The translations under genes and the position numbers were made by a program. Shown in pieces: positions 1 through 46,435 of a stretch of 46,435 nucleotides of DNA (positions are counted from its first letter, which is position 1; every line of letters starts with the position of its first letter). The DNA lies in assembly GCA_038233495.1 (NCBI GenBank), contig JBBSLW010000001.1, forward strand, positions 1 to 46,435, read 5' to 3'. The notes below the pieces were generated by a model. It had not been told where the DNA came from and did no database searches. It was given only the letters and a program-made list of their open reading frames with translations. This DNA is from Chthoniobacterales bacterium (lineage in GTDB: Bacteria > Verrucomicrobiota > Verrucomicrobiia > Chthoniobacterales > UBA10450).

Positions 1-1127
1 GCGAAGGCCTCGTTCCAGCGCCGTTCCCGAAAATAGACGACAGCGGTCCAGAAAGAGTCGCGCTGGGCGATCTGCTGCGGAGTCGCCTTCTCGGTCAGTG
101 CGAGCAATTCGTAAACTTCGAGTCGCTGATGCGCTTCAACGCTGCGCAGAAAATCCAGCGGGCGCGCCACGATCGCCTTGCCGGCGGCGCTGAATGCGCG
201 CGGGTCGAGCAGAATCTGCGAACCGTAGGTGCGGTTGGCAAGGGCGAGACGGCGCGCCACTTCGAGCGGTTCACCGGCCACCACGATCTCTTTGCCGCGG
301 GCGTCGTCCCGCATTGTCGCGACCACCCTCCCGGAGCTGATCCCCATCCGCAGGTCGATCTTACCTAACGAATCCGGCTGACCCGCGGCCTGGCCGCGAA
401 AAACTTCCCGGAACGCGAGCGCCGCCCGGGCCGCGTCCGTCGCATGCACGGCGCTCTCGTTAGGGAAACCAAAGAGGACACGGATCCCCTCCCCGTCGGC
501 CGCGTGCAGGTAACCGCCTTCCTCGAGAAACCGTCCACTCGCGCATTCGATGAATTCGCGGGTCAACTTCGCGCAGTCAGCCGGCGAAAGTTCATCGATC
601 AAGTCGGCTTCATTCGCGATCTCGCAAAAAACGAAACTGGCTTCGCGCGCCAGCGGCTGGGCGAGATTGAGCGTGCCGTTTTCCGTCAGGCGATCGAGAC
701 CGGATTGCGCCAGTCGACCGCCAAAGAGGCGCGCGGTCGCGCGGCGCTGCCGGCTTCCCTGGGTCGCAGTCATGGCGATGGCGAGGAGCGCGGCGGTCGC
801 GACGGCGAGCACCGCGGGCAGCGGAGCGAAGCTGATCCCGGCCAGGCGCAGGACCCAAGCGGCGCCGAAGAGTTCCGCCAGGAGGAGGGCGAGCAGCCCG
901 GCCCGGTGGACCGCGCCGGTGACCTGGAGGACGGTCCAGGCGGTGCCAAATCCGAGGAGAAGAACGAGCAGGAAGTTTACGAAGGAAACGGGCTCGTTAG
1001 GCGAAGCGCCCAGCATTTTCGCGAATGCGAGCGAGGGACGCGCGAGCAGCCCGTTCAACTGCAGGGCGAGGGCCAGCCCGCTCGCGACCGCCCCGATCCA
1101 GAGTGTGCCGAGAAGTTCCCGCTTCAT
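1..1127 (-). CDS. membrane-anchored class III adenylate/guanylate cyclase-like protein (3' end runs off the window)
   Basis: Absent from the ORF track because there is no stop in the window. My minus-strand translation from the ATG (complement of 1125-1127) gives MKRELLGTLWIGAVASGLALAL... with about 3 hydrophobic helices. Cyclase-homology motifs follow: FVFCEIAN, GEGIRVLFGFPNE, LRMGISSGRVV, VAGEPLEVARRLA, EVYELLAL. The start overlaps the stop of the upstream ClpX-like gene (ATGA). Confidence 0.6.
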   Translation of the reverse strand, partial: MKRELLGTLWIGAVASGLALALQLNGLLARPSLAFAKMLGASPNEPVSFVNFLLVLLLGFGTAWTVLQVTGAVHRAGLLALLLAELFGAAWVLRLAGISFAPLPAVLAVATAALLAIAMTATQGSRQRRATARLFGGRLAQSGLDRLTENGTLNLAQPLAREASFVFCEIANEADLIDELSPADCAKLTREFIECASGRFLEEGGYLHAADGEGIRVLFGFPNESAVHATDAARAALAFREVFRGQAAGQPDSLGKIDLRMGISSGRVVATMRDDARGKEIVVAGEPLEVARRLALANRTYGSQILLDPRAFSAAGKAIVARPLDFLRSVEAHQRLEVYELLALTEKATPQQIAQRDSFWTAVVYFRERRWNEAF

Positions 1128-2713
1128 TCCGCCGGGCGTTCGCCGCCCGGTCCGTAAGATTTCAGCACCAGTTCGCTCAAAAACTTATCTGGCGCCTCGA
1201 CCGCTCCCGCATCCAGCACAAACTGTTGCCGGCCGGTATTTTTTTTGATCAGGCTGAGCCCGAACTGGAAGTCCTTGAAGAGGTGCGCGCAGAGATCCGG
1301 CATCTTCATCCGCTCCGTTTCGGCGCGCGTGGTCAATCGCTCGAGCGCGGAATCGTCAAACTTCAGCTCGACTCCATGTTCGTGGGAGAAGCGATCGGCA
1401 AACATCCGCGCCTCGTTGCGCAGCGTTTCCTTTTCGTTCTGCTCGCTTTCCGCCATCAGGCGTTCCAGCACCTTCTTCGGTTCGCGGACCAGTTCTTCGG
1501 TCACGCGCAATTGCGAAAGGCCGGAGCCCGCGAGGTAGTATTTGTAATCGCGGAAAAGTTTTTCCCAGACGGTGAGGAGCCCGCGCGCGCCGGTCTTTTC
1601 AAGCGCGGCCGCGGTTGCGATGAGGAGGAGCGCTTCGTCCTCGAAACTGACCTCGATCCCGTAGGCGCGGAAGGCGCGCTCGTACTGGCGCAGGATGCTG
1701 CCCTCGGAGAATTTCATGATTTTGTAGAGATCATCCGCGGTCAGCTCCTCGCAGACGACGCGCACCGGCAGGCGGCCGATGAACTCCGGCTCGAAACCGT
1801 ACTCGACGAAATCCTGCGTCCCGACGTGCTGGAAGACTTCGTTATCGAGGACCTTCACCGGCTCGGCTTTGAACCCGATCTGGCCCTGGGCGAGCCGCTT
1901 CGAGACCTGCGTCTTCAGCCGCTCGAAAGCGCCGCTCACGACGAACAAGATGTGGCGGGTGCTGATCGTTTCGCGTTTCGCTTTCCCGCGTTTCTGGAAT
2001 TCAAACGCCGCCTGGAGCTGCCCCTGCAGATCGTTCGCGCTCCGCAGCGGCACCTCGGTTTCCTCCATTAACTTGAGGAGCGTGGTCTGCACGCCGCGAC
2101 CGCTGACATCGCGGCCGGTCATGTTGGAAGAGCCCGCCAGCTTGTCGACTTCGTCGATGTAAATGATCCCGAACTGCGCGAGGCCGACGTCGCCATCGGC
2201 TTTCTGGACCAACTCCCTAACGAGATCCTCGACGTCGCCACCGACGTAGCCGGTCTCGCTGAACTTGGTCGCGTCGGCCTTGACGAAGGGCACCTTGATC
2301 AGCTCCGCGATGTGTTTGATCAGGTAGGTTTTTCCGACCCCGGTCGGGCCGACGAGGATGACGTTCTGTTTCGCGTACTCGGTTTCCTCGGCCCGGACCG
2401 CGTCTTCACTCTCGAGCTGGCGGATGTAATTAACGTGGTTGTAGTGATCGCAGACCGCGATCGAGAGGACCTTCTTCGCTTCGTCCTGCTTGATCACGAA
2501 GCGGTCGAGATGCGCCTTGATATCGCGCGGCAGAAAATCGAAAACGAACTCGCCGCCGCTCGGCCGCGGCGGTTTCTCGTCATCGCCAGCCTCGGCCCGC
2601 TCCGGCTGGGCAAAGGAAGCAAAGGAGACTTTCTCGCCGAAGTTCGATTTCATGAATTCGGAGAGCTTGGATTGCAATTCTTCAGGCGTAGGAAATGGCG
2701 GATTTTGATTCAT
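1124..2713 (-). CDS. ClpX-family AAA+ unfoldase paralogue (no zinc-finger cysteines, C-terminal extension)
   Basis: 529-aa ORF. Walker A is VGPTGVGKT, the pore loop is ETGYVGGDVED, and an IGF-type loop is GQIGFKAEP. It also has the ClpX-like DRFVIKQDEAKKVLSIAV. The N-terminal ~65 aa contain no Cys. About 100 extra C-terminal residues relative to typical ClpX. Confidence 0.8.
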   Translation of the reverse strand: MNQNPPFPTPEELQSKLSEFMKSNFGEKVSFASFAQPERAEAGDDEKPPRPSGGEFVFDFLPRDIKAHLDRFVIKQDEAKKVLSIAVCDHYNHVNYIRQLESEDAVRAEETEYAKQNVILVGPTGVGKTYLIKHIAELIKVPFVKADATKFSETGYVGGDVEDLVRELVQKADGDVGLAQFGIIYIDEVDKLAGSSNMTGRDVSGRGVQTTLLKLMEETEVPLRSANDLQGQLQAAFEFQKRGKAKRETISTRHILFVVSGAFERLKTQVSKRLAQGQIGFKAEPVKVLDNEVFQHVGTQDFVEYGFEPEFIGRLPVRVVCEELTADDLYKIMKFSEGSILRQYERAFRAYGIEVSFEDEALLLIATAAALEKTGARGLLTVWEKLFRDYKYYLAGSGLSQLRVTEELVREPKKVLERLMAESEQNEKETLRNEARMFADRFSHEHGVELKFDDSALERLTTRAETERMKMPDLCAHLFKDFQFGLSLIKKNTGRQQFVLDAGAVEAPDKFLSELVLKSYGPGGERPAE

Positions 2714-2904
2714 CAGGAAAAAGGCGCGGCGCGAAGAGCGAGCGCTGAAAAGAACTTAACATCCTCGTTCGGCATGTAAAATTTCGGGGGCCGCGCGCTG
2801 CTTGCGCCAGTTGCATTTCGGGCGCAACTGTGCTCAGTGGAATGCCGCTTCGGCAGGCCGGTCGCGCTCGGGGCGCATCCGCCGCTGCGCCAACCCATTT
2901 TACC

Positions 2905-3222
2905 ATGCTTACCATCCTTCTCGCTCAAGCCCAGACCGCCGCACCCGCGGGGGCCGGTCCTAATCCGCTGGCCTCGTTCATCCCCATTATCCTTATTTTT
3001 ATCATCATGTATTTCGTGCTTTTCCGGCCGCAAATGCGCCGCCAGAAGGAACAGCAGAAGCTCGTCGCTGCTCTCAAGACCGGCGACCGCGTGGTGACCG
3101 CTTCCGGGATTCACGGGATGATCACGAATGTGAAAGACACGACCGTGACGGTAAAAGTGGCCGACAACGTGAAGCTCGAAATGGAAAAGTCGGCGGTGAC
3201 CAACGTCGTCAAAGCAAACTGA
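2905..3222 (+). CDS. yajC: preprotein translocase subunit YajC
   Basis: PIILIFIIMYFVLFRPQMRRQKEQQKLVAALKTGDRVVTASGIHG is a typical YajC signature. I chose the ATG at 2905 inside the longer 2830 ORF. It sits directly upstream of secDF. Confidence 0.85.
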   Translation: MLTILLAQAQTAAPAGAGPNPLASFIPIILIFIIMYFVLFRPQMRRQKEQQKLVAALKTGDRVVTASGIHGMITNVKDTTVTVKVADNVKLEMEKSAVTNVVKAN

Positions 3223-3223
3223 C

Positions 3224-5587
3224 ATGACGCCTGCTCTTACTTTTATTGTCGGACTCGTTCTCCTCGTCCTTTTCGGCTGGTATTTCGCGACCGATCGCGG
3301 AATCCGGAAACATTTTCTCGCCGCGATCCTGGTCGTCCTGCTCGTCGCCTTCAGTCTTTGGAGCATCCTGCCGCTGCAGCAAAAGATCCGGCTTGGACTC
3401 GATATCAAGGGCGGCACTTCCTTCCTCATCCGTTTAAAGAGCGATCAGAAGGACCTGAGCAAAGGCATGCTCGACCAAGCCGTCGAAGTGATCCGGAAAC
3501 GCGTCGATTTCTTTGGGAGCGGCGAGCCGATTATCAGCCCGGTCGGAACGGATCGCATTTTGGTCCAGATCCCGGGACTCGACGCCGCGAAAATCCAGGA
3601 AGCGCGCGACCAGCTTTCCCGCGTAGCGAAGCTTGAATTCCGACTCGTGTATCCGGATAACGGCGAGCGCCTGCGCGCGATCGATGCCGGGGCGGAAGTG
3701 ATCCCACCGGAATACCGGATTGAAACCTACAAAATCCAAGCGCGCAACGAAGGCGAAAAGCCGGGGGAAGAGCGCTTGCTGGTGAAGAAAAAGGCCGATC
3801 TGGGCGGCGACCGGGTGACTGAATCCAACGCCTATTACGGAAACGACGGCTGGACGGTGCAGCTTAAATTCGACAGCGAAGGCGCGAAGACATTTGGCCA
3901 GATCACCGAGGCCAACGTCGGCCATCGTTTCGCGATCGTGCTCGACGGATTGATTCAATCAGCGCCCAGCATTCGCACAGCGATCTACGGCGGCGACGCC
4001 ATTATTACCGGCAGTTTCCAGGAGCAGGAAGCGCGCGGTCTCGCCAGCGTCCTTGAAAATCCTCTCCAGGTCCCGGTGAGCATCGAAGAAGAACGCAGCG
4101 TCTCGCCGACGCTCGGTCTCGACTCGATCCGCGCCAGCATTCGCGCCGGGTTGATCGGCTTGGCGATCACGCTGCTCTTCGTCGCGATCTATTACCGGTT
4201 TGCCGGCCTGGTCGTGAATCTCGCGCTCATCGTCAACCTCGTTTTGCTCCTCGGTGAATTTCAACTCATCCCGGGCGGCGTCGTCCTCACATTGCCCGGT
4301 ATCGCCGGTATCATCCTCACCATCGGCATGGCGGTGGACGCGAGCGTTCTCATTTACGAACGGCTCCGGGAAGAATTGGCGAGCGGCAAGACGCTGCGCA
4401 CCGCCCTTCCCGCGGCCTACGACAAGGCGTTCAGCTCCATCTTCGACGCGAACGTAACGACTCTCATCACCGCTACGATTCTCTTCTTTTATGCCAGCGG
4501 ACCGGTCAAGGGATTCGCCATTGTGCTTATGCTCGGCATCCTGGCCTCCCTCTTCACGGCCTTGATCGTCGGGCGGAACGCCCTCGGATGGCTGGTGGAA
4601 AGCGGCCGCCTCACCCGGCTCACGATGATGCATCTCATCACCCCCAAAAATTGGAACTTCCTCAGCAAAGGATGGATCGCCGGCCTTTGCTCGCTCGCTC
4701 TGATCCTGGCAGGCGCGGCCGCGTTTTACGCGCGTGGTGAGAAAAATTTCGGCGTGGACTTCCGGGGCGGCGATCTCGCGACGTTGAGCGCGCCGCACAA
4801 GGTGGACCTCGCCAAAGTGCGCGGGGCGCTCAAGCCGATCGGGTTGGCCGACGCGGCGATTCAGCAGTCGCAACAAGGCGACCGGAGCTACATCACCATC
4901 CGCAGTCCTCTCAACACGAGCGACAACGTCGAGCGACAGATCCTGCAGACATTCCCGCAGGAAGGCTTCAAGATCGAGGGCTCGGAACGGGTCGGCGCGC
5001 TGGTCGGCGGCGAATTGGCGCGCAGCTCGCTGATCGCGCTGGGGCTCGGAATCCTGGGCATTCTCGTTTACGTCACGCTTCGCTTCGAATTTTCCTTCGC
5101 GATTGGCGCGATCGTTGCCCTCCTCCACGATGTGTTGATCACGGTTGGTATGTTCACGATTCTAGGGCGAGAATTGACCCTCACGATGGTCGGGGCCGTC
5201 CTGACGATCGCCGGTTATTCGATTAACGATACGATCGTGGTCTATGATCGAATCCGCGAGGGCCTGGCGAGCAGTCGCAAAGGTTCGATCGAGCAAATCA
5301 TGAATGAAAGCGTCAACCAGACGCTGAGCCGGACGATCCTGACCAGTTCGACGACGCTTATTCCGATTTTGTGCCTCTTCTTTTTCGGCGGAGCGGTCCT
5401 CAAGGATTTTGCGCTCGCCATTATCATCGGCGTGGTTGTTGGAACCTACTCGTCGGTCTTCATCGCGGCTCCGATCGTGCTCTGGTGGACCCGGGCGCGC
5501 GGCGGCAGCGCGAGCAGTCTGCGCCGGGAAGTGACGCAGAAAACGACGGTCGCGAGCCCCACGTCGGCCTCCCAAACCCGCAGTTGA
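3224..5587 (+). CDS. secDF: fused protein-export membrane protein SecDF
   Basis: 787-aa ORF with SecD-like periplasmic domain plus 6 TM (ERSVSPTLGLDSI, GIAGIILTIGMAVDASVLIYERLREE). A SecF-like half follows (GYSINDTIVVYDRIRE). The ATG at 3224 lies 1 nt after the yajC stop. Confidence 0.9.
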   Translation: MTPALTFIVGLVLLVLFGWYFATDRGIRKHFLAAILVVLLVAFSLWSILPLQQKIRLGLDIKGGTSFLIRLKSDQKDLSKGMLDQAVEVIRKRVDFFGSGEPIISPVGTDRILVQIPGLDAAKIQEARDQLSRVAKLEFRLVYPDNGERLRAIDAGAEVIPPEYRIETYKIQARNEGEKPGEERLLVKKKADLGGDRVTESNAYYGNDGWTVQLKFDSEGAKTFGQITEANVGHRFAIVLDGLIQSAPSIRTAIYGGDAIITGSFQEQEARGLASVLENPLQVPVSIEEERSVSPTLGLDSIRASIRAGLIGLAITLLFVAIYYRFAGLVVNLALIVNLVLLLGEFQLIPGGVVLTLPGIAGIILTIGMAVDASVLIYERLREELASGKTLRTALPAAYDKAFSSIFDANVTTLITATILFFYASGPVKGFAIVLMLGILASLFTALIVGRNALGWLVESGRLTRLTMMHLITPKNWNFLSKGWIAGLCSLALILAGAAAFYARGEKNFGVDFRGGDLATLSAPHKVDLAKVRGALKPIGLADAAIQQSQQGDRSYITIRSPLNTSDNVERQILQTFPQEGFKIEGSERVGALVGGELARSSLIALGLGILGILVYVTLRFEFSFAIGAIVALLHDVLITVGMFTILGRELTLTMVGAVLTIAGYSINDTIVVYDRIREGLASSRKGSIEQIMNESVNQTLSRTILTSSTTLIPILCLFFFGGAVLKDFALAIIIGVVVGTYSSVFIAAPIVLWWTRARGGSASSLRREVTQKTTVASPTSASQTRS

Positions 5588-5672
5588 CGCTGGGGGGAGC
5601 GAGCCTTAGGATCGTTCGCCCAGTCAGCTGGGGAAAATTTCAAATTTAAAAGGACCAGGAGAAAATAAACGC

Positions 5673-5870
5673 ATGCCAGAAGTGATCGTTCGTAAAGGTG
5701 AGCCGGTGGACCGGGCCCTGAAACGGCTTAAGAACAAGCTGGACGCGGAAGGAATTTTGGAAGAAGTGCGCCGCTTGCGAGCCTTTGAGACGCCTTCGCA
5801 AAAGACCCGGCGGAAGGCGAAAGCCAACGCCAAACGCGGACGCGCCAAGTTTCGTTTTAATCCTTCGTAG
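5673..5870 (+). CDS. rpsU: 30S ribosomal protein S21
   Basis: 65 aa, MPEVIVRKGEPVDRALKRLKNKLDAEGILEEVRRLRAFETPSQKTRRK is a classic bS21 sequence. Confidence 0.93.
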   Translation: MPEVIVRKGEPVDRALKRLKNKLDAEGILEEVRRLRAFETPSQKTRRKAKANAKRGRAKFRFNPS

Positions 5871-5922
5871 GATTCCCGGCCGGTCTGCGGTCAAGCGATA
5901 AAGCGTTGCAGCAGAAACCTCT

Positions 5923-5946
5923 GCGACGACGCTTCTCGCTTTTTTG
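5923..5946 (+). terminator. possible weak intrinsic terminator after rpsU
   Basis: gcgacgacgcttctcgc can form a 6-bp stem (one bulge, 4-nt loop) and is followed by a TTTTTT run at 5940-5945. The stem is weak. Confidence 0.3.
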
Positions 5947-5960
5947 TTGCCCGCTGCTCC

Positions 5961-7532
5961 TTACTCGCACTCGCAGACGACGCGGAAGCCGAGATCGTTG
6001 CAGGTGTAATTCGGAACGTTTGAGCCCCGGGTAGTCGCCCGAAGGCTGTTGAAACGCGATTTCCAGCTTCCGCCCCGGTAAACTCGCTTGACCCCGCTGG
6101 CCGGCCCACGCGGATTTACCTTCGGGGTTCCGCGATAATTTTCGATAAAATCGAGGCACCACTCCCAGACGTTCCCGGCCATGTCTTCGATCCCGAAGGG
6201 GCTCGCACCCAGCGGGAAAGCTCCGACCGGCGAGCTTTCCGCGTAGCCGTCGTCGATGGTCGAATCGCTCCAGGCGAACGCGGTGTTTTTATCGGCAAAA
6301 TTCGCCAGGTCCCCGCGCCCTTCCTTGTCGCCCCAGGGATATTTGCGCTGGTCCTCGCCGCGCGCGGCGTATTCCCACTCTGCCTCGGTCGGCAGCCGAT
6401 AGCGCCGCCGTTCCCGCCCGCTCAGCCATTGGCAGAACTTGATCGCTTCCGCGCTGCTCACGTAGACGACCGGATGCCGGTCGCCCGCGCCCGGGGTGCG
6501 TTTGCGCGCGTGGCTCGGGTCAAACATCTCATACTGCGCGTTGGTGATCGGATGGCGGGAGAGATAATAACAGCCAAGCGTGATCTGCGTGATCGGCTTT
6601 TCGTTAGGCGGGGCATCGTTCGCCTCGCTCCCCATTTTGAAGATGCCGGAGGGCACGAGCATCATCTCGGCCCCGATGTTGCTGGTGAAATTCTGGAAGC
6701 GCGCCTTGTCCGCCGCCGGGTCGATCGTCGGGACCGGAGCAACTGCGCCATTCCGGACCGGGACGGCGACTTTCGGGGCTGCGACCACCACCGGTTGCGG
6801 GGGCGCCGCCTGCTCTTCGATTTCTTCCAGGTAAAGGTCGACCATATCTTCGGCGTCGCCCGGCTCGATCCCGAGGTTTTCCGCCATGTTCACGAAGGCG
6901 TCGCGCTGGTCGTCGGTCATGTCGTCGCTGTCCAGACCGCTCAGGCGCAACATGCGCATGAAATCTTCGCCGGGATCGAGCGCGCCTTTTTTGTCCGAAG
7001 CGTCGTTCTCTTTCGCGGGCGTGACTCGGACTCCGCCGCAGGCGCTCAGCTCGGCCTCGATTCGTTCACGCATCCGCTCGTCGCTCAGGCCGTGTTGCCG
7101 GCCGAACTCAAGCAAGGTTTCTTCTTCCTGCGGCGAAAGCGTTTTGTCGTTGAGCGCGAAGGTGACGTACTTGTTGAATTCTGCGATCGCGCGTTCTTCC
7201 GCCTGCGCGGCCAGCTCGTCGTCCAGTTTTTGGCGACGTTCCGGGTCGAGCAGCTCGACCCGGGCCTCGGTCAGGAAGCGCGAAGATTCTTCCAGCCCGG
7301 AGCGGAGGAGCTGGGCGAGCGGGTTGCTCGGCTGATTCTTGAGCGGCAGTTTTTTCTGCCACCAGGTGAGGAGATCGCGAAAACGCTCCTCGATTAGTTC
7401 GTTAGTCGGCTTGGTCTGTGGGTCGAGACAAAGCCGCTCGTAAAGATCGGGCGAGTTGTATCGACTCCAGCCATCCCACTTGCGCGGGTCATCGGGCAAA
7501 GGGACCGGGAAACTGACCGCCGGTTTGAGCAT
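5961..7532 (-). CDS. J-like domain / helical repeats / Pro-Ala linker / FGE-sulfatase (SUMF1-like) domain protein
   Basis: 523 aa. The N-terminus DLYERLCLDPQTKPTNELIEERFRDLLTWWQKK is shaped like a J-domain but has no HPD. The C-terminal ~240 aa carry FGE-family motifs (RHPVVYVSSAEAIKFCQWLS, YRLPTEAEWEYAARG, GNVWEWC, RVYRGGSW). The start lies 1 nt after the Hsp70 stop. Confidence 0.75.
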   Translation of the reverse strand: MLKPAVSFPVPLPDDPRKWDGWSRYNSPDLYERLCLDPQTKPTNELIEERFRDLLTWWQKKLPLKNQPSNPLAQLLRSGLEESSRFLTEARVELLDPERRQKLDDELAAQAEERAIAEFNKYVTFALNDKTLSPQEEETLLEFGRQHGLSDERMRERIEAELSACGGVRVTPAKENDASDKKGALDPGEDFMRMLRLSGLDSDDMTDDQRDAFVNMAENLGIEPGDAEDMVDLYLEEIEEQAAPPQPVVVAAPKVAVPVRNGAVAPVPTIDPAADKARFQNFTSNIGAEMMLVPSGIFKMGSEANDAPPNEKPITQITLGCYYLSRHPITNAQYEMFDPSHARKRTPGAGDRHPVVYVSSAEAIKFCQWLSGRERRRYRLPTEAEWEYAARGEDQRKYPWGDKEGRGDLANFADKNTAFAWSDSTIDDGYAESSPVGAFPLGASPFGIEDMAGNVWEWCLDFIENYRGTPKVNPRGPASGVKRVYRGGSWKSRFNSLRATTRGSNVPNYTCNDLGFRVVCECE

Positions 7533-7533
7533 C

Positions 7534-9096
7534 TCAGACGACGCACAGTTGTCCCAGGGCCGTCGTCGCCCGATCCAGCTCCGCCGGAGTCAGGCCGGTC
7601 TTTCGTTCGATCGAGACTGAGGCGCTGTTGCCGCAGGCTTCGACCGCCACTTCCAACACTTGGTTGGCGTTATATTCGTAGGTCAGCTCCACCGGCGATC
7701 CTTTGGGAAGGAACGGCGGCAGCTCAACATCGCAAATTCCCAGCGGCGTGCATTCCGCGGGCAGCGTGCTTTCGCCTTCCACGATCCGGACAATTGCGCG
7801 CTGCATGTTGGCCGTCGCGGTGCCGAAGGAATTTTTCGCGACCGCCGGCATGGCGGTCATCTTCTTGATCATCGGGAAGACGTATTCCTCGAGGTGCGCT
7901 TCGTCCCAGAGAACGACGCCGAGGGTGTGCGAGGTGATGTTGCGCACTTGGATGAGGCCGCCTTCGCGGGAGGAAAATTGCTGGCGGGTCTCGGCCGGGA
8001 GCATTTTCTCGCCGGTCGTTTCTTCCTCGCCGAGGAGCGAGAGAACCGCCTGGATGGCAGCGCCGACCGCGACCGCTTCGTCCGGGTTAACGTCCTCGGC
8101 CAACGGAACGGAGGTAAGTTCGCCGATCATGGCGCGCACCATCGGCATCCGGGTCATGCCGCCGACGAGCAGAATCTTGTCCACTTTCGACCATTCCATC
8201 TTGGCTTCGCGCATCACGATTTCGCAGATCGCCTTGCACTTCTCCACGAGGTGCTTGGTCATCTTCTCGAAGTCATCGCGAGTCAGCTCGATCTTGACGC
8301 TTTTGCCGTTGTGGCTGTGCACGATCGTGGTCCGATCGCGGCTCGAAAGCTGGATTTTCGCGGCCAACGCCCGGCTCTGCAGGTCCTGGTAACTTTGCAG
8401 GTCGAGCAGAGGATTCTCGCCATGGGCGCGATCGAATTCCTCCGCCACGTGATTGACCAGGATGTCGTCCCAGTCCTTGCCGCCGAGGCGATGGTCGCCG
8501 TTCGTCGCCACCATCTCGAGGCGATGGCCTTCAATCCCCATGAGTGTGACGTCAAAGGTGCCGCCGCCAAGATCGAAGACGAAAACGGTCTGGTCGTCGT
8601 CCAGCTTGTCAAGGCCGTAGGCGAGCGCGGCTGCGGTTGGTTCGTTGATAATCTGGAGCACGTTCAGGCCCGCGAGACGTCCCGCTGTGATTGTCGCGGT
8701 CCGCTCGGGATCGTTGAAGTAAGCCGGCACCGTGATCACCGCATCGGTCACCGGCACCTTGAGATATTTCTCCGCGTCCGACTTGAGTTTCTTCAAGATG
8801 AGGGCGGAGAGTTCCTCGGCCGAGTATTTCGTGCTGTTGAACTCGCGGTTGAATTGTTCCTTCGACTTGCCGATTTCGCGCTTCACGAAGTCGACGATTT
8901 TCTCCGGCTCGGCCACAGTGTTGTTCTTCGCGATCGTGCCGACAATCGCGTTGTTGCCATCGAAGAGAATCACTGAAGGGGTGATCCGCTCGCTCTCCGC
9001 GTTTGGGATGATTTGTGGTTTTCCGTAGGCGTCGATGTGGGCGACGGCGGAAAATGTGGTGCCGAGATCGATTCCGACTGCTTTGCGATTGCTCAT
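7534..9096 (-). CDS. atypical Hsp70-family chaperone lacking the C-terminal helical lid
   Basis: 520 aa with GIDLGTTFSAVA, VITVPAYFNDPER, VFDLGGGTFDVT and LVGGMTRMP motifs. A beta-sandwich substrate-binding-like region follows, and the protein ends about 100 aa short of canonical DnaK. Confidence 0.88.
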   Translation of the reverse strand: MSNRKAVGIDLGTTFSAVAHIDAYGKPQIIPNAESERITPSVILFDGNNAIVGTIAKNNTVAEPEKIVDFVKREIGKSKEQFNREFNSTKYSAEELSALILKKLKSDAEKYLKVPVTDAVITVPAYFNDPERTATITAGRLAGLNVLQIINEPTAAALAYGLDKLDDDQTVFVFDLGGGTFDVTLMGIEGHRLEMVATNGDHRLGGKDWDDILVNHVAEEFDRAHGENPLLDLQSYQDLQSRALAAKIQLSSRDRTTIVHSHNGKSVKIELTRDDFEKMTKHLVEKCKAICEIVMREAKMEWSKVDKILLVGGMTRMPMVRAMIGELTSVPLAEDVNPDEAVAVGAAIQAVLSLLGEEETTGEKMLPAETRQQFSSREGGLIQVRNITSHTLGVVLWDEAHLEEYVFPMIKKMTAMPAVAKNSFGTATANMQRAIVRIVEGESTLPAECTPLGICDVELPPFLPKGSPVELTYEYNANQVLEVAVEACGNSASVSIERKTGLTPAELDRATTALGQLCVV

Positions 9097-9235
9097 GTGA
9101 GTAAGAGGTTTCCTTTTATTCCCTGTCTCTGGACTGCGTCCCTCTAAATGCAGTTTCCATGCCTCCGCCGGCTTAAATTCGAGGGAATCTTTTTCCCCTC
9201 CCTCGCCGGGGCGGGATTCGCCCTAACGACAGCCT

Positions 9236-9904
9236 CTAGCCGAAGCGCTTCGCGATCACTTCCTCCGGGCGCAGGACGCGGCCGTGCCAGGTGAATCCGC
9301 ACTTCAGGCGTTTCACGATCTTGCCGTCGTCTTCCGCACAATCGGTCGGCTCCACGCTGATCACGCGATGGAGAGTGCGATCGATGGTTTCCTTCGCTTC
9401 CAGTTCGCTGACCTCGAACCGGTGCAGGATCTCGAGCAGGAAATGAACGGCGTTATCGAGATTGGCGCGGGACTGGCTGTCGGCCGCCTTGCCTCTCTTC
9501 GTCTCCGCCGTTTCGAGCTGGCGGGCGATCGCGCTCAGGTCGTCGAACAGAACAAGCAGGTCGCGGATGAACGGTTTTTGGAGGGATTCGCGCACAAAAT
9601 TATCGCGATAGCTGAGCAACTCCTCGTGCAGCGTATCGAAGAGCTTTTGATTCACGCTCTCGCTCTCCCGCATCGCGTTGAGTTGCTCCTCGATTTTTTG
9701 GAAATGGAGCTGCTCGAATTTCCCGAGGAACGATTCCTCGAGCGCCTCGATTCGCTGGCCGAGCGAATGGACCGCGCTGATCAGGATCGAAATGCCGGCC
9801 GCATCCGCCAGGCCGGCCTTGAGCGCGGCCGGGGAAGCCGCCTGGGCACTCAGCTCCTGCATTACGGCGGCGAAATCGGATTCGATGGCGGTCAGTTCGC
9901 TCAT
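9236..9904 (-). CDS. GrpE-like nucleotide exchange factor
   Basis: 222 aa. A long N-terminal helix is followed by LHEELLSYRDNF, FIRDLLVLFDDL, ILHRFEVSELEA and a C-terminal beta motif (GKIVKRLKCGFTWHGRVLRPEEV), which resembles GrpE topology. Confidence 0.65.
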   Translation of the reverse strand: MSELTAIESDFAAVMQELSAQAASPAALKAGLADAAGISILISAVHSLGQRIEALEESFLGKFEQLHFQKIEEQLNAMRESESVNQKLFDTLHEELLSYRDNFVRESLQKPFIRDLLVLFDDLSAIARQLETAETKRGKAADSQSRANLDNAVHFLLEILHRFEVSELEAKETIDRTLHRVISVEPTDCAEDDGKIVKRLKCGFTWHGRVLRPEEVIAKRFG

Positions 9905-9913
9905 TGCTTCAAA

Positions 9914-11437
9914 TTAACGCCGGCCAAAAAACCGCACGATCGCGTCGACCAGCCCGGGAACGTCGTGCCGGGTCGCTTCCACCGCGATCGTTAGGCCGCG
10001 ATCCCGTGCAGTCTGCGCGGTGATCGGCCCGATGCTGGCGACCTGCATCCCCTCCGGCCACGACAGGCCGAGCGCGAGGAAACTTTCTACTGTCGATGAA
10101 CTGGTAAAAGTGATCATATCTGCGCCTTCGGCCGCCAGTCGTGTCCTCGCCTCTGTCCGGTCGCTTGTTTCCGCGACCGTCCGGTAGGCAAGGGCAACAT
10201 CGACAATGGCTCCCAAGGCTCCGAGCTCCTTCGGTAGCAGGTCCCGCGCCTCTTCCGCCCGCGCGATCAAAATCCGCAGATTTTCGATGTCTCCCTCTTT
10301 CTTGAATTCCTTCACCACCGCCTCGGCTACGAACACCTCCGGCTGCAGGTCGACCTTAAGATGAAACTCCCGCACCCGCTGCGCGGTCGCCGGTCCGATC
10401 GCCGCGATTCGCGCCCCGCCGATATCACGCGCGTCGCCATAGAGTTTGTAGAACATCTCGAAAAACGCGGTCACGCCATTCGGACTGGTGAAGACGATCC
10501 AGTCATAGCCATGGGCGTCCTGCACCAGCTCGGCAAAAGCGCGCAGATCGCTCGGCGGCTCGATCCGGATGGTCGGCAACTCGATCACCTCAGCCCCGAA
10601 GTCGCGCAGCCGTTCGCTCAAGGCGCCGGCCTGTTTTCGCGTCCGCGTGACCACGATCCGTTTCCCGGCCAGCGGACGCTTCTTCTGCCAGTCGAGTTCC
10701 TTGCCTAACGATACCACCTCGCCGAAGATCGCGACCGCCGGAGGCGCGAAATTCTGCTCCGCCACCTGCTGCGCGATCGTCGCCAGGGTGTCCCGCACCA
10801 CCTCCTGGCGCCCGGTCGTTCCCCAGCGCACGAGCGCGACCGGCAGATCCGCGCGCACCCCGCGCGCCATCATTTCCCCGGCGATCGTCTCGATCCGCTC
10901 CACGCCCATCAGCATGACCTGCGTCCCGCCGAGCTTGGCCAGGGCATCGAAATCGATCGAGCTCTCCGTTTTCTCGGGATCCTCGTGCCCGGTGAAAAAT
11001 GTGACGTGCGACGTCATCCCGCGATGCGTCACCGGAATCCCGGCATACGCGGGCGCGGCGATCGCCGAGGTGACGCCCGGCACGACTTCGAAGCCGAGCG
11101 CAGCGGCGACCAGCGCCTGCGCTTCCTCGCCGCCACGGCCGAAGAGGAAGGGATCGCCGCCTTTTAGCCTAACGACCTGCTTGCCCTCGCCTGTTTTCTC
11201 GACCAGGAGCGCGTTGATCTCATCCTGCTTGAGGGTGTGCGCGCCGGCTTTTTTCCCGGCATAAATGATCTCGGCCGATTCCGGCGCCCACTGCAGCATT
11301 TCGGGATTGCAGAGATAATCGTAAACCACCACCTCGGCCCGCTCGATCAGTTGCTTCGCGCGCAAGGTGACGAGCCCGAGATCGCCCGGACCCGCCCCGA
11401 CCAGGTAGCAACGTCCGATTTTTTTCTTATCCGCCAT
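9914..11437 (-). CDS. cobA-hemD: uroporphyrinogen-III C-methyltransferase / uroporphyrinogen-III synthase fusion
   Basis: 507 aa. The N-terminal half has the SUMT signature (CYLVGAGPGDLGLVTLRAKQLIERAEVVVYD, RLKGGDPFLFGRGGEE). The C-terminal half is HemD-like (GKRIVVTRTRKQAGALSERL). It overlaps the hemC end by 11 nt. Confidence 0.85.
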   Translation of the reverse strand: MADKKKIGRCYLVGAGPGDLGLVTLRAKQLIERAEVVVYDYLCNPEMLQWAPESAEIIYAGKKAGAHTLKQDEINALLVEKTGEGKQVVRLKGGDPFLFGRGGEEAQALVAAALGFEVVPGVTSAIAAPAYAGIPVTHRGMTSHVTFFTGHEDPEKTESSIDFDALAKLGGTQVMLMGVERIETIAGEMMARGVRADLPVALVRWGTTGRQEVVRDTLATIAQQVAEQNFAPPAVAIFGEVVSLGKELDWQKKRPLAGKRIVVTRTRKQAGALSERLRDFGAEVIELPTIRIEPPSDLRAFAELVQDAHGYDWIVFTSPNGVTAFFEMFYKLYGDARDIGGARIAAIGPATAQRVREFHLKVDLQPEVFVAEAVVKEFKKEGDIENLRILIARAEEARDLLPKELGALGAIVDVALAYRTVAETSDRTEARTRLAAEGADMITFTSSSTVESFLALGLSWPEGMQVASIGPITAQTARDRGLTIAVEATRHDVPGLVDAIVRFFGRR

Positions 11438-12335
11438 AAAGTTGTTCCATCAGTTTGGTTGCGATCGCTTCGGGATCGTCCGGCGAACCCGCCGCCCTTC
11501 CCGTTCGCGGCGCCTCCGTCTCCGCCTCGAAAACCTGCGCCTGTATCCGCAGCGCGCCCTCCACGAGCCGGGCCTGAACGCCGACCGGCGAATCGCAATC
11601 GCCATCCAAGAGTCGCAGAAATTCGCGCTCCGCGCGCAGGCAAAGATGCGTCGCGCGATCGTCCACCGCGTCGATTAATTCCCGCACCCGCTCGTCGTCC
11701 CGCCGCACCTGCAGCGCGATCACGCCCTGGCCGCCGGCCGGGAGAAAATCCTCCGCGGCCAGAACCTCGCCTTCGACTTCAAGCCCGAGGCGTTCCACGC
11801 CGGCCCGTGCCAAAATGATTCCGCTCCAGTCTCCATTCTCGCGCAGCTTGCGCAGCCGGGTCGGCACGTTGCCACGCAGCTCGGCGACCTTCAGGTCGGG
11901 CCTTTTCCAAAGCAGCTGTCGCTCTCGCCGGATGCTGCCGGTGCCGATCACCCCTCCGCTCGGGATTGTCGTTAGGCCACCGTCGCTTCTGGTGATGAGC
12001 AGATCTTCCGTGCCGGCGCGCGGGAGAGTCGCGCGCAACTCCAGCTCCTCCTGGCGTTCGCTCGGGAGATCTTTCGCGCTATGCACCGCGACGTCGATTC
12101 GCCTAACGAGAAGTTCTTTTTCGATCTCCCGGGTGAACATTCCCTTCCGGCCCGCCTTCCGATCCACGATCGGCGCTTCCGCCCGGGTCCCTTCGTCGCC
12201 GCTCGTCCGGATGATTTCGATCATCACCTCGATCTCCGGCCAGGCCGCCCGCAGCGCCTGCTCGACCAGCCGCGCCTGCGCCCGCGCGAGATCGCTCCCG
12301 CGCGATCCGAGAATGATCCTCTTCGGCGTGCCCAC
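11427..12335 (-). CDS. hemC: hydroxymethylbilane synthase (porphobilinogen deaminase)
   Basis: 302 aa with RIILGSRGSDLARAQ, IIRTSGD, IDVAVHSAKDLP, RGNVPTRLRKL and a late cysteine in the C-terminal region (GDCDSPVG). GTG start abutting the hemA stop. Confidence 0.9.
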   Translation of the reverse strand: MGTPKRIILGSRGSDLARAQARLVEQALRAAWPEIEVMIEIIRTSGDEGTRAEAPIVDRKAGRKGMFTREIEKELLVRRIDVAVHSAKDLPSERQEELELRATLPRAGTEDLLITRSDGGLTTIPSGGVIGTGSIRRERQLLWKRPDLKVAELRGNVPTRLRKLRENGDWSGIILARAGVERLGLEVEGEVLAAEDFLPAGGQGVIALQVRRDDERVRELIDAVDDRATHLCLRAEREFLRLLDGDCDSPVGVQARLVEGALRIQAQVFEAETEAPRTGRAAGSPDDPEAIATKLMEQLYGG

Positions 12336-13385
12336 TCAGCTTTCCGAGGTGCGGAGCGAAGGTTCGCCGATCGTTCGTTCCCGCGCCGCGACGAACCAGC
12401 CGCTGAAATCGCCGACATGCCCCGCGATGATTTCCTCGCCGGCCGCGATCTGCTCGCGGCGCTGGGCGAGCGATTGCTGCGCGATCGATTGCAGGGAATC
12501 GATGTCGTAAAGAAAGACGCCTTCCATCTCGTTCACGTCCGGCGCGACGTCGCGCGGGACGGCGATGTCGATGATAAAAAGCGGGCGATCGAGCCGGTCG
12601 CGCAGGAGCGGCGCGAGATTGCTCTGGGTCACGATCGGGCTCGTCGCCGCGGTCGAGGAAATCAAGATATCGACTTCGCGGCAGTGCGTTTCCCATTCCT
12701 CCATCGGCACGGCCGAGCCCGAGATCAGATTGGCGAGAGCCTGGGCGCGTTCGACCGATCGGTTCGCCACCCGGATGTCGCGCACCCCGCGTTTCACGAG
12801 CGCGCGCGCCGTGCGTTCGCTTGCTTCGCCCGCGCCGAGGAGCAGCACTTTGCGTTTCTCGAAATGGCCGAAAATTTTCGCTGCCAGATCGACCGCAACC
12901 GAGCCGACCGAGACCGCCCCGCGCGTGATATCGGTCCGGGTGCGAACCTGCTTCGCAACCCGGAAGGCGCGCTGGAAGAGCCGGTGCAGGAAAGGGCCGG
13001 CCGCGCCGCTTTCGCGCGCGGCGGCGTAGGCTTTCTTGGCTTGCCCAAGGATTTCGGTTTCGCCGATCACCATGGAATCGAGCCCGGAGGCGACGCGGAA
13101 AAGATGCTGCACGCAATGGAGCGCCTCGTGCCGGTAAAACGCGTCCACTTCTTCGCCCAACGGAGTCGTGTTCGCCGCGAGCAGGCAGTGCGCAATCCGC
13201 TCAGTCGGGATCGGGTGCTCGGCCGCGGCATAGACCTCGACGCGATTACAAGTCGTGAGCAGGAGCACTTCCGTGCAGCCGAGTTCTTCGCGCAGCCTGC
13301 GATCGACCGCAGCGTGCCCGGCGAAACGCTCGCGCAGCTCGACGTCCGCGGTGTGATGGCTGAGGCCGACGCAGAAAAGATTCAT
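12336..13385 (-). CDS. hemA: glutamyl-tRNA reductase
   Basis: True start taken as MNLFCVGLSHHTADVELRERF (ATG is the complement of 13383-13385). Motifs TCNRVEVY, GETEILGQ and a Rossmann LLLGAGEASE. The upstream 140 aa of the 489-aa track ORF lie antisense/overlapping the ccsA-like gene. About 349 aa, which is shortish. Confidence 0.88.
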   Translation of the reverse strand: MNLFCVGLSHHTADVELRERFAGHAAVDRRLREELGCTEVLLLTTCNRVEVYAAAEHPIPTERIAHCLLAANTTPLGEEVDAFYRHEALHCVQHLFRVASGLDSMVIGETEILGQAKKAYAAARESGAAGPFLHRLFQRAFRVAKQVRTRTDITRGAVSVGSVAVDLAAKIFGHFEKRKVLLLGAGEASERTARALVKRGVRDIRVANRSVERAQALANLISGSAVPMEEWETHCREVDILISSTAATSPIVTQSNLAPLLRDRLDRPLFIIDIAVPRDVAPDVNEMEGVFLYDIDSLQSIAQQSLAQRREQIAAGEEIIAGHVGDFSGWFVAARERTIGEPSLRTSES

Positions 13386-14176
13386 CAGAGGGAGCGGGTC
13401 TGGGACAAAAAAGTAATGCCCCAGAGGAGCGAGAGCGCGGCGGTGAAAGCGACCACGCAAAGCGCGGCAATGGCGCGCGGCGCGGTCGTGCCGAGATGGC
13501 GCGCGAAGAGAATGGCGGCGTAGAAAAGCCACACGCCTAACGACCACGCGATCTTGACGTAGGGCAGCGGTTGGCCAGTGAAGAAGCCGGCCGCAATCCC
13601 GACCGTGAGCAACGCGAACCCGAGCCAGAGCAGCCGGGTGATGGCCGCAAAAAGATCGGTCAACGGGGGGAAATGATAAAACATCGAGTTGAGCCGGCGC
13701 CGTTTCAGCTGGCGCTCCTGGACCAGATACATCAGCCCGGCGACGCAGGCGAGGGCGAAGGCGCCGTAGGCGATGAGCGAAACTGAGGCGTGCAACTCCA
13801 GCCAAGGCGAAGGGTCGAGCTGCCGCGGGTGCCGTTGATCGATCAACGCAAGGAGCGCGAAGGTTTGCAAACCAAAGACGAGCGGCGCGGTAAAAGCGCC
13901 CATCAGCGAGAGTCGGTAAGCCGGGCCGACGAGCAGATAGATGAGCGAGACCGACCAGGCGAGGAAGATAAAAACTTCGAAGAGACTGGTCAGCGGACAG
14001 CGCCCGAGCGCCTGCCCGCGCACGGTCAGGAATGCGGTCTGCAAGACGAACCCAAGCGCGATTGCGAAGAAGTTAAAACCGGCCGGCTGATAGTTTCCCC
14101 CGCGGATCGCGACCACGGTGCGGACCATGGCCAGGAAAAAGAAAAGAGTTGAGACGAGCAGGAGCTCACGGTCCAT
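13385..14176 (-). CDS. cytochrome c assembly protein CcsA/HemX-like membrane protein
   Basis: Polytopic membrane protein starting MDRELLLVSTLFFFLAMV... (ATG at 14176) and sitting directly upstream of hemA, as hemX does in hemAXCD-type operons. TGATG overlap with hemA. Confidence 0.65.
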   Translation of the reverse strand: MDRELLLVSTLFFFLAMVRTVVAIRGGNYQPAGFNFFAIALGFVLQTAFLTVRGQALGRCPLTSLFEVFIFLAWSVSLIYLLVGPAYRLSLMGAFTAPLVFGLQTFALLALIDQRHPRQLDPSPWLELHASVSLIAYGAFALACVAGLMYLVQERQLKRRRLNSMFYHFPPLTDLFAAITRLLWLGFALLTVGIAAGFFTGQPLPYVKIAWSLGVWLFYAAILFARHLGTTAPRAIAALCVVAFTAALSLLWGITFLSQTRSL

Positions 14177-14605
14177 CGCGGGAGAAAGTAAGAGGCAGGG
14201 CCGGGATTGGCAATGACTGGCCGGCGGGGTCTCCCCGAGGGGCGCGCATCCTGCTACCTGTTCGCCGCATGAACACCTCGCTGCGCATGGCCGCTCGCAA
14301 GCCAGCATTCCAAGAGGAGATCAACGGACTGGAGCGCGCTCTCGATGGGGCTTATTCCCGCCTCCGCGTGCGGGCGCGGGCGGTCTGGAAAACTCATCAG
14401 GCTGGAAGGAAAGAGCCGTCCGACGCCTGTGTCAGCGTGCGCGTCACGACTGGGCGGCCCTCCGCAGCTCCGATGCGCAGAGCGACTCGCCATCCACTTC
14501 CGGCCTGGGCCTCGGCCTGACCTCCGAGGTTCTTCGCAAGACGGTCCAAGCATTTTGGCCCGTCGCGCGCGTTGACGATTCGCGCCGACCCGCTAGCCTC
14601 CCGCC

Positions 14606-15136
14606 ATGATTGCTGACTCGATCGATCGTCTCCGCGCGGGCATCCGCGACGTGCCTAATTTTCCCAAGCACGGGATCGTCTTTAAGGACATCACCCCGAT
14701 CCTGGTCGACGCCGAGCTTTTCCGCGCGTCGATCGATGTTTTCCTCGACCGCTGCCGCAACCTGCCGATCGACAAGGTGGTCGGGATCGATGCGCGCGGG
14801 TTCCTTTTCGGCTCGGCTGTCGCTTATGCGCTCGGCGTCGGTTTTGTCCCAATTCGCAAAAAAGGCAAACTGCCTTTCAAGACCGCGAGTGCTGCCTATT
14901 CGCTCGAATACGGCGACGCGGAAATGGAGATGCACGTCGACAGCATCGAGCCGGGCGAAAAGATCGTCCTGATCGATGACCTGCTCGCGACCGGAGGCAC
15001 CTCGGCCGCGGCGGCGGCGTTGATCAAGAAAATCGGCGGCGAATTGCTCGAGGCGCAGTTCCTGATCGAACTGGAGTTTTTGCACGGGCGCGAAAAACTC
15101 GCGCCCACCCCGGTCGTCGGGTTCCTGAAATTTTAG
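14606..15136 (+). CDS. apt: adenine phosphoribosyltransferase
   Basis: 176 aa with IRDVPNFPKHGIVFKDITPIL and the PRPP loop VLIDDLLATGGT. Confidence 0.92.
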   Translation: MIADSIDRLRAGIRDVPNFPKHGIVFKDITPILVDAELFRASIDVFLDRCRNLPIDKVVGIDARGFLFGSAVAYALGVGFVPIRKKGKLPFKTASAAYSLEYGDAEMEMHVDSIEPGEKIVLIDDLLATGGTSAAAAALIKKIGGELLEAQFLIELEFLHGREKLAPTPVVGFLKF

Positions 15137-15137
15137 A

Positions 15138-15206
15138 CAGGATTAACAGGATTTTTCAGGATTGAGAGACGGTGTTCGTTTTCTTCCAACAATCCGGTAA
15201 ATCCTG
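15138..15206. repeat. phased CAGGATT direct repeats plus inverted copy between convergent genes
   Basis: CAGGATT occurs at 15138, 15147 and 15157 (spacing 9-10 nt). The reverse complement AATCCTG is at 15200, with near-copy AATCCGG at 15191. The element lies between the apt stop (15136) and the stop of the minus-strand gene (15220). Confidence 0.7.
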
Positions 15207-15219
15207 TCCAATCATCTGC

Positions 15220-15645
15220 TCAACTGCAGGCACAGCCGTGCCCGCAGCCTTCGCTCCGATCGTCCACCAACACGCCGACGCGAATCTCCTGCAGCGCGAG
15301 CTGGTCGTGGATCGCGTTGAGCAGATCGAGCGCGCGCCCTTCCGGCATTTCCGCGCAGTGCAGTTCGATCCGCGCGTTTTTCCCGGCCAACTCCGGATGC
15401 GCCTCGGCCAATTCCCCGTCGAGAAGAAACGAAACGTAGGCGTTAAATTTTTCCTGAAGCTGGAAAAGCTGCCGCTCGGAATCGTCCCACGACCGCGGCT
15501 CGAACATGACGAGGAGCACTTCGTCGGTCTTTGAGTCGTGCGCGAAAAAATCGATCACGCCCGCCTGCTGTAATCCGCTTGGGGAAACATCGGCCCCTTC
15601 CACGGCCTCGAGCGCATCCGGGTCGGTCTCGGGTTGGTTGGACAT
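15220..15645 (-). CDS. hypothetical acidic protein with Cys-rich C-terminus
   Basis: 141-aa ORF with ATG start and coding-like composition (VIDFFAHDSKTDEVLLVMFEPRSWDDSERQLFQLQEKFNAYVSFLLDGEL). It ends ...EGCGHGCACS. I do not recognise a family. Confidence 0.55.
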   Translation of the reverse strand: MSNQPETDPDALEAVEGADVSPSGLQQAGVIDFFAHDSKTDEVLLVMFEPRSWDDSERQLFQLQEKFNAYVSFLLDGELAEAHPELAGKNARIELHCAEMPEGRALDLLNAIHDQLALQEIRVGVLVDDRSEGCGHGCACS

Positions 15646-15707
15646 CGCGGCGCGATCCTACAGAGATTTTTCTGGTTTCGCAATCCGCCGCGGCCTTAAG
15701 CTGCGCC

Positions 15708-16571
15708 ATGCGAAAGCTTCTCTTCGCATTCCTCGCCCTCGCAATCGTTAGGGCCGGACCAGCTTTGGCCCAGTTCTCGCCGGCTTTCGTTCAGAACGCC
15801 AGCTACTGGAACGACGGGAAAGCCGAGTTCGATATCTACGACGCCCAGATCATGCGCTACGGCCAGCCCCGCCAGACCGAGGCGCTCCACATTCTCGTGC
15901 GCGAGCCCTTTGATCTCCGGCAACTGGTCAAGGCGGATGACTGGCAGCGCAAAGACGTCATCCCGGTCCTGAAGATGAACCAGATCCTGCACATCCCGAC
16001 CGGGCTCTACGTTTATCAGCAGATGCATTCCAACTTCTGGCGGGCGGACAACGCGCGTCTCGCGAAATTTTCCCTGACGAGCAACGACAGTTGCGGCAAC
16101 ACCTTCAAGGAAGCGCGCCGCGGCGCGGAGATTTTCACCTACCTCTGGCACACCTACTGGGATGGAATGGCCGACGGTCGCGAGAAGGTGACGCTCCCGC
16201 CTAACGGATTCTTCTACGACGAACTGCCGCTTCGGGTGAGGACGATCGACTTCTCGAAGCCGGCCGGCGATTTCCAGATTCAGCTCGCGCCCACCATTAT
16301 CAATTCGAAGAAGGACAACCTCGTCTGGAAACCGGCCGAAGTGCATTACGAATCGACCGACCGCGCGATTTACGTCACGGTGAAATCCAACGCGGGGATC
16401 GATCGCTTCATGCTCGACCGCGATTTTCCCTACCTGCTCCGGAAATGGGAGGCCGCGGATGGCAGCCGCTATCAATTGAAGCGCAGCCTCAAGGTCGACT
16501 ACTGGAACTATCACGGCCTCGACGATCGCAAACGCGCGCTCCTCAATCCGAAGCTCCAGCATCCGGACTAA
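15708..16571 (+). CDS. hypothetical secreted protein
   Basis: The ATG at 15708 gives a signal-peptide-like MRKLLFAFLALAIVRAGPALAQ. The remaining 287 aa are coding-like with balanced composition. I do not recognise a family. Confidence 0.6.
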   Translation: MRKLLFAFLALAIVRAGPALAQFSPAFVQNASYWNDGKAEFDIYDAQIMRYGQPRQTEALHILVREPFDLRQLVKADDWQRKDVIPVLKMNQILHIPTGLYVYQQMHSNFWRADNARLAKFSLTSNDSCGNTFKEARRGAEIFTYLWHTYWDGMADGREKVTLPPNGFFYDELPLRVRTIDFSKPAGDFQIQLAPTIINSKKDNLVWKPAEVHYESTDRAIYVTVKSNAGIDRFMLDRDFPYLLRKWEAADGSRYQLKRSLKVDYWNYHGLDDRKRALLNPKLQHPD

Positions 16572-16587
16572 CGAGCTGAAGTTCAGT

Positions 16588-17040
16588 TTGAAGCGGCGCG
16601 GTCGAATCGTAGGTTCCGCGGTGGCGAAGAAAAAACTCAAACTCCTCGGTCGCAGTGAAACCCGCGTCCCGTCCTCCCCTTCCTCCGGCATTCTCGAGAC
16701 GTTTAAGAACCCGACCGCGCGGCCCTATTGGATCCGGTTCGAGTCGGCCGATTTCACCTCGCTCTGTCCGATCACCGGACAGGCCGATTTCGCGCAGATC
16801 ACGATCGATTACCAGCCGGCCGTGCGCTGCCTCGAGACGAAATCGGTCAAATTCTACCTCGCCTCTTTTCGCAACGAACGCGCCTTCAACGAAGAAGTCG
16901 CCAACCACATCCTGGATGATCTCGTTAATGTGGCGGCGCCACAAAAAATGATCGTGACCGCCGAGTTCGCTTCCCGCGGCGGGATCAGCCTCACGATCAC
17001 CGCCTCTCATCCGGATGATCCGTCCGCGGCGGCGCGATGA
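16588..17040 (+). CDS. queF: NADPH-dependent 7-cyano-7-deazaguanine reductase
   Basis: ILETFKNP...[22 protein letters not shown]...[12 protein letters not shown] matches the type-I QueF signature. The start is uncertain: TTG at 16588 or GTG at 16621. The stop overlaps the queC ATG (ATGA). Confidence 0.88.
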
Positions 17041-17723
17041 AGCGGGCGGTCGTTCTCCTCAGCGGCGGACTCGATTCCGCCACCACGCTCGCGCTTTGCC
17101 GGGCCGACGGCTACGACGCCTACGCGCTTTCTTTTCGTTACGGCCAGCGGCACGAGCGGGAAATCGAAGCGGCCAGACGGGTCGCGGATTCGTTAGGGGC
17201 GAGGGAACACCGAATCGCGCAGATCGATCTGCGGGTTTTCGCCGGCTCCGCCCTGACCGCGGAAATCGCGGTGCCGAAGGCGCGCTCCGAGTCGGAGATG
17301 GAGAGCGTCATTCCGATCACCTACGTGCCGGCGCGGAACACGATTTTTCTCTCCTACGCCCTGGCCTGGGCGGAGGTGCTGGAGACGACCGATATTTTCC
17401 TGGGCGTGAACGCAGTCGATTACAGCGGCTACCCCGATTGCCGGCCGGCGTTCATCCGCAAGTTTGAAGAGCTGGCCAATCTCGCGACCCGGGCCGGAGT
17501 CGAGGGGACGGCGCGATTTCAGATTCATGCCCCGCTCATCGCGCTGAGCAAGGCCGAGATCATCCGGCGGGGCATTTCGTTAGGCATGGATTACGGCCAG
17601 ACGCACAGTTGCTACGACCCGACACCAGACAGCCGGGCCTGCGGGACCTGCGATTCCTGCCAGCTGCGCTTGAAAGGTTTTCGCGAGGCTGGCCTGACCG
17701 ATCCGATCCCCTACGCCTCATGA
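17037..17723 (+). CDS. queC: 7-cyano-7-deazaguanine synthase
   Basis: 228 aa with [23 protein letters not shown] and the C-terminal zinc cysteines SCYDP...[10 protein letters not shown]. Confidence 0.92.
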
Positions 17724-17971
17724 AACGCCGCGGGAAGTACGGCCTCTTCCTCCTCACGACCGAGGAACAGCGCGCGATTGCCTTTGTGGTGCTGGCCGTC
17801 GCGCTCGGGCTGCTGACGAAACATTATCGTCACGAGCACGCCCCCAGGCCCGCGCCTCTGCCGGAGCCGACCGCCTTCAGCACCCCGGCTTCTTCCACAC
17901 CGGCCAGGCGCCACCGCGCTTCCCCCGCGCCGGCCAGACCCTCCCGGGCCACCCCTTCACCCTCTCGTTAG
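17720..17971 (+). CDS. possible small single-pass membrane protein with Pro/Ala/Ser-rich tail
   Basis: The ATG overlaps the queC stop (ATGA). The product starts [32 protein letters not shown] and has one TM segment. The tail is low-complexity, so the call is tentative. Confidence 0.4.
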
Positions 17972-17995
17972 GCGACGACACCCCGCGCTTTTGCC

Positions 17996-18120
17996 TGTCA
18001 TCCTGAGCCGGCGTAGCGCGGCGAAGGATCTCGCACCTGCAATTGGCGGCTTTTCGCAGCAGGGAGCGTCCTCTCCTCGATTGTGAGATCCTTCGCCGTC
18101 TTCGCGGCTCAGGATGACAA
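17996..18120. repeat. REP/MITE-like palindromic element (GTCATCCTGAGCC...GGCGAAGGATCTC family)
   Basis: The left arm tgtcatcctgagccggcgtagcgcggcgaaggatctc (17996-) pairs with the right arm gagatccttcgccgtcttcgcggctcaggatgacaa (-18120). A second family member lies at 25958-26103. Confidence 0.8.
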
Positions 18121-18178
18121 CGTCGTAGACCAGCGCTCGCGCCCCTCGTCCCTTACGAACCTAACGAGCGGACATTCC

Positions 18179-19270
18179 TCACGGATTCTCGCCGAGTCCG
18201 GGAACCCTGGCGTAGCCGACAAACTCCGGATGTTTCCCTGAGGTGTTCGCGTTTTTCGAGCGGGCCGTCTTGAAATCAAACACGCTCACTCCGTGCTGCT
18301 TTTCGCCTTCGTAGGTGCGCCCGTCACTCGCACCGACCATGATCGGTTTCCCGGAACCTTTTTGTTTCCCGAGATAAATCATGGTGTGCGTGACCGGCGG
18401 ATCGCGCTCGACGCTGTAGGTGCCGGTCCAAAAAAGCAGGTCGCCCGGCTTTAATTCGTCGAGCTCGAAGGAATCGAGCTCACGGCTCAGGACGGCGCGG
18501 AAATTCCCTACTTTCCGCACCCAGACGTATTGGCTGCTCGCATCGCGCGGCGGGTCTTTCACGCCGTTTTCGCGCAGGACGAAATAGATGAAGCCAGAAC
18601 AATCCATCCCGCCGTTGTCGGGGTCGGCCGAGCCGTATTTATATTCGAGAGTTCGCTTCGTGAGGGCGAGCGCGCTCTCGAGAAGTTTTCGCACCGGCTC
18701 GGGGTTCTCCTTAAAGCCCTCGATCTCGTCCGGCTCCACGGTCGCGACCTTGCTTTCCGGGCTCGGGGAAGGCGTGGCGCTGGGCGACGGCGATGGCGAT
18801 TCCTCGGGAGTCGGGCTGGGAGTTTCCGTCGGGCTCGGCGAGAGCGAGGGCGATGGGCTGGGAGTCGGTGAAGATTTTTTTCGCGTCGGCCGCGGGCTCT
18901 CTTCATCCTCCGGGGTCGGAGTGGGCGAAGCTTTTTTCTTCTTCGGGCGGGGCGTCTCCTCGTCTTCGGGGGTGGCCGAGGTCCGGGCCTTGCGTTTGCT
19001 TTTCGCCTCAGGCGACGCGCTCGGGCTGGGAGACGGTGGGGGGCTGCTCTTCCGCTTTTTCCGTCGGTGGCTCGGGGTCGGCGTCGGGGTGGTAAAGAAA
19101 TTTTTGATCTTTTTCCCTAACGTCGGCTCCTCCGCGCGGACCGGCGGAGAGGGCAAAATGAGAACGGCCAGCGCGATCGCCGCAACCCGCCACGCCGTCG
19201 TTAGGCCGGAACGTCCCCGCTTCCGGTTTGTGATGACAATCTGGGAGCGGCAGCAGCGCATTGGTGGCAT
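18179..19270 (-). CDS. NlpC/P60 (C40) family peptidoglycan hydrolase with Lys/Pro/Ser/Thr-rich linker
   Basis: 363 aa. It has an N-terminal signal/TM segment and a low-complexity linker (SPTPTPEDEE.PRP..KK repeats). The C-terminal C40 domain carries the catalytic-Cys motif GGMDCSGFIYFVL and HTMIYLG. Confidence 0.8.
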   Translation of the reverse strand: MPPMRCCRSQIVITNRKRGRSGLTTAWRVAAIALAVLILPSPPVRAEEPTLGKKIKNFFTTPTPTPSHRRKKRKSSPPPSPSPSASPEAKSKRKARTSATPEDEETPRPKKKKASPTPTPEDEESPRPTRKKSSPTPSPSPSLSPSPTETPSPTPEESPSPSPSATPSPSPESKVATVEPDEIEGFKENPEPVRKLLESALALTKRTLEYKYGSADPDNGGMDCSGFIYFVLRENGVKDPPRDASSQYVWVRKVGNFRAVLSRELDSFELDELKPGDLLFWTGTYSVERDPPVTHTMIYLGKQKGSGKPIMVGASDGRTYEGEKQHGVSVFDFKTARSKNANTSGKHPEFVGYARVPGLGENP

Positions 19271-19301
19271 GTAAAGCGATTCCCGCCGACGAGCCGCGCG
19301 C

Positions 19302-20645
19302 CTACTTCCCGCCCTGCCCCAGTTCCTGCAGGATCGCCTTGTTCATCTTGATCCCGATTTCCAGGTTCTCGACCGGGAAATTCTCGTTAGGCGAATGGGC
19401 CCGGCAATCCGGCAAGGCCAGCCCGAGGAGGAGCGTTTCGACCCCGAGAATATCGCGGAACTGCGAGACAATCGGAATGCTGCCGCCTTCGCGAATCAGC
19501 GCGACGTCCTTGCCAAAAGCCTGCTGCAGGGCGCGCTGCGCCGCTTCGCCCACGGCCGAATGCGGGTCGGTCAAATACCAGGGGCCGCTGTGCCCATCAG
19601 TGATCTCCATCGTCACCCCGGGCGGCAGATGTTTTTCCAGATGTTTCCGGACCAGCTTCAGGATCTTTGCGCCATCCTGGTTGGGGACGAGGCGGAAAGT
19701 CAGCTTGGCCATGGCGTGGCTGGCGATGACGGTCTTTGTCCCCTTCCCCTGGTAACCGCCGCCGATCCCGTTGATCTCCGCGGTCGGGCGCGCCCAGAGC
19801 CGCTCCAGGGTGCTGTAGTCTTTTTCGCCGAAGAGCTCCGGCGAACCGGTCTCGTCGAGAATCTCCTTGTCGCCATCAATCGGCAGATTGCGCCACGCTT
19901 CGCGCTCCCATTCCTCGAGTGGTTTCACGTCATCGTAAAAACCTTCCACCGCGATGTGCCCGTTCTCGTCGTGCAAAGTGGCGAGCAATCGCGCCAGCGC
20001 GGTGACAGAATTCGCAACCGCGCCGCCGAAAACGCCGGAGTGCAGATCCATCTTCGAGCCGGTGATTTTCACCTCGCACGCGGTCACGCCGCGCAACCCG
20101 TAGCTCAAGGTCGGCACGCCTTTGGCGATCATCCCGGTATCGGAAACGACGGCCACATCGCACTTCAACTCATCGCGATGTTCCTTCAGGAAATTTGGGA
20201 GATTATCGCTCCCGACCTCCTCTTCGCCCTCGATGATCAGGTGCAGGTTGACCGGCAGATCGCCGTTCTCCGCCATCATTTCCTGGATGCCGAGGATGTG
20301 AGCGAAGATCTGCCCTTTGTTGTCAGTGGCGCCGCGCGCGATGACGTAGCCGTTTTTCAAAACCGGATCGAAAGGCGGCGAATCCCAGAGCTCGAGCGGA
20401 TCGGGCGGCTGCACATCGTAGTGGCCGTAGAGCATGACCGTTTTGCGGCCGGGCTGATGTTTGTTTTTCGCCCAAACGATCGGGTGCCCGGGCGTGGAAA
20501 CGAGCTGCGTCTCCAGACCGATCCCGTTCAGCTTTTCGACCAGCCAATGCGCGCATTCGCCCAGCTTTTCGGCATAAGCGTCATCCGTCGAAACGCTCGG
20601 AAACCGGAGGAAAGTATAAAACTCTTTGAGATAGGAATCGCGCAT
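19302..20645 (-). CDS. M20 family dipeptidase/acylase
   Basis: LYGHYDVQPPDP, ARGATDNKGQ and IIEGEEEVGS are typical M20 metal-binding motifs. The track ORF starts at TTG 20678, and I prefer the ATG at 20645 (MRDSYLKEF). Confidence 0.85.
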   Translation of the reverse strand: MRDSYLKEFYTFLRFPSVSTDDAYAEKLGECAHWLVEKLNGIGLETQLVSTPGHPIVWAKNKHQPGRKTVMLYGHYDVQPPDPLELWDSPPFDPVLKNGYVIARGATDNKGQIFAHILGIQEMMAENGDLPVNLHLIIEGEEEVGSDNLPNFLKEHRDELKCDVAVVSDTGMIAKGVPTLSYGLRGVTACEVKITGSKMDLHSGVFGGAVANSVTALARLLATLHDENGHIAVEGFYDDVKPLEEWEREAWRNLPIDGDKEILDETGSPELFGEKDYSTLERLWARPTAEINGIGGGYQGKGTKTVIASHAMAKLTFRLVPNQDGAKILKLVRKHLEKHLPPGVTMEITDGHSGPWYLTDPHSAVGEAAQRALQQAFGKDVALIREGGSIPIVSQFRDILGVETLLLGLALPDCRAHSPNENFPVENLEIGIKMNKAILQELGQGGK

Positions 20646-20722
20646 CCCGAAGAGTAAAGCAGCTTCGTCCGACGACAACTAACGACTTGCCGCGGCGACG
20701 CGAGTCGCGCAGCCTGCGACGG

Positions 20723-22036
20723 ATGAGCGCGCCTCTGCCACTTGCCGAAGACAGCCAACTCGTTCGCGCTCTCGGCGTCCCCAGTCTGACCGCCAACATT
20801 GTGAACTCGACGGTCGGCGCGGGCATCTTCGCTTTACCCGCGCTGGTCGCCGCGCAGCTCGGCGCCGGGGCGCCGCTCGCCTTCATTTTTTGCGCGCTGG
20901 CGATGGCGGTTTTTGTCACCTCTTTCGCGCTCGCGGGCAGCCGGGTCTCCTTAACCGGCGGACTCTATGCCTATGTCGAGGTGGCCTTTGGCCGCTACCT
21001 CGGTTTCATCGCGGGCGTCCTTTATTTCCTCACCGCCATCCTCGCTTCCTCCGGGATCGTCGCCCTCGTCGCCGACACCATCGGAACCATGGCGCCGCTC
21101 TTCGCCCGCGGCGCGCCGCATTTTCTGGTCGTGCTTCTCGTCCTCGGCGGCCTGGCCTGGGTGAATTTCCGCGGCGTTAAATCCGGGGCGCTGGCGGTCT
21201 GGATCATCACGATCCTCAAGTTGCTCCCGCTCTTGCTCTTTGTCTGCGTCGGCCTCTTTTTCGTTAGGCGCGCTGATGCCCTCTCGATCATTTGGCCGGG
21301 AGGGGCGCCTCTCGGACGCTCCGTTCTCCTCCTCCTTTTCGCCTTTGTCGGAATCGAGACCGCCCTCATGCCGAGCGGCGAGGTCAAGGATCCGGCTCGC
21401 AGCGTCCCGCGCGCGATCTACCTCGCCCTCGGAATCACGACCGTTCTCTATCTGCTCCTTCAGTTGGTCGCGCAGGGCATCCTCGGCGATTCCCTCGGAA
21501 AATTTTCGACTGCGCCGCTCGCGCAGGCCGCCGCGCAATTTCTCGGGCAACCCGGCCGCCAACTGATGCTGGTGGGCGCAAGCGTTTCCGCATTCGGTTT
21601 TCTGGCCAGCGACGTGCTCAGTTCCCCGAGGGTGCTCTTTGCTTTCGGGCGCGACGGGTTTCTCCCAAAAATCTTTGCTCGGGTGCATCCCCGGTTTCGC
21701 ACGCCGGGCGTGGCGATTATCGTCTATTGCGCAATCTCGGCCGCGCTTTCGCTCAGCTCGACTTTCCAGAACCTCGCCATCCTTTCCAACGTGGCCGTCC
21801 TTCTCCTTTACGTGCTTTCCTGCGGCGCGGCCTTGCAGTTGATGCGCCGCGATGCGCCGGCCACCGGGCGGCCTTTCCACTTTCCGGGAGCGTGGATCGT
21901 CCCGTGCCTGGGAATTTTGATCAGCCTCTGGATCCTCGCGCAGGCGACGGGCCGGGAGCTGAGCGTGGCCGCGGTGGTGGTGGTCGCGGCGACCGTGGTC
22001 TTCTTCATCCAGCGCTTGGTGAAGAAGGCGGGCTGA
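20723..22036 (+). CDS. APC-superfamily amino acid permease
   Basis: About 437 aa with about 12 predicted hydrophobic segments. The N-terminal NIVNSTVGAGIFALPA motif is typical of APC transporters. ATG at 20723. Confidence 0.8.
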   Translation: MSAPLPLAEDSQLVRALGVPSLTANIVNSTVGAGIFALPALVAAQLGAGAPLAFIFCALAMAVFVTSFALAGSRVSLTGGLYAYVEVAFGRYLGFIAGVLYFLTAILASSGIVALVADTIGTMAPLFARGAPHFLVVLLVLGGLAWVNFRGVKSGALAVWIITILKLLPLLLFVCVGLFFVRRADALSIIWPGGAPLGRSVLLLLFAFVGIETALMPSGEVKDPARSVPRAIYLALGITTVLYLLLQLVAQGILGDSLGKFSTAPLAQAAAQFLGQPGRQLMLVGASVSAFGFLASDVLSSPRVLFAFGRDGFLPKIFARVHPRFRTPGVAIIVYCAISAALSLSSTFQNLAILSNVAVLLLYVLSCGAALQLMRRDAPATGRPFHFPGAWIVPCLGILISLWILAQATGRELSVAAVVVVAATVVFFIQRLVKKAG

Positions 22037-22151
22037 ACCGTCCGTATACCATATCTTGTGCCGGGGACATGCGGCCGCCCCTGCAAATAGCGTTTATTTT
22101 TCTTGTCACCGCCGGAGCCGGGGCTTATGCACTTTCGGAGCCTCACCACCC

Positions 22152-25100
22152 ATGCATCTACATTCCCTTGAACTCTTCGGGTTCAAATCTTTCGCCGATA
22201 AGACCATCTTCAATTTCCACGAGGGCGTGACCGCCGTTGTCGGCCCTAACGGCTGCGGCAAGTCCAACGTCCTCGACGCCGTCCGCTGGGTCTTGGGCGA
22301 GCAATCGGCCAAAGCCCTCCGCGGAGGCGAAATGGCCGACGTCATTTTCAACGGCACCGATTCTCGCAAAGCCGTCGGTTACGCGGAAGTCTCCCTCACT
22401 TTCGCCGACTGCTCGGCTGAGCTCGGGGTCGACTGGCACGACGTGCGCGTGACCCGCCGCGTTTATCGCGATGGGAATTCGGAGTACCTGCTCAACAAAA
22501 CGGTCTGCCGGTTGAAGGACATCCAGGCGCTTTTCGCCGACACCGGGATCGGGCGCAGCGCCTACTCCATGATGGAGCAGGGCCGGATCGATCAGATCCT
22601 CAGCTCGCGCCCGGAAGATCGGCGCGCGGTTTTCGAAGAAGCGGCTGGGATCACGAAATACAAGGGGCAAAAGCGCGAGGCGCTGCGCAAGCTCGAGGCG
22701 ACCGAGGCCAATCTTTTGCGCCTGGGCGACATCATCAAGGAGGTGAAACGCCAGATCGGTTCGCTCCAGCGCCAGGCCGGCAAGGCGCGGCGTTATCAGA
22801 CTCTGCTGGCCGATTTGCAGGTGCTCGACACCCAACATTCCCGCAACCAGCTCGACGCGCTCGAAGCGGAACTGGAGCGCTCACGCGAAGCGACAGGAAA
22901 ATTCGACGAACACCAGCGCACCGCCGAGCGCGAGATCGAAGAGCACGAGAACGAAGTCACGGCGCAGCGCGGCCAGCTCGAGGAAGTCGACGCGCGGATC
23001 AACGACGCTCGGGCCGAAGTGCAGGGTCTGCAAAACCAGATCGCGTCGCATCGCAACCGGATCGATTTCAATCGCGAACGAGCGCAGGAACTGGGCACGT
23101 TGATCGAACGTTACGAGCTCGATGTGGAAACCGCGGAGACGAAGCGGGCCCAGCAGGAAACGGAAATCCACGACACCGATCTGCTTCTCGCGGAGACCGA
23201 GCGTCTCCTCGCGGCCAAGCAAACCGAGCTGACCGAACTCACGGAGCGCGCCGCCGAGGTGCGTCAGGAGCGCGAGGAACGCGAGCGCGAGATGCAGACG
23301 CTCGAGCTCGCCATTTCCAAGGCCGAAAACCGGCTGGCCGATCTGGAAGCAGACCTTGCCGGAACGGTCTCCCGGCGGCGCGCGACCGAGCCGCGCCTGG
23401 CCGAGCTCGCAGCGTCGTTAGGCGAAGCGGGCAGCGTGCGCGACCAGGTCGCGGCCCGGCTCGAGACGACTCGCGCCCGCGCGGACGAACAACAGGAAGC
23501 GCTCCAGGATCTGGCCGCGCAGGTTCCGGCGGCCGAAGAGGAGGTCAGCCGGCAGCAGCAACGTCTGCGCGAAGCGGAGAGCGCGCTCATGACGAGCGAC
23601 CGCGCGATCGCCGAGCGGCAATCGCGCCTCGAGATTTTGCAGCAGCTCAATGCCGAGGGCGAAGGCCTGACCGAAGGCTCGCAGGCTGTCCTGCGCGGAC
23701 TCGACAATCCGGAACGCTTTTTGCCCGCGCTCCGCGGCGCGCTCGCCTCGCTCATCGAAGTGGAGGAGCCTTTCATTCCCGCGATCGAAGCCGCTCTCGG
23801 CCGCACCCTGCACGCCATCGTTCTGCAGGACGACGCGCTCGCGAGTGAGATCCTCATCGCTGTCACCGCGCGCAAGCTCGGCCAAACCGCGCTCATCGCA
23901 CCGGAGTTGAGCGGCCATGAATCGGCCGTCTTGCCCGCGCTGCCGCCGGGCGCGATCGCCTGGGCGGCGGAGAAAATTCACGCCCCGGCACCCCTCGATG
24001 CGCTCGTCCGCCACTTGTTAGGCGAAGTCGCGCTGGTCGAGGATCTCGGAACCGCGCAGCGCCTGAAAAAGGAATTTCCGGCCCTCGCTTTCGCCACCCT
24101 GGCGGGCGATCTGATTTCAAGCAAAGGCGTCCTCTTTGGCGGACGGATCAACGGTGAGAACAGCTCGCTCTTTGCGCGCAAAGCGCAGATCACTTCCCTC
24201 GCCACGGAGCATCGCGCGCTTCTCGACGAACAAAATCAGCTCCGGGAGAAACACGCGGAGATCCAGCGCGAGCTCGACGCCGCCACCGATCGCCTCGAAG
24301 AACTCCGCGCGCAGCATCAGGCCGGGCGCGGCGAGCATTCCGCGACCGCGTTGCAGGTCAGCGCGTCCGAGCGCGAGCTGCACGAGGCCGGACGCAAAGC
24401 CGACGCTTTCGAATGGGAGCGGACCACGATCGAGCAACAGCTCCACGCTTCCGCCGAGCGGGTCGCGCAATTGGAAAGCGATGCCGCCAGCCAGCGCGAT
24501 TTTCTCGAGCAAGCCCGCACGCGCCAGAGCACACTGCAATCGGCGGTCGAAAACGCGCGCACACACGACGACCAGCTAGCCGGGCAATTGAGCGAACTGC
24601 GTCTCGCCGCCGCGACCGAGCGGCAGCGCCACGAAGGCTTGCGCAGCCAGCGCCAGCCGATGACTGCGCGCCAGGCGGAGCTGGCCGAGTTGATCGCGAC
24701 CCGGCGGACCGACATCACGAATTACCAGGCTCGCCGCGCCCAGCAGAGCGACGAAAGCGCCGCCGCCGAGCGTTCCATCGAGGAAAAAAGCGCGGAACTC
24801 ACCACCGCCGAAGCCGCCGTCGCGGAGATCGCAAACACGCGTGCCGCGCGCCTGACGGAAGTGAACGCACTCGAGGCCGACCTCCGTTTGCGCCGCAAAT
24901 CGCTCAGTGATCTGCACGACGCGCGCGGCAAGGAGGAAGTGCGCCAGACGCAGATCCAGCTCAAGCTCGAGAGCCTCGCCGAACATGTCATGCGGCGTTA
25001 CCAGATCGAGCTGCGCGATTTTGCTCCGGATCGTTATGCCTTTGCCAAAACCTATCGCGCCCAGATCAAGCAGCGCGGCAAGGCGGAGACCGAGCTGGCG

Positions 25101-25877
25101 GGCGAAGAAGCGATCGCTTTCGACGAAACGCAGCTGCGCGAAATCATCGACCAGCTCACGCGACAGCTCGACGCGATGGGCCCGGTCAACCTCGATGCCG
25201 TGCACGAGTACGACGAGCTCGAGGAGCGTCACACTTTCCTCGAAACGCAGAACACCGATCTCACCAACTCGCGCCGCGAGCTCCTCGACGTCATCGCCCG
25301 GATCAACCAGACGACCGAGAAACTTTTCGCCGAAACTTTCGCGCAGGTGCGGATCAACTTCCGCGAGATGTTTGCCGAGCTCTTCGGCGGCGGGCGCGCG
25401 GATCTCGCCCTCCTCGACGAAAACGACGCCCTGAACTGCGGCATCGACATCATCGCCAAACCGCCGGGCAAACAACTGCAAAGCGTCTCGCTCCTTTCCG
25501 GCGGCGAGCGCACGATGACGGCGGTCGCGCTCCTCTTCGCCATCTACATGGTGCGTCCGAGCCCCTTCTGCATTCTCGACGAAATGGATGCGCCGCTCGA
25601 CGAATCGAACATCAACCGCTTCATCAAGATGCTCGATCGCTTCATCGCGCAGAGCCAGTTCATCATCATCACCCACAACAAGCGCACGATCGCGAAAGCC
25701 GACGTCCTTTACGGGGTGACAATGGAAGAGCGCGGGATCAGCAAACTGGTCGGAATGCGCTTGACGAAAGCGAAACCGGAAGGCGACAGCGCCCCGGTGC
25801 GCGAGGCGACGCCGGCGCAACAGCAACCGCTCGAGCTCGACGAGGCCAATCCCGAACAGGTCGCGCTGAGTCGTTAG
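22152..25877 (+). CDS. smc: chromosome segregation protein SMC
   Basis: MHLHSLELFGFKSF...VVGPNGCGKSN (Walker A), long coiled coils, a hinge, the signature LSGGERTMTAVALLFA and Walker B FCILDEMDAPLD. ATG at 22152 inside the longer track ORF. Confidence 0.93.
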   Translation: MHLHSLELFGFKSFADKTIFNFHEGVTAVVGPNGCGKSNVLDAVRWVLGEQSAKALRGGEMADVIFNGTDSRKAVGYAEVSLTFADCSAELGVDWHDVRVTRRVYRDGNSEYLLNKTVCRLKDIQALFADTGIGRSAYSMMEQGRIDQILSSRPEDRRAVFEEAAGITKYKGQKREALRKLEATEANLLRLGDIIKEVKRQIGSLQRQAGKARRYQTLLADLQVLDTQHSRNQLDALEAELERSREATGKFDEHQRTAEREIEEHENEVTAQRGQLEEVDARINDARAEVQGLQNQIASHRNRIDFNRERAQELGTLIERYELDVETAETKRAQQETEIHDTDLLLAETERLLAAKQTELTELTERAAEVRQEREEREREMQTLELAISKAENRLADLEADLAGTVSRRRATEPRLAELAASLGEAGSVRDQVAARLETTRARADEQQEALQDLAAQVPAAEEEVSRQQQRLREAESALMTSDRAIAERQSRLEILQQLNAEGEGLTEGSQAVLRGLDNPERFLPALRGALASLIEVEEPFIPAIEAALGRTLHAIVLQDDALASEILIAVTARKLGQTALIAPELSGHESAVLPALPPGAIAWAAEKIHAPAPLDALVRHLLGEVALVEDLGTAQRLKKEFPALAFATLAGDLISSKGVLFGGRINGENSSLFARKAQITSLATEHRALLDEQNQLREKHAEIQRELDAATDRLEELRAQHQAGRGEHSATALQVSASERELHEAGRKADAFEWERTTIEQQLHASAERVAQLESDAASQRDFLEQARTRQSTLQSAVENARTHDDQLAGQLSELRLAAATERQRHEGLRSQRQPMTARQAELAELIATRRTDITNYQARRAQQSDESAAAERSIEEKSAELTTAEAAVAEIANTRAARLTEVNALEADLRLRRKSLSDLHDARGKEEVRQTQIQLKLESLAEHVMRRYQIELRDFAPDRYAFAKTYRAQIKQRGKAETELAGEEAIAFDETQLREIIDQLTRQLDAMGPVNLDAVHEYDELEERHTFLETQNTDLTNSRRELLDVIARINQTTEKLFAETFAQVRINFREMFAELFGGGRADLALLDENDALNCGIDIIAKPPGKQLQSVSLLSGGERTMTAVALLFAIYMVRPSPFCILDEMDAPLDESNINRFIKMLDRFIAQSQFIIITHNKRTIAKADVLYGVTMEERGISKLVGMRLTKAKPEGDSAPVREATPAQQQPLELDEANPEQVALSR

Positions 25878-25957
25878 GGCGCTGGCGCGTGCTTCGGCGC
25901 GGAGCGGTCACGAGCCAGCTCCCCTAACGACCGCCGCCATTCGCCAAGACTCCTTTC

Positions 25958-26103
25958 TTGTCATCCCGAGGCCGGCGCAGCGCGCCGAGGGATCTCCCCC
26001 AAGGTCTAACGGTGTGTTCTCTGGGTGAAGAATGCCGCCGACCTTGGGCGAGATCCCTCGCCGTCTGCGCGGCTCGGGATGACAACGCTCTCTCTTGTCA
26101 TCC
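25958..26103. repeat. REP/MITE-like nested palindromic element, same family as 17996-18120
   Basis: ttgtcatcccgaggccggcgcagcgcgccgagggatctc (25958-) pairs with gagatccctcgccgtctgcgcggctcgggatgacaa (26050-26085). An inner pair ccaaggtc/gaccttgg is present, and an extra partial ttgtcatcc lies at 26095-26103. Confidence 0.8.
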
Positions 26104-26172
26104 AACACGTCAGGAACCTTCGAAAATCGCGAGGCCAGAACTCGCTGGCATCGCGGCTGCTTTTGATGAGGA

Positions 26173-26835
26173 ATGAGAAGGTTCCTCGCCCTGTCCATTG
26201 TCCCTCTCCTGATCAGCACCAGCCCCGGGGGCACGAACCCGACCGCACCTTCTGCGACGAGTGGCGCGGCGGTCATTCGCGAGATGAATCTAGCCCGGCA
26301 ACACCCGGACGTTTACGCCGGCTATCTCGAAGAATTGCGAGCGAATTATCAGGGCAAAATCCTTGTCCTGCCCGGCCGGACCAGAATGCGCACAAAGGAA
26401 GGCATCGCAGCAGTCGACGAAGCGATCCGCTTCCTGCGTCGCGCTCGGCCGATCGCGCCGCTGGCCTGTTCTCCGGGAATGGCCCGCGCCGCGGCCGAGC
26501 ACGTGAACGATCAGGCCGCCGGTGGTTTCGGCCACCGCGGCTCCGACCGGAGCAAACCCGCCGCGCGCATGAATCGCCATGGAATCTGGAGCGGTGGATG
26601 GGGCGAAAACATTTCCTATGGCAAAACCTCGGCGCGCGATGTCGTCCTCGCGCTCATCATCGATGACGGACTGCGCGGACGGAAACATCGCAAGAACATC
26701 TTCAATCCGGCTTTCAATTTTGCCGGCGCGGCGGGCGGCGCGCACGCGCGTTATCGCACGGTTTGCAGCATCGATTTCGCCGGCGGCTACGTGGAAGGCG
26801 CGTCCTTCTCGAGGTCGCTCCTCGCGCGGAACTAG
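26173..26835 (+). CDS. CAP/SCP (cysteine-rich secretory protein family) domain protein, secreted
   Basis: 220 aa with a signal-like MRRFLALSIVPLLIS. It has EMNLARQHP...GHRGSD...GENISYG...LIIDDG...HRKNIF, resembling the CAP/YkwD pattern. Confidence 0.7.
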   Translation: MRRFLALSIVPLLISTSPGGTNPTAPSATSGAAVIREMNLARQHPDVYAGYLEELRANYQGKILVLPGRTRMRTKEGIAAVDEAIRFLRRARPIAPLACSPGMARAAAEHVNDQAAGGFGHRGSDRSKPAARMNRHGIWSGGWGENISYGKTSARDVVLALIIDDGLRGRKHRKNIFNPAFNFAGAAGGAHARYRTVCSIDFAGGYVEGASFSRSLLARN

Positions 26836-26919
26836 TCCGCGCTGAAAAACGCGAACGAACCTCCTCTTCGCAGGAGGTTCCTCTTGAGCATCAGGACCGG
26901 CTTTGCTGATACTGGCCGG

Positions 26920-28239
26920 ATGTCCCAATCCGTTCGTTCCGCGCCCACCCGGGGTCTTTGGAAAATCATCGGGGCGGCCTCAGCCGGGACGCTGATCGAG
27001 TGGTACGACTTCTATCTTTTCGGCAGCCTCGCGACCGTCATCTCCACGCACTTTTTCCCGCCCGGACATCCGACCGCGGCCTTTCTCTCGACGCTCGCAG
27101 TCTTTGCCACCGGCTTCATCGTGCGGCCGTTCGGCGCGCTCGTTTTCGGCCGGCTCGGCGATCGCGTGGGACGCAAGCACACCTTTCTCCTCACTCTTCT
27201 CCTAATGGGCGGCTCGACTTTTGCCATCGGTCTTTTGCCCACTTACAAAACGATCGGGCTGCTCGCGCCCGTCCTGCTCGTTCTCCTGCGCCTCTTGCAG
27301 GGCCTCTCGGTCGGCGGCGAATACGGCGGCGCGGCGACTTATGTGGCCGAGCATTCGCCCGATGCGCAGCGCGGTTTTTACACCGGCTGGATTCAAACCA
27401 CCGCCACGCTCGGACTGCTCATGTCGCTCGGTCTCATCCTCGCCACCCAGCGTCAGCTCGGCGCCGTCGACTTCGCGGCCTGGGGCTGGCGGGTGCCTTT
27501 TCTGTTTTCGGTTTTGCTCGTGATTCTCTCCTACTACATCCGCGCGCGGATGGCGGAGTCGCCGCTCTTCGCGCAGGCGAAATCCGCCGGCAAACTCTCC
27601 GACAGCCCGCTCCGCGAAAGCTTCCTCAACAAAGCCAACCTGCGGCTCGGCCTGCTCGCGCTCTTCGGCGCGGTCGCCGGTCATGGGGTCGTTTGGTACA
27701 CGGGGCAGTTTTACGCGCTCTTCTTTTTGCAAAAAGTAGCGCACGTCGAGTTCGTCGCTTCCAATCAAATCCTCGCCTGGTCACTCGTCCTCACGACGCC
27801 GTTCTACGTCGTCTTCGGCGCCCTCTCCGATCGCATCGGCCGCAAGCCGGTCATGCTCGCGGGCTGCGCGCTGGCCGCGATTTTCTTTGTCCCGGTTTAC
27901 CACGGGCTCCTCCATTTCTCTACACCGCTCAACTTCCCGATCCTCGTCGCGCTCGTTTCCTTTCAAATGCTTTTCGGGACGATGACCTACGGGCCGCTGG
28001 CCGCATTTTTGGTCGAGCTCTTCCCCACGCGCATTCGCTACACCGCGATGTCGCTTCCATATCATCTCGGCATCGGCGTGCTCGGCGGGCTCACTCCGCT
28101 CATCGCCTCCGCCCTCGTCGCGCAGACGGGCAACGAATACATGGGCCTCGCCTACCCGATCGTCGGCGCGGTCGTGACCGTGATCGTCGGCGCGGCTTTC
28201 ATCCGGGAAAAACGTGGCGTCCGGCTTGACGAAGTGTAG
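26920..28239 (+). CDS. MFS metabolite:H+ symporter family transporter
   Basis: 12-TM-like profile with LIEWYDFYLFGSLA and FGRLGDRVGRKHTFLLTL motifs typical of the MHS (ProP/KgtP-like) family. ATG at 26920. Confidence 0.8.
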   Translation: MSQSVRSAPTRGLWKIIGAASAGTLIEWYDFYLFGSLATVISTHFFPPGHPTAAFLSTLAVFATGFIVRPFGALVFGRLGDRVGRKHTFLLTLLLMGGSTFAIGLLPTYKTIGLLAPVLLVLLRLLQGLSVGGEYGGAATYVAEHSPDAQRGFYTGWIQTTATLGLLMSLGLILATQRQLGAVDFAAWGWRVPFLFSVLLVILSYYIRARMAESPLFAQAKSAGKLSDSPLRESFLNKANLRLGLLALFGAVAGHGVVWYTGQFYALFFLQKVAHVEFVASNQILAWSLVLTTPFYVVFGALSDRIGRKPVMLAGCALAAIFFVPVYHGLLHFSTPLNFPILVALVSFQMLFGTMTYGPLAAFLVELFPTRIRYTAMSLPYHLGIGVLGGLTPLIASALVAQTGNEYMGLAYPIVGAVVTVIVGAAFIREKRGVRLDEV

Positions 28240-28267
28240 CCGTTCCGCTCGGCCACGCGGGCGTGGA

Positions 28268-29220
28268 TCAATAAAACTCGCGGTAACTGCGGGCGTTGGC
28301 TTCCAGCTTTTGGCGCAACACTTTTTGCGGATCGCTCCCCTTGCCCTTCTGCAAAACCAGCGCCAGGCAAGCCGCACCATCCCGACGAAATCGTCAATCG
28401 CGACATACTCTTCCGCGATCGATTGCTCCGGCGTGATGTTGTGATAATTGCCGAGCGCGAGACTGGCCGCGGCGCAGGTGTAGCCGTAAAGCTGGTAAGC
28501 CGTCGCCTCGCACGTCCCGCCGTCGAGCAGGCAGCGTTGCACCGGGATTTTCTCGGCCACGGCCGCGCTCAGGAGCCGCAAGGTGGCTGGCCCATCGAAG
28601 CTCGAAACTTTGTCCCCGATCCGCACAATCGAACCTTTGCCGATCTCCGCCGTGCCCCGCGGCGTGCTCGTCTCGAGGGAAAGAATCGTCAGGCTGGTGG
28701 GCAGCACCCCGGAACGCGCGAGCTCGATCGCGCCGACAAATCCGACTTCCTCCGCGCGGGTGAAGAGGCCGACGCAATGCGCCTGCGCGCCGCGCTCTTC
28801 CAGTTCGCGAAAGAGACAAAGGATCTCCGCGCAACCGAGCAGATCGTCACAGGCGCGCGAATGAATCTGCCGCGCGCGAATCTCGTACGGCGCCAGATCC
28901 CACATCTCGAAGTCGCCGAAGGATTTCGTCCGCGGATTTTGCCGCAGCGCTTCCGGGACCGAGCCGAGAAACTTCATCGCCCCGGCCTTCGTCCGCACCC
29001 AGCCGGGATGATCCATGTGCGCGGCAAAAGCCCATTCCGCCGCGCGCCGGCCGCGGCGATAATGGGCGATCACATTTCCAAAAGCATCCCGCTCGAATTT
29101 CACGTGCGGGCATTTGCGCAGCTGCGCCTCGATCTCCGCCCGCACCGCTTCTTCGTGAAACGGGGCGGTCGGCTGCCGGGTCAGGGCCGCGACCACCGCG
29201 AGCATTTCCTTTTCGCGCAT
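28268..29220 (-). pseudogene. M42/M28-like metallopeptidase-family hydrolase with apparent frame break near its 3' end
   Basis: The N-terminal ~280 aa are coding-like (HMDHPGW, RACDDLLGC, FTRAEEVGFVGA). After ...DDFVGMVR (about 28365-28380) the in-frame continuation becomes R/E/D-rich antisense of the MFS gene. A shifted frame instead reads ACLALVLQKGKGSDPQKVLRQKLEANARSYREFY-stop at 28268. Confidence 0.5.
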
Positions 29221-29225
29221 CAGGC

Positions 29226-31259
29226 CTAACGATCTGCCAACTGCGCGAGCGAAACAAACTCGCTCTCATGCAACACGACCGGTTTCGTCCCGCGGAGGAG
29301 CTTCCACCATTGCCAGGCACAGCCGGCCACGATCAAAAAGACGAGGACGAGAAAAGCGAGCGCCACGAGCGCATCGAAACGCCAGATCCAGGCCTGGCGC
29401 GCGAAATCCACGTTGGTCGGCGCGGCCGCAATTTTCAGGTCGAGCAGGTCCGCGCCGCTCAGGAAACCGATCCGCGGATCGGGCGAGAGAATCTTGAGAT
29501 AACCGGCCGAGAAAGTAACCACGATCATGAAGGCGAGCGGGACGAGCGTGGTCCAAAGGTAGCGCGTTTTGCCCATCTTGATCAGAATCGTCGTGCCGAG
29601 ACAGAGCGCGATGACGGAGAGGAGTTGATTGGCCAAGCCGAAGAGCGGCCAGAGGCTGTTGATCCCGCCTAACGGATCGAGCACGCCCTGGTAAAGGAAC
29701 CAGCCCCAGGCCGCGACGAGAAGCGCGCTGGCCAGAATATTGGCGCTCCACGAGCGGGTGTTGCCGAGCGGAGCCCAGGCCTGGCCTAACAAGTCCTGCA
29801 AAAGAAAACGACCGACCCGCGTCCCGGCATCGAGCGTGGTCAGAATAAAGAGCGCCTCAAACATGATCGCGAAGTGATACCAGAGCGCGAGCGCGGTCGG
29901 GTTGGCCGTGATCCGCGAGAACATGTGCGCCATCCCGACCGCGAACGTAGGCGCGCCACCCGCGCGGCCAAACATCGTGCTTTCGCCCAGCTCAGCCGCG
30001 AGTTGCTTCATCTCCGGCTCGGTCACCGGGAATCCCGCCGCGGAAACGGTCGCGACCACTTCACTCGGCGCGCCCTTCGCGTTGATCGCAAAATATTGCC
30101 CCGGCGGAAGGACGGACGCCGCGACCAGGGCCATGAGCGCGACCATCATCTCGACCACCATCGCGCCGTAGCCAATGTCGCGAATCCGCGTCTCGCTCTC
30201 GATCATCTTCGGCGTCGTGCCCGACGCGATAAGCGAATGAAATCCGGAAACTGCGCCGCAGGCGATCGTGATGCAGACGAAAGGAAAGACCGGCCCGGCA
30301 AAGACGAGGCCAGAGCCATCGATGAAACGGGTCAGGGCCGGCATCTGCAGGGTCGGATGAATCACGATCACGGCGAGCGCGAGCGCGGCGACGGTGCCGA
30401 GCTTGAGAAAAGTGCTGAGATAATCCCGCGGCGTAAGGAGGAGCCAGACCGGCAAGGCCGAGGCGGCGAAGCCGTAAAACATCAGCGCCCAGGCGAGCGA
30501 CTTTTGGTCATAACGAAACCAGTGTTCGATCGCCGGATACTGGGCGAGGAACTGCCCGCCCCAGACCGAGAAGAGCAGGCCTAACAAACCGAAAATCGTC
30601 ACCCAACCGACCCCGACCCGGCCGCTGCGCAGTCCGATTCCCATCAGGACCGCGATCGGAATCGTCATCGCAATCGTGAACACGCCCCATGGGCTTTTCG
30701 CCAGCGCCTGCACGACGACGAGCGCGAGCACGGCGAGGAGAATGACCATGATGGCGAGGACGCTGATCAGCGCCAAGGTACCAACCGCGGTCCCGATCTC
30801 TTCCTTGACCATCTGGCCGAGCGTCTTCCCGCGCCGGCGGACCGAGGCGAAGAGCACGATCATGTCGTGCACTCCCCCACCTAACGTTGCTCCAATCAGA
30901 ATCCAGAGCATCCCCGGCAGATAACCAAACTGCGCCGCAAGCACCGGCCCAACGAGCGGCCCGGGCCCGGCGATCGCGGCGAAGTGATGGCCGAATGCCA
31001 TCCAGCGATTGGTCGGGACGAAGTCCTTGCTGTCATCCACGACGAGCGCGGGGGTGGCCCGCTCGTCATTCAAGACCAGCACTTTTGCCGCCAGCCATTT
31101 GCTGTAGAAACGGTAGCTGATCACCATCGCGCAAAGGCCGGCGGTCACGATCCAGAGCGCGTTGATCGGTTCGCCCCGCGCGAACGCCGCGACCGCAACG
31201 GAGGCCGCGCCGAGGAGAGCGATGCCGAACCAGAGAAGGAATTTTAGGATCCGAGTCAT
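29226..31259 (-). CDS. cstA: carbon starvation protein A (CstA family peptide/pyruvate transporter)
   Basis: MTRILKFLLWFGIALLGA... (ATG at 31259), polytopic, with CstA-like blocks (FGHHFAAIAGPGPLVGPVLAAQFGYLPG, ACGAVSGFHSLIASGTTPK). Confidence 0.88.
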   Translation of the reverse strand: MTRILKFLLWFGIALLGAASVAVAAFARGEPINALWIVTAGLCAMVISYRFYSKWLAAKVLVLNDERATPALVVDDSKDFVPTNRWMAFGHHFAAIAGPGPLVGPVLAAQFGYLPGMLWILIGATLGGGVHDMIVLFASVRRRGKTLGQMVKEEIGTAVGTLALISVLAIMVILLAVLALVVVQALAKSPWGVFTIAMTIPIAVLMGIGLRSGRVGVGWVTIFGLLGLLFSVWGGQFLAQYPAIEHWFRYDQKSLAWALMFYGFAASALPVWLLLTPRDYLSTFLKLGTVAALALAVIVIHPTLQMPALTRFIDGSGLVFAGPVFPFVCITIACGAVSGFHSLIASGTTPKMIESETRIRDIGYGAMVVEMMVALMALVAASVLPPGQYFAINAKGAPSEVVATVSAAGFPVTEPEMKQLAAELGESTMFGRAGGAPTFAVGMAHMFSRITANPTALALWYHFAIMFEALFILTTLDAGTRVGRFLLQDLLGQAWAPLGNTRSWSANILASALLVAAWGWFLYQGVLDPLGGINSLWPLFGLANQLLSVIALCLGTTILIKMGKTRYLWTTLVPLAFMIVVTFSAGYLKILSPDPRIGFLSGADLLDLKIAAAPTNVDFARQAWIWRFDALVALAFLVLVFLIVAGCAWQWWKLLRGTKPVVLHESEFVSLAQLADR

Positions 31260-31440
31260 GGCGGCGGCGGAATTATAGCCGCCTGAAGAGGCTGACGACA
31301 ACCGCAGATCTGAGAAACTGGACGAGCGGAAGCTCGTCCCCACGGGGGGTCATGCTTCCGCATGACCAGTTTCAGAAGCGAAAGTCGGAACTCGCCAAGC
31401 CGACTCGACAGAGTCTCGCTCCACCGAGTGGGAACTCGCG

Positions 31441-34098
31441 TCAACCCAACGAGTCGCGCATCTGCTTGAGCTGCTCGAGCTGGTCCGCGAAATCCGCTTC
31501 GCGCTGGCGATGTTCCGCCACGACCGCGGCGGGGGCGTTGGCGACGAAGTTCTCGTTCGCGAGCTTCTTTCGCACCGTGACCAGCTCGGCCTCGATCTTC
31601 GCGATTTCCTTGCCGAGCCTCGCGCTTTCCACTTCGAGATCGATCAACCCTTCGAGCGGGAGATGGAGTTCGCCGAGCGGCGTGAGCGCGGTCGGTGTTC
31701 CTTTCGGCGGAGCGTAATCGGAGGCGAGTTCGAGACGTTCGGCGTTGAGCAGGATGCGGAGCGAGGCCGCTTCTTCCTCGGGCAACTCCTTTGCCGGCCG
31801 CAGAACGAAGGTAACCCGCTTGTTCGACGCGATCTTGAAGTCGCGCCGCAGCCCGCGGCCCACCGCGACCGTTTCGTATTTGGCGTTGGCGAAATTCTCG
31901 TCCTCAGGCGTGAGCCCGTAGTGCGCCTTGAAAGCGTCGTCGAGCGGCTCCGGCCAATGCGCGAACTGGATCGTGCGGCCGCCCTGGTCCTCCGGCAGAT
32001 CGGTGTTGAAGCCGAGCCCGTGCCAGAGTTCTTCGCTGATGAAGGGCAGAAAGGGATGAAACAAACGCAGGGTGTGCCCGAGGATGAAATCGATCACCGC
32101 GAGCGTGTTCGCCTTCCGCGGACCCGGCGCATCTTCCCCCGGCAGCCCGAGCGCCGCCTTGCTCGCTTCCAGATACCAGTCGCAATATTCGCTCCAGAAA
32201 AACCGGTAAAGGGTCTGCGCCGCTTCGCTGAAATTGTATTCGTCGAGCGCCGCGCTGACCGCGCGAATCGCGGCGTCGAGCCGGAGCAGGATCCACTTGT
32301 CGTCGCTCGTGAGGAGCGCGGGGTTGATCTCGCCCTCGGTTTCGCCGCCGTGCATCTGGCGAAAGCGGGTCGCGTTCCAGAGTTTGTTTGAGAAATTGCG
32401 GCCTTCCTCGATCTGCTTCTCGTCGTAGCGAATGTCCTGCCCGCTCGGGGCGATCCGCATCAGGCCGAAACGGACGCCGTCGGCGCCATATTTCGCGATC
32501 AGGTCGAGCGGATCGGGCGAATTGCCTAACGACTTGCTCATCTTCCGTCCCTGCCCGTCCCGGATCAGGCCAGTGAAGAAGACGTCGCGGAAAGGCGCCT
32601 GGTCCGTGTATTCGAGGCCGGCCATGATCATGCGCGCGACCCAGAAAAAGATGATGTCGGGCGCGGTCACGAGATCGCTCGTCGGATAAAACTTCGCCCG
32701 GGTCGCGTCATCCATCGTCTCAAAGGGCCAGAGCCAGCTCGAGAACCAGGTATCGAGCACGTCGGGATCCTGCGTCCAGTTTTCCGGGTCGGCCGGCGGC
32801 TCGACCGCTACGTGCAGCTTGGTGGGATCGTCTTTTGCGTACCAAACCGGGATACGGTGTCCCCACCAAAGCTGACGGCTGATGCACCAGTCCTGGATGT
32901 TCTCCAGCCAATGCTGGTAAACCGTTTCCCAGCGTTCGGGATGGAAATGGATCGCGGCTTTGGGCCCGACAGCGGCGCGCGATTCCTCGACGCGCGGGTA
33001 TTTTAAAAACCATTGCTCACTCAGGCGCGGCTCGATCGGAACGCCGGCGCGCTCGCTAAAGCCGACCGTGCTTTCGTGCGGTTCTTCTTTCGCGAGCAGG
33101 CCGCTCTCCGCGAGCAGCTCGGCCGCCTTCTTGCGCGCCACAAAACGATCGAGACCGTCGAGCTCAGGGACGCTGGGGCAATTGATCGTGCCGTTGGGAT
33201 GAAGGACGTCGATCACCGCCAGGCCGTGCCGTTGACCGATTTCGAAATCCACCTTGTCGTGCGCCGGGGTCACTTTCAGAACCCCGGTCCCGAATTCCGG
33301 ATCGATGCCCTCGTCCCCGACCATCGGCAACTCCGCGCGGTCGAGCGGACGCCAGACTTTTTTGCCTAACGAAGACTTGTAACGCTCGTCGTTCGGGTGC
33401 ACCGCCAGGGCGACGTCCGCCATGATCGTCTCCGGCCGGGTGGTCGCGACTTCGATAAATTTGCCCGACTCCTCCACCAGCTCGTAGCGCACGTAGTAGA
33501 GCGCAGACTTCTGCGGCGTCGGGATGACTTCTTCATCGGAGAGCGCGGTCAGCGCGACCGGGTCCCAGTTCACCATCCGTTTCCCGCGATAGATCATCCC
33601 CTTGCGATGGAGATCGACAAAAGTGCGCTGGACCGCGCGCGAGTAGTCCTCATCCATCGTGAAGCGCTCGCGCGACCAATCGCAGGAGCAGCCGAGCCGT
33701 TTCAGTTGCTCGATGATGATGCCGCCGTGTTTTTCCTTCCACTGCCAGATGCGCCTGACGAATTCCTCGCGACCGAGATCGTGCCGAGTCTTTTTTTCCT
33801 CCTTGCGCAGCTGGCGCTCCACCACCGTCTGGGTGGCGATGCCGGCGTGATCCATCCCCGGAAGCCAAAGCACTTCCTTGCCCTGCATGCGGGCACGCCG
33901 TGCGAGGATATCCTGGATGGTGTTGTTGAGGACGTGGCCAAGGGTCAGGACGCCGGTCACGTTCGGCGGCGGCATGACAATCGAATAGGCCGGCTTGGCA
34001 GAAGCCGGGTCCGCCTGGAAACAGCCGTCGGCCAGCCAGCGCGCGTACCACTTCGCCTCGACTGCCTGAGATTCGTAAGCCTTGGGAATTTCCGCCAT
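31441..34098 (-). CDS. valS: valine--tRNA ligase
   Basis: 885 aa with a HIGH-type motif (PPPNVTGVLTLGHV), KMSKSLGN and a C-terminal coiled coil. Confidence 0.95.
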   Translation of the reverse strand: MAEIPKAYESQAVEAKWYARWLADGCFQADPASAKPAYSIVMPPPNVTGVLTLGHVLNNTIQDILARRARMQGKEVLWLPGMDHAGIATQTVVERQLRKEEKKTRHDLGREEFVRRIWQWKEKHGGIIIEQLKRLGCSCDWSRERFTMDEDYSRAVQRTFVDLHRKGMIYRGKRMVNWDPVALTALSDEEVIPTPQKSALYYVRYELVEESGKFIEVATTRPETIMADVALAVHPNDERYKSSLGKKVWRPLDRAELPMVGDEGIDPEFGTGVLKVTPAHDKVDFEIGQRHGLAVIDVLHPNGTINCPSVPELDGLDRFVARKKAAELLAESGLLAKEEPHESTVGFSERAGVPIEPRLSEQWFLKYPRVEESRAAVGPKAAIHFHPERWETVYQHWLENIQDWCISRQLWWGHRIPVWYAKDDPTKLHVAVEPPADPENWTQDPDVLDTWFSSWLWPFETMDDATRAKFYPTSDLVTAPDIIFFWVARMIMAGLEYTDQAPFRDVFFTGLIRDGQGRKMSKSLGNSPDPLDLIAKYGADGVRFGLMRIAPSGQDIRYDEKQIEEGRNFSNKLWNATRFRQMHGGETEGEINPALLTSDDKWILLRLDAAIRAVSAALDEYNFSEAAQTLYRFFWSEYCDWYLEASKAALGLPGEDAPGPRKANTLAVIDFILGHTLRLFHPFLPFISEELWHGLGFNTDLPEDQGGRTIQFAHWPEPLDDAFKAHYGLTPEDENFANAKYETVAVGRGLRRDFKIASNKRVTFVLRPAKELPEEEAASLRILLNAERLELASDYAPPKGTPTALTPLGELHLPLEGLIDLEVESARLGKEIAKIEAELVTVRKKLANENFVANAPAAVVAEHRQREADFADQLEQLKQMRDSLG

Positions 34099-34172
34099 GG
34101 GCAGGAATCATCGAAGAGCGCGAGGCGATTGCAAAACGAAAAGACCGACCGCGCTGTGCTACCTTGGCCGGC

Positions 34173-34535
34173 ATGGAAAAGGTCAACCTGGAGGAGAAAT
34201 TCGCGAGCTTTGCCGAGCATTGGCGACCCAAGATCATCGGCGAACTGAACGGCCAGGAAGTGAAAGTAGTGAAGTTCCAGGGCGAATTCCCGTGGCATCA
34301 CCACGAGGCGGAGGATGAACTTTTTCTCGTCTGGAAGGGTCAGATGCGGATCGAATTCCGCGATCGGATCGTGGAGCTCAAGGCGGGCGAGTTCCTCGTT
34401 GTCCCGCACGGGATCGAGCACCGCACTGCGGCCGATACGGAAGCCGAGGTCGTCCTCTTCGAGCCGGCGGCAACGCGCAATACCGGGAGCGCGGACCAGT
34501 CCGAATTCACCGCGCCGGGCGGCGTGCGAATCTAG
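34173..34535 (+). CDS. cupin domain protein
   Basis: MEKVNLEEKF...GEFPWHHHEAEDELFLVWKGQM...GEFLVVPHGIEH is a two-motif cupin signature. I prefer the ATG at 34173 over the TTG at 34164. Confidence 0.75.
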   Translation: MEKVNLEEKFASFAEHWRPKIIGELNGQEVKVVKFQGEFPWHHHEAEDELFLVWKGQMRIEFRDRIVELKAGEFLVVPHGIEHRTAADTEAEVVLFEPAATRNTGSADQSEFTAPGGVRI

Positions 34536-34562
34536 GCCGGCTGCCGTTTCGATTCGGGCAAT

Positions 34563-34703
34563 TTAACCGACGTAAGTGCCGGCGCTCATCCCGAGCAGGC
34601 CGAGCAACGTCGCGCTGAATTCCCGAGCTCGTTGTAAACGTTGGCTACGAACATGATCCCGAGGATCAGCGTCCAGACGAAAATCTGGAAGCGAGGAAGC
34701 TGA
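34563..34703 (-). pseudogene. start-less, frame-broken remnant of a membrane-protein C-terminus
   Basis: The minus-strand translation gives ...RFQIFVWTLILGIMFVANVYNELGNS. After a frame change it reads SATLLGLLGMSAGTYVG-stop (TAA is the complement of 34563-34565). There is no start codon, and a TGA closes the frame upstream. Confidence 0.3.
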
Positions 34704-34823
34704 TGAGATTGTTCTCTGCCAGCAGGTCATACTTTGAGTTTCGGTCCCGGCACTGCTTATCTATTTCCTCGTCCGATCCGCATCCAGTTAAGACGACCCA
34801 CTGCCGAAGTTCTTCCAGAAGCG

Positions 34824-36077
34824 CTAGTGAATGCTTAACTCAGCCGGTTCAGCCAGTCGCAGACCGGCATCAACGCTGGCGGTCGCAACGGGAGTGCTTT
34901 GCGACGACTCGGGTACCTGAGGCCGAAGACTCTGGCGGCAAAGCCACGTCACCGTCTTTACCGCCAGTTCCACTAATAAGAACGGCTTGACGATGAAATC
35001 ATTTCCGCCGCTCAAGACGGATCGCGCTTGCGTTCCGAAATCGGAATGGGCAGTGACAAACACGACCGGTGTCGTGCGATTCTGAGGCATCTCGCGCAGT
35101 CCGAGACAGAGATCAAGGCCGCTCTTTCCTGGCATTTCCACATCGAGAAAGATCAGGTCAAAGTGTTCTTCCCTGAGGAGCTGCTCGGCCGAGAGCGAGT
35201 CGCCCAGACTGACAACGTCGAGTTTCGCCCGGCGCAGAGCCGAGCAGATCGTCTCGCGCGAAATCGCTTCGTCGTCCACCACGAGAATCCGGGGTGACCC
35301 CAAGGCTTGAGGAGATGAAACGGTCGCTTCATCCGTTAGGTGCGCCAGCATATCGATGGCCTGACCCAAGGTGTTTACGGCCGACGCCGTGATCTTCTTC
35401 GGCTTTCCGCACAACTCAATGAGCAAGGCTTCCACGCCATTGGCCAACTGTGCGATCTTCCCAAAGCCAAGAACCGTGGCCGCACCCGCCAGCGTGTGAG
35501 CGCGCATGTGCATCTCCATCAGCTCTTCGCCCCGAAGATTTTCCTCTTCTGTCCGGGCCAGGGTCAAATAGCCAGTCCTCATCCGGGCCAGCGCCTGCCG
35601 TGCCTGGGCCAGAAAGGTCGCCAGCAGTTCGTTCCGCACCGGAGCTTCCGCAATGACTTCGCTCTCCCTCCCGGGCTCAGCGTGGCCGCCCAGCATTTGG
35701 GAGATCAAACTCACCATTTCGGCCGGGCTATTTTCTGACTTCGAAAGAAGCTTCGTCGCGCCAGCTGCATCCGCTTCGCGCGCCTGCTGCCCAAGGTAGG
35801 AGTTGGAACAAACGATCACCGGCAGCGCTTCGGAAGGAAACTCCGCTCGGATATTGCCGATCAGTTCAACTCCATTCGTCCTAGGCAGGCATAAGTCTAA
35901 AATCACCAGGCTAATTCCGCCTTGCTGTAAAACGCGCATCGCTTGCGCTCCGTCCGGGGCGACCTCCGTTTTGAAACCCCGGCGGAGAAGCTTCTCCTGG
36001 TAGAGCTGCACGACGATTTGATCCTCATCGACGATCAGGATCGTCTTCTTCTTGGTCGGCGTATAGACTCGTTTCAT
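34824..36077 (-). CDS. REC-HPt-REC phosphorelay/response regulator protein
   Basis: The ATG at 36077 (MKRVYTPTKKKTILIVDEDQ...ILDLCLPRTNG) gives receiver 1. The central part is HPt-like (MHMRAHTLAGAATVLG). The C-terminal part is receiver 2 (RILVVDDEAISR...LIFLDVEMPGKSG...VKP). The start lies 4 nt after the kinase stop. Confidence 0.8.
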   Translation of the reverse strand: MKRVYTPTKKKTILIVDEDQIVVQLYQEKLLRRGFKTEVAPDGAQAMRVLQQGGISLVILDLCLPRTNGVELIGNIRAEFPSEALPVIVCSNSYLGQQAREADAAGATKLLSKSENSPAEMVSLISQMLGGHAEPGRESEVIAEAPVRNELLATFLAQARQALARMRTGYLTLARTEEENLRGEELMEMHMRAHTLAGAATVLGFGKIAQLANGVEALLIELCGKPKKITASAVNTLGQAIDMLAHLTDEATVSSPQALGSPRILVVDDEAISRETICSALRRAKLDVVSLGDSLSAEQLLREEHFDLIFLDVEMPGKSGLDLCLGLREMPQNRTTPVVFVTAHSDFGTQARSVLSGGNDFIVKPFLLVELAVKTVTWLCRQSLRPQVPESSQSTPVATASVDAGLRLAEPAELSIH

Positions 36078-36081
36078 CGGA

Positions 36082-39000
36082 TTAGACCTTGGTGTGTTCG
36101 GGGGACTGCGTGAACTGGAGAAGCGCACTCTGCAAGCGCGGAAATTTCTCCCGAATGTCATCGAGCAAAGGCATAGCTCCGGACAGGTCACCGGACTGGC
36201 CGGCTTTCTCCAGCGCCCGCAATGGCAACGTCAGGACTTCGACGCCGATGGACATACTGGAGCCCACTATCTTATGAGCCAGGTTGGCCACCTCCGGGGC
36301 TGACCTCGTTAGGATCGCTTCTTTCAAGCCGTCGAGCATGACGATGGTTTGCGCCAGGTAAATCCCGACGAAATGCTCCATTCGCTCAGGATCGTTATCC
36401 GTGATATCCCTGAGCTGTTCGAAGTCCACCAGCACTTCTTCCGGACAGTCACTGACGGGCGGTGGAGAGACGGGTGCAGGGTCAGAGACCTCGACCGCGC
36501 TGGATTGGACTTTATCGTAGCGATTCAAAGCCACCTCAAGTTCGTGACTCCGCACTGGCTTGCTCAGATAGTCGTTCATTCCCGCCGTCAGGCATTTTTC
36601 GCGGTCTCCGGCCATCGCGTTGGCCGTCATGGCAATGATATGGACTGGCTTTTTCCAATCGAAGCCTCCGGCGCGTTTCTGCTCCATCTCACGGATGCGG
36701 CCGGTCGTCTCATAGCCGTCGAGAAGTGGCATTTGGCAATCCATCAAGATGATGTCGTAAGGGTTGCGCTCAAAGGCATCAAAGACTTCCGTTCCATCAG
36801 CAACCGCATCGGCGCTATAACCAAGTTTCCGGAGCAAGCCCAAGGCGACCCGCTGGTTCACATCGTTATCTTCCGCCAGCAGGATGCGCATTTTCCGATC
36901 GACGGCCGGAGAAGCGATCGGAACAGGCAAGACTCTTTTCGCTTTCTCAGCCGCGCCGACGGTTTTGGTCCCGACCACTTTGGCGATCGAATCAAAGAGA
37001 AGCGATTGCTTGATTGGTTTGATCAGGCAGTCGTCGATGCCGGTAGCTCGCAGTTTTTTCGCGTCCAAGCGTGCACCAACCGAAGAGAGAAGGACAAGGC
37101 GCACCCCGGCCAGATCCTTTTGGGACTTTATGGCTCGTGCCAGAGTGACCCCATCGGTGCCCGGCATTTGCATATCCAGCAGAACCACATCGTAAGGGTC
37201 ATCCGCGGCCTCGGCGGTGCGCAATTCCTCCAGAGCACTCTCCGCGTCCCGCGCCGCTCGGGAGCGCATCTTCCAGGCGCGCGTCTGGAGCCGCAGGATC
37301 TCGCAGTTCGTTTCGTTGTCGTCTACGATCAGAACGTGCAGATTGGCCAACTCCTCGGCGATCACGAGGTCTTCGGGGAACTCACCGGCTGATTTCATTA
37401 GACGGACCGTAAACCAGAAGAGCGATCCTTTACCGGGGATGCTATCAACGCCGACCGTGCCGTGCATGTGTGCGATGAGTTGTTTCGAGATAACCAGTCC
37501 CAGCCCCGTGCCGCCATACTTGCGCGTCGTCGAGCCATCCGCCTGGCTAAAAGGTTGAAAAAGCCTTTGCCGCGCCTCCGGCTTGATCCCGATCCCGGTG
37601 TCCTGCACCTCAAAGCGCAGAAACGCCTCTCCCTCACTTTCCCCTTCCAGAGATATCTTCACTACCACTTCGCCGTGTTCGGTAAACTTGATCGCGTTGC
37701 CCACGAAATTGAGGAGCACCTGCCGCACCCGGCCCGGGTCGCCGCGGAGGTGGACTGGCACGTCATGCTCGATGAGGCAGGCTAACTCCAGGCCCTTGCC
37801 CTCCGCCTTATGCGCCAGCAACTCCAATCCACCGTGGACGGCCTCATGGAGGTCAAAATCAATCTCCTCAAAAGATAGCTTGCCCGCTTCGATTTTGGAG
37901 AAATCGAGAATGTCATCGATCACCTTCAGCAATGACTCCGCGCTGCTCTGGATCGTGCTGGCAAAAGACCGTTGCTCAGGATTCAGCGCGGTGTCGAGTA
38001 ACAGGCCAGTCATGCCCATGACTCCATTCATCGGCGTCCGTATCTCGTGACTCATGTTGGCGAGAAACTCACTTTTCGCGATGGTCGCGGCTTCCGCCGC
38101 GCTCTTGGCCAGGAGCAGATCGTTCTCCTTTCGCCTCAGCTCTGTCACATCCTGTGAGGTCCCGTACAACCGAGTCACCCGTCCGGTTTCATCGGTAAGA
38201 ATATTTTCCCGATTGTGTAGAATCCGTTCCTGCCCATCCGGCCAGATGATGCGGCTATCGCTTCCGGCCAATCTATCGTCCGCCAGCCCCACGTCGACAC
38301 CATCCACCGTCTCCCGCCGACTGGGATGCACACAGGAGAGGTAGTGTTCGTAACTTGGCTCGAAGGCGCCCGGCTCACAACCGAAGAGCCGATATTGCTC
38401 ATCCGACCAAAGGAGTCTTCTCTCCTTAACATCCCATTCCCAGCTTCCTACTCGCGCCACTTCCTGCGCTTCCGCCAGGCGCGCTTCACTCGTCGTGAGC
38501 CTTTCCTCCGCCCGCTTGCGCTCGATCGCGCCCGCAATTTGATCCGCCACCGAAGAAAGAAATTCCTGGTCGCGCAGACTGTAGGCGTTGGCCCGCTCAT
38601 AATGTTGCACCACCAGCACACCGATGGTGCGAGCGGGCGTCCGCAGCGGCACACCGAGCCAGGAGGGAGAGTCCGACCCGATTAACTTCAGTTCGCCGCT
38701 CGCATGCATCCGCTCCGAGACCTCTTTGGTTAACAAGAGCGGCTGGCCGGTCCGCTGGACGTAGCTCGTGCAGCTTCGCCCATCCTTGCCCGGCTGCGGC
38801 GGCGGAACCGGATCGACCTTATCCACCCAAAACTCAAAGCGGAGCAGATCGTCCGCCGGATCGTGCAAGGCGACGAAGCAATTCTCGGCCGAGAGGAGTT
38901 TGCCAATTGAGCGCCAGGCGAGATCAAGTAACTCATCCAAATTGCTCGTTGTGCTCACGCCTTGGAGAATGTCGGAGGTGACCTGCCGTTCCGCGTCCGC

Positions 39001-40563
39001 CCGGATTTGCTCGGTGGTATCGGCAAAGACCACGACCGCACCAATGATTTCACCTTCCTCATCGCGCGTGGGTGTGATGGTGTATCGCACTGGGAAACTC
39101 GTTCCATCCTTGCGCCAGAAAACGTCACTCTCGACGCGCCGCGACGCACCCGTCCTTAAGGTCACGTCAATCGGGTTCTCGTTTTCCGGATAGGGCGAAC
39201 CATCCGCACGACTGTGATGCATGACCGCGTGCGCCGATTGCCCGTGCAATTCCGAGCTCTCCCAGCCTAACAAGCGGGTGGCGGCGGGGTTCGCAAAGAG
39301 GATCTGGCCCTCACAATTGATCCACTGAATTCCTTCCCCGACCGCGTTCAAGACCAGCTCATTGTCGCGCTGCAATTTATAGATTTGCTGTTTTGCCTGC
39401 TCGATGTTTTCCACCTGCCCGCGGATCGCCTTGGCAATCAGCCACGCCAGCCAGAAGAAGACGATCGCGAAACAGACGCCGGTGATCATCAGCCGCCGCC
39501 AGTTCGCCGTCAGCTCCTGTTCGATCGCTGCCGTCAGCGCCTCGGATTGCTCCCGGGCCGACTGCAGATAGGCAGCCAACGCGACATCGATTTTAACGGC
39601 GAGGACCGATCGCTCGAGATTCAGCTTCTCCCGTTCGCTCCGCAGGCGCAGCACCTCCCGTCGGAAATCGTAGAGCCCGCCTTTGCCCGGCTCGATGGTC
39701 TGCTGCGTCCCATCATTTCGGTGACTCTCACCGAATAGGCTCGCCGATAATTCGGTCATCTCCTCTGCCGCCGCCGCTTCCTCGCCCGGCCGCGATTCCA
39801 CAAAGACCTCCAGGTCGCGGCGCAGCCTCTCCAAGGCCGGCTTCAGCTCGTTGTCCTTCAGGTTCGGGAGAATATCCGCCTGCTCGTCACCACCCAGCCG
39901 CTCCACGAGGCTTTCCACTTCCGCCAGTTCCCGCTTCAAATCGCCCGCATGCAGAATCTGCCGTTTCCCTTCTCCGGTCAGGATCTCTCGCGCCAACTCA
40001 TCGGCTTCCGCGCCGGTTGCTTCCTGCCAGTGCTTCATCTGGATGGCTTGCTTTAATCGCGCGCTGCCCTCCAGCGTCTCAACCGTCCCGCGCAGCGTCG
40101 TGAGCCGCTTTCGCACCTCGCCCATGGTTCTTTCTTCGCCCAGGTCGCGCGACACCGCCTCCTGCCGTTCGCGCCAGGTCAACGACCGCCGTTTGATGCC
40201 TACCAATCCGTCGCTCAAGGAATCGAACTGGCGGAGCGCCTCCGATAGGGAGGACCGTTCCCAGGGCCGATTCAGCCGGTCAATCATCGTCGCGAGTTCT
40301 TCGGACGCCCGGGTATTCCTCAGCGGCACGCCCTCCGCCAGGATGCCGATGATCTCATTCCGCGCGGCGCTCGACTGGCGCAAAATATCCTCCGAGATCT
40401 GGTAAAGCCGCTTCTGCTCCGCCTGCAATTTGCCCCGCTCCGCGCGCGTCGACCGCATCTGGTAATCGACCAGACCGACCAGGACCAGGATCGTCGTTAG
40501 GCCGAGTGCCGCCAGCAGCCGCACCATCCAGGAAATCCGGCCCGTTTCCCTCGCGCTAATCAT
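36082..40563 (-). CDS. hybrid sensor histidine kinase (TM - coiled-coil sensor region - TM - PAS - GAF - PAS - HisKA - HATPase - REC - REC - HPt)
   Basis: 1493 aa. The H-box is FLANMSHEIRTPMNG and the N/G boxes are VGNAIKFT and DTGIGI...GGTGLGL. It has two receivers (LIVDDNETN...LLDMQMPGTDG; ILLAEDNDVN...LMDCQMPLLDG) and a C-terminal HPt (LAHKIVGSSMSIG). Confidence 0.9.
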   Translation of the reverse strand: MISARETGRISWMVRLLAALGLTTILVLVGLVDYQMRSTRAERGKLQAEQKRLYQISEDILRQSSAARNEIIGILAEGVPLRNTRASEELATMIDRLNRPWERSSLSEALRQFDSLSDGLVGIKRRSLTWRERQEAVSRDLGEERTMGEVRKRLTTLRGTVETLEGSARLKQAIQMKHWQEATGAEADELAREILTGEGKRQILHAGDLKRELAEVESLVERLGGDEQADILPNLKDNELKPALERLRRDLEVFVESRPGEEAAAAEEMTELSASLFGESHRNDGTQQTIEPGKGGLYDFRREVLRLRSEREKLNLERSVLAVKIDVALAAYLQSAREQSEALTAAIEQELTANWRRLMITGVCFAIVFFWLAWLIAKAIRGQVENIEQAKQQIYKLQRDNELVLNAVGEGIQWINCEGQILFANPAATRLLGWESSELHGQSAHAVMHHSRADGSPYPENENPIDVTLRTGASRRVESDVFWRKDGTSFPVRYTITPTRDEEGEIIGAVVVFADTTEQIRADAERQVTSDILQGVSTTSNLDELLDLAWRSIGKLLSAENCFVALHDPADDLLRFEFWVDKVDPVPPPQPGKDGRSCTSYVQRTGQPLLLTKEVSERMHASGELKLIGSDSPSWLGVPLRTPARTIGVLVVQHYERANAYSLRDQEFLSSVADQIAGAIERKRAEERLTTSEARLAEAQEVARVGSWEWDVKERRLLWSDEQYRLFGCEPGAFEPSYEHYLSCVHPSRRETVDGVDVGLADDRLAGSDSRIIWPDGQERILHNRENILTDETGRVTRLYGTSQDVTELRRKENDLLLAKSAAEAATIAKSEFLANMSHEIRTPMNGVMGMTGLLLDTALNPEQRSFASTIQSSAESLLKVIDDILDFSKIEAGKLSFEEIDFDLHEAVHGGLELLAHKAEGKGLELACLIEHDVPVHLRGDPGRVRQVLLNFVGNAIKFTEHGEVVVKISLEGESEGEAFLRFEVQDTGIGIKPEARQRLFQPFSQADGSTTRKYGGTGLGLVISKQLIAHMHGTVGVDSIPGKGSLFWFTVRLMKSAGEFPEDLVIAEELANLHVLIVDDNETNCEILRLQTRAWKMRSRAARDAESALEELRTAEAADDPYDVVLLDMQMPGTDGVTLARAIKSQKDLAGVRLVLLSSVGARLDAKKLRATGIDDCLIKPIKQSLLFDSIAKVVGTKTVGAAEKAKRVLPVPIASPAVDRKMRILLAEDNDVNQRVALGLLRKLGYSADAVADGTEVFDAFERNPYDIILMDCQMPLLDGYETTGRIREMEQKRAGGFDWKKPVHIIAMTANAMAGDREKCLTAGMNDYLSKPVRSHELEVALNRYDKVQSSAVEVSDPAPVSPPPVSDCPEEVLVDFEQLRDITDNDPERMEHFVGIYLAQTIVMLDGLKEAILTRSAPEVANLAHKIVGSSMSIGVEVLTLPLRALEKAGQSGDLSGAMPLLDDIREKFPRLQSALLQFTQSPEHTKV

Positions 40564-41812
40564 GCGCCGAAGCCCCCTTCATCAGTTGCGTCAGATCTTT
40601 CCATTGAAAGGGAACAAACGCCCCGTCCTTCAAGACCGTTGGCCAGACCCGATGGCATGCCTGGTGTTCCCCAGGCCCGAGGACGAGCGGTTGTCCCAAT
40701 CCCAGGTCGAACTCGCCCAGTCCTTCCAGCGCATCGATGATATTTTCCCGGCTCGGCTCGCCCGCGATCGTCTGCAGCGCTCGGCTGAGAATCCGCGCTG
40801 CAATATACCCTTCCAGGTCGCCGTAACTCGGCGTCGCGGCCGGCTCCAGCACCGCCAGATCCTCGACGTAATCGCGCACGATCGGGAGGCTGCGATCCAA
40901 CGGGGAAGGCACCACCTGCGTCACGATTACCTTCGCTTCGGTCGGTCCGAGCGCTTGCGCGAGCGGCTCGCTCCCCACGAACGATAAATTGAGAAAAAGA
41001 GGCTGCAGACCGGCCTCCCGGCATACTTGAATGAACTTCGCACAAGGCGCGTAGGCGCCCACCATCACCACCGCGCGCGGCGGTGGCTCGGCGACGACCA
41101 GGCTCGCGACCGCATTTTCCACTGCAAGTGTGTTGCGCTCGTAGCGCACGTGCAGGATCGAATTCTCATCCTTCCAGCCGTGGCGCGCCAAAGCGGCCAT
41201 CCCGCCCTTGAAACCGGCATCTCCATAACCATCGCGCTGGGTAAAAAACGCGATCTTCTCCGGTTTGAGGCCCAGATCGTCGATCAGCCCGTCGATCATC
41301 GTCGCTGCCTCCTCGGCGTAGCTCGCCCGATAATTGATCACGTAGCGGTTAGGTGGATTGGTCCGCAACACCCCCGCGCCGCTGTAGGCGGCAAAGAAGA
41401 GCGTCTTTTGCTCAACCGCGATCGGGAGCGCAACGATCGCGGTCGGCGTTCCGACATTGCCGATGACCGTCAATACTTTGTCGCGATCGACCAGCTCCCG
41501 CACGTTCGGCGCGGTCCGCAATGGCTCGTAGCCGTCATCCAGCGCAACGAGACGCAGCTTGCGGCCGTGGACACCGCCGGCCCGGTTCGCCCGCTCCAGG
41601 CCTGTCTGCACGCCCCGGCGCATCGCCTGCCCCAGGGCAGCGGCCGGCCCGGTCAAGGCCGTCGACATCCCGAGAACAATTTCTTCCCGGGCGACCGCCT
41701 CGCTGGCAGCAAAGCCCCGCTCGGAAACGAGCAAAACGAGGCTCACGACCAACAGGAGCACCGCGCCGCGGTAATGCTGGCGTTTCCAGCGGGATGAAAT
41801 GAGAGATAGCAT
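40556..41812 (-). CDS. periplasmic ligand-binding protein (type I, LivK/Peripla_BP_6-like)
   Basis: The ATG at 41812 gives MLSLISSRWKRQHYRGAVLLLVVSLVLLVS (signal/anchor). Next come IVLGMSTALTGPAAALG and LVALDDGYEP, typical of branched-chain amino-acid-binding-like PBPs. The stop overlaps the kinase start by 8 nt. Confidence 0.75.
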   Translation of the reverse strand: MLSLISSRWKRQHYRGAVLLLVVSLVLLVSERGFAASEAVAREEIVLGMSTALTGPAAALGQAMRRGVQTGLERANRAGGVHGRKLRLVALDDGYEPLRTAPNVRELVDRDKVLTVIGNVGTPTAIVALPIAVEQKTLFFAAYSGAGVLRTNPPNRYVINYRASYAEEAATMIDGLIDDLGLKPEKIAFFTQRDGYGDAGFKGGMAALARHGWKDENSILHVRYERNTLAVENAVASLVVAEPPPRAVVMVGAYAPCAKFIQVCREAGLQPLFLNLSFVGSEPLAQALGPTEAKVIVTQVVPSPLDRSLPIVRDYVEDLAVLEPAATPSYGDLEGYIAARILSRALQTIAGEPSRENIIDALEGLGEFDLGLGQPLVLGPGEHQACHRVWPTVLKDGAFVPFQWKDLTQLMKGASAHD

Positions 41813-41996
41813 CGGATTTTCGGCAAGGGCACTGCGATTTTGAAGACGGCATCCCCTGCCTGACCACCGGCTGCAAAAAAGATCCGAAGAGACAGCCCCT
41901 GCGGAATACGCTCTCCAACCAAGCACAAAGCATTCCTTCGGCGTCGCTACGCGTTGGTGGGGCCATGCCCTTGAGCGCGTTACCTAGGGCATGTGA

Positions 41997-42149
41997 TACA
42001 CTTCGATGCTGGCGGGTGTCTCGACGGGGCTCTCGGTGCCGGTGTCGAGTTACGCGCCGCTGGAGGCGGGGGTGACTTATGAGATGTGGCTGGTGGGTCA
42101 CAACGCGCAGGGCGAAGGCCCGGCCAGCCCGCACGTCAATTACACGGCG
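41997..42149 (+). pseudogene. fragment resembling the C-terminal part of a fibronectin type III domain
   Basis: The frame opens just after a TGA and reads ...VSSYAPLEAGVTYEMWLVGHNAQGEGPASPHVNYTA, matching the FN3 pattern L.pgt.Y...V.A.N..G.GP.S. There is no plausible N-terminus, and downstream it becomes Arg/Gly-rich noise overlapping the amidase start. Confidence 0.3.
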
Positions 42150-42195
42150 CAGGGGTCGGTCGGCAGGCGGCGCGGGCAGGCGCCGGGGCATAGGA

Positions 42196-43350
42196 ATGCG
42201 CTTGCGAGCGCCGGGGTGCGCCGTCACTTTGCCCGCTGTGCAGCTCGCCCGATTTCTCATCCTCCTGCTCGCCGCGGGATTCGTTAGCCGCGCCCTGGCC
42301 GCGGATTGGGAGGTCATCCGGGTGCAGGATCGCGACTACGTTTCCTTCGCAAACGTGGCGCAGTTTTACGGCTTCTCGAAGGTGGCGCAGATCAATCGCA
42401 CGGTCTCGTTGCGCGATGATCGGCGCGGGCTGCGGGCGCAGGCTGGGACGAGTGAATTTCAGATCAATGGGGTGCGTTTTTTCAGCGACTTCCCGCTGCT
42501 CGCCCGGGGCGATGAGAATCTGATCTCGGCGCTCGACGTTTCCAAGATCATCGAGCCGGTCCTGCGTCCGAATAAGATCAGCGGCGCGCGCAAGATCGAC
42601 ACGGTGGTGCTCGACCCGGGACATGGCGGGCAGGATAGCGGGACGATGGGAGCGCGCGGGAATGAAAAGGGGTTCACGCTCGAGGTGGCGTTGACCGCGC
42701 GCGAACAACTCCTGCGCGCGGGGTTCAAGGTGGAAATGACCCGCAACGCCGATGAGGAGGCTTCGCTCGAGCAACGGGTCGCGTTCGCGAATCAATTCCC
42801 GAATGCGGTTTTCATCAGCATCCATTTTAATTCCGCGCCGGCGGGGTCGGGGGTGGAGAGCTACACGCTGGCCCCGGAAGGCGTCCCCTCGAATGCCTCG
42901 ACCGAGACGCATCCTTCCTCGGCCGACACGCAATGGTATGAAGGCAACGCGCAGGACCCGGCAAACATCGCGCTCGCGGCGGCGGTGCACGCTTCGATTC
43001 TGTCGCGCGTCTCAGTCTTCGACCGCGGGGTGCGGCATGCGCGCTTCCAAGTCTTGCGCGACTGCAAGATCCCGGCGGTGCTGGTGGAGGCTGGTTTCCT
43101 GAACGACCCGGTGGAAGGGGGCCGCATCGCCACCCCGCAATACCGACAGGAGCTCGGGCAGGCGATTGCGCAGGCGGTCACGAGCTACAACCAGGCGGTG
43201 AATTTCGAGGCGACCGGGCCGACCTTCGTGGCCGCGGCGCGGAATCTCCCGGCGCACACCCGCTCGATCAACGAGTCGTTAGCCGCGGGCCGGCCGCCGG
43301 CCGCGCCCGCCCCCGAGGAGCCCTCGGCCGTGATCCGCCCTTCCGAATAA
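42196..43350 (+). CDS. N-acetylmuramoyl-L-alanine amidase (Amidase_3, AmiA/B/C-like)
   Basis: The ATG at 42196 gives MRLRAPGCAVTLPAVQLARFLILLLAAGFVSRALA (signal). The catalytic domain has VVLDPGHGGQDSG, FISIHFNS and VLVEAGFLND. Confidence 0.85.
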   Translation: MRLRAPGCAVTLPAVQLARFLILLLAAGFVSRALAADWEVIRVQDRDYVSFANVAQFYGFSKVAQINRTVSLRDDRRGLRAQAGTSEFQINGVRFFSDFPLLARGDENLISALDVSKIIEPVLRPNKISGARKIDTVVLDPGHGGQDSGTMGARGNEKGFTLEVALTAREQLLRAGFKVEMTRNADEEASLEQRVAFANQFPNAVFISIHFNSAPAGSGVESYTLAPEGVPSNASTETHPSSADTQWYEGNAQDPANIALAAAVHASILSRVSVFDRGVRHARFQVLRDCKIPAVLVEAGFLNDPVEGGRIATPQYRQELGQAIAQAVTSYNQAVNFEATGPTFVAAARNLPAHTRSINESLAAGRPPAAPAPEEPSAVIRPSE

Positions 43351-44193
43351 ATGAGCGACCTGCCTCAGCCCAATGAGCCGCCGGCGCGGAGCCGGCCGAT
43401 CGGGGTTTTCGATTCCGGGATCGGCGGGCTGACCGTGGTGCGGGCGCTGCGCGAGCTTTTGCCTAACGAGACGATTCGTTACCTGGGCGACACGGCGCGC
43501 GTGCCCTACGGCGGGAAAAGCGCGGCCACGGTCGAGCGTTACAGCCTCGAGATCGCGGGGATGCTGCTCGCGCAGAATTGCAAAACGATCGTGGTCGCCT
43601 GCAACACCGCTTCCGCCCTCGCCCTGCCGCGGCTCGAGGAAGAGAGCCCGGTCCCGGTCCTCGGCGTCATCCGGCCCGGTGCGGAAGCCGCCGTGGCCGC
43701 GACCCGCAACGGACACATCGGCGTGATCGGGACGCGCGCGACGATCAAGAGCGGGGCCTACGAGCGCGCGATTCAGGCGCTGGAGCCGGCGGTCCGCGTC
43801 TCGGCCCGGGCCTGCCCGCTTTTCGTGCCGTTGATCGAGGAGGGCTGGCTGGAGAGCGAGATCACGGACGGGATCATCCGACAATATCTGGAACCGCTCG
43901 TCCAGGATGGAGTCGATACGCTGGTCCTCGGTTGCACGCATTACCCGCTGCTCCGTGGTGCGATCGGGCGCTTTCTTGGGGACGCGGTGACGCTGGTGGA
44001 TTCGGCGCAGAATTGCGCCGCGGCGGTGGCACGGTTGCTGGACGAGGAGGATTTGCGCGCCGCGCCGGGAGCCGCGGGACATCTCGCGGTGGCGTTGACG
44101 GATCCGCCCGATGCTTTTCTAGAGGTGGCGCGCGAGGCGTTACAGCTCGATCTCGGGACGGTGCAGCTGCGACAGGTGATCCACGGGAAGTAG
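43351..44193 (+). CDS. murI: glutamate racemase
   Basis: [21 protein letters not shown] and LGCTHYPLL are canonical MurI catalytic-Cys motifs. It starts 1 nt after the amidase stop. Confidence 0.93.
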
Positions 44194-44214
44194 GACACCG
44201 GCCGAACGCAGCCG

Positions 44215-44294
44215 GTAGGGCGAGACTCCGTCGAGCGAGGGAACGCTCGGCCAGAAATGACGCGCCTCCTCAGCTCGACGGAGTCTCGCCCTAC
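44215..44294. repeat. perfect 22-bp inverted repeat (possible bidirectional terminator / REP-like element)
   Basis: gtagggcgagactccgtcgagc (44215-44236) is the exact reverse complement of gctcgacggagtctcgccctac (44273-44294), with a 36-nt spacer. It lies between convergent murI and the yjbR-like gene. A diverged half-copy lies at 31402-31424. Confidence 0.8.
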
Positions 44295-44335
44295 CGAAAG
44301 GAACGCTCCGGAGGATCTGCCCCTTAACGCGTGCG

Positions 44336-44671
44336 CTATTTTCGCTTTGGCAGACGCGCGGCGACGAGGTCGTAGGAGTGGTCAATCATGCCGCGCAGCT
44401 CCGCGGCCGGGATCGCGCCGGTCAGCGCGACGGTGTTCCAGTGTTTCTTGTTCATGTGATAACCGGGCTGCACTTCCTCGTAGCGATCGCGCAAATCGAG
44501 GGCGCGCTCGGGATCACATTTCAGGTTTACGCGCGGCGGGACGTCGTCGAGCGAAGCGAGAGCGAACATCTTGCCACCGACCTTGAAGACGAGCGTGTCC
44601 TCGCCAAACGGCGTGCCCTCGGTCGCGCCCGGCTTCTGCAGGCAGTATTCGCGAAATTCCTCCAGGTTCAC
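44336..44671 (-). CDS. MmcQ/YjbR family DNA-binding protein
   Basis: 111 aa, NLEEFREYCLQKPGATEGTPFGEDTLVFKVGGKMFA...NLKCDPE...GYHMNKKHWNTV matches the YjbR family pattern. GTG start. Confidence 0.8.
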   Translation of the reverse strand: MNLEEFREYCLQKPGATEGTPFGEDTLVFKVGGKMFALASLDDVPPRVNLKCDPERALDLRDRYEEVQPGYHMNKKHWNTVALTGAIPAAELRGMIDHSYDLVAARLPKRK

Positions 44672-44680
44672 CGGCCAAGC

Positions 44681-46036
44681 CTAACGAATAGCGTCGCCCA
44701 ACCGGCCGGCCAGCTCTGAGATCGGGACCCGCTCCTGCTCCATGCTGTCGCGGTGGCGCAGGGTGACGGTGTCGCGGAGGTCGGGATCGCGTTCGCCCAG
44801 GGTCTCGAAGTCAATCGTTAGGCCAAAGGGAGTGCCGGCTTCGTCCTGACGGCGGTAGCGACGGCCGATCGCGCCGGTTTCGTCGTAGAAAACATTCATC
44901 AGCGGGCGCAACAACGCCTGCACTTCGCGCGCTTTCGCGACCAGCTCGGGCTGGTTTTTTAGAAGCGGAAAGATGCCGGCCTTGATCGGCGCGATCCGGG
45001 GATGGAAACGCAACACGATGCGGGTTTCGCTTTTGCCCTTCTCGTCGATCACGGTTTCCTCGGCGTAGGCTTCGCAAATGAGCGCGAGGACGGTGCGATC
45101 GACGCCCGCACTCGGCTCGATCACGTGCGGGATGAAGCGGGCCTTGTTCTCCTCGTCGAAATAATCGAGCGACTTGCCGCTCGCCGTCTGGTGCTGGGTG
45201 AGGTCGTAGTCGGTGCGATAGGCGACACCTTCCAGCTCCTGCACGCCGAACGGGAAAGCGTATTCGATGTCGTAGGTACCCTTGGAGTAGAAGGCGCGGT
45301 CGCCGTCCGGCACGGTCAGGACGCGCAGTTTCTCCCGGGGCAGCCCGATGTTTTCGTAAAACTTGAGCCGCTCCTCGAGCCAGTAGTCGAGCAACTCCAT
45401 CCCCTGCTCCGGCCGGCAGAAATACTCGAGCTCCATCTGCTCAAACTCGCGCGAGCGAAAAATGTAGTTGCGCGGGTTGATCTCGTTGCGAAAGGCCTTC
45501 CCGATTTGCGCGATGCCGAAGGGCAGCTTCTTGCGCGCGGTATCGAGCACGTTCTTGAACTGGACGAAAATGGACTGCGCGGTCTCGGGCCGGAGGTAGG
45601 CGATCGCGTCGGGATCGGCCGAGGCGCCCATCTGGGTCGAGAACATGAGGTTGAAAGGGCGCGCCTCCGTCAGGTCTTTGCCGCCGCAATTCGCGCATTG
45701 TTTCACGCCGTTTTTCTCCGGCAACTGGTCGGCCCGCAACCGCGCCTTGCAGGTGCGGCAATCGACCATCGGATCGCTGAAGGTGTCCTCGTGGCCGCTC
45801 GCCTTGAGGACCGCGCGATGCGTCAGGATCGCGCCATCCATCCCGACGACGTCGTCGCGTTCGCGCACCATCACGCGCCACCAGTAGTCCTTCAGGTTGC
45901 GCTTCAGCTCGACCCCGAGAGGGCCGTAATCCCAGACGCCATTCAGGCCGCCGTAAATTTCGCTCCCTTGGAAGATGAAACCGCGCCGCTTGCAGAGGCT
46001 GACGATTCTTTCCATCCGCTGCGGATCGGTTGTCAT
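44681..46036 (-). CDS. glyQS: glycine--tRNA ligase (dimeric class II GlyQS type)
   Basis: MTTDPQRMERIVSLCKRRGFIFQGSEIYGGLNGVWDYGPLG..., FRNEINPRNYIFRSREFEQMELEYF, PSAGVDR. I prefer the ATG at 46036 over the GTG at 46048. Confidence 0.93.
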   Translation of the reverse strand: MTTDPQRMERIVSLCKRRGFIFQGSEIYGGLNGVWDYGPLGVELKRNLKDYWWRVMVRERDDVVGMDGAILTHRAVLKASGHEDTFSDPMVDCRTCKARLRADQLPEKNGVKQCANCGGKDLTEARPFNLMFSTQMGASADPDAIAYLRPETAQSIFVQFKNVLDTARKKLPFGIAQIGKAFRNEINPRNYIFRSREFEQMELEYFCRPEQGMELLDYWLEERLKFYENIGLPREKLRVLTVPDGDRAFYSKGTYDIEYAFPFGVQELEGVAYRTDYDLTQHQTASGKSLDYFDEENKARFIPHVIEPSAGVDRTVLALICEAYAEETVIDEKGKSETRIVLRFHPRIAPIKAGIFPLLKNQPELVAKAREVQALLRPLMNVFYDETGAIGRRYRRQDEAGTPFGLTIDFETLGERDPDLRDTVTLRHRDSMEQERVPISELAGRLGDAIR

Positions 46037-46044
46037 AAGAGAAG

Positions 46045-46125
46045 CCACGGATTTACACAGATGAACACAGATTAAATCACCCGGAACGAGCTCTTCTTAT
46101 CTGTGAAATCCGTGTCAATCTGTGG
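46045..46125. repeat. imperfect inverted repeat built from CACGGATTT / CACAGAT modules
   Basis: ccacggatttacacagatgaacacagat (46045-) faces atctgtgaaatccgtgtcaatctgtgg (-46125). It lies between the OsmC-like stop and the glyQS start. An AATCCTG (CAGGATT family) copy follows at 46133. Confidence 0.65.
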
Positions 46126-46139
46126 CTGAAGAAATCCTG

Positions 46140-46435
46140 TTACTTCGCGACCGTGACCTCGGTCTTGACCGAGTTGGCGATGAAACAATTCTCGTGCGCG
46201 AAATGGTGCATCGCCTCGATGTCTTGCTCGGTCGGCTGATTGTCGCCGGAAAACTTCAGCTTCGGATGCAGCTCAACGCGGGTGATGGCGAGTTTGCCCT
46301 CGGCATTTTTCTCCATCTGACCAACTGCTTCGTCGACGTATTCGTCGAGCAGGAATTTTTTCTTACAGGCGGCGGCGAGGAAGGTGAGCATGTGGCAGCT
46401 GGAGAGAGCGGCGACGAACGATTCCTCGGGGTCGA
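46140..46435 (-). CDS. OsmC/Ohr family protein (5' end runs off the window)
   Basis: ...DPEESFVAALSSCHMLTFLAAACKKK...ITRVELHPKLKF...HHFAHENCFIANSVKTEVTV is an OsmC-family pattern with two conserved Cys regions. The reading frame is open to the window edge. Confidence 0.75.
   Translation of the reverse strand, partial: DPEESFVAALSSCHMLTFLAAACKKKFLLDEYVDEAVGQMEKNAEGKLAITRVELHPKLKFSGDNQPTEQDIEAMHHFAHENCFIANSVKTEVTVAK

Follow-up and report, generated by a model that had tools for sequence, protein, structure and literature searches.

Gene organisation of the locus

The window, that is, the whole stretch of 46,435 nucleotides analysed here from a Chthoniobacterales bacterium, contains a triad of linked minus-strand genes encoding a GrpE-like exchange factor, a lidless Hsp70 and an adaptor that joins a J-like to an FGE-like domain. 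Read from upstream to downstream, the region contains the following features.

9914..13805, minus strand: hemA, hemC and a cobA/hemD fusion, immediately upstream of the triad (from translations and the Pfam labels of the orthologues in locus L001)
9236..9904, minus strand: GrpE-like gene, 222 aa
9149..9163, minus strand: sigma-54-type -24/-12 promoter element GGCATGGAAACTGCA, whose end lies 53 nt before the ATG of the Hsp70 gene
7534..9096, minus strand: lidless Hsp70 gene, 520 aa
5961..7532, minus strand: J-like::FGE-like adaptor gene, 523 aa

The tight linkage described in an earlier note made from the sequence matches these coordinates, with spacers of 139 nt (9097-9235) between the GrpE-like and Hsp70 genes and 1 nt (7533) between the Hsp70 and adaptor genes. 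The GrpE-like gene starts 9 nt after the cobA/hemD stop. It seems to be part of the upstream heme transcription unit, probably sharing one transcript with the heme genes, and its product could be the general GrpE of the genome.

Within the GrpE-Hsp70 spacer the sigma-54-type element is the sole conserved block. Of 69 orthologous spacers, 66 have it at this position, and it is also present in 13 related metagenome loci; the single match in the window, with a chance expectation of 0.28, is not significant alone. The Hsp70 and adaptor genes would be read from this putative promoter, whose type implies that an activator protein probably turns them on.

Domain structure of the three proteins

The GrpE-like identity proposed for the first gene is borne out by a match to Pfam GrpE (PF01025) over residues 52-217, with E 3.6e-14 and 53 bits (cut-off 25.8). 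Against the NCBIfam GrpE equivalogs, every one of which has a far higher cut-off (at least 137), the protein scores 38 bits. It shares 27% identity with E. coli GrpE (E 2e-6) and 33-36% with the GrpEs of the distant cassettes described below (E 1e-23 to 1e-28).

The second protein matches Pfam HSP70 (PF00012) with E 4e-125, the match being limited to profile positions 1-510 of 599, and the lid part is therefore missing. Alignment to E. coli DnaK places its end near DnaK residue 520, within helix A, and the ATPase motifs GIDLGTT, K72, NEPTAA, DLGGGTFD, VGGMTRMP and NPDEAVAVGAA are all present. Pfam and the DnaK alignment thus agree with the earlier description of a 520-aa Hsp70 that has ATPase motifs and a beta-sandwich and stops before the helical lid. 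Its parts are as follows.

Residues ~1-352: nucleotide-binding domain (NBD)
8653..8655, minus strand: codon of Q148, the equivalent of DnaK R167
Residues ~353-388: insertion and modified linker (LIQVRN)
Residues ~389-500: beta-sandwich, followed by one short C-terminal helix

Of the three classical Hsp70 types in E. coli, DnaK is the closest (35% identity overall, 44% in the NBD), followed by HscC (33%) and HscA (31%). The scores remain below the NCBIfam cut-offs for DnaK equivalogs (424 vs 648 bits and 417 vs 822 bits) and for HscA (323 vs 708 bits). The Hsp70s of the distant cassettes, in comparison, share 48-66% identity with the window protein when compared from end to end. By these measures the Hsp70 forms a distinct lineage, neither DnaK-, HscA- nor HscC-type. 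In DnaK, R167 is the residue that touches Asp35 in the HPD motif of the J domain (Mayer 2021, PMC8215388). All FGE-type triads have Gln at the equivalent position, as do 73 of 74 Chthoniobacterales orthologues; the residue is Ala, Gly or Ser in the distant cassettes linked to a J-like protein, and Arg or Lys in six of seven Hsp70::vWA paralogues. DnaK D481 is replaced by Asn in the window Hsp70.

The third protein is divided as follows.

7203..7481, minus strand: J-like domain, residues ~18-110 (profile against PDB, hhalign, AF2 and Foldseek)
7317..7325, minus strand: N70-P71-L72, at the canonical HPD position (hhalign alignment)
6819..7202, minus strand: two helical units L(S/T)xxEExxLxxxGxxLG, residues ~111-172 and 187-238 (AF2 helices)
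6672..6818, minus strand: Pro/Ala/Val-rich linker, residues 239-287
5964..6671, minus strand: FGE-sulfatase (C-type-lectin-like) domain, residues 288-523

The J-domain shape suggested for the N-terminus is real as a fold and non-canonical as a sequence. A family profile of the module matches more than 30 J-domain chains in PDB (best E 2.4e-4), and hhalign aligns it with canonical J domains at 94.6% probability (E 6.5e-8). When residues 1-245 are modelled with AF2 (pLDDT 78), Foldseek ranks J domains first, among them 2och (prob 0.99, TM 0.70) and the DnaJ in 5nro (TM 0.76). Pfam DnaJ, on the other hand, has no match in the 523-aa protein at E<=0.1, there is an insertion of 11 residues (WWQKKLPLKNQ) in helix II, and HPD is replaced by NPL. 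This tripeptide is invariant among orthologues, and family-wide the position reads (N/H/Q)-P-(L/V/M/P/K/R), with a third residue that is never acidic. The domain has a mean column identity of 85% in 120 orthologues. The Asp35-R167 contact is thus predicted to be lost on both partners and, because HPD is missing, we only infer that the adaptor stimulates the Hsp70 ATPase. The G/F region, zinc finger and C-terminal domains of DnaJ are absent from the protein.

The two helical units are not J-like and only weakly resemble each other (hhalign E 0.017); a disordered stretch lies between them, the second is 88% conserved, and their region has a weak TerB match (E 0.03). The linker is 39% conserved, and its site is occupied in distant homologues by 3-4 membrane helices according to hydropathy. 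The 19-residue hydropathy maximum of the window adaptor is 1.12, and no transmembrane segment is therefore predicted.

The C-terminal domain, 80% conserved and not hypervariable, was recognised earlier as FGE-sulfatase (SUMF1-like), and matches to Pfam FGE-sulfatase (PF03781; E 9e-51, residues 288-519) and to its closest solved relatives, SUMF1 (E 1e-29) and bacterial FGEs (3e-26), establish this assignment. The FGE half is poor in the full-length AF2 model. FGE activity needs Ser333, Cys336, His337, Tyr340 and Cys341 (PMC4505483); here Ser333 is kept, Cys336 and His337 are replaced by Ser492 and Arg493, and Tyr340 and Cys341 are deleted, leaving the domain without four of the five. It is predicted to be catalytically inactive as an FGE, which fits the "binding module" of the earlier note. 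SUMF2 (pFGE; 1y4j), also among the matches, is likewise an FGE paralogue that kept the fold and lost the catalytic cysteines, but it is a stand-alone protein of the ER, whereas the window domain forms the C-terminal end of a J-like protein in the cytoplasm.

By analogy with its human paralogue pFGE/SUMF2, the dead domain might recognise CxPxR in unfolded sulfatases and hand them to the lidless Hsp70, which would keep them unfolded for modification and export. PVC bacteria are generally rich in sulfatases. The domain is nearest to true FGEs and differs from them in lacking catalytic loop residues only; FGE, moreover, works on unfolded CxPxR peptides (PMC4505483). This role as a sulfatase-precursor chaperone is nevertheless improbable, as no sulfatase or FGE genes are linked in the loci examined and unrelated domains replace FGE in the distant cassettes.

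Conservation of the triad and its distant relatives

A relative is encoded by 213 species genomes, which include 70 Chthoniobacterales loci long enough to evaluate, and all three genes are present in the same order in every one of these loci (70/70). In verrucomicrobial-type metagenome loci, the J-like::FGE gene lies downstream in 20 of 22 evaluable cases and the GrpE gene upstream in 20 of 23. Not every locus has the full set, as L101 and L114 (Hsp70 alone), L104 (no GrpE) and L089 (adaptor without upstream Hsp70) show. The triad is also found in a second neighbourhood, adjoining epimerase/GYF/IspD (L082), and in a third, adjoining ruvCA and an ECF sigma factor (L174). Distant cassettes, one of them apparently Bacteroidota-like, repeat the order GrpE-short Hsp70-J-like::X. 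They combine the same N-terminal module with C-terminal domains that vary (FGE, PEGA, LamG, SH3_3) and follow membrane helices, and contain two short Hsp70s side by side. The adjacency is beyond chance, as at least three unrelated verrucomicrobial neighbourhoods preserve the order and so do the distant cassettes. The earlier note would have given up its reading had the three genes not been conserved together; the 70 loci, L082 and L174 uphold it.

In Chthoniobacterales the locus is universal and single-copy, and the genes that surround it in syntenic order are core ones (heme synthesis, SecDF, SMC, tRNA synthetases). Hsp70 is the most conserved of the eight genes compared, with a median identity of 89%, against 84% for cobA/hemD, 78% for hemA and 76% for SecDF. 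With the flanking genes lower, this value points to strong purifying selection.

Synteny with the hem genes is kept in every long Chthoniobacterales locus, with gaps of 7-40 nt to the triad, and extends to the divergent relatives L094, L099, L104 and L113 and, rearranged, to L089. The module might accordingly act on one of the pathway enzymes encoded by hemA, hemC and cobA/hemD. Such control of tetrapyrrole synthesis is quite unlikely, however, as the linkage is missing in L082, L100, L174 and all distant cassettes, would also fit simple inheritance of gene order inside one order, and coexists with a separate promoter for the Hsp70 and adaptor genes.

A role in conflict (defence) or transmembrane signalling, in which the FGE-type domain would sense or neutralise an invader molecule and Hsp70/GrpE would set the threshold, is suggested by systems described by Kaur et al. 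2020 (PMC7159879). There, FGE-type ("FGS") domains serve as binding modules (effectors or sensors) in vWA-MoxR systems, and GAP1-N2 GTPase systems contain an additional Hsp70, a GrpE that belongs to it and a J-type protein whose fused domain varies and is often exposed at the surface. The earlier note was therefore correct in placing FGE-like domains in NTPase conflict systems. Distant relatives of the triad, with a membrane-spanning third protein, similarly adjoin genes for Hsp70::vWA, rhomboid, TPR-CHAT, TPR-zincin and NERD-NACHT, and PADLOC gives a weak match to PDC-S48 (E 1.6e-5, 64 residues). The triad of this clade behaves otherwise. Actinobacteria, Firmicutes and Cyanobacteria are the main hosts of the published systems, whose content is patchy and variable (PMC7159879), whereas the window locus is core, invariant and soluble and lacks a GTPase or MoxR core. 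Next to the Chthoniobacterales triad there is neither a MoxR, vWA or GTPase gene nor a reverse transcriptase or mobile element, the J-like module has no match in plasmids or phages, and the PADLOC matches span small portions of the models only. Given a core, syntenic and strongly conserved locus without hypervariability, a defence role is unlikely in Chthoniobacterales.

Proposed function and relation to known Hsp70 systems

The likely function of the triad is that of a dedicated Hsp70 module, insulated from housekeeping DnaK and made client-specific by its FGE-type adaptor. The 523-aa protein would be the targeting subunit, its non-catalytic FGE-type domain holding a specific ligand or client and its J-like domain serving to dock on the Hsp70. 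This lidless Hsp70 would retain a working ATPase and a peptide-binding beta-sandwich; because it has no lid, quick client binding and release are expected, and the cassette's own GrpE would reset it through nucleotide exchange. The J/Hsp70 contact may have been rewired on both sides, by NPL for HPD and by Gln and Asn for R167 and D481, and cross-talk with DnaK/DnaJ should therefore be prevented. In sum, the domains, the absent motifs, the co-conservation and the promoter footprint are observed, and we infer that the proteins dock physically, that the ATPase is controlled, that the module is insulated from DnaK and that a specific client exists. In Chthoniobacterales the module would be a soluble, vertically inherited core function. 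The non-housekeeping Hsp70 set with an FGE-bearing J-like partner proposed in the earlier note is supported by the co-conservation and by the DnaK and HscA scores below cut-off.

Two dedicated systems of E. coli offer the nearest parallels. HscC, with its partners DjlB and DjlC, is a specialised Hsp70 with a reduced lid and non-canonical J partners encoded alongside; DjlB/DjlC have HPE in place of HPD, and HscC serves a narrow range of clients and is not needed for folding in general (PMC8215388). Unlike the triad, HscC uses no GrpE, and its similarity to the window Hsp70 (33% identity, 219 bits) is below that of DnaK; the triad's partner differs from DjlB/DjlC in being soluble, in its NPL and in its FGE-type domain. 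HscA/HscB, the system of iron-sulfur cluster assembly, likewise pairs a dedicated Hsp70 with a J-type adaptor whose second domain binds a single client, IscU, and delivers it to the Hsp70. However, HscB keeps HPD, HscA has a lid and needs no GrpE (PMC8215388), and no isc, fdx or hscB gene is found near the triad.

The window Hsp70 belongs to the "DnaK derivates" of Goloubinoff, De Los Rios and Rebeaud 2026 (PMC13580251), a recognised but unstudied class of paralogues of bacterial DnaK in which the lid is shortened or deleted. The review defines no gene neighbourhood and no dedicated GrpE or J-like partner. Being kept together in different genomic settings, the triad, a specialised and uncharacterised Hsp70 set of a soil Verrucomicrobium, therefore offers a concrete, testable example of these poorly understood extra Hsp70s. 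For truncated paralogues the review proposes in general terms an Hsp110-like helper role (PMC13580251), in which the lidless Hsp70, rather than chaperoning clients, would act on canonical DnaK by binding its NBD, either to exchange nucleotide or to boost disaggregation. This is very unlikely here, as the protein retains a beta-sandwich of DnaK-like pattern and has its own GrpE and J-like partner in fixed gene order, all needless for a mere exchange factor.

The dedicated module finally has to be distinguished from a divergent general DnaK system made up of this Hsp70 and the adjacent GrpE. With DnaK/DnaJ/GrpE it shares the ATPase motifs, the beta-sandwich and the GrpE pairing; its locus is core, syntenic and very conserved, and no second Hsp70 is encoded inside the window. 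A housekeeping role is highly improbable all the same. Beyond the scores far under the DnaK cut-offs, the Hsp70 differs from DnaK in its missing lid, in LIQVRN for the DVLLLD linker and in Gln and Asn for R167 and D481, and its partner lacks HPD and all client-binding domains of DnaJ. The paired short Hsp70s of the distant cassettes also argue against it, as does a survey of 130 genomes in which no derived DnaK paralogue occurs without a bona fide DnaK (PMC13580251). Orthologues are labelled "molecular chaperone DnaK" by JGI pipelines, in line with a general role, and only "Hsp70 family protein" by NCBI.

Gene layout and conservation of the triad

The three ORFs of the triad lie on the minus strand with the coordinates and intergenic gaps reported in the earlier note, 139 nt between the GrpE-like gene and Hsp70 and 1 nt between Hsp70 and the gene of the third protein, here called the adaptor. 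The Pfam profiles named there for GrpE, HSP70 and FGE-sulfatase each found their match.

9904-9236, minus strand: GrpE-like ORF, 222 aa (Pfam GrpE, E 3.6e-14)
9096-7534, minus strand: Hsp70 ORF, 520 aa (Pfam HSP70, E 4e-125)
7532-5961, minus strand: J-like::FGE adaptor ORF, 523 aa (FGE-sulfatase, E 9e-51, residues 288-519)

Within the window neither a further Hsp70, GrpE or FGE gene nor any Rfam family was found, and the remainder is ordinary core chromosome encoding SMC, ValRS and one more class II tRNA synthetase, together with CstA, peptidases and a hybrid histidine kinase. This kinase (36082-40563, minus strand, 1493 aa) contains PAS, GAF, HisKA, HATPase and two receiver domains and is adjoined by a periplasmic binding protein gene (40556-41926). 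Beyond secDF is encoded a 529-aa AAA+ protein (1124-2713, minus strand; AAA_2 and ClpB_D2-small), which is syntenic in closer relatives at 84-91% identity and is not a sigma-54 activator. PADLOC defence membership was considered and rejected, the matches being short and weak: BrxA (E 1e-3), PDC-M61B (E 2e-3) and PDC-S48 (E 1.6e-5, covering 64 of 411 positions).

The N-terminal module of the adaptor is rare. At E<=1e-3 it has 175 matches in 1.84 billion representative proteins, most of them fragments. A profile built from the distant N-terminal modules gave one uninformative fragment in a set of 5.8 billion proteins. Relatives are encoded by 213 genomes of the species-genome collection, which was scanned with a 5-sequence alignment. 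The best 80 of these 213 relatives were examined, and all belong to Chthoniobacterales or unclassified Verrucomicrobiota. Among them, every locus of sufficient length shows the order hemA-hemC-cobA/hemD-GrpE-Hsp70-J-like::FGE followed by convergent secDF, with GrpE in place in 70/70 and Hsp70 in 79/79 evaluable loci. Hsp70 is the most conserved gene of the locus.

Median identity to the window across Chthoniobacterales loci
Hsp70: 89%
cobA/hemD: 84%
hemA: 78%
SecDF: 76%
J-like::FGE: 71%
GrpE: 60%

The linkage of the triad exceeds inherited gene order. The whole triad also occurs in two further verrucomicrobial contexts, flanked by an epimerase gene on one side and GYF/IspD/Mla genes on the other (L082, in the numbering of relatives' loci from the genome and metagenome scans) and by ruvC-ruvA and an ECF sigma factor gene (L174), so that the co-conservation on which the earlier note had staked its reading is borne out. 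In a metagenome scan anchored on Hsp70, the J-like::FGE gene lies downstream of Hsp70 in 20/22 evaluable verrucomicrobial-type loci and GrpE lies upstream in 20/23. The exceptions are two loci with Hsp70 alone (L101, L114), one without GrpE (L104) and one with the adaptor alone (L089). No paper was found that describes the combination of GrpE, lidless Hsp70 and J-like::FGE genes, and public annotation offers nothing beyond 'Hsp70 family protein' and 'formylglycine-generating enzyme family protein'.

Upstream of the triad, hemA, hemC and a cobA/hemD fusion (TP_methylase and HEM4, 507 aa) occupy 9914-13805 on the minus strand, with 9 nt between cobA/hemD and the GrpE-like gene, which is probably read together with the heme genes. 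This heme-gene linkage is kept in divergent relatives, rearranged in L089 and absent from L082, L100 and L174, and may reflect a functional tie or merely inherited gene order. The tetrapyrrole enzymes encoded there have a low probability of being the client of the triad.

The lidless Hsp70 and its probable exchange factor

Aligned with E. coli DnaK, the window Hsp70 has all ATPase motifs and the beta-sandwich and lacks the helical lid, as had been read from the sequence at the outset. The protein closes with one short helix near DnaK residue 520, and its Pfam HSP70 match spans only profile positions 1-510 of 599. The linker reads LIQVRN, compared with DVLLLD in DnaK, and is preceded by an insertion of about 22 residues. 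Cassette Hsp70s are 48-66% identical to the window Hsp70 over their full length and all stop at the same point, which makes the missing lid a family trait.

That the triad Hsp70 is simply the housekeeping chaperone is contradicted by almost every sequence feature. A DnaK-type lid, the DVLLLD linker, R167 and D481 are each lacking, and the protein falls below the cut-offs of both DnaK equivalogs (NF001413, 424 vs 648 bits; TIGR02350, 417 vs 822 bits). Moreover, in a survey of 130 genomes a derived DnaK paralogue never occurred without a bona fide DnaK (PMC13580251). The same work acknowledges truncated 'DnaK derivates' as unexplored.

Three prokaryotic Hsp70 types, DnaK, HscA and HscC, are recognised in reviews, and GrpE is used by neither HscA nor HscC (PMC8215388). 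The window Hsp70 is 35% identical to E. coli DnaK, 31% to HscA and 33% to HscC. It misses the cut-off of the HscA model (323 vs 708 bits), and no isc/hscB/fdx neighbourhood is seen around it, its neighbours being the heme genes and SecDF. Its score against E. coli HscC (219 bits) is below that against DnaK (290 bits); unlike HscC, moreover, it is accompanied by its own GrpE, and its partner protein is not DjlC-like.

The GrpE-like protein scores 53.2 bits with Pfam GrpE (threshold 25.8) and misses the housekeeping GrpE equivalog, its best score there being 37.9 bits where the cut-offs are 137-266. Among themselves the cassette GrpEs match more closely (E 1e-23 to 1e-28) than they match E. coli GrpE (E 2e-6), which argues for a cassette-specific exchange factor.

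The adaptor and its proposed contact with Hsp70

The J-domain shape that the earlier note had seen in the N-terminus of the third protein stands as a fold, although neither a Pfam DnaJ match nor the HPD tripeptide accompanies it. Residues 1-285 contain no Pfam domain and no DnaJ match at E<=0.1. Three independent tests nevertheless place a J-domain fold at residues ~18-110. A family profile of the N-terminal module, searched against PDB sequences, matches over 30 J-domain chains, the best at E 2.4e-4. Comparison by hhalign with a canonical J-domain alignment, composed of the E. coli DnaJ record and other sequences entered by hand, gives 94.6% probability and E 6.5e-8. Finally, the only good Foldseek matches of an AF2 model of residues 1-245 (pLDDT 78) are J domains, including 2och (probability 0.99, TM 0.70) and 5nro_B, the DnaJ J domain bound to DnaK (TM 0.76).

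Neither HPD nor HPE is found between helices II and III. In the hhalign alignment the HPD position is occupied by N70-P71-L72. Ahead of it, helix II carries 11 inserted residues (WWQKKLPLKNQ), and both the tripeptide and the insertion are invariant among orthologues. Across the J-like family the third residue is L, V, M, P, K or R and never acidic. In DnaK, R167 hydrogen-bonds Asp35 of the HPD motif and also clamps D481 (PMC8215388). The equivalents of R167 and D481 in the window Hsp70 are Q148 and N478, while Q378 and P419 are kept.

Residue at the DnaK R167 position
Chthoniobacterales orthologues: Q in 73/74
FGE-type triads: Q throughout
Other cassettes in which a J-like partner is recognised: A, G or S
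Hsp70::vWA paralogues: R or K in 6/7

Q148 in Hsp70 and the non-acidic third residue in the J-like domain indicate that both partners lost the same contact. From these residues the J/Hsp70 interface is read as rewired and probably orthogonal to that of DnaK/DnaJ; an equally plausible alternative is a J-like domain that serves purely as a tether.

The J-like domain is followed by two helical units, the second 88% conserved, and by a poorly conserved Pro/Ala/Val linker that leads to the FGE domain; no membrane helix is predicted in the window adaptor. The two units resemble each other weakly (hhalign E 0.017). Two readings of them were set aside: that the second (187-238) is what remains of the second J-like domain seen in distant homologues (hhalign E 0.14), and that they are TerB-like (one weak match at E 0.03, no Pfam match).

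At the C-terminus, the match to FGE-sulfatase PF03781 is strong (173 bits, threshold 23), and the best PDB matches are SUMF1 (E 1e-29) and bacterial FGEs (E 3e-26). Column identity in this domain is 80% among orthologues; in the full-length AF2 model of the adaptor the FGE half is unreliable, with pLDDT <50 for residues 391-514. Five residues of FGE are known whose mutation alters activity, Ser333, Cys336, His337, Tyr340 and Cys341 (PMC4505483). Only Ser333 is kept in the window domain; Cys336 is replaced by Ser and His337 by Arg, and a deletion of 3 residues takes out Tyr340 and Cys341. Since the residues for activity are mostly lost, the domain appears to be a binding module rather than a catalytic FGE. 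Unfolded CxPxR sulfatases might be suggested as clients by analogy with pFGE, at low probability. The adaptor ends in VVCECE (5961-5972), of which C520 and C522 are kept in at least 90% of close orthologues and lost in more distant FGE-type members; this Cys-Glu-Cys ending may serve as a small site for metal binding or redox chemistry.

Promoter, proposed role and distant cassettes

The 139-nt spacer between the GrpE-like gene and Hsp70 is unconserved save for GGCA(T/C)G-N5-(C/T)TGCA, which is the sigma-54 -24/-12 pattern at consensus spacing.

9149-9163, minus strand: sigma-54-type -24/-12 element GGCATGGAAACTGCA, GrpE-Hsp70 spacer

A single match of this kind per window is not significant alone, and the weight rests on the phylogenetic footprint: GGCATG-N5-TGCA occurs in 66/69 orthologous spacers, in most of them 49-56 nt upstream of the Hsp70 start codon, and the element is also present in 13 related metagenome loci. 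It is missing in more divergent triads. From the conserved element, Hsp70 and the adaptor gene are probably expressed as one unit that depends on an activator. No enhancer-binding protein with a GAFTGA motif was found in the window or flanks, and in a consensus scan of the triad neither a sigma-70 promoter nor a terminator was convincing.

Remote loci share the same core. Their J-like modules are 20-30% identical and are followed by a second, Pfam-detectable DnaJ domain, likewise without HPD, then by 3-4 membrane helices and a C-terminal FGE, PEGA, RodZ_C, LamG, Ig-like or SH3_3 domain. Where the context is readable (L083, L086, L088, L143, L176), the J-like gene lies directly after GrpE and a 511-533-aa Hsp70. 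The same trio in verrucomicrobial and distant loci defines a fixed core: GrpE, a lidless Hsp70, and a J-like protein whose last domain is exchangeable. An Hsp70::vWA fusion and a rhomboid gene often precede the distant cassettes, and TPR, TPR-CHAT or TPR-zincin genes often follow them.

A conflict system (Kaur et al. 2020, PMC7159879) fits these distant membrane-bound cassettes better than the window triad. Throughout Chthoniobacterales the window locus is present and in synteny, its adaptor is soluble and its FGE domain is not hypervariable. The J-like module had no matches on plasmids or phages, no MoxR+vWA pair or GAP1-type GTPase was found in the window or the 80 orthologous loci, vWA occurs solely as the Hsp70::vWA fusion of distant cassettes, and no reverse transcriptase was seen nearby.

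The triad is likely to be a dedicated Hsp70 machine. The dead FGE domain of the adaptor would hold a ligand or client, the adaptor would dock through its J-like domain onto the lidless, fast-exchanging Hsp70, and the latter would be recycled by the cassette GrpE. The domain content, the lost motifs, the co-conservation and the promoter rest on direct observation; docking, ATPase control, insulation from DnaK and the client are inferred. Dedicated Hsp70/co-chaperone systems are of a kind already known; new here are the HPD-less J partner, the matching change in Hsp70, the private GrpE and the swappable output domain. More tentatively, the triad might represent a fourth class of prokaryotic Hsp70 machine, with lidless Hsp70, its own GrpE, an HPD-less J-like protein and an interface rewired on both sides. 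Taken jointly and no less tentatively, this class would have an interchangeable adaptor domain (FGE-like, PEGA, LamG, SH3), placed outside the membrane in many lineages, and would link an event outside the cell, or the binding of a ligand, to an ATP-driven intracellular chaperone, and its soluble, sigma-54-controlled version would have become an essential core function in Chthoniobacterales.

The locus gives a complete, conserved parts list for one Hsp70 paralogue beyond DnaK, HscA and HscC: its own exchange factor, a J partner that breaks the HPD rule, a change in the Hsp70 residue that reads HPD, and a probable sigma-54 switch. Should the J-like domain still stimulate the ATPase, HPD would not be universally required, and the two proteins would form a natural orthogonal Hsp70/J pair, useful for understanding specificity and for engineering. 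If it solely tethers, this is a case of J folds being reused for docking. In both cases the FGE-type domain suggests a specific, discoverable client in very abundant soil bacteria.

Several features of the related loci deserve record. Hsp70::vWA fusions are ~680-760 aa long, with vWA in place of the lid (L083, 5743-7779; L086, 3548-5638; L125; L143, 7722-9989), and in distant cassettes their genes immediately precede GrpE, often behind one for a rhomboid protease. Flanks typical of conflict or signalling systems, with TPR-CHAT (871 aa), NERD-NACHT (1119 aa) and TPR-zincin proteins, are found in L176 (10545-14234), L083 (17123-20482) and L143 (14028-14870). GrpE followed by two tandem short Hsp70 paralogues, with no recognisable J-like gene, is seen in L118 (7380-11784), L127 (2372-6321) and L128. 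Lidless Hsp70s of ~525 aa form a separate clade (L134-L159; for example L137, 7974-9551, and L150, 7929-9551) with Asp at the R167 position and no GrpE nearby, some being followed by proteins with faint J-like matches. The smallest adaptor seen, that of L176 (333 aa), consists of a J-like domain, four membrane helices and SH3_3; type-9 secretion sorting domains in its neighbours make this locus probably Bacteroidota-like.
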